NCBI RefSeq assembly: GCF_004010195.1
Contig: NC_057758.1
Span: 1,939,542-1,982,142, forward strand
From: Chiloscyllium plagiosum
Lineage: Eukaryota
Length of the DNA: 42,601 nucleotides
Reading direction: 5' to 3'
Below the pieces are notes generated by a model. The model saw only the letters and a program-made list of their open reading frames with translations, did not search any database and was not told the DNA's origin. Numbering within the stretch: position 1 is the first letter of the stretch; each line of letters opens with the position of its first letter. A program made the translations under genes and the position numbers. Of this stretch, positions 1 through 42,601 are shown piece after piece.

Positions 1-124
1 ACCTAATCTCCTGCCATATGGCCGCATTTGGCCCATACTCTATACCCTTCCAAATCATACACACATCCAGATGCCTTTTACATGCTGCAATTGTATCGGT
101 CTCTACCACTTCCTGTGGCAGATC

Positions 125-287
125 ACGTGCAAACTCTACACAGACAGTCGCCCATAGCTGGAATCTAACCTGGGACCCTGGTACTTTGAGGCAGTATGCT
201 ACCCAGTGGGTAGCATACTGCCTCAAAGCACCAGGGTCCCAGGTTAGGTTCCAGCTATGGGCGGCTGTCTGTGTAGAGTTTGCACGT
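125..287. repeat. 81-bp-arm inverted repeat (fold-back of the SINE 5' end), 1-nt centre at 206
   Basis: 125-205 is the reverse complement of 207-287 with 3 mismatches. Confidence 0.95.
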
Positions 288-510
288 TCTCCCCGTGTTT
301 GCATGGGTTTTCTCCGGGTTCTCCGGTTTCCTCCCACAGTCACAAAGATGTGCAGGTCAGGTGAATTGTCCGTGCTAAATTGCCCATAGTGTTTGGTGCA
401 TTAGTCAGAGGGAAATGGGTCTGGGTGGGTTACTCTTCGGAGAGTCGGTGTGCACTGGTTGGGCCAAAGAGCCTGTTTCCACGCTGTAGGCATCCGAATC
501 TAAAAAAAAA
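207..510 (+). mobile_element. tRNA-derived SINE (HE1-like shark family)
   Basis: tRNA-like head, core 'gtgtagagtttgcacgttctccccgtg...ctccggtttcctcccacagtc', LINE-like tail 'gggccaaagagcctgtttccacgctgtagg' and an A-run. Same family as the copies at 2177, 11957, 19745 and 30490. Confidence 0.9.
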
Positions 511-1384
511 ATCATCCCATACTCGCACCATCCTCTGCTTGAAAATGTTGCACCTTAGGTCCCTTTTGTATCTTTACACTGCTCCCTAAAACTATGCCCT
601 CTCGTTCTGAACTCCTCTACAGCAGGGAAACCGCTTTGTCTATTTATCCTATCCATGCCCACCATGATTTTATAAACTTGAATAATGTCACCCCTCAATC
701 TCCGATGCGCCAGGAGAAGCAGCCTCAGCCTATTCAGCCTTTCACAATAGGCCAAATCCTCCAACGCAGGCAACATTCTTGTAAATATTTTCTAACCCTT
801 TCAAGTTTCACCACATCCTTCCAGTAGGAAGGAGACCAGACTTGCACGCAATATTTCAAATGAATGTCCTGAGAAGTAGCAACACGACATCTTAACTCTG
901 ACACTCAATGCTCTGACCAAGCAAGGAATGTAGAACAAAGGCCTTCTTCATTGTCCTATTTGTCTGCGTCCCTACTTTCAAAGAACCATGAACCTGCACT
1001 CCAAGTTCTCTTTGTTTATCAACACTTCCTAGACTTAATATTAAGTGAATAATTCCCGCTCTGATTGCTTTTCCAAATTTAGCACATTGCTGTTATCTAA
1101 ATTAAACATCAAATGCTACTCCTCAATGCATAGGCGGATCTGATCAAGACCCCGATATACCCTGAGGTACACCAGAAGGAATAAAGTCCATCATTGTCAA
1201 TCTCGTGTCAAAATGCATTGTAGATGACTTCTGTCATCGTAAACATTTTGCAAAATGCTGCATATGTAGTCCAAAGAATTGCATATGAGAACACGACAAT
1301 GCACAGTGCACCAAATCTAGTCTAATGAGGTACTATGGAGGCGAGGAGTGTGCAGAGTGCTCCAAATCTAGCCTCATTGGGTAA

Positions 1385-2165
1385 AAAAAGAACAAAGACA
1401 ATTCAAGCACAGGAACAGGCCTTTTAGTCCTCCAAATCTGAGCCCATCCAGATCGTGTATTTCGTGTATTTTTTAAAGATCTGTATCCTTCAGCTCCCTG
1501 CCCATACATGCAATTAAAATATATATGTCTAACATGACACCATCGTGCTCGCCTCTACTACCTACGCTGGCAAATGTGTTCTAAACCTCGGCATAAATAA
1601 AATTCCACGTATATCTCCCTTAAACCTTTCTCTCTTACTTGAAATCGTGGCCTCTAACAATTAAGTCCAGCACGATGGCAAAATAAGCTACTTGTTCTCC
1701 ACGTTGTCTATAACTCTCATGATTTTGTAGACCTCAATTGGGTCCCACCCCTCAACCTTCGTTTTTCTAATGAAAATAATCCTAATATCCGCAACCTCTC
1801 TTTGTAGCTCACGCTATCCATACCAGGTTACATCCTAGTGTACCTCCTTTGCGCCCTCCCCGAAGCATCCACTTCCTTCTGGTAAAGTGGCCTCCAGAAT
1901 GGTCAGCAGTATTCCAAATGTGACGAACCAAAGTGCTATTCAACTGTAACATCACCTGCCAACTTTTGTACACAATACCCGTCCGTTTATGGAAACTTTG
2001 CTATATGCCTCTTGACCACTCTATCGACCTACAATGCCAGTTTCAGGGTTCAATAGACCTGTACACCCAGATCTCGCCGTGCATCAATTTTCCCCAGGGA
2101 TTTTCCATTTGTCCTATAGTTCGTACTTGAACTGTATGCTGAAAAATGCATTGGCCTGTGTTGAC
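1385..2165 (-). mobile_element. CR1-type LINE 3' fragment
   Basis: 'aaagaacaaagac...acaggaacaggcc' tail and body are similar to the CR1 copies at 15385 and 31815. Confidence 0.8.
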
Positions 2166-2176
2166 ATATGACATAA

Positions 2177-2466
2177 CAGCACAGAGGCGGCACTGCGGCC
2201 TCGCAGCGTAAGAGACCCGGGTTCAATTCCCGCCTCAGGCGCCTGACTGTGTGGCGTTTGCACGTTCTCCCCGTGTCTGTGTGGGTTTCCTCTGGGTGCT
2301 CCGGTTTCCTCCCACAGTCCAAAAAACATGCAGGTTAGGTGAGTTGGCCATGCGAAATTGCCCGTAGTGTTAGGTTAAGTGGTAAATGTAGGGGAATGTG
2401 CCTGGTTGGGTTGCGGGTCGGTGTGGACTTGTTGGGCCGAAGGGCCTGTTTCCACACTGTAAGTGA
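2177..2466 (+). mobile_element. tRNA-derived SINE (HE1-like)
   Basis: B-box-like 'gggttcaattccc', conserved core, tail 'gggccgaagggcctgtttccacactgtaagt'. Confidence 0.9.
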
Positions 2467-2469
2467 AAA

Positions 2470-2659
2470 TTCACCCTTGATTTACACATGCATAGAACTG
2501 ACACTGATTGACCTCACTCAGATCAAAGTGGACAGCAGCTCTGACCCTTTTCTATACATTTGTCAGCTAGGGCTCCCGGCTTGGAGCAGTTTTACATCTC
2601 CCAATGAGGAAACTATATTTTATGATGCCAACCTGACAGACCTCGTTACATTTATTACA
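2470..2659 (-). repeat. 3' LTR remnant of Gypsy family A
   Basis: Alignable with 14163-14353 (cccaatgaggaaactatattttatgatgccaacctgacagacctc vs cccaatcagggagtgctattctgtgaggtccgcctggccaaactc). Both start TGTAAT on the - strand. Confidence 0.65.
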
Positions 2660-5600
2660 TCCATTCACTTCTCATTCCAAAGGCAGGTGCCTGTTATTCT
2701 TCTCGTAGCCGCTCATGGGGTGCTATTGAACCATGTCTAGTTCCTCCTACTCAACCTCGGAGACCCTTCTTGTGTACCAGACTGGACGAGCCTTTCTGCC
2801 CAGAGCATCTGGGAGCAGGTTCATTTCCTTCTTCACGTGGAAAAGGCGTGAAAGCTGCGACATCCACTGTGTTCATCTCAGTCTCCGAGATTTCTTCGAT
2901 ATTAAACAGAGGAAAAGAACCCAGGGTTCTGACAGCCTTTCTGGCTATTCCGAGGGACAGGGTGCTTTTTTTTTTGCTCTTGACCGGTTTGCGCATTTGC
3001 CGTTTTTCTGTCGTCCACATGCTTATTCAGGATCGCCTCAACGACCCAAACTGCATATGTCATGGCATTTGACCTATTTCCCATTGAGGTGCCATTTCCA
3101 TGATTTCAACGCAAAACGTTGTCCCGTAAAGTAAACTGTCGCTCTTGCTTACAGGAGCCTTACATCCAGCATTGGTGTCCTTGATACCACTTCATACGAT
3201 TCCCCCGCCTGCTCCCGCATCAGCTTTAGGATGATCAGATTTAGCATGGTGCAGAGTTTTCTCCCAATAACACCTCTGCTACAGCTATCGACGAAGTTGC
3301 ATGAAAACTGGCTCTGTAATCAAAACTGGAACCGGGACATTTTGGTATTGAGTGAACTCCAAGTTGTTTATTTGAGAATGCCTTCAACGTTTGGAGTACT
3401 CTTTCCACTAGACTATCGGTCGATGAATGATCTGAAGCTGTCCTTTTATGTCAAATGCCATTTGCCTTTAGGAAATACTCGAAATTCCTGATGATTAACA
3501 GATTGCCCTGTTTCTGTGACCAAAACTTCCCGGAGCCCATGTATTGCAAAGGACTTTCACAACTTTTCCATTGCCGTCCATGTGTTTGACGAATGAACGC
3601 CATGTTTGTCCAACCATTTAGAGTTGGTGTGTGCAGTAACTAAGAACGTTTTAGTCTATGAAAGGCGCGGCATAGTTGTTGTATAACCGAGTCCATGGTG
3701 TACCTGCTCTTCCCCATTAAGTAAGGGGGTAAATATTGGTGTTGTTCGTACTCTGGGAACTGACTCACCAACGCGTCCAGTGCTGGCCACCAGTTAAAAC
3801 CTATCCCCAAACATTCATCAGTTTCGACACACTTGTATGACTCTGGTGCAATTCAGCCAGTATCTGATGGCGACCTTTGTTCAGGACGATCACTCGTGCT
3901 CTCGTATTAAAATGTCATCCGCTACAGTGACTTGGCTTTGCCAGATGCACAATGGTATAAATGTGGCTGTTATCGTCAGTTTGTTTTCCCCCATCATCAG
4001 CAGCTCTTTCATTTTTGCCAGGGATGGGTCTTTTGGCATCCACAATTTGATATATTCAGAGTTGACTCCAAGACTTTTCACTAACCAGAATGGGTTCTTC
4101 CAGTGTGCGCACTAACAATGGTGCATCTGCTATCTGGTAATTATTTTCCTTGCATGGTGTTCCAATTTGTAAATGCATGCAATGAGAATGAGAACCCCCC
4201 ATTGAATTCGACCTGAAGCGATGGAAAATACGGCCTTTTCGCCTTTGACTAGACATGGCAGATGTTTTTAGTCTATTACTGTTACGAATTCATGTTTGTA
4301 AAGATATTGCTGGAACTTTGTCACATACAAGATGACCAGCACACCTTTCGTCTCTGGGCGTACTTGCACTCAGCATCAGTCAAAGTCCAGGAAGCATACC
4401 CTATTGAGGCTTTCGTTGCCTTGAGCCAACAGTGAGTGAACACTACTCCGATACCATATGGGGAGGCATCTCATGTCAGCACTAGATCTTCCATGAGATC
4501 ATAGTGTGCCAACACCTTCGACGATCAGAGCTGTTTCTTCAGTTCCCGAAAGGGGAAGTCTTTGAGACCCTTTCCAACTGCTAACCATTTTACAATAAAA
4601 GATGGTAAACTGTCAGGACGATGTCAGGTTGAGTATGAACATTCCGTAACTCTTCTCCAATTCAAGAAGAAATCTATGCTCCGTCCACATATGGGAGCAG
4701 GGACACATTTTATTGACCTCACGTTATCTTCCAAGAGGTGTAATGCGGTCTTGTCATCTGCGTCGCCCTAGCAGGTCAACTGAAGTGCCTGAAAGAGAAA
4801 TTTCTCCCTTCTAATGCGTACGCTCGCATTGTGGAATCATGTCCAACTTGTGGAAACTATGTCCAACTTCTCGTACTCACTATCAGTCTTCCGAGCTATC
4901 AACACGTCTTTCAATTAAGTGGTAAACTGGATTAGATCTTGTCAAATCTTCTCCATCCTTCGCAGGAAAATGGCACATTCTGATGAGACCCCACATAGCA
5001 GTCTTGTGTGCTGGTAAAGCACTAATGCATATTAATTATATCTTACGTCTGGAAATGTTGTTTAACCACAACTGAAAGACAGCCCAGTCCCATTCCCACC
5101 AGCTATGTGTAGCAATCCTCTTTGCGATGGTTTGGGTATTTATCCAGGTGCGAAAAGCGTTCTTCTTAAAAGGCCCAATAAAGGCAAACGAATCTGTTGG
5201 ACTTGACAATCCGTATGTCTAGTACCACCTATTCCACAGACTTGTGATGATGGTATGGATTTAAAAGTTTTTGTTTTCATTGCATTTGAAGAGAGGTTGT
5301 AAGACCGAGGCGCCGAGCAGTTTGTCATAACTAAAAGAATAAACAGCTTGTGAAGACTTTCGCTCTATTTTTCAAGATGGAACAATGGGGCCAACGCGGC
5401 TGGGTGTGGACAGCTCTCACAGGACAGGTTTTCAAGTTCCTTTAGAAGCTTTCCCTACATCAGTTACAGCTAAAAGGTAGCATTTTTAGCTGGGCGACCT
5501 GTGAGAGAAATCTGTTCTTTTGACTTATACTTTCTTCTTTAGGATGTGTTAATCAGATGTTACCATATAGGAACAGATAATTGGAAATACTCACTGTAGC
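2660..5600 (-). mobile_element. pol: Decayed Ty3/Gypsy pol (RT-RNaseH-integrase, canonical order)
   Basis: Broken - strand motifs: 'RFSHLDKYP' (~5150), 'YQHTRLLCGVSS' (~5000), RNase H DASPYGIG-like (~4450), 'IKLWMPKDPSLAKMKEL' (3890..4081), 'WWPALD' (~3785). Many stops and frameshifts. Confidence 0.8.
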
Positions 5601-5604
5601 GAGG

Positions 5605-6391
5605 ATGATGGCCCAAGCCAGACCCCTTCCAATTATTTTCAGAGGGATGTCCAGACCCTAACATTTTTTCCCCAAAGGCAGATGTACCGTGTATGTCCCA
5701 TGAGTGCTGCAGCTTATCACTTGGCTTCAAGCATAACATAATCTTTGTTCGCAGATTGTGAATGAAACACGAAGAAAAGTAAATAGAATTTAGAATAAGG
5801 TAACTATTTGAAACGGCACGTTTTGGGCAAAAGCCCTTCATCAGGCTTTTGTCAGAAACGTCAATTTCCCTGCTCCTCGGATGCTGCTTGATCTGCTGTG
5901 CTTTTTCAGCATCACTCTAATCTAAACATTGATTTCCGGCATTTGCAGTCCTGAGTTTTGCTTAACTACTTGAAAACTCAACCAACTCAAATCGCAACTT
6001 AACAAAGCTGTTTCAATTCCCACAATATCACATAAATACATCCGTTTGCAAATGATAAATTCAAACACAGGTACTTACAAGCAGAAGAGATTTCAGAGAG
6101 AAGGTTCAGGTAATTCCTCTGTGGAGGCATGGTAACTATTTCACTATGGCTGTTTCTCTGCCATTAGTAGCTTCTGGCTCCTTGCTAAACCTAAACCAAG
6201 TTGGAAAAACCCTAAACTGGGAGTAATGGCGACTCCCTATTTCATTGTATGTGTTTAAAAAAAAACTAAAGGCCTCCTCTGATCGGTGACTTAGGACGTT
6301 TCTACAAGCCGTTCTGGCACCATTGCCTTTGCAACTCCTCTCGAAGAAAACCAAGGACAACACAACCTTTTGAAAGGGCAGCATCGTCACA
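5605..6391 (-). repeat. 3' LTR of the Gmr1-type element
   Basis: Starts TGTGACGATGC on the - strand; colinear with 11297-11908 at roughly 70% identity by eye. Left boundary approximate. Confidence 0.8.
5814..5962 (+). mobile_element. Short Penelope-like terminal fragment inserted in the LTR, with a 13-bp TSD
   Basis: 'gaaacgtcaatttcccctgctcctcggatgctgc' matches the ends of the Penelope-like element at 22580-23900. Flanked by taactatttgaaa (5801-5813) and taactacttgaaa (5963-5975); absent from the sister LTR. Confidence 0.75.
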
Positions 6392-6580
6392 TGTCCTCCT
6401 TTTAAGCAATGCACTATCAGTACACAAAAGCCCTCATTTTACATCCCCTTAGTCTTTCATTGTTAGTACACTATGATACACATGCATTACATTGGCCATA
6501 ATGATACAACCATGCACAAATACATTCTATTTCTGTCTGTTTACTCTTGCAACGAATGTCTCCGTGTCTCACCTAAATCT

Positions 6581-6618
6581 CGACAATGCATTGGCACTCA
6601 CGTGCCAATGCATTGTCG
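6581..6618. repeat. Perfect 17-bp inverted repeat with a 4-nt loop
   Basis: cgacaatgcattggcac-tcac-gtgccaatgcattgtcg. Confidence 0.95.
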
Positions 6619-9600
6619 GCATGTACACTTTCCAAATTGAATGGCTGCAATGATAAGCTCTATCTGAACAGTCTGTAATATTTGTCCTTAAATTTCTCTA
6701 AAAACGTTAATAGGTTATGATCGGTATATATAATTGTCTTAGACATATTACTGTCAACATATTTTTTTAATATTCTAACACCAACACCAAGCTGACCGTC
6801 CTTTTATTAATCGTCCAACATTTGTGTTGATGAACCCCAATTTCCGGGAAAACATTCTTCTCGTCTCCTTCCTGTAAGAGGAGAGAACTGAGGCCAAAAT
6901 GATTTGCATCGATACCAACCTTGAATCAGCTTTGTCCAATATTGGGGCAGCAGTTAACAGCTCCCAGGCTGCCTAATGCCTTTTGACAGTCTTCCGTCCA
7001 CTGAAACTCCTTGTATTTCTTTACTAATTGAGTGAGTGGAGCAGCCACACTGCTAAAATTCGGTACGAATTTCCGATACAACCCACTGAATCCCAGGAAT
7101 CACAAGACTGTTTTTTTCATTATGGTATGGGAAACCTTTATTTTTACATTCCGTAGGGCTTTTTAGTCAGGTCCGATAAAATGCCCCAGGAACGTGACGT
7201 AAACTTTGGTAAATTCAATCTGTGCCAGGTTTATCACCACGGCTGCCTCTGAACTTTGATCGAGTAATTTTGATAAATGCTGCAAATGTTCTGTCTATGT
7301 CTGACAAAAGAACGCCAGATCATCGATGTAAAGCACATAATTGGGTGATCCAATGACGTTATTGGTTAGTCTTTGAAATGTAGAGGGCACATTTCCCATG
7401 GGAAAAGAATAACTTTAAATTGATACAGTCCAGTCGTTGTTATAAAAGCTAAAACTACCTGCTCTTTGGGAAAAAAAGATACCTGCCATTTTCTTCTGAG
7501 TAAGTTCAACTTCGAAACATAAGATACTTGTGCAAACGTCTCCATACAGGACACCAAATGTGACCTCAGATATCAATCAAATTTTGTCCTGAATTGACTT
7601 TGCGACAGTCCTCAAATTACTTAACTGTGCCATCTGGTTTTGGCACCATTGCTATGGGTGAGCTTGACTTACTGTAGCTCACTTCGATGCGTTCATCATA
7701 GGGCCTACGTTTAACTTCCTTTTGAACATGTGTCAACTTTACAGAGTAAGTACTACAATGAGTTTGTGTAACTGGTAGAAAGTCAGGAATTGCAAGAGCA
7801 CTTCCCATATCTACAACATGCATAATTAGGTTATTACTTCCCAGCTTATTTCCACATATCTCGCTATGCAATAACAATAACTCTGCCAGGTGGCTTTGAT
7901 TTTCTTCCAGGATTTAATTAAATAATTTATTGCAATTTTTGAGGACTTCCTCGGTGTCCAATTTAATTTGAGGAATATTCAATTAAGCATTTTCTGAACT
8001 TAGTTCTTCAGTATATGTTTTTCACAGTAACGCATTCTCTTTGAGATTTCCTTCCCTACCAATACACATTTGTAGCTTACTGACATGTAACATGCAGTGA
8101 GATTTCTTTATGTCTGGAGTCCTTATCAAAAAGGTTCGCCTTGTTCAATCTCCTTTTGTATTGATGAGGTCCACAAAATGATGTTTTAAATGTTCACCTA
8201 TCATTGGAATTAACGCTAAAGCCTCATACCGGTTAGCAAAACTGTGAGTTTGTGATTTCTTGTTTGTGTCCTGTTTCATCATGCGCTGTGACATTTTAAT
8301 TGCCCCCTATCCCACTTACCCATTGTAATGGAACGTTCCCTACCATTTGACACAAAGTCCAAATATGTGGTTTCTGCATTCCGATTAATCAATTTCTCCT
8401 TAATTAATTTACTTCATGCCGAGAAACTCATTCAAATGGTCTCAGTTTAGTCAATTCATTTGTTGTATCTCCAATAGTAAAACGTACAACTGGAATTCAC
8501 TGATCCCAATCAGCTGGACAGTCTTGACTATCACCCTTCACATGTCTTTAACGTCTGATGCAACATTACTCGCGTTCCCTGCTTTCCTGCCTGGTACGAA
8601 CCGGATTTGAATTGTTTTGTTCCGAAAATCTCTATAGCTTGCTTGAATAATTTTGACATTATGTTTGACCCTTGATCTGACTGTATCTTTGTGGAAGTCC
8701 GTATCCAGTGAAAAAAAAGGTAACTCTTCTAAAATTCTTTTAGCTGTGATATTACATTATGGAATGGCCTCTGGAAATGTAAAGGTCACTCCAATCTTGG
8801 TTGACAAACAACGATTTGCAGTTTTTTGTTTCGTTAGGTTCACATTCAATCATTTAACACTCCTACAAAAGACTCTTCAAATGCAGCAAAACATAATAAA
8901 GCTGCTGGTTTTATTACTGTCTGCTGTTTTCCAATTAGGTAAAATGGTTACGGATCTGGCAAAATTCAACTGCATCCTTACGCAGTCCAGGCCAGTTACA
9001 ATGCTTTTGTGTTTTACCTTGAGTCTTTCTTGCCTCTAAATTGACTCTACCAGGATTTCTCGTGCGACCCACAACACGTTCTCTCAAAATTCCACTGGTA
9101 ATATGAAATGATAAAATTATGCCCATTTGTCATCTGCCTGAATGTGTGATAGTCTTCATTTCCTCATTGAGGCATCATTTTTAAAATAGTAGCATCAGGG
9201 ATTCCCTTAGATTCGCTTCCATCTATTCTTTTGGATACAATTGCTTCCGTTTTTCACTTTTAGATGAAACTCAGATACATTTCCTGAAGTGAAGATGTTC
9301 ACTTTGTCTTCTATCTGTTTCTGATCTGCCTGAATCATTTGATTTATTTGATCCCTAATAATTCTACTTCATCTTTCCTATCTGTACTCTTTATTAATCG
9401 TCCAGTTTCAAATGGTGACTTCGTGATTTGTTTACCAGACAGTCAGGAATAATCACAGAATATGTTTCCTTTAATGCCTCAGTTGCGTGATTTTTCACTG
9501 GCCTTTCAACCGCATTTTGCAACACTCCTAGCTGTGACCCATCTAGCAAGGACAAATAGTATTCCTGGAAACGAAAGTTTTTTTTTTCCCCAAGGATTCG

Positions 9601-11275
9601 TACAACCACTTCTCCACTTTTCACTGGACATTCTAGCATCACTCTACATAATTGAGCAATAGATTCCTCACCATTAATTCCACGTTATTTTTTCGTAGTC
9701 GGCCGGTTGAGTTACATATCTCTTCATCTCCAACATCAAAAATTGACATTATCTTGCATCTCTTAATACAGCAAACTCTTCAGCTGCTGCTCCTGATCTA
9801 TGTGAGAAAAAGTCACCTTCACAGGTTCATGGTTTAAGAGATCTTCCTTAACTAATATCCAAATAGCTAGTACATTCTGTTGAAGCTTTTTATGCCTCAA
9901 CTGTGCTTTTCTTTCTCCGTTAAACAAAATTCACTAGCTTGCCCCGTTTTCATCCAACCGTCTTCCCACAGTGCTTATTTTAACTCAACGACATTGTCAA
10001 TTCGTTGAAAACACCGGGGCACTTTAACTTCTCTTTCCACTTCATGGGTTTCCCTTTTACCCTGCAGTAAATGATCCTTCTGGTCTTCATTGCGAACAAC
10101 TTTTCCTTCTCACGTGAGTAGTTCATTTTTACTCAATTTCTATCTCTCACTGATTGAAGTTTTCGTTGGAAGCCAAACGTTGTTTTATGAGCCAACGCAT
10201 AATCATCAGCAATTTCAAATCCAAATCTTGCCGTTGTCACTCTTTGCTCTTCCAAATGTGTTATCACTACTTCAGAGAGTGAATTTTTGAACTCATCCAA
10301 AGTAATTGTCTTTCTAAGGCTTGCTCAATTTTAATGCCTGCATCCACGTACCCAAATTACTTTATTTGATCGTTTCAACCTCAATGTATGCTTGACCAGC
10401 ATCCCTGCTTAGGTTTCTGAAAAGTTGGCTGTTGGCTTCTAACACAAGCCGATATACACTTAAGATGTCTTTCTTCGTCTCCTCATTCTCTTCAGATACC
10501 TCCTCTGATAGTGATGCGAATACCTCACTGGCTCTAACTGTGAGCTTTGACTGTATATATAAAAAAACAAATGGTCACTGGCCACTTCATTTTTCGGGCC
10601 ACCTTCACAAATGAGATGAAAAAAGGCTTCTACACATTTTGCATCAAAATTAGCCAATGCTTCGATATTTTTAAGTGGAAGACGAACAGGATTTTGGCTA
10701 CGATGGTATGTGCATCCTTACTAGCTTCCATATTCAGGTTTCCTTCTGAAATCATCTCCACGCTATTAAGCCGATTTCTCCCTCTAACTGCCAATTTTTG
10801 AATGTCTACTCTCTTATTTTTTCTTGTTTTGTTGAAGCAATTCTGTCTTTTTATTTTCACTCTGCTTTTAAACGTAATTCACACTGCTTCATTCTCTCCT
10901 GTTTGTCTTCCTTTTCTTTTTAACTCAAACAACTTCATTTTCAAATGAATTGTAGACATCTCTAAAGATTCTGATAGCGTTTCCAGCAAATTAAAATGCT
11001 GAACTATTGCTTTATGATCTCGCATGTTCTCGTGGATGAAGGTATCTCCATCCAGCTTATTTGCCAATTCCAACATAATTGCCTTGTTCACCTTTTGTAA
11101 AGCCTTCAAAGTCACATCCTTCATTCCCGGCCAAGTCTCGGTGCCTGATGAGCCAAGTCGACACCAAGCACTGCTGAACCAATCGAATGCATCAACGGGA
11201 ATAAAAGACAACAACGCCTACCACTCGCGGCCTTTGAGTCCAACGACCATAATCACAATTGGAACTATAGAATAC

Positions 11276-11293
11276 ATCCTGGACGGGTCTCCA
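11276..11293 (-). promoter_or_regulatory. Primer-binding site, tRNA-Pro-like
   Basis: - strand TGGAGACCCGTCCAGGAT vs canonical TGGGGGCTCGTCCGGGAT (14/18), immediately after the 5' LTR. Confidence 0.75.
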
Positions 11294-11296
11294 TTC

Positions 11297-11908
11297 TGCT
11301 ATCAACGAGGCCATTAAATAATTTTAGTAGGTATTCCAGATCCGAACTTCTTTTGCTTGAAAGGAAGATGTAGAGTGCATTTCCAGGAGTGCTGCAGCTG
11401 ATCATATCTCTCAGCTTCAAATAGATCAAAATGTATTTATATATCATGGTTTATAGACAAAAAAACAGAGTTTAGAATAATTTAAATACTTCAAAATCGT
11501 GCTGACTCAAAACCGCAAATCATTGAAGCTGTTCCAATTCCCGCAATACCCCATTAACACACACCTTGCCAAAAGACGAATTCAAACACAGGATTTTAGA
11601 CACATGTGAGATTTCAGATTGAAAGCTCAGGAAAGACCTCTGTTGGAGCACGGAACCTCTTTTCACTGTAACTGCTTCTCTGATTTCAGGAGCTTCTGAC
11701 TCCCAGCTAAAGCTAAACCAACCTAGAAAGCTCCTGAAGTGGGAGAAGTGACCATTCCCCTTTCATTGTAAATCTGTTTCAAAATATTCTTCTCTGATTG
11801 CTGAATTACGCAGTTTCTGCCAGCCATTTCAACACCACTGTCTTTACACACCCTCATGAAAAAAAAACAAGGACAACATAACCTTGTTAAAGGATCAGCA
11901 TTTTCATA
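11297..11908 (-). repeat. 5' LTR of the Gmr1-type element
   Basis: Homologous to 5605-6391 and adjacent to the PBS. Confidence 0.8.
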
Positions 11909-11956
11909 TTATTGTTGGGATCTCAGCTACCTTCTTAATACCTTCTCAGCTACCTA

Positions 11957-12263
11957 GGAGCGGCACGGTGGCACAGTGGCACAGTGGTTGGTATTGCTGC
12001 CTCACTGCACCAGGGTCCCAGGTTCGATTCTAGCCTTGGGCGACTGTCTGTATGGAGTTTGCACATTCTCCCCGTGTCTGTGTGGGCTTCCTCTGGGTGC
12101 TCCGGTTTCCTCCCACAGTCCAAAGATGTGCATGGATTGGCCATGCTGAACGACCCATAATGTTAGGTGGAGGGGGATGGGTCTGGGTGGGTTGCTCTTC
12201 GGAGGGTCGGTGTGGGCTTGTTGGGCTGAAGGGCCTGTTTTCACATTGTAAGTAATCTAATCT
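11957..12263 (+). mobile_element. tRNA-derived SINE (HE1-like)
   Basis: A-box-like 'tggcacagtgg' (locally duplicated), B-box 'ggttcgattc', conserved core, (aatct)n tail. Confidence 0.9.
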
Positions 12264-12269
12264 TAATAT

Positions 12270-14353
12270 GTTTTGACGGGGTACGGTCTGGTCCGTCAAT
12301 AACAAAGTGTACTGCTTTGATAATGCCTTCACTTGCCAGCCTTCTGAATTCTATCTCTGCTTTAACACATAAGGCAAACGGCACTGAATGGGCCTTGCAG
12401 AATCATGGAACTGTTTGCTGGTCAACTACCCGGGTTCGCTTGGCTCATTTGATAGTCTTTAGACCATCCAGAAACGTCTTCGGGTTGTTTAATTAAAACT
12501 TCATTCAAGCAGTATTTTCCAACTAGAAACATATTGAGTCAATCAACGTACACTTTTCTGAACCAATTTCGCCCCATCAGTGTCGGACGTGAGTCTTTTA
12601 TTACAATCCGTGCTAACTGAAACAGTTGTTTCTCATACAAAACAAGAAAAGACGCTGAATGATGAATCTACACATGTTCTGGGTTTATCCCAGTTGTAAA
12701 GCAAACTTAATTGCTGGCCTCCCGAATGAATTTTGTGAAAGATTATTTCTGCAATCAGTAATCGAGCCGTGCCAGCATCACGATTCATTAGAATCGGGTG
12801 ATCATTTAACCAGACATTTATTTTGAATTGTTCTCATTTGTATGCCACAAAACAAATTCACTGTTCAAAACTAGGTGTCGATGTGTTTTTCAGGCTATGC
12901 ACTCTCCTGGATACAGACGTATGAGTTTTCTTCCTCATGATTGTTTGGGACTCTTTTGCTGTCTCGATTCGACACAATGGCAGCAAGGATTGGAACCTGA
13001 AGAATATGTTAATCCGTTTGGCTGAGGAATGGCTTTGTTTGTGGTTTTGCTGTGAGCAGGCCTAAAGTTCCTCTGTTTGGGATATATCCAAACTGAAGCT
13101 AGACAGTTGCCTTCACGCAAGTAGTGTCCCCCAAGCCTATTCAGTCTACCGAAGGTGTCTTCTGCCATCAGCATACCCAGTAACTCATAAGTACTAATTC
13201 CCGCATTTTATAATGACAAAGCCTGTTGTAATGACCGTTTCATGTCCAGTTGTGCGAAATAGGATGAGAGGTGACTTGATCGATTTATACAAGGTCATTA
13301 GAGGCTGGGATAGTCCCAGACGTTTTTCCCAAGGATGAAATGTTTATCACAAGGGGGCATAGTTTTATGGTAACAAAAGGAAGATTTAGTGGAGATGTTA
13401 GTGGTCGGTCTTCACCTAGAGCGTGGTGGTTGAATGGAATATACTGCCAGCAGTGGCCGTGAAGTCAGAAAAATTAGAAATAAATTAAGCGACTCTTGGA
13501 CAGCTAATAAAATGGAGGTTATGTAAGTTAATTTGATGTTTGAGTAGGATAAAAAGTCGGCAAAATTCGAGGGCCAGAGGCTTGTTCTGTGTTGTACTTT
13601 TCTATTTTCTATGTTGGATGTTTTTAGCTAGTAGGCGCCTGTGCCTGTTTCCATGGTTAAACCCACATACCAAACGGTGCCCCAGCATCTTCTTGAGATT
13701 TAACCCAATCGTAGTAATCTCGTCAATGGTGCCGATACATTCTCCCTTGCTTCTCAACCTCCCGGGGAAAACCGATAATGTCTCAGAATTAAAGGTGGCT
13801 TGGTGATCATTATGTTCATCAGCTAAATCTGTCAATTCTTAAAGGTTTTATTATCAGACGCCCTAGGAAACGTTAAGCTCCTAATCACTGAACCAAACGA
13901 GCGGAACAAGCTGTCAAGAGAATTACTCTTTGCTTTTCATCTGCCCCAATATCATGTGCTCATAAAATATAATTCAGTCTTTTCACATATTGGTCTCAAT
14001 CTTAATCAGCAGGATTGAATTAGTCAAGCTTTCCAAATAATTGCATGAGTCAGAAATGTGTACCTCAACTCCAAGCATGCAAGGGACTTGCATCAGGACA
14101 GCATTTCTTTTCCACTCATCGCTACGGAAATCATTCCACAAAAGCCAGTATCCTGTCACCAGTCATCCTCCATTTTCAAGTGAATTATACTTCTCACTGG
14201 TCGAACTTACTCAGAGTCAGCGGTCAGATTGAATACAATATCTGTTTTTTTTGCTCTTATGTGTCAAGCTCTATGATTTGGCCAAGTTAAAAACCCAATC
14301 AGGGAGTGCTATTCTGTGAGGTCCGCCTGGCCAAACTCTTTGCAAACATTACA
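12270..14353 (-). mobile_element. gag: Gypsy family A 5' part: LTR (14163-14353), PBS, gag, protease, start of RT; interrupted by a CR1
   Basis: PBS-like TGGTGACAGGAT (14150-14161, tRNA-Ser-type); gag ATG at 14046 'MQLFGKLD'; 'MLGHRLVCGFN...RRLLA' (13602..13835); protease region 'PILMNRDAGTA' and 'LMGRNWF'; 'KAHSVPFAL...EGIIKAV'. Confidence 0.8.
13250..13615 (+). mobile_element. CR1 3' fragment inside the Gypsy gag
   Basis: 'aggatgagaggtgacttgatcgatttatacaag' (RMRGDLIDLYK) and 'aagggggcatagtttt'; ends in a ttctat-type tail. Confidence 0.8.
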
Positions 14354-15384
14354 ATACTATGGAGCCGTTCACCTTGTTACTGTTGGCCGAGGTGATGGTT
14401 TGACTCCACTCTTGCTGTGAAGGCCACCGGCAATGACTGACTCACCAGAATCACCAAATTAAACACAGTTACGGCAGGGCAGAAAACCTTTCAGACCGAC
14501 TAACTAGCGCTGGACCTAACCTTTCGTGCCAATCTCCTGTCTTTTCCTTTATATCCCTTGAACACCACTTCTAACCAAATCAGAATCCAATTCCCCTCCT
14601 GAATGCTCTCAATCGAAACTGCCTCCATCATATGTCCAGGAATTGCATCTCACACGCCAATTCCTCACTAAATGAACGTGTGTTTCCCCATACCACCCTA
14701 GTTCTGTTTGCTCTGCTTTAAATCTTTGCCCCTTTCTCGTTTGTGTTACTTTTTCCGAGGGGGAAGAGCTTCTCCATGTAAAGTTCAAGTTTATGCATTC
14801 AGGTTCAACGGGTAATACAGAAGACAAATTGAATGTGGGTCTATATTTCAAAGGGATGGTATGTCAATGTAGTTTGCTTAAGCTATACTGGCGCTAGTCG
14901 GACGACTGCTGAAATTGTGTGAATAGATTTAGTCTTCTTATCTGATAAAGGGTGATTTTATGGCTGATTCATGAGCATGTGTACGCGATAGGTTAAGGTT
15001 AGGATTCGTAGGAACAGTTGCACGGGAAGGATTAATTTTAAAATGCACTCCTGGAGCATGAGCATTGTGTCGGTCCAGAATTTATTATCCATCCCTCATT
15101 TTAGTAAGTTCATTGTCTACAAGCCCAAATATATTTAACCGGCTCCTCTCTGTGCAGTAATTCTGAACAAACGACGTTGCAATCTAACATAACAACCACT
15201 CTCGCTTTTCACGTTTCATTCTTGTTTCCCACCTGAGCAAACTGCGAGTGAATGCTGAACACCCACTGAGAGTGAAAGAACAATTAGACAAGATCTTTAT
15301 CATTGCATGAGGGTTATTCATATTGATAGGCTAATGGATAAAATAGAAGATCGTGGAGGGATGCGTTTCATATTGGTAGTTGTC

Positions 15385-18300
15385 GTGAAGGAAAGAACAA
15401 AGGCCTTTGACACTCCAAACCTGCATCTTTCCAGAATCTCTATCTGAACCTGTCGCCTTTTTTCCGAAGGATCTGTACCCATCTGCTCTCTGCCCATTTA
15501 TGCACTTGTCTAAATCCAAATTAAGTGACGCTATCGTGCCTGCTTCTACCACCTCTGCTCACAATGCATTCCAGGCACCCACCAACTCTGTGTAAAGAAC
15601 GTTCCATGTACATCTCCCTTAAACATTTCGCCTATTGCCTTGAGCTTGTAATCTCTAGTAATTCAATTCCCTACACTGGGGTAAAGTTTATGGCTATCCA
15701 ACCTGTCTATGTCTTTCGTGATTTCGTCGACCTCAATCAGGTTCCCGCTCAACATCCGTCTCTCTAATGAAAGTAATCCTAATCTATTTACCCTCGATTC
15801 ACAACCTGCGCCCTCCATAAAAGACGGCATCCTGAATGAACCTCCTCTTCATCCTATCCAAAACATCCGCATCCTTTTGCAATGTGGCAACCCGAAACAT
15901 ATGCAGCAAACCAAATATGATCTAACCAAAGTCCTACACAACTGTAACTTGACCTTCCTTCACTTGCATTCAGTACCTAGTCCGATGAAAGAAAGCATGC
16001 CATATGCTTTCTTGACCACTTTATCGTGCTGCCTTGCTGCCTTCAGCTTCCAATGAACTTCAACACGGAGCTCTCTCTGTAGATCAATTTCCCCAGGGCT
16101 TTTGCAATTACTGTATAGTTCGCACTTGGAGTGAATATTCCGAAATGCATCACCTCGAATTTTCCCGGTTTGAACTCCATCTACCATTTCGCTGCCCAAC
16201 TCTTTAATGTATTTATATTCTGCTGCCTGCTCCGACAATTCGCTTGACTATCTATAACTCAACAAATCGTCGGATCATCTGCAAACTTGCTAATGAAACA
16301 ACCTATACATTCCTCCAGATTGTTTATGTTTCTCATAAACAGTAAAGATCCCAACACGGATCCCTGTGGAACACCACTGGTCAAAGTCCTCCATTTTAAG
16401 AAACTCCCTTCCACTACTAATCTTTGTCTCCTGCTGCCCAGCCAGCTCTCTGTCCTTCTTCCGACAACAACCTGGACCCATTGCGAATTCACTTTCTCCA
16501 TCAACCTACAATAGGGAACGTTATCAAAGTCCTCACTGAATTTTATGTGTATGTCATCCGCAGTCCTTCCCTCAGCAACCATTTATTTGACTTCTTCAAC
16601 GAATTTTATTAAGTTGGTAAGACATGACCTTCCCTTCAAAAACTATTTTTTTCTATCACTCATTGCCAATTTCCTTACAAACTTAAAGAAATACTTTCCC
16701 TCAGTATATTCACAGCTGGCGCCCTCCATAATAGGCGACATCCTGAATGAACCTCCTCTTCATCCTATCCAAAGCATCCGCATCATTTTGCAATGTGGCA
16801 ACCCGAAGCATACACAGTATTCCAAATATGGATTATCGTGCTACACTCCTTAATAAATGAGCATTAGCAATCCTCCGGCCGTCCAGGACGTCACCCGTGT
16901 TCAATGATGCTGCAAAAATATATATTAAGGCCCCAATTATTTCCTCTCTCGCTTCACTCAGTCACGTGTGACAGATCGTATTAAGACCCGGGGACCTGTT
17001 CACCTTAATGCCTTTCAGGACATACAATACTTGCTCCAACTTATGCCCACTTGAACTAAAGTAATCAAACATCTATCACTAACCTTAGCATCCATCATGT
17101 CACTCTCCTTGATGAATCACCATGCAAACTTCGATTTAAGAATCTCACACATTTTCCTGAATAGAAACATACCTCTCCTCCTTTGATTTTGAGTTAGCCA
17201 ACCCTTTCTAGATTTGCTTTCTTTCTCCTTACATATGAATAAAACGCCTTGGGAGCTTTGTAATTCTGTTTGCTGAAGATATTTCATAACCCCCTTCAGC
17301 CGTCTTAATTCCTCGTTTTACATTGATCCCATTCTCCCGATGTTTCTCCAAAATGTGTCAGTTTTCCGTCACCTAGACATTATGTATGCTTCCTTTTCCC
17401 TTTTAGCTAGTGTCACAATTTCACTATCATCCATGATTGCCTAATCTTGCTTTTCCTATCCCTCATTTTCTCGGTGACGTGTCTGGTCTGCATTCAATCA
17501 ACTTCTCCTGGAAAGCATCCCAATGGCAAATGCGGATTTTCCCCTCTAACAGCTGATCCCAATCCACATTCCACATCTGCTGCCGAATTTTGGTATCGTT
17601 GATCTTCCCTTAGTATAGCAGTCTTCCATTCTTACCACTCTCGTCCATGAGTATTATGAAACTTCACGAATTGTGATCGCTGTTCCCTAAGTAATCGCCC
17701 ATTGAAATTTCAAAAACCTGGCTGGGTTCATTCCCCAGCACGTGGTCCAGTATGAACCCTTCCAGAGTTGGACTATTTACATTTTGCTCGATGAAATCCT
17801 CCTGGATGCTCCTTACAAATTCTCCTCCATCGCGACCTGTAACACCAAGTGAATCCTAGTAAGTGTTTGAAAAGTTAATATCTCCTATCACATTCACCCG
17901 GTTCCTCCTACATATTTCCATAATCTGTTTACATATCAGTACCTCTATCTCACGCTCGCTATTGGGAGGCCTGTTTTACATTGGAAGCATTGTTAACGAA
18001 CCCTTTCTATTAGTGATCTCTTCCCATATTTCCTCAATGCTAGAGTCTTCCATAGTGTCCTCCTTCAGCACAGCTGTGATATTCTTTCTGACATAATGCA
18101 ACACATGTACCTCTTTTACTTCCGTCTCAACACTGCCTGAAGCATCTATATCCTGGGATATTTAGTTGCTAATTATGCCCTTCTTCGTAATAGCAATAAC
18201 ACCATAACCCAGGTATTAATCCAAGCCATTAGTTTATTTGCCTTACCTACGACCATTCTTGCCTTAAAACAAATGCACCACAGAACACCTGTCCTTTTGC

Positions 18301-19150
18301 GTTCATCATCTTCTCCCTGCCTACTGTTGCCCTTAGTCAGGCTGACGTCATTATCTAGTAACCTGGCTATTGCTGCTGTATCTTCGTGAGCTACCTCCCA
18401 TAACAGTAAACCAAACCGTATACCTGTTTTGGAGAAAGATCAGCTCACGGGATACCTGCTCTGCTTTCATGCTCTTTCTCTGCCATTTGGTCACCCTTTG
18501 CCTTTTTTTCCCTCAGCATTCTTAATCAACGTTGTGACCAATTCACTAAACATGTTATTCACGAACTCAGCATCGTGGATGCTCAAAAGTATGCCCATCC
18601 CCAGCTCCATAGACACCATGCAATCTAACAAAAGCTGCATCCGGGTACATTTCCTGCACATGTAGGAGTCAGGGACATCAACTGCGCCCCTGAGCTCCCA
18701 CAGTGACCAAGAGGAGCATAATACAGGTCAGAGATCTCCTGCCATTCTTACTCTTAAGCTTAAAAAAAAAGCTATAATATCAAATAATAGGTAAATGAAA
18801 ACAAAGAGGAAATAAATAAATAAATAAGAGAAAATCCAATCACATGATAAAAAAGATATACAACTTCCTTGGTTTGACGAGGACGGCGGGTGGGAAACAC
18901 ACACATGTGCACTGACTTGGGTACAGCCACTGCCGAAATATATCAGTTCACTCACATTGCCAGAGCGCAATTCGATTGCTCCAACTTAGCTCCTCCCTCT
19001 CACCACTCCTGATGTTTCTGCAAAATAGAGGCTGCTGACTCTTGTCTCTTCCTCTACAGAATTTGTTTTTCTTCTTGGCAGCCTCGCTTATACCGCTCCG
19101 GTATCTGCTTCAAAATTAAGGCCGCTAACTCTCGAGGTTGTCATGGAAAT
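15385..19150 (-). mobile_element. Near-full-length decayed CR1 LINE (5'UTR, ORF1, endonuclease-RT ORF2)
   Basis: RT 'TSGVPQGSVLGSLLF...ISKFADD' (16259..16582) and 'KVVKKAYGMLSFI' (15960..16238); ORF1 start at ~18745 'MAGDL*PVLCSSWSLWE...PDSYMCRKC' (zinc-finger-like). 5' boundary approximate. Confidence 0.85.
16708..16829. repeat. ~120-bp direct copy of 15797-15918 inserted into the same CR1
   Basis: gcgccctccata...catcctgaatgaacctcctcttcatcctatccaa...gcaatgtggcaacccgaa...ccaaatatg is present at both positions. Confidence 0.9.
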
Positions 19151-19744
19151 TAAATCGATTCGACTCAACTGCTAGCAAGAGCTGAGAAAAAGCTTTATTT
19201 TTAACCCTCTGCTTGCAGGCCCAATACACTTGGTAAAATGCCTTGTGCAAAGTCCATGAACAAAATTCACATCTTCCTTTTATACCATTCTTATCACACG
19301 CTCAAAGACAAGGGCTGCGAGTTCTTATTTTCTTATTCGCTTACTGTGGACATAGCTGCCTTTATGTTTTCCTTCGCTCTTTTGCTGAATTCGACTGCTT
19401 GCATGGCCATGTTGAATGTTTACCAGTTCAGCAAAGACAAGCTGTCTCCTCAACTGCAGAATTCAGCAGGAATGTTTGCAAAGTTCAGAACAGTATTAAA
19501 TTTAGCAAGGCATTCTCTTTCAGATTACACAGTAAATGGTAATTCTGTTCATTTTCCATTACAAGGTAAATCATTTTCAAGGGAAATTTACTTTCCCGGC
19601 AGACCCCAGTTCTCACTGTCACTGCTTCCGCTGCTGCTGTAAAATGGACACCAATGCTTGTATTGGTGCGAAAGTTTGTCTTGTTAATCACCAATTGACA
19701 AGCAAACTACTATGAACGCTCGAAATCAGAAATGAGCTCTGGAC

Positions 19745-19910
19745 AGGACTGTGGATCAGTGGTTCGCACTGCTGCCTCAAAACACCATGCAGTTGGGTTC
19801 GATTCCATCCTTGGGCGACCATCTGTGTGACGTTTGCACATTCTCACCGTGTCTGCATAGGTTTCCTCTGGCACTCCAGTATTCTCTCACACTCCAAGAC
19901 GTGCAGGTGA
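19745..19910 (+). mobile_element. Degenerate SINE 5' part
   Basis: 'cagtggttcgcactgctgcctca...gggttcgattcca...tttgcacattctcaccgtgtctgc'. Confidence 0.75.
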
Positions 19911-19914
19911 AAGT

Positions 19915-20302
19915 ATGTCTTTGTCCCAGTGTTGAGTCATACTTGTTTCCACCTTAGTTCAGGCAATGCATCAAAGATGTGAGGATAAAGCCTGTCTGTG
20001 TCTCAGTGTTGAAATGGCACCTATTGTTGGAAACGCTAAAGCTATCTTGAGAATGTAACTTAAAAGCATTTCTGGGTTTACGTATGAAAGAACCGTAACC
20101 AACATATCCCATTCAAAAATATGACAGACTTTAACTAAATGTGTTTAATATATCATTACAGCTTCATGACACTGTAACCCGTTTGCTGTAAATTCTGTGT
20201 CTTATAATGTTACACTGCATAAACACCTGATGAAGGAGCAGCGCATCCAAAACTAATGAACGTGTTGAACTATAACCAGGTGTTGTATGTTTTTAACTTT
20301 GA
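19915..20302 (+). mobile_element. Penelope-like element 3' fragment
   Basis: Terminal 'cacctgatgaaggagcagcg...gttgaactataaccaggtgttgtatgtttttaacttt' resembles PLE ends (CTGATGA core). Confidence 0.55.
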
Positions 20303-20539
20303 TTTGGTAGTAGAGAGATAATTCTAGTGTATCCTTCGTGATAGATTTATTCATGGGAATTCCAAACAGAACAATGTAACAAGTCCTTGTCGAAAACATT
20401 TCAGGGATTACAGGTGTAACCTGTTCCAAATGTCCTGACCTTATTTGCCTGTGAAGCAACAACATTAGAGAACAAAAGCATCAGGAAGGTAGACAGATGG
20501 TGGAACAGATACATCAGGAGAGATTGGATCAGTTAGTAT

Positions 20540-20950
20540 TATATTAATTGATATCTATAAAATTGCGTGATTGTGTGGATGGATCTGAAAGAAACCATTA
20601 ATTTTCTAATGGTATGTTACAGTTTAGATACCGAAAGGATGTTTCCGATGACTGGGAATGTCAATACAGTCACTGTCTAATGATACTGGCTATGTTATTT
20701 AGGACTGAGATGAGAATAATTTATTTCACCCAGAGATTGGCGAATTCTGTACTACAAGAAACTGATCAGATTAAAACATTGAAGACATTCAAGAAAGGTG
20801 TGAACATTTCGAGTGACGAAAGGGCATGGGGACAAAGCAGTATCACTGTACAGATTTGTTTGAGTAGCTATAACAATTCTTAATAGTAGAGCAGGTTGAA
20901 AAGGCCAAATCGCCTTCTCCTGCTCCAAATTCCTTATAGCTATGTTCCAA
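20540..20950 (+). mobile_element. Degenerate CR1 3' fragment
   Basis: 'ttaggactgagatgagaataatttatttcacccagaga' (RTEMRIIYFTQR); tail 'ctcctgctcc...ctatgttc'. Confidence 0.7.
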
Positions 20951-21241
20951 AACATATAACATTTATGTTTCTATCTTTTGGAGAGTATTTGATGTGATTT
21001 GGGTTTTTTAAATATACTTCAACTAAAAATAAAATATTTAGTGTATATTTGGATTTGGAGTGAAATTATTTGATTGTCTGTTTTCTTTGGTTTATTCTAA
21101 TTAAAAACAATTGCTTTTTAACCAGTTTAGTTATCGCACTGGTACTTTAGATCAATATAAAAAGGTGATTGCATGAAATACATCATTGCTTGGCTGCAGT
21201 CAGAATCGTTGATTCAACATCATCGCAGCTTACTTGTAAAA

Positions 21242-24200
21242 ATGGAGCACTCGGTAATCTTAATAGATAGAACGTATATATTACCCCATTCTGGCAGTTG
21301 TCGGTGTTATTGGTAACGGTTTCACTACGCTGTTTATTATTACCGATAATATTTAACTGTACGATCCTGTTTATGATTAAACTTTAATGTACTCAGGAGG
21401 CTTCATTCTTTTCGAAGCCAAACATTTTGCCAGAGGCTGGAACATCTTTTTTCTGTCGACCGAAACTTATGAAACTAAATTCGCAAACAATGTAAATGAT
21501 CTTGAATCCAAACTGAAGCATTTGTTCTGAATGTCCCTGTTTGGTAAATACCATGGCATCTATTAGTAAAATGTACAGTTGAATTCGATAATAAATATCT
21601 GACGGTGTCTATGACCTTCTTATTATTATTAGAAATGCATGCTACTGTTGCTTAGACGTCAATGTAAGCCGATAGGTGATTACATTTCCTTGATACCGGT
21701 CTTTTATATGTCTGGAGATTACCTTATATAAACACAACTTCCGATTCTTGTTGACCAACTGAACCTGCTCTCATTTGGTGCAATTTTGAATGACTATAAT
21801 CTGAGTATACTGAGCAGCATTTTTTTACAACATTTTAGTGTGTCATTCAAAACTGACACAGAAGAAGTTATGTTCACTAGCCTCAAGCAATCGATGTCAT
21901 GTTTCTTTTCCACTGGTTCAGTTAGTGACAACTGTTATTATCTTGGACAAATATTCAAACTACATTTTATCTGTTGCTAGATGGAATGTATTTATATGAA
22001 ATGAATGTTCGAATTATCTTCCGATGATTTGGTAAAAATGTATTGAGATAGGTCTATGTTTGATTGTGTGCATTATCTGACATTTCGTTTAATTAACAAC
22101 AATGTTACAAAGTAGACACTGCGTACAATATGAAGCTGATCAAAAAGCTACTGTTTTTACAGTCATTCAATATGATTTTGCGCCCTTGCTTGTTTCATTG
22201 AGATACATGTGACTTTCCTCTCGCATGTTTATAAGGCACGCTCAGTCAGTAAATAATTCATCATCATCTCTACTGTTAATTGCAAATAAAAGTAAATGAA
22301 AGTTACTTCTCTTAAGACAATTGTTTAGTCAACGTGAAATCGAACTAAAGACTTGTTACAAATCTCTTCCTTTCCACTTTTTCAGAAATATAGTTATCCA
22401 TAGATATAAACGTATTTGTATTTTACCAAGATCTCTGCTTCCCTCTTTCTGTTTCAATTCTATCAACAATTTCCCCGTGGATGTAAAAGAAAACAAAATT
22501 AAATGCTGAAGCAACGTTGATTATTCACGCAGAAATTTGTTTCACCTTTCTGTAAACTGAACTGTTAACCTTTCAGTAGGAGAAAATAAGGACTGCAGAT
22601 GGTGGAGATCAGAGTCGAAAAGTGTGATGCTGCAAATGTACAACCGGTCAGGCAGCATCCGAGGAGCAGGAGAGTCGACATTTTGAGTATCGGCTATTCG
22701 TCTGGAATAAGAGGTGGCCAAAGGGGGCTGAGAGATTAATGCGAGGGGATGGAGTTGGGGGGAAGGTAGTTGGAAATGTGATGGGTAGATGGGTAGAGGG
22801 GCTGATGGCGATACGTTGGAAAGGAGCATGGAGCAGTAGGTTGGAAGGAAGATAAAAGGTAGGGCAGTTGAAAAAGTCCGTGCTGAATTGAAGGTTCGCT
22901 CTCAGATAAGGTGGGAGGAGGGGAAATGAATAAACTGTTGAAATCTACATTGATCCCATGTGGTTGGAACGTCCCAAGGTGGAAGGTGATGCATTCTTCG
23001 TCCAGGGGTCGGGAGGCGAAAGTTCGATGGTAGAGGCGGCCCAGGACTTGCATACTGTTGGCAGAGTGGCATAGAGCATTAAAGTGTTCAGCTCCAGAAC
23101 CGTGGGTTCTTAACTGCATAAAGTTTCAGAATCCTATGTTGGGTCCATGGCCCTCATCAAACCACTCTCCACTCATGTTACTTCCCCTTGCCAACGCAAG
23201 AAGTGCAAAACCTGCCCCTCTATCTAATTCCCCAAAGGATTCTTGCAAATCAGTCAGGTATTTACGATTACTTCGACACCTATCATCGACGGTGTCTTTT
23301 TCTCTTGGTGTGGTCTCCTCTGCATTGGGGAGACAGGGCGCTAAATAGTGGAATGTCTCAATAAAAATATCTGCACCGCACATACTAAAAAATCCCACCA
23401 CCCTATAGCTGAACACTGTAAACCCCCCTCCCTCTCCTCCAACAACATACGTGTCCTGGGCCCCCTCCACCTCCAAACTCTAGCCACTCGATGCCTGTAA
23501 AAAGAATGTATCATCTTATGAATTGGGACTCTCGAACCACACGGGATCAATGTAGATTTCATAAATTGCTTCATTTTCCCTCCACCCACATTATCCTGGC
23601 ACCAACCGTTCAATCTGAACCAACCTCTTGAACTGTCCTAGATTCCATCATACTTCCCATCTATCTACTTCACCATTTTTTCCAACCTATCATCATTATA
23701 CCCACCTCCATATACCTATCGCATTCCCAGTTATCTTCCCCCAGCCCCATTCTCTCCCATTTATCACTCAGCCTCCTTGGTCGAAACCGTCATTCCTGAT
23801 AAAGAGATTTTACTCGAAACGTTAACTCTCCTGCTCCCCAGATGCTGCCTGACCAGCTGTGCATTTCTATCACAACAGTCTTCGTCCTTGATTTGAAACC
23901 AGATATAAAATTTGTGAGAAAGTACACTTTGCGGGTACAAACCAGAGGATGTTTCTTTCAATGAATAATGTAAACCAAGTGATGTTCAATCTGATGCTAT
24001 ATTTTTCATTTATGTACGCCCCTTCTCCTCCATTTGGTAAGTTTGACTTTTTCTCCAGTAAAAGCCTTTTGCAATTTCGCACTTCATATATTCTCTTAGA
24101 TATACGCAGCTCCTCAACGTTGTTAATATGCTTGTTTACTTCGCCCAACTTCCAGCCCGCCACTTCCAAAATTGATTGAAAACACGTGATGGGCATATCT

Positions 24201-25734
24201 GATGAGGAGTGAACTGGGGGATCCTGGTCAGTGTCACAAGCAAAGCAACTTAAATATTGCTTTCCTCCTTACTTATACCCCTTCAAAATTAATTCTCATT
24301 ATATCAGGTCCTGTGAAAATATGGGTACTTGATTAGTTGACTTCTATTCAAAGCTGTATTTTATATATCTTCTCTCCATTTAATCCCCAATTAGGAGTCT
24401 GGTAAATCTGTTTTTTTCAAATAACTGTCAATTGGTTTCACGAATAAATGAACGTCTTTTCTCAGTTTCTGAACTCATATGAGTAGCTTTATTCTATGCT
24501 TATTTTCCTTTATGAAATAACTTGTGATATGTTCGAAAATCTCAAAACGGACTTTAGAATAAATGAGTGAGGATGTATGTCCCATTTATTCTTCCAAAAA
24601 AACATAATGTAGTTACAGATGTTATTCACCTCTCTCATTCAATTTACTTGTTGGTTTTATGTGGGTATTCATTTTCTTTTATTAACTTTGTATTGTTAAT
24701 TGCAAGATAGGCTTGAATTATATATCATTATTTCATAGTTTTGATTATTCACTACCAATTGCTCTCTTTGTGGCAGCAGCAAAAACAAATGGTGGTGTTC
24801 CGTGATATTTTTTTCGTTTAGTTAACGTAATGAAAATCGTAATACTGAATCGAGGAAACTGCAGCCTCTCCAAATTCATCACGTGCTACATGTTGGCAAT
24901 GTCTGCAGCAGATCTAATACTAGTCATTTTCGATGTCCTACTGAACAGAATTAACAATATTCATTTTCTACTCGCACTTCTGTACATAACTCCTCTGTTC
25001 AGTCAGAATTGTCCTGTTTGCTATGGCCCTGGATTGTTCTGTTATGTTCACGGTTGCTTTCACATTTGATCAATTTATGGCCATTTGTTGTCTGAAACTA
25101 AGGTAATGATACTGCAACAAGATAATGGCAAAACTGGTTATAGGAGCTGTGAGCGTTGTAAGTTGTTTACGCTCAATTCCCTGGTACTTTGTATTTGTCC
25201 CTTCTTTTGTTATTGATAATGTGCCATGGTTTTGCGTCTTGGCACCAGAATTTTCTACTGCATTCTGGACAGGATATGAATGTATTCATAGTATTATTAC
25301 ACCTTTGCTTCAAATAATATTCATTCTAGTTGTCAACGGTCTCACTGTCAAAAATATAATTGTCACCAATCAAGCCCGCCTGCGTCTCCAGGATTATGGA
25401 AAAAGTCACAGTCGAATCGATCCAGAAATTGTAAATCTTAAAAAAAAAATCCATAAATTTGCCCTTCACTTTATCTGTTAATTTTATACTGTTGTGGATG
25501 ACAAATGTAGCACATTCCATGGGCTGGCAAAATGTAAACTATAACTATGAAGACAAGACATATAATCATTCAATATTTGTTTTTCAAGAATTTGGATTCA
25601 TGCTGAGACTTCTCAGTTCTTGTACAAATACATGCATTTATGCTCTAACCCAGACAAAATTCAGAGAGAAATTAAAGAATGGACTGAAGTATTCATTTCA
25701 TGTCCTTCCACATTATGCAAATGAACAGAGTTAA
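21242..25734 (+). pseudogene. GPR139/GPR142-like class A GPCR pseudogene, two exons (21242-21312 and 24822-25734)
   Basis: Exon 1 'MEHSVIL/IERIYYPILAVVGVI' with phase-1 donor g|gtaacg; acceptor ttttcgtttag|tt gives in-phase 'VNVMKIVILNRGNCSLSKFITCYMLAMSAADL'. TM3 'DCSVMFTVAFTFDQFMAICC'; TM7 'LLSSCTNTCIYALTQTKFREKLKNGLKY'. Lesions: exon 1 frameshift, frameshift ~24993, TAA TGA at 25104-25109, A-run frameshift ~25440. Confidence 0.85.
22580..23900. mobile_element. Penelope-like element (GIY-YIG 3' region), inverted pair: 22580-23105 (-) and ~23130-23900 (+)
   Basis: + arm encodes 'PCQRKKCKTCP' and 'LCIGETGR' (YIGET-like). The - arm is the reverse complement of ~23400-23890 (ggcagcatccgaggagcaggagagt / actctcctgctccccagatgctgcc). 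Confidence 0.75.
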
Positions 25735-25809
25735 ATGATCCGAAATTAGAGCTTTTACTTCATTCCTGCAATGGAATCATTTCAGTATTCGTTCTCATCT
25801 GTCCACTGA

Positions 25810-26430
25810 TGGCGGCAGGATAGTTGAAAAGGTTGCTTAAGACGGCCTACTAGACACTCGCTCTTATCACTCGCATCAACTATAAGTGCAGCAAGGTTAC
25901 GTTGGAAATGAATTGGAGTTTGGTTAGACGACAGCTGGAGGACTGTGTGCAGTTCTGCTTACTGCACAATTAGAAGGAAGCATTTGCTCAGTGGGAGGGC
26001 AGAGCAAAATCACCAGGATGTTGACTGGGATAGCGCATTTCAGATTTGAAGAGAGGCTGGATAACCTCACCTTATTTGTTTTTTGAATAGGCAATTTTGA
26101 GGAGGAGCATGATTATGCTGTATAACAGAATGATAGAAAAGCAGCTGTTCCCTTCAGTCGTCGGATCAATAACACGGGGGTATAAATTTAAAATGAAAGG
26201 CGGGAGTTTTATATGGAATTAGAGAAGGAAGGTCTTTCACCCAGAGGAAGGTAGTTGATGGAGAAAACTCACAAGCTGTAAAATATACTTGGATGAGTCC
26301 GTCAAATTTCGTAATGTCCACAGAAATGTACCAAAAGGAAAGTGGATTTAGTGTTGATTAAGAGTTGTTTTGCCGATGCAGACTCGATGGATCGAAGCAC
26401 TTCTTAGACCCTGGGAAGTTCTATGATAGT
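25810..26430 (+). mobile_element. Degenerate CR1 3' fragment
   Basis: 'ttggttagacgacagctggaggactgtgtgcagttctg' (LVRRQLEDCVQF), 'caccaggatgttgactggga', 'aacacgggggtataaatttaaa'. Confidence 0.75.
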
Positions 26431-27279
26431 ACATCACTGTTCAGACTCTATGAAAAAGTAAATTCTTTAATTAGTTTGCTCTAGAGTTCTCCAAATGCTT
26501 TTCAATTAGTTCAATCTCTGGCATCATTCTTTAAATTTAAATGCATGACTCTCTTTTCGGTTTGTGAATCAGGACCGAACATCACCCATTATTTGGGATC
26601 CTGTATATCAAGGCAAGCACATCATATTTTGGATTGGCAACAACATTCTCAGCTGAAAATTGTGTGAAATGCTATCAGGGTAATTTACTAATCGTCCATT
26701 ATTTCGCAATATTGCTGTGTTTCTCTGACTATTTCCACACCCTCAATTCTTTACACAGAGAAGTGGGTTATCCCATCCCGCTTGAGATGGAACCCTGAAA
26801 TAAATCTCAAATCTGTGTCATATTTTTGTCTTTATTGTGGTTATCTTTGTTTTACCGTGTTCCAGCTGAGATTATTCGTCCATTCTTAGCTTCACACTCG
26901 TGGAAATCGAGTCTAACATCTTTACAATTCTGTTCAGGACGGCAGTTGTTCGGCACACATTTCAGAAGTATATATTGTTATCAAATGAATTAACAAAGGT
27001 GTCAGTGAGGATATATCGGAGCAAGTAAATTCCTACAGGCAGAATGTTTCTAAGAAATGTTATTCTTCGGTGTGTTGCACTTTTCATTAGTTTAGTTTTA
27101 AAAGCTTCTTTATCTGGACTTAGGTCATTTATCCAAATCACTCGGAAGAAAGGGCACCAACAATACTCCAAAAATTGCAAACATGAGTTAAATGTGGAAG
27201 TATTCCTTATTATCGATATGTACGTAGAGATGGTGCTACATTTCTATGAAATTTCGATTTTAATTCTCTCTTTCCATCA

Positions 27280-28103
27280 GACCACTTGATAATTTGGTGG
27301 TTGTTACCCTTGAGGATGTGTTTTATTATTTGCTGTGTTTCTTGACACCGAGTACAAAGTATGGTTGGCTATCAATAGATGCTCGCCCACTTGTTCATCA
27401 GATTTGTTGAAAAGTGTTTCAATTATAAGTAGGTAAAAGACTGCAAAAACTCCGAGAAGCGTTGCGAATGGCAATGTCACTTCAAGAGCGACATGTGGGA
27501 ATGTGTTTGACTGAAGTTTTAAATCTGTCCAATTTCAGAAATGTATTCATTCAGTTTCACTATTAAAAAACGAATGGACAAGTGCTGACCCTCCTCTCTT
27601 TTCGAGATCAAACAATCGTTATTAATTACTCTCGAGTCTGGATAACAATCGAGATCGTCTAACAAATTCTAACCTCGACTATTTCATTTCCTGATTCTAC
27701 TGATCCGTGTATTCACATTCAGACGCATTTTAATGACCACCAAATTCCGCAGCAGGCTACTGGCTCGCAGCGTTTGGAAGGCTCAGCAAGAAACAATGCC
27801 AGAAATAAAAAAAAAACAAAATCATCTCCTGTTTGTCAATTCAGCTAATTTTACCCTGCCGTGGTCAAACTTCATGGTAAATTTTGTATGGCACCAGATG
27901 TGTGGTATGGGTATCATTCTATGTATTGGCTTTATTTTGTTCTAAAACTGGGTTTCAAGATGTTTTACCTCAGCTGCTGCACCGATATCACGATTTCTGC
28001 CGTGAACCAAACTACGTTTAGACAGAAGCTGAAGAATATGTTGAAATATTGCTTTTTTCCAACCTATCGATCAATCAATCATGTTCACTATTCAATCAAT
28101 TAA
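27280..28103 (+). pseudogene. Second, highly decayed GPR139-like remnant
   Basis: 'MPEIKKK...LLFVNSANFTLPW' and 'YLSCCTDITISAVNQTTFRQKLKNMLKYCF' parallel TM6-TM7-helix 8 of the upstream copy. The 5' boundary (possible acceptor ctctttccatcag ~27280) is uncertain. Confidence 0.7.
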
Positions 28104-28639
28104 TCCATGAGTCCCTCATTATAATTCAGATTTGCAGCAATTAAGCAGCCTATCGCTGTTGTAACAGTCTGGTTCGTCCAAACCTTTCACATCGATTGTC
28201 ACGCACAGTTCAGTGTTTCTCTAAACTCTGGCCTCAGTGAGAAAAAAAACACCATTGTAAACAGTCTTCTGTGATTTAAAGCTGTAAATAATGAAGAAAA
28301 TGTTAATTGAAAAGTGCCAAACAACAGACCTAACTGGTTGCTTTGATTTTTTGTTGAGAAGCTGAGCTGGAGAGAAACTGATGAGGCCTGAAGCCCTCTT
28401 CCCCAGGGAGTGGACCAGAGAGGAGCTCAGCAATTAGTTTTAAATGGCAATATATTTGCTTTCTCCTCTTAATTCTCACATTCTCCGTTTATATTGCCCT
28501 TCCACTCATTGTCCTAGCTACACTCCAGACCTTTCTCTTTCTTATATCTCCCTAGTCTCCTCCTGCCATGTGTGAGATTTATATGGCGGTTTTTGTTTCT
28601 GCATTTTGGTCATTGCGTATGTATATCTCCAGAGGTCGA

Positions 28640-29012
28640 TACCAGTATGTTGGTATATATTGTGCATGTTGTGGATGTTTATAAAATCATGAACAACATG
28701 GAAACGGTAGAAAGACTTTCTTCCAGTGGTGGTGGATCCCAATCTGCAGAGCATATCCTTGGAATAAGTCTTTAAGACGATCTGAGTAGTAATTATTTCA
28801 CACTCATGTTGATGTGCGTGGGGGACAATCTCCTGCAGAAGTTTTGAAGACTGGTAATTACATCATTTCAAAAGCATCTGGCTTGGTGAGTGTAAATGAA
28901 GAGTTGAGACGGTTGTGATCGAAATGCTGGCAAATGGGAATACATTCGATGTTGGGTCAGCATGGACACGTCGAACAGACAGGTATGTTTCCATTCAGCA
29001 TCACTCTGTGAC
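28640..29012 (+). mobile_element. Degenerate CR1 3' fragment
   Basis: 'DVYKIMNNME', 'gcagagcatatcctt', tail 'tcactctgtgactc'. Confidence 0.6.
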
Positions 29013-29084
29013 TCCATATCTGTGTATTTCTGTGTGTGTGTGTATGTGTCCGGTCTCATGTGCGTCTTTCTGTCAGTCTGTAGC

Positions 29085-29600
29085 TCAGGTTGACGTTCTG
29101 AATGTACGTTTGTTTGCTGAGCTGCAAGTTTATTTTTTCAGGCGTTTCGTCACCATACTAGTTGACATAATCAGTGAGCCCTCCAGATGAATCCCTGGTG
29201 GTATAGCTCACTTTCTATTTATGTGTTTGGGTTTTCGAGGGTTGTGGATATAAGTTCCGGCAATGACTTTATTTCCTGTTCTTCTTGTTAAGAAATGTTA
29301 ATTGTGATCAAAATCAATGTGTTTGTTGATAGAGTTCTGGTTGGAAGGCCAAGCTTCTAGGAATTCTCGTGCGTGTCTCTATTTGGCTTGTGCTAAGATG
29401 GATGTGTTGTCCCATTCGAAGTGGCGTCCTTCCTCATCTGTATGTAAGGACGAACATGAACTAGCCACAAGAAGACATGCCCCTCTCTCATTAGAAACCT
29501 TACTAGATTTAGTGTGTGTGCATATTTTGATTTTCTGCTGCACGCGGATTTACGTGGAGGGTGAAAGATCGTTATGTGCTTACACAGTCATTCCCATGTT
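29085..29600 (-). mobile_element. Probable Penelope-like fragment
   Basis: 'gcgtttcgtcaccatactagttgacataatcagtg' is the reverse complement of a CTGA..GA...GAAAC-type PLE end. Heavily decayed. Confidence 0.45.
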
Positions 29601-30489
29601 GTAAAGTTGCTAAAAAAAACACAATGGAGACGGAATCCATAATATGAATGTAAAAGGACTTTTCCCTTAGGAGTCAAATATTATAAAACAGACACACACA
29701 CTCTCACTCACTCTCACAATTACATTAACATGTACTCAAACACTTTGGTGTGCTACTCGTCATGGTCAACATTGTCATGGGGGAAAGTTGGCACTGTCTG
29801 CATTTGAAAACACTGCAATTCTGCAGAGAATGATAGATTTGCATCTCTGAAGGAAGCTGGGAGATTATGCCGAAATAATTATTTCTCTTTTCCTAATATT
29901 TCAGATGTGACTTTGTTCTTCGATGACATATCTATTTTGAATGCTGCATGGCAGGATTGAGTGAGATACCAGCTCCTCTTACTATTTCAGACTCCAGTTA
30001 TTCAAACACGAGAACAATCTTCTCCATTGCCATTGTCTGCCTTCTTCCAGATCACATCGCCGTACCTGTACGTGTGATTTCTCCCACAAACTCAAATATT
30101 TCTTGGAGGCAGATGTCGATATTTCACAAACTCCCAGTGCACTGCCACTACTTACCACCTATAGATCATGACATATTGGGAGCTAAATGTGTGCAATTTG
30201 CCTGACTTGTCTCCACTATAAACAGTGACAGCACTAATTGATTATATAATGTCTGCCCAATAATCTGAGAGGCCAAGTGTTTCTGGAAGACTCTGTAGGT
30301 TATATTGTTTAATTCTGCACCAATCCTGCTGGGTTCCCTTCACTGAAGCTCAGTCTGCTTTTACTGCCATTTACAGAGTTTTGTCGCTGTTGATCAACCC
30401 ACCTATACCTCGCTTGCTCTACTTGAATACTCTCCTCCTCATATTTCACTCTATCACCTTTTCCATTTCTTCAATGTTTTTCTTTCTTT

Positions 30490-30815
30490 TTGTTTCGTTT
30501 TTTTCGGAATCAGGTTCTTCAGCCCAGCTAGTCCACACCAACCATGCGAAGAGTAATCCATCCAATTCCATTCACTACCTTATTATTCTACATTTACCAC
30601 TGACTATTACACATCCTGACGTACACTTCCCTTTACCCTATGGCAATTTGACATGGCCAATTCACCAAACATGCTAATCTTTGAAATGTGGGAAGAAACC
30701 AGACCACCCGGGGGGACAGACGTAGACACGGGTGGAATACGCAAACTCATCACATACAGTCGTTCGACCGTGGAATGCATCCCGGGTCCCAGCTGCTGTG
30801 AGGCAGCAGTGCTAC
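30490..30815 (-). mobile_element. Degenerate HE1-like SINE
   Basis: 'tgtgggaagaaaccagaccacccg...gctgctgtgaggcagcagtgctac' is the reverse complement of the SINE head and core. Confidence 0.75.
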
Positions 30816-30999
30816 TTCCATCTTGAGTTTTTCCTGTGTATCACCATTTGTGAACTGCCTTCCAAATATCTACGTTCATATCGTTACTGTTGTGTCGATG
30901 GAGGGGTTGGGATGCTCATTTAGTTGGGTGGCTGCTTTACGATGAAGAGTGATGCAAACAATGAAAGTTTAATTCTGGTACCTATTCAAGACCGTAAGC

Positions 31000-31390
31000 G
31001 ACAGTACGAGGAATAGGCCATGCGATGCCTGAAACCTGTTGTGCTATACAGAAGAATCATGATATTCCTCACATTCACGTGCCTATCCTTTGCTGTAAAT
31101 CTGGAATATTTCTATCTCTGATTTAAGTATATTCAAGGGTCCTGGCATCACAGCTTTCCGTTAGAAGCACTTTGATACATTCTGTTCCCGGTGAGGGAAG
31201 AGATTCCTCCTCATAACAGTTTGAAATTGACACCCCTTAATTCTGAGACTCATCCGTAAGATGGAATATCTTCTCAGTGTTCACACTATAAATCCCCATT
31301 GGGAATCCTGTGTATTTCATGTGAAAATGTCTGTCATTCTTCTGAATTCCAGTGAGTAGAGTTCCAACTGTACAATATTTAATCAGATGA
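31000..31390 (-). mobile_element. Old CR1 3' part (continues at 40311)
   Basis: 'ggaataggccatgcgatgcctgaaacctg' tail and a degenerate ORF2 end; colinear continuation beyond the Gypsy 3' LTR. Confidence 0.6.
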
Positions 31391-31814
31391 CTTTTCGGAA
31401 TTTGAAGGCGTGCACTGTACCTTTAAGAGACAGTGAATGCTATCTTGCACTGACAGTGACAAGCAGCTGTCATATGTCGAGTGAGAGAGATAGAACTGGA
31501 TAAACAGGTATTCCTTAATGCCCCACCGACTGAGGATTCAAACACAGATGTCGTTCAGTTTGATGTGCCTCAAAATATGTTAAACAGTAAGGATTTCCTG
31601 GAGGAGTGAACTATCTGCCTTAGGGGAAAATAACCCAGTTGAAAGGTCTGTTGTAGCAATAGGAGGACATGTGTAGGATTAAGATGGGACGGAGTAGTAC
31701 TATTATGCATGAGGTATAACGGTGAATGCTTTCCAATAAAACAATATGCCAACAGGAGTAATCCTTTCAAAGGTTCAGAAGGAAGTGGTTACGATGCTCA
31801 ACGAAGATATCAAA

Positions 31815-33541
31815 GAGCAAAGAACAAAGAACCTTACACCACAGGAACAGGCCAGTCGGCCTTCAATGCCTGCGCCGATCCAGATACCTGTCGCCTATTT
31901 CCTAAGGATCTGTATCCCTCTGCTCTCTTCCCATTCTTTTATCTGTCTGGATACATTTTAAATGACGCTATCGTGTCTGCATTTACCACATCTGCGGGCA
32001 AAAATTTCCGGACACCCACTACCCTCTGCATAAAGAACTTGCCACGCATATCTCCCTTAAACATTGCCCCGCTCACCTCGAGTTCATGACCCCTTGTAAT
32101 TGTGTCTCTCATTCTGGGAAAATGGTTTTTGCTGTTCAAACAGTTTATACCTCTCATGATTTTGGAGACCTCAATCATGTCCAACTTAAACTCTGTCTTT
32201 CCAATGAAAATAATACTAATCTACTCAACCTCTCTTTCTAGCCAGCTCTGTCCATATAAGGCGTCATCCTGGTGAAAATCCTCTGCATCCTCCCCAAAGC
32301 ATCTACATGGTAATGTGGCGATCAGAACAGTACGCAGCATTACAAATGTGGCCGAAATGAAAGTCTTATGCAACTGTATCATGAGGTGCCAACTGTTGTA
32401 CTCAATACCTTGACCAACGATGGAAAGCATGCCGTGTGTCTTCTTGACTACGGTTTCGAGCTACGTTGTCAGGTTCAGGGTATAGTGGAGCTGAACACCC
32501 AGATCTCTCTTTTCATCAATTTTCCGAGGTTTTTTCTGTTTTCCGTACATTTCACTCGAGAATTGGATGTTCCAAAATGCGTCACATTGCATTGGTCGGG
32601 ATCGAATTCCATCTGCCATTTCTCCACACAACTTTTCAATTTATTTCAATTCTGCTGAATTCTCTGATATTCCCTTCACTGTCTGCTACTCCACCAATCT
32701 TAGTGTTCTTTGCAAACTTGCTATTCAGACCACCTGTACCTTCCTCCTGAATATTTGTGTCTGTCGCAGACAGCATTCCAGCTGGGATCCCTGTGGAATA
32801 CCACTGGACTCCATTTTGAGAAACTCCCTTCCAATACTTGTCTCTGTCTCCCGTTGACAAACAATTTCTGTATACACCCAACTAGTACAACCTGGACCCC
32901 ATACGACTTCATTTCTCAAACAGCTTACCATGACGAACCTTATCAAACGGCATATTGAAGTCCTATGACATCTACAGCCCTTCTCTTATCAATCAACTTT
33001 CTCACTTCCTCAAAGAATTCTATTCAGCTGGTAAGATATGAACTTCCCCGCTCAAAACCATGTTGATGATCACTGATACGCCGTTTTACTTCCAAATGGG
33101 AATAGATGCTATGCCTCAGCATATTCTCCAGCAGATTCCCTACTACCGACGTCAATTTCTGTGATCTATAGTTACTTGGATTATCCCTGCTATCTTCTGA
33201 AACAAGGTGAACAACACAAGCAATTCACAAGTCTGATGGGATGTCATCCGTGTTCAAGAATGCAGCAAGGATATCTGATAACGCCCCAGTTCTTTCCTCT
33301 CTCGCTTTCCTCAATAATCTGGGATAGATCCCATACAGCCAAGGGAGTTGTCCAACTTCACGCCTTTTAAAATGCCCAACAGTTTCTCCCACCTTAGGTC
33401 AGCTTGATCTCGAGTAATCAAACTTCTATCCTTAACCTCAACATCCGGTATGTTCATCTCCTCAGTGAATACTGATGCAATGCACTCAATCAGGATCTCA
33501 TCCATTTTTTTCGACTCTGCGCATAAATTTCCTCCTTTGTC
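31815..33541 (-). mobile_element. 5'-truncated CR1 LINE with 6-bp TSD atcaaa (31809-31814 and 33542-33547)
   Basis: (aaagaac)n tail; 'DMIEVSKIMRG...TRGHELEV'; 'SGIPQGSQL'; 'SKFAKNTKIGGV'. Confidence 0.85.
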
Positions 33542-33661
33542 ATCAAACCGAGTCAGAGTGAGTACAGTTCGCCAATTGCATTACTTCACAAACCTGATGG
33601 GACTCAAGGATGTTTTGTGGGCTCTCACAAGATCGATGCCAAAACACAATCGGACTCATAT

Positions 33662-34230
33662 TATCGAAAATAAAGAACATTAGGGCATGTGAAGGGTTAA
33701 AGCATAAAGACCACTGTTGGAATATTACAAGTTGCCTATAGAATGAGGTAACAAATAGCTAATCAGCAATTAGTAAAGACAGACAGCGGCTAGAGACCGT
33801 TGTGGCAGAATGATGACAACCAATATCCAATCAGAAGTTAGCAGAACCAGCCTGAGGCTGAAGACCACTGTGACAGATATGATAATAAATATCTAATCGT
33901 GACATAGTGGAATAGAACTAAGTTTGACGTAAGAGATATCATAATGGTAGAAGTAGAGAGAACAGGAACTAACGCCATTGGTATCTGACATGTCTGCAGT
34001 GAGATAGCCCTGACTAAAGAATTGGACACACTGACAAGCCTAAAGAAACCCTGGAATGACAAAGTATAAAGAATAACGGACCCCGAGATTTGAGGTGGGG
34101 GCGGGGGGGCGGGGATGCGGCTGTCAGAAATTCGCCGAAATTCGCATTCTGAATGTCAAGGCTTTCGTTTGCAAATAAAAGATTATCTTCTTGAGGAACT
34201 CTGTGCGTCTCGTACTGATTCTTTCTGACA
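33662..34230 (+). repeat. ERV 5' LTR
   Basis: Direct repeat of 37858-38424 (~80-85% by eye); TATAAA at 34065-34070; AATAAA at 34174-34179. Confidence 0.92.
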
Positions 34231-34234
34231 AATT

Positions 34235-34252
34235 TGGTTCTGCGAGCAGGGT
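34235..34252 (+). promoter_or_regulatory. ERV primer-binding site, tRNA-Ser-like
   Basis: TGGTTCTGCGAGCAGGGT vs the complement of vertebrate tRNA-Ser(TGA), TGGCGCAGCGAGCAGGGT (15/18); 4 nt after the LTR. Confidence 0.75.
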
Positions 34253-34576
34253 CGTGAAGAGACCTACCTGAAAAGGGGGCAGCAGCAACAGGGCGCTTCT
34301 CTGTCCGACGGGCGCATTCCCGAGACTGATAGAATAAGGGTACCCAATAAAAAGACGCAGCACGTTTGCTGCTAATTCTGATTATACTTTGCTGGTTTTT
34401 GGTGGTCGTCGGGTACTCGGAGTTGCGGGAAACTGCTGGAGAGTCTCTCCGATCCAAGATGCAAAAAGCAAGTGGTATATTCCAGTTGAAGGAGATGTGC
34501 AGGGTTGTTTAAGAAAACTGTGCATTGGGGTAAGGAGTGAATAAGGACAGAATCAAAGTAATTGGCTTAGTTAAAT

Positions 34577-34773
34577 TTTCCCGTGATGCTCAGAAAAAGT
34601 CCACGTGGTGTTAGTAAAACGTACACATGGTGTTAGTTAAACGTCCACATGGAGTTAGGAAAAAAATCCATGTGGTGCTAATAAGAAGTTCACGAGGTAT
34701 TGAGAAAAATTCCACATGGTGGTCATAAAAGTCTACTTGGTGGTAGGAAAGAATCTACTTGGTGAATATAAAA
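34577..34773 (+). repeat. ~9 x 21-23-bp tandem array in the ERV leader, consensus ~GTCCACRTGGTGYTAGNAAAA
   Basis: Units include gtccacgtggtgttagtaaaac, gtacacatggtgttagttaaac, gtccacatggagttaggaaaaaa, atccatgtggtgctaataagaa and ttccacatggtggtcataaaa. Confidence 0.9.
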
Positions 34774-34899
34774 CCCTGTAGATACCGTCTCATAGATAAT
34801 GGAGGCCTGAACGGATCGGGAAGAATAGGTATTGCTTTACGGGTGAGCCAAGCTGGCTGAGCAAATACGATGGAAGCAAACGAGAGCTAGGTAGAATCA

Positions 34900-35937
34900 A
34901 GAAGGCTTGTGGGCCACGGAGGAAGGTTTATGGATAGCATCTAACCCGTTGTTGACATATTTTATTTCAGAAGCACATAGATTGGATCACTGCGCAAGAG
35001 GGGAGGTGATAAGCAAGATATAACGGGATGGATTCTTTTCGCCATACTTGCAGGCCTCGGTGGACTGTATGTTGTCACAATGTGAGGTGTCTGTGCAGTA
35101 TAGTTTTAGAAAGGGGATAACGACCCCCTATAGGACACATACCAGTGCCGGAAGGGCCATTCAAGCATTTAGTGATTGATGACATGGATATGATCGGGCA
35201 GGTGAGAGGGAAAATGGACATGTGCGTGGTGATTGATAGGTTCAATCGATGGGTAGAAGCAGCCCCTTCCAAAGATGCAGGAGCAGGATCTAACCCAGTT
35301 GAAATTTCTGACAAATAAAGTTATCCCAATGTTTGGTATACTGTCGGAAATTAGTTCAGAAAATGGGTCTGCTTTCATTAAGAAAGTTGTTAAGTTGTTG
35401 TTGCAGACGTTGAAAATCAAACAGAAATTTGGATGCGTATATCATCCCCAGTCAGAAGGTATGGTGGAAAGGGTTAATGGGATATTGAAAGCCAAATGAA
35501 ATATGATTTGCATGAGCACCAGCCTTAACTGGATCGATGCGCTGGCTTTAATGAGTTATCACATGCAGACTAACCGCATCAACAATTTAACAACACATGA
35601 GTTGCTCACATGCAGGCCTATGCCATTGCAAGCTTATAGCTTAATCAATATTTGCAGCAGCTAACCATGATACATAGGGGACTATCCACATACAGGAAAC
35701 ACAAAGGGAGCTGACAGCTGACAACGATGAAGAACCTATTAAGCCCGGGGATCGGTTGTACGTACGGGTCTTCTGGAGGTCGTGGAATGAGCCAAGAGGT
35801 CGGTACCTTTCGTAGTGACGGTACCTTTCGTAGTGACTAAGGCATTACCTACCGCCATTCAAGTGGAAGGACGACATGTATGGTACCACATTAATCATTG
35901 TACTAAAGCTCTCCCACTTGGCGCAGTTAGACTCTGA
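34900..35937 (+). pseudogene. pol: Retroviral integrase (pol 3' end), frameshifted
   Basis: HHCC-like 'EAHRLDHCARGEV...QCE..'; 'GPFKHLVIDDMDM'; 'IDRFNRWVEA'; 'FGILSEISSENGSAF'; 'YHPQSEGMVERVNGILK'; C-terminal 'AIQVEGR..WYHINHC'. Confidence 0.88.
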
Positions 35938-36264
35938 AGCTGAGGTAAGTGGAGCTGAGGCCGATGAACTTCGACTCAGACAGGACACGCAGGAAGCTAG
36001 TACCATACATCAGGGTACCGAACAAGATACCGATGCAGTTCTTAGGAACACTGATCATTCCGGAAGTGAGAATGATGCAGATGCAGAGATTAGCCCTTTT
36101 TCTGGCAGCGAGGATGGGGGAGGCGTAGTGGAGACCCTGATGCCCCCCCCTCCCTGATGGCCTCAGACTTTGAGACCATTAACATGGCAGACCTGGCCTG
36201 GAGATGTTAGGGCTACTCAAACCGGGAGACGTAGAGGCATCAGGAGTGCAGACCTTGCTGCTCT

Positions 36265-37560
36265 GACGTGAATACGTGCCTATAACAATCAGTGGTACCA
36301 ATGGCCAAATTATATGGCCGTAATGATAGCTAGGCAAGCCTGCTTCTCGTGCACCTCGGCGAACCCTCGTACTACATCAGCGATATGCCCTATAACTCAA
36401 AAACTCGCACTCAATGGCGTTTGCGAAACACTTGCCTACCTCTTAATCCGAATGGTTCATCAACTTACACGCAATCCAATTGCCTTTTCTTGTGCCTCCT
36501 TCTCAAGTCCTTCACATCCTATCAGCAGGATGATGTAGGAAGGCAGCAACTCCAACGGCGGTGCAGCTATAGAACCCCGTTGTCCACCAGCAAGATGAAT
36601 TATACATTCCCTATGGCTGCCTTTAGAATACGGGATGGATTGAGTTTTGAGTCTTTTAAACGAAATGGTTCCAAGTCAATAGGTATTTCAAGGGTCTCTG
36701 TGGGAACACGATTGAGTTCGAGGTGGATAACCACGTTTGGGGCTATCCTGAACTCTCAACACGTCCGACTGACAGACACTTGGTGGTTGTGTGGTAAGAA
36801 ATACACTGCCGCTGACTGGATTGGCAGCTGTGCCTGTGTGATGCTTCTGCATGAGATCGTTATATCGCCACAGACGCAGCTTGGCGCTCCGTAACAGTCA
36901 ACTATGTACTGCACTAATTGACGGTATGTCCCTGATCCCATGATTCGGATCGATAGTATAGGTTAGCGAAGAGTTATCCCTAATCAGTTTAAATCCCGCA
37001 ACGAAGTTGCCGCAGGCTGAGAAGCTTTCATACCAGTAATTGGGTTGAGCAAAAAATGTTGAATGGATCAATTACATATACTACAACCAGCAGAGATTTA
37101 TCAACCAGACTGATGATGCCCTTGTGGCCTTCAGAGAACAATTGGCTGCCACCCACCAAAATGACATTGCTGAACACACAGGTCTTAGACTGGATAGTGG
37201 CAGAACAAGATGGTGTTTTCGTGATGATTGGTGAGCATTGCTGTACCTTCATACCCAACAGCACCAGCTTTGGTGCGTATTTTACTGAAGCAACGGAAAA
37301 GCTAAACAATCATACACAGGAGTTAAAGGGATTTGGTCTTCAGGCATTTGAATGGTTGACTAATATGTTGGGGTCTTGGGGTGCATGGTTCGTCAAGATT
37401 GGTCTTATTGTAGGTGCTGTATTACTTGACATCACCTTTTTTTGTTGTGCCCTGCAGTTTATAAAGTCTTTTCAAGGTCGTGTTACTACATGGCAACTCA
37501 TATTCATTTCAACAAAACCCAGATGTTCTTCCTCTTCTGATGGAGCCTCGCCACTCTACC
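36265..37560 (+). pseudogene. env: Retroviral env (gamma-type TM), disrupted
   Basis: SU 'NNQWYQWPNYMA...CFSC' and 'DTWWLCGKK..WIGSCA'; TM 'IPNQFKSRNEVAAG', 'NVEWINYIYYNQQRFIN', ISD 'LLNTQVLDWIVAEQDG', CX6CC as 'FVMIGEHCC', membrane span 'WFVKIGLIVGAVLLDITFFCC'. Contains stops and frameshifts. Confidence 0.9.
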
Positions 37561-37857
37561 ATTACGATCTGACAACCGCCTCGGTACAAGGAGCGTGTTC
37601 ACATGAGGACATCGATGTTACTTCTGAAGAACGCGTGGATTCCAGATTGCGAGGGACTTTGGGTCTTTTTTGCTGCTCTGGTTACTGGAGGGCAGCTACT
37701 TGGCCCACGGCACCCCAGGAACGGAGGAAGAAACCTTAAGAATCAGACCCCGAAATTTATTGGGTCCGTTTTGGGGCCTGTAATATTTTTATTGGGTACA
37801 AGTGGTCTGGACTTATTGTTTTCTTTATAGAGAGACCAGAAGGTCTCAAAAGGGGAA

Positions 37858-38424
37858 TATGGAAAATAAAGAACAAAAGGGCATGTGAAAGGTTGAAGCA
37901 TAAAGACCACTGCTGGAATATTACAAGGGGTATACACCACTGTGAGAATGAGGTAACGATGAGCAGAATGAGGTAACAATGAGCTAAATAGCAATTGGTA
38001 AAGACAGCCGGGGACTAGAGACTATTGTGGCCGGATGGTGACAGCAAATATTTAATCAGAAGTTAGGAGAACCAGATTGAGGCTGAAGACCATTGAGGTA
38101 GATACGATAGTAAATATCTAATCGTGATGCAGTCGAATAGAACTAAGTTTGATGTAAGAAATACCAGAGTTGCAGAAATAGAGAGATAACATGAACTAAC
38201 ATCATTGGTTTGTGACGTGTCTGTCGTGGGATAGCTCTGACTAACACAATTGGACACACTAATAAGCCTGAAGAAAACCTGATAACAAAAAGCATAAAGA
38301 ATAATGAACACCTAAGTTCAGGGGCAGTCAGGAATTCGCATTGTGATTGTCACGTATTTTGTTTGCAAATAAAAGATAATCTTCTTGAAAAACTCTCTGC
38401 GTCTCCTGGTAATGCTCTATGACA
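37858..38424 (+). repeat. ERV 3' LTR
   Basis: Follows PPT aaaaggggaa; AATAAA at 38368-38373; ends tgaca. Confidence 0.92.
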
Positions 38425-39553
38425 ACCTCCAATTCCAAGATTGGAGGACGGTATAAAGAAAGTTGGGCAAGCCAGTTACATCACAAATTTGGTCTTACTG
38501 CATGGTACTTCGCAAATATCCTTATCAGAGAATGCGAAAGATGTTTCACCATTTGAAACGCCAAAACGGCTATATCAATTCAAATTGATGCCTTAAGGAA
38601 CGAAGAACTCACTAGCCACATTCCGAAGGCTCACGAACACAGTTGTAGCTGAGTTAACAAAATGTGCAGTCTGTTTGAATGAGCCAGTGATCTTTACTGA
38701 ATCATGCAACATCATATGATAAAGTTGGTATAGCTTTTTGAACGATTAAGAGATGTAAAATTGGTAACAAACGAAAACGAAACTGATTTCGTGAAGGCAG
38801 AGGTGGCGTACTTGGGATATAACGTCGGTGATGGAAGTTTGACCCCAAGGAATGCAAAGGCGAATGCCTTCCAGGAATTTCCACGACCAACCTCGAAGAA
38901 ACTTCGCTTTCTGAGAATGAGCAGATTCGACCGGAAAAATTGTTCAAAACATCAGCCATGTCGCGGCACCGTTAACAGACTTAGTTGAAGAAGAACGCAA
39001 GATTTCCGGTGGAAGAATAATGTCAGGTTGCATTTGACAATTTCAAAACAGTATTAATCACTGCACCAGTTTTAGCTTCACGAAGGTTTTTTGAAACCCT
39101 TCGAATATACATTCGATGCTAATGACATAGGAGTTGGATCAGTACTGCTACAGGAAGATGATCATGGAATTTAACAGCCATTTGGCTGCCTTTCAAAGAA
39201 ACTCAACACCTACCAGAGAAAATGCACTACCAGTGACAAGGAACCGCTGTGTTTGGTACTGGTCTGACAACATTATAATTTTTATGTGACGAACAATGTG
39301 TCAGACACAGTTGTGCACACAAATCACAATCTTCTTACATTCTTGGAACGATTTAAAGACAAGAGTATGACCGCATTGCGTTGGAGTTTTATGTTACACA
39401 CTTTTAATTTACAAACTGTATATACTGCGGGTCGTAGAAATGTGAACTTAGATGAACTTCCTGTGTAAAAATTTGAGGGGATTAAGAATGAGGAATGAAA
39501 ATGAGCTATCCTTTAATTATGATTGATCATTTCTTTTTCTAAAGGGGAGGAAC

Positions 39554-40310
39554 TATGAAGTTGAAGGTGTTAACGCGGCTATAAGAGAGACTGAAAGCTG
39601 TTTTTCATTGAGAGCTCACAAACATCTGTCATATGACGAGCTAGCAGTCTGAGAGTGATGTGTAAAATATGTAACATGTGGCTTTGAAAAAGATGCCGCA
39701 GTTGTTTGCTATTTTGAAAACAATTCAAATTTAAGCAATCCGTTTCAATCATGCCCCAAGTTACTAAAACACAATCGATTTTGAATTTATTGTTTTTCCA
39801 ATCTCAAACCAGTCAGACGATCCAATTTTTGGGGCGGAAAGACGCAGTCATTTTGGAAGTCAAGCAGAGAGTAAACGGCCATAGAGAGAGACTGCCATTC
39901 AAAACAATCTGTCAAAGGTACCTTTTCTCATTAGAAACATCTTTGCAGTAAAAGACAGAAGACGACCCAAGGAGGCCTTCAGCTGAAAGCAGGAGGACAC
40001 CTCAATTGACAGACCTGCGATTTTGAAATTAAGTTGATGTAATTTTAATATGTTCTTAATTGGAGCAGTATATTGTTATAGAGTTATAACCAGACAACAA
40101 ATATTTGAGAGTAAGTGGGCTTAGAGTTGTAGTTAGATGGTGTTTAATGTTCACTTTTAGAGTTAAGTCAGAAATTGATACTTCTTTTTTCTTTAAGCAC
40201 TGGAATTTGGGCGTTGTGTGTAAATCATACTTTACCAGATAACGAGGCGACGTGAGCTTTTCTGGGAGTTCGATTTAATTAGAAGAAGGATTCACTGCAG
40301 TGTCATAACA
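39554..40310 (+). repeat. 3' LTR of the Gmr1-type Gypsy
   Basis: Preceded by the PPT; first ~90 bp match 31395-31490; ends in CA. Confidence 0.75.
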
Positions 40311-41720
40311 AGATCATCCTTCCATATCAGGACTTTTCCGAGTGAACCGTGTCTGACCTGCCTACATGGAAATGTTATCATTCCTAAAATAAAAAAAAAA
40401 CTGTTCACATTATTCCAGATATGGTCTCACTAGCATCTTGTACAGTTGCCGGAAGACTTCCTTCCATCACTGTCCCTTGCCTGGAAATAATGGTCAACAT
40501 TCTTTAACATTCCTGCTTTCTTGCTGCCCTGTGCACGAGGTTTATGTGTTACATGCATAAGTAACCCAAGTAGCTGTAGCTTTCTCAATTTAAATAATAT
40601 TCTGTTCTTTTGTTCACACTTCCTAAGTGAAAAAAATTACATCTTCTTACATTATACAACGTTTGCCAATATACATTTCCCAGTGTCCTAAACGATCAGC
40701 ATCTCTCTTCCAAATGTTTGAATACCATTCAAACAGTCTTTCCAGTAATCATTGTGCCGTCTGCATTTTTGGTGACAGAATGCCCATTTCCTTACGAAAC
40801 GTCGTCAATACCATCATTCTGCCTGAACTCGTGAAATTTCTCTCTGAATTCCTGTGCCAGTTTCACCCGTCTTTCTTGTCTCACCTCTTCGTTTGTCCCA
40901 CCTAATGCAAGAATAGGCAAAACCCTCTGATTTACCTTTAGCAAATCTCCCCTCCAGGATTTGTTTCTGTCTCCTGTGCAGGTGCAACTTGTACTTTTAC
41001 TATAGTTGACTTCTATGCCAAAACAGACTCCAACGATCGAAAAACAATCTGAATACGTGCGACTGCATTGGCTGCTCAGCCAAGCTTTCATCGCTCCTAT
41101 CCGTCAGTTTCAATTCTTACTGGCACATGACAGCAGTTGCAATATTTGGATTAGTATCGTTGAGGTCCTGTTTTCTAAACTTCTTCCAAACTCTGCAGGA
41201 CGTTAGCCCCGCTTCTACCGAAATTGTTGTTACCAATGTGTACAATGACGTATGACAGTTCACACTACTGTTTGCGACTCTGCTGCCTCAGTTCTGAGAC
41301 GTTCTTTGATCCTGGCACCAGGTAAGCAACACACGGTCCTGAAGTCCCGTTCGTGCCCACATAAACAATTGTGTATGCCCCAAGGTAGAGAGTCCTCTAT
41401 CACAATTGCTCGCTTGGAATTTATTATATGTTGTGCCTCCGCAGAGGTGGTCATGCAAAAAAACAAAATATTTTGTTTTCTCCTTCTGTTTTCCCCAGAA
41501 TTGATCACATCCCTCCAGAACCTTACTGAAAAAGCTGTCTTTGTCTGAGTGGAGGGTAGCTACAGGTAAATCGAATACTTCCTGCCTACCTGTCCCGCCC
41601 TTCTCCCACCTCTGACCTTCCTCCTCAACTTGGTCACGACCTGCCGGACTTATACCCGCCCTACAACGTTTTGTTGCAGACTGCCAATGTGACATTAGCC
41701 TCCTCAATTTCTCTACCCTC
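40311..41720 (-). mobile_element. Degenerate CR1 pieces (ORF2, then ORF1 esterase region)
   Basis: 'ctgttcacattattccagatatggtctcac' from ORF2; 41260..41508 'RAIVIEDSL...RDFRTVCCLPGARIK' matches the CR1 ORF1 SGNH-esterase motifs. Confidence 0.7.
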
Positions 41721-41974
41721 TCACCCACTCCAACATCACCACCTCCGAATGTGAAACACGACACTCCATCCACAACAATCCCTCGTTCACCATCGTGATT
41801 TTCCACCATCTGTCTTCCAGGCAGTCCTCCGCCGCACCACCTCCATTCCTTGTCCACTGTTCCAAACCCCCTCACCTAATGCAAGAAAGACAGACCCGCT
41901 CCTCTGTCCTCAACTAGTGCCACACCAAACTCCACATCCAACGCACCAGCACTAAACACTTCAGCTAACTTCAA

Positions 41975-42290
41975 CTAGACCAGAAGCTGAAGAGCAGGAC
42001 GAGTCGAGTAGTGATCTCGAGTTTGCTACCGATGCCACGAGATAGTGAGGTGAGGAACAGACAGCGAATGCAGCTTAATACTTGGCTGCGAGGCTGCTGC
42101 AGGAGGGAGGTATTCAGATACATAGACCATTGGAATATCTTATGGGAAGGTGGGAACTGTACATGAAGGACACGTTGCACCTGAACTGGATATGCACAAA
42201 TGTCTTGGGTTGGAGATTTGCTCATGAGATTCGGGAGGGCTTGAACTAGATTGGCAGGGGCGTTAGATACAGACTTGACCAGATCAAGAT
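41975..42290 (+). mobile_element. CR1 ORF1 esterase fragment
   Basis: 'KLKSRTSRVVISSLLPMPRDSEVRNRQRMQLNTWLRGCCRREVFRYIDHW'. Confidence 0.75.
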
Positions 42291-42295
42291 TGCTG

Positions 42296-42601
42296 ATAGA
42301 ACATAGAACATAGAACATAGAAGAATACAGCGCAGTACAGGCCCTTCGGCCCTCGATGTTGCGCCGATCCAAGCCCAACTAACCTACATTAGCCCACTAT
42401 CCTGCATATGCCTATCCAATGACCGCTTAAATGCCCATAATGAGGGAGAGTCCACCACTGCTACTGGCAGGGCATTCCATGAACTCACGACTCGCTGAGT
42501 AAAGAACCTACACCTAACATCTGTCCTATACCTACCCCCCCCCCCCGTAATTAAAAGCTATGCCCCCTTATAAAAGCTGACTCCATGCGTGGAAAAAGAT
42601 T
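42296..42601 (-). mobile_element. CR1 3' end with (atagaac)n tail, apparently young; runs off the window
   Basis: Intact 7-mer tail followed by CpG-rich 'acaggcccttcggccctcgatgttgcgccg'. Confidence 0.8.

Follow-up and report, generated by a model that had tools for sequence, protein, structure and literature searches.

Within the window, that is, the whole 42,601-nt stretch of Chiloscyllium plagiosum DNA that was analysed, a provirus of 4,763 bp (33662–38424) comprises two LTRs, a primer binding site (PBS), a polypurine tract (PPT), a broken integrase (IN) and a broken gamma-type env (Table 1). The paired LTRs, with a PBS after the first and a PPT before the second, identify it as an endogenous retrovirus (ERV). 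Its interior measures 3,627 bp, in line with the ~3.6 kb of the initial annotation, which had described an ancient ERV devoid of gag-pro-RT but with IN, env and the cis signals retained; this description is supported, and the element is decayed. No Rfam family and no tRNA gene was found.

Table 1 Features of the provirus and its insertion site
Feature	Position	Strand	Basis
Gypsy-type LTR retrotransposon, RT start (left half of interrupted element)	33527..33661	+	tblastn match of Gypsy-type proteins stops at 33661
Target-site duplication, left copy	33658..33661	+	2/4 identical to 38425-38428; length from RT register
5' LTR, 569 bp; poly(A) signal 34174-34179	33662..34230	+	LTR pair alignment
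Primer binding site, tRNA-Ser(TGA) type	34235..34252	+	15/18 vs tRNA 3' end given in PMC12217144
5' leader with 22-nt tandem array at 34594-34764 (7.8 copies)	34253..34789	+	repeat analysis
Deletion junction, leader joined to RNase H/integrase boundary, ~5 kb missing	34765..34820	+	Pol homology start; bridging contig
Integrase pseudogene: N-terminal zinc-binding part, core, C-terminal domain	34790..35910	+	homology to Pol proteins
Acidic low-complexity Pol tail	35911..36157	+	comparison with relatives' Pol ends
env pseudogene, gamma-type	36185..37739	+	homology over 36185-37598 and motifs
Polypurine tract	37848..37857	+	purines 10/10, directly before 3' LTR
3' LTR, 567 bp; poly(A) signal 38368-38373	37858..38424	+	LTR pair alignment
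Target-site duplication, right copy	38425..38428	+	2/4 identical to left copy; RT register
Gypsy-type element resumes, remaining RT and RNase H	38429..39492	+	RVT_1 E 4e-5; Ty3 RT E 7e-8

The LTRs, previously estimated to be ~15–20% diverged, showed a raw difference of 17.9% with evenly spread differences and six indel events, corresponding to a K2P distance of 0.207 over 535 aligned sites (bootstrap 95% 0.165–0.252). Two of the indels span ~30 nt each, and a G-rich insertion in the 5' LTR (~34095–34135) is missing from the 3' LTR. Both LTRs are bounded by TA...CA rather than TG...CA, and three RNA reads from related copies carried a poly(A) tail after 34194. One LTR may have undergone gene conversion by another copy. 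The PBS matched the 3' end of human tRNA-Ser(TGA)-1-1 at 15 of 18 positions (primer from PMC12217144; a zebrafish probe is given in PMC11574265), consistent with the Ser-like PBS proposed initially, and the PPT claimed there was recovered as an uninterrupted run of ten purines.

A single insertion interrupts the reverse transcriptase (RT) of a Gypsy-type element exactly in register. In tblastn searches with Gypsy-type proteins, the two flanks represented exactly consecutive RT residues in 12 of 44 proteins, and three further ones were in register, while a PDB search with the 40-residue left flank gave no match. Four extra bases separate the LTR end from the resumed Gypsy RT, as expected of a short target duplication at one integration site; its length of 4 bp is fixed by the RT register. 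That just two of these four bases are still identical between the copies, together with the two ~30-nt LTR indels, might point to an assembly artefact or to recombination of two unrelated proviral halves, which would also inflate LTR divergence. However, the flanks continue one RT in register and an independently assembled contig (X1, 34728–35160) bridges the internal junction with three differences. We thus regard this explanation as largely refuted and hardly tenable.

The junction connects the leader to the start of the integrase, and the missing stretch corresponds to gag, protease, RT and RNase H (~5 kb, as sized against the complete retroviral genome L011). Homology to Pol begins at 34790–34820, directly past the RNase H end, and none of 76 Pol proteins produced a match of at least 30 bits lying wholly inside 34231–34800. 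The initial annotation had placed the junction at ~34780–34900; a junction is indeed present, slightly to the left of that interval. Its breakpoints lie ~25 nt or less from the end of the leader array and ~10 codons or less from the RNase H/IN boundary. The array folds better than its shuffles (z –3.75), a value to which the internal palindromes of the repeats can alone give rise. Only two of the retrieved proteins carried at least 60 residues ahead of the protease; neither was a close Gag, and neither beat shuffles as a probe for Gag remnants in the leader, which the frames of L011 did not match either; a few first gag codons may remain there.

A 3' breakpoint lying at the IN boundary, with an in-frame ATG at 34799 near the integrase start, would also suit the integration of a reverse-transcribed, spliced subgenomic RNA whose leader had been joined to an acceptor at that point. 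Yet a donor-like site at ~34530 and the array behind it are retained, so that the cut does not coincide with the usual leader donor. Furthermore, the ATG can be a point change, with aliphatic residues occupying this column in the relatives, and env splicing in a zebrafish ERV takes out gag and all of pol. We therefore consider such an origin quite improbable.

The integrase reading frame is broken near 35.13, 35.29, 35.63–35.74 and 35.80–35.84 kb and contains several stops. Its closest relatives possess the MLV-like C-terminal domain PF18697, which the element matches at 35738–35910, indicating a class I-type integrase with an MLV-like C-terminal domain. The IN core is 64–72% identical to teleost ERV Pol proteins and, in a tree computed without WDSV, SSSV, ZFERV, SnRV and foamy viruses, fell into the same clade as these (support 96/89). 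All near Pol matches were class I-type fish Pol proteins, in a comparison that included no class III reference (SnRV-like, ERV-S/L or spuma-like). Two scans of the integrase against viral contigs yielded no match, and a metagenome scan yielded ten short loci, in none of which a close relative's leader, gag or env was present. The acidic open reading frame downstream of IN had been listed initially as a separate ORF. The stretch exists, but it turned out to be an ordinary Pol tail: 37 of 39 relatives end in an acidic tail (median 118 aa, D+E 19.5% versus 10% in the Pol core), and the tail of this element contains 24% D+E over 74 aa, although its frame here differs from that of the IN end. An accessory gene was accordingly rejected in favour of a low-complexity Pol tail common to the relatives, leaving none between pol and env. 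The tail and the env signal peptide, read in different frames, may overlap; the candidate peptide (~36033–36077) is weakly hydrophobic (1.01) and lies where the env profile does not match.

The env pseudogene exhibits the features of a gamma-type Env, namely a CxxC motif in SU (36341–36352), an immunosuppressive region, a CX6CC motif that is degenerate in this copy (37218–37244) and a membrane anchor (37404–37448), with frame breaks near 36.36, 37.05 and 37.16 kb. An env search with HMMER retrieved 69 matches; env relatives pass the TLV_coat profile, whereas the element's own TM piece reached an E value of 0.19 only. None of 146 candidates from a word-indexed database proved to match env, a scan of viral contigs with env returned one distant genome, and a PDB search with TM gave only weak syncytin-1 matches (E 0.11). 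The homologous frames contain 13 stops in 757 codons, where 0.10 substitutions per site would lead one to expect ~1% per codon; the decay of IN and env is as expected without selection. The element can neither replicate nor make protein today and is a genuine but long-dead viral insertion of a kind known from fishes.

The initial annotation had left the clade open on the grounds of the Ser PBS and TM. Taken together, the IN and env sequences indicate a class I fish ERV that combines a gamma-type Env with a probably epsilon-related Pol, and the element fits this known kind. According to bioRxiv 10.1101/2021.11.23.469661, such ERVs occur in six cartilaginous fishes, with >500 copies in three. 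As described there, they share with our element a simple LTR-pol-env organization without accessory gene and an Env with CxxC, CX6CC and membrane anchor; RT, the marker for Pol clades in that study (which names Env-C.1 and Pol-LE among its clades), is absent here. The supplements of that study may already list this family. Teleost Pol relatives (Triplophysa dalaica XP_056592765, Esox lucius XP_034150968, Fundulus, Centropristis, Nothobranchius and the Logan protein P0006) agree with our element in linker, C-terminal domain and acidic tail, but keep intact PR-RT-RH-IN frames in bony fishes, whereas here the frame is broken and PR-RT-RH is missing. The best env matches came from Chiloscyllium punctatum (GCC16320), Hypanus sabinus (XP_059831109) and Mustelus asterias (XP_078067312 and XP_078095343). 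With sharks and a ray as its nearest named env relatives, a chondrichthyan host is plausible. TM was identical to GCC16320 at 92 of 148 positions, and a rapidly computed tree made the two sisters (SH-aLRT 86, not starred). In Mustelus, long open env frames are kept at several loci, in contrast to the stops and frameshifts observed here.

L011 (IMG/VR, 10,207 bp) resembles the element in env type, leader repeats and gene order, with 68% env identity over 34 TM residues and 32–34% elsewhere. It differs in its IN core (just 35% identical), primer site, LTRs (99% alike) and the presence of gag-pol. ZFERV and SSSV, both absent from the named matches, presumably possess a similar env and leader repeat array. 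Among epsilon-like fish ERVs, ZFERV has been studied best, and SSSV is its exogenous relative (PMC4977317). The elephant shark CmiERVs are old chondrichthyan ERVs, two of whose three lineages are described as epsilon-like (PMC4422223). Compared by eye, the one complete element inspected among the three CmiERVs has a different PBS, leader, IN and env, and the LTR divergence is 0.024–0.033, versus 0.21 here.

Judging from the reads, the genome contains tens of related copies of leader, IN and env alike. Most of the X1 contigs that aligned to the stretch (554 of 733) were <90% alike. In ~2% of the RNA run X9, seven reads aligned, all of them <90% alike and therefore none from this locus. We consider it probable that the element is a single defective, decayed provirus whose deletion is confined to this copy. 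A class I fish-type retrovirus with epsilon-related Pol, gamma-type Env and a Ser primer would have integrated once into a germ-line Gypsy element, and the stretch from gag to RNase H would have been lost in one event, either by a template jump during the reverse transcription that made this copy or by a later chromosomal deletion. This reading is supported by the Gypsy flanks in register, the LTR distance, the stop load and the low similarity of most X1 contigs. Three of the ten metagenomic loci examined (L004, L005, L006) also show Pol relatives that lack parts, at other places than here, and zebrafish ERVs are mostly structurally defective (PMC8672886).

Alternatively, the deletion could predate the insertion, a short leader-IN-env genome having then spread to several loci by means of Gag and Pol from a complete helper. 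The retention of all cis signals despite the loss of replication genes, the tens of related copies for each retained part and breakpoints close to functional borders, which would suit a still packageable form, are in agreement with such a non-autonomous lineage. Helper-spread defective ERVs are common according to PMC10924933, and the precedents ETn/MusD, recKoRV and bovine D-type ERVK (same source) as well as EAV-HP (PMC4607243) resemble our element in that ends and cis signals are retained while the centre is lost. In those elements, however, one and the same defective form recurs in many copies, whereas the shortened form was seen here in one copy. The window contains no second copy, and no second copy bridged the junction among the X1 sequences listed (16 of 1,467 pieces and 19 of 722 loose ends). 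Moreover, survival of the cis signals follows from their terminal position, which no internal deletion reaches. X1 depth was low in the junction bins (27 and 56, compared with 68–485 in IN and 6–7 for a single copy), in favour of a loss in this copy, but it is not diagnostic, since stretches that all copies must share (36096–36389 and 37713–37857; depth 12–19) were equally shallow. On balance, the helper-dependent origin appears possible but doubtful, and a loss in this copy remains our preferred reading.

A more far-reaching scenario can be formulated, in which a helper-dependent leader-IN-env family, cut at the RNase H/integrase border, spread in cartilaginous fish ~100 My ago, combining a shark-type env with an integrase from a lineage still intact in bony fishes, then ~85–90% identical to present teleost copies. 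We judge it unlikely.

Regarding age, the LTR distance is consistent with the very old integration proposed initially from the slow substitution rates reported in sharks, and would place it at about 75–205 My ago if borrowed shark rates apply. A value of 376–573 My exceeds plausible chondrichthyan ages. This range, obtained with the rate of 2.2e-10 assumed in PMC4422223, was rejected as too old.

If the junction proved to be shared, the element would represent a non-autonomous ERV family in cartilaginous fish, of which we found none in the literature outside most subscription journals, Repbase/Dfam aside. Were that family to be helper-dependent and ~100 My old, it would document a dated cross-class jump with exchange of env, and an integrase clock that has run very slowly over the long term. 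The placement of IN inside a clade of intact teleost Pol proteins, with env nearest to shark envs, is relevant to the question of host switches from cartilaginous to bony fishes or the reverse. As a single insertion with known flanks, the provirus offers a clean clock point, and orthologous loci in sharks or rays could give a minimum age of the lineage. With it, a known group of fish ERVs that has been only thinly described gains one old and well-delimited member.

A retrovirus with a Ser primer, a class I integrase (IN) and a gamma-type Env integrated here and then decayed. Its two flanks are the halves of a single Gypsy-type reverse transcriptase (RT). Both were matched by 18 of 44 Gypsy-type proteins, and in 12 of these 18 residue n ended the left match at 33661 and residue n + 1 opened the right one at 38429, with three of the remaining pairs in register and three out of register. 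Four bases separate the LTR end from 38429, indicating a target duplication of 4 bp in which two of the four positions are still identical. The continuity of the RT halves across the element, together with this duplication, argues that the LTRs are a true pair, gene conversion aside. In the host Gypsy element, a purine tract (~39541) and then a likely LTR directly follow the RT-RNase H region, and the 5′ part has given way to minus-strand LINE-like sequence. Integrase precedes RT in its best-matching relatives (one with a SCAN domain), as in Gmr1-type elements. A second Gypsy-type element, separate from the host one, shares this order. No Pfam domain was found in the LINE-like repeat, whose tail may resemble shark CR1/HER1 elements, and long inverted repeats elsewhere are shaped like an old non-autonomous DNA transposon.

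Features of the element and of other repeats in the window
Feature	Position	Strand	Remarks
5′ LTR	33662-34230		paired-LTR alignment
Primer binding site (PBS)	34235-34252		18 nt, behind the first LTR
Array of 22-nt units	34594-34764		leader
env homology	36185-37598		split over four frame pieces
3′ LTR	37858-38424		paired-LTR alignment
Host Gypsy element	33527-33661 and 38429-40400		RT-RNase H to ~39492
Second Gypsy-type element	4333-10623	minus	three pieces
LINE-like repeat copies	1460-2460, 11970-12270, 15450-17130, 31890-33480		65-80% alike
Long inverted repeats	22608-23892		arms 275 nt and 101 nt, 70-73%
Inverted repeat	125-287		81 nt, near-perfect (96%), 1-nt spacer between arms, within repeat family copy

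The diverged LTRs, Ser-like PBS and polypurine tract of the initial annotation were all recovered. The LTRs differ by a K2P distance of 0.207 (bootstrap 0.165–0.252; 535 aligned sites), with evenly distributed differences and six indel events; the PBS agrees at 15/18 positions with the 3′ end of human tRNA-Ser(TGA)-1-1, compared against the primer sequence printed in PMC12217144; and ten purines immediately precede the second LTR. Whale/zebra shark dS of 0.061–0.111 over about 50 My, as given in PMC13100897, corresponds to rates of 0.6–1.1e-9 and an age of 75–206 My, in keeping with the very old integration proposed earlier, on borrowed rates that may not be the host's own. For one shark, a rate of 7e-10 per generation has been reported (PMC10587355). 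An age of 376–573 My, obtained with the rate assumed in PMC4422223, was dismissed as not credible. The 13 stops in 757 codons, versus ~8 expected, fit long decay without selection. The 22-nt units contain short palindromes, and their array (folding z −3.75) is a possible packaging or dimer signal; unit number varies among other copies, as seen from joints.

A full Pol relative (P0006; 1,385 aa, IN core 70%) matches the element only from residue 947 onward, the earliest match start among 76 Pol proteins is 34799, and none of the 76 gave a match of 30 bits wholly inside 34231–34800. When a profile spanning RNase H to IN is aligned, the match starts at 34790 and takes in no RNase H residue in any frame. 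These match starts, with no RNase H or earlier Pol homology, put the junction at about 34765–34820, and the described loss of gag-pro-RT with IN, env and cis signals retained thus stands. The distance from PBS to IN is an estimated ~5.7 kb in the complete retroviral genome L011 versus 0.55 kb here, so about 5 kb is missing; a few first gag codons may be kept. An independently assembled contig of sample X1 spans 34728–35160 across the junction with three differences, which nearly excludes an assembly artefact, a reading we consider extremely improbable; X1 may be the sample from which the window itself derives. Contigs of a second sample, X5, match most of the interior near-exactly, and none among those listed bridges the junction.

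Samples aligned at 80% likeness over 33450–37857 contained many relatives. In X1, 733 contigs aligned, 554 of them <90% alike, with a summed depth (not a copy number) of 68–485 over IN and 45–358 over env, the contigs of this locus having a depth of 6–7; X10 raw reads reached 5–34 over IN, versus about 1 or less expected for one copy. Both depths point to tens of related copies. In the RNA run X9 (about 2% read), seven reads matched, all <90% alike, and in three of them 34194 is followed by a poly(A) tail, ~15–20 nt past the signal at 34174–34179; some related LTR therefore serves as an RNA end. The junction bins were shallow in X1 (27, 56), but 36096–36389 (12) and 37713–37857 (19) were likewise, so that depth is not decisive. 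Among the 16 of 1,467 pieces listed no other copy bridged the junction, and of the 19 of 722 loose ends listed none marked it. We infer that the gag-to-RNase H loss is probably private to this copy. That a short form was spread by a helper seems rather unlikely; precedents appear in PMC10924933 and PMC4607243, and both breakpoints lie near functional borders, an unexplained hint that may be chance. Origin from a spliced RNA fits poorly and is improbable. We do not class the element as non-autonomous, a category defined by a shared deletion.

In an IN-core tree (40 rows, 113 columns) the element lies inside a clade (11 rows, 96/89) of Pol proteins that are teleost or unnamed, and the sole named shark Pol (Hemiscyllium) falls in a different clade; the tree holds no reference viruses or shark Pols of the element's family, and unnamed rows may be sharks. 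Identity of the element's IN to its clade is 64–72%, and clade members are 77–89% identical to the Triplophysa protein. By computation, ~80% of residues survive a neutral decay of 0.10 per site, so its integrase would have been some 85–90% identical to the clade's Pols at insertion. Scattering of cartilaginous-fish ERVs over the tree is already reported in PMC6001957. A metagenome contig (L004:3932-6637) holds a related pol remnant that begins inside RNase H and has a ~0.9 kb insert within IN; upstream of it, RT gave no match.

The acidic ORF, earlier listed separately, is the tail of Pol and lies out of frame here: its 74 aa contain 24% D+E, and in 37 of 39 relatives (three of the 37 being pol-env fused gene models) the IN C-terminal domain is followed by such a tail (median 118 aa, 19.5% D+E versus 10% in the Pol core). 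An accessory gene was accordingly rejected. The retained env is gamma-type as annotated, with CxxC, a degenerate CX6CC and a membrane anchor. HMMER found 69 env relatives; among ten looked up, Hypanus sabinus, Chiloscyllium punctatum and Mustelus asterias were the top named ones, teleosts next, and TLV_coat was found in 8/9 scanned, the exception being a short Hypanus piece. In a quick TM tree (37 rows; 37 candidates left out for short TM) the element adjoins Chiloscyllium with weak support. These env affinities suggest a chondrichthyan host. Three Mustelus asterias loci (P0053, P0119, P0120) have long open env frames of this type (550–572 aa), one named syncytin-2-like, and are candidates for a young family or a co-opted env.

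The element works like the class I ERVs, epsilon-related and carrying a gamma-type Env, that bioRxiv 10.1101/2021.11.23.469661 describes from six cartilaginous fishes. It very probably belongs to them, formal placement needing RT or reference trees, and its family may already be among those of the preprint. One complete CmiERV from the PMC4422223 supplement is, compared by eye, not the same. The element is real and well delimited, a new member within an already known ERV group.
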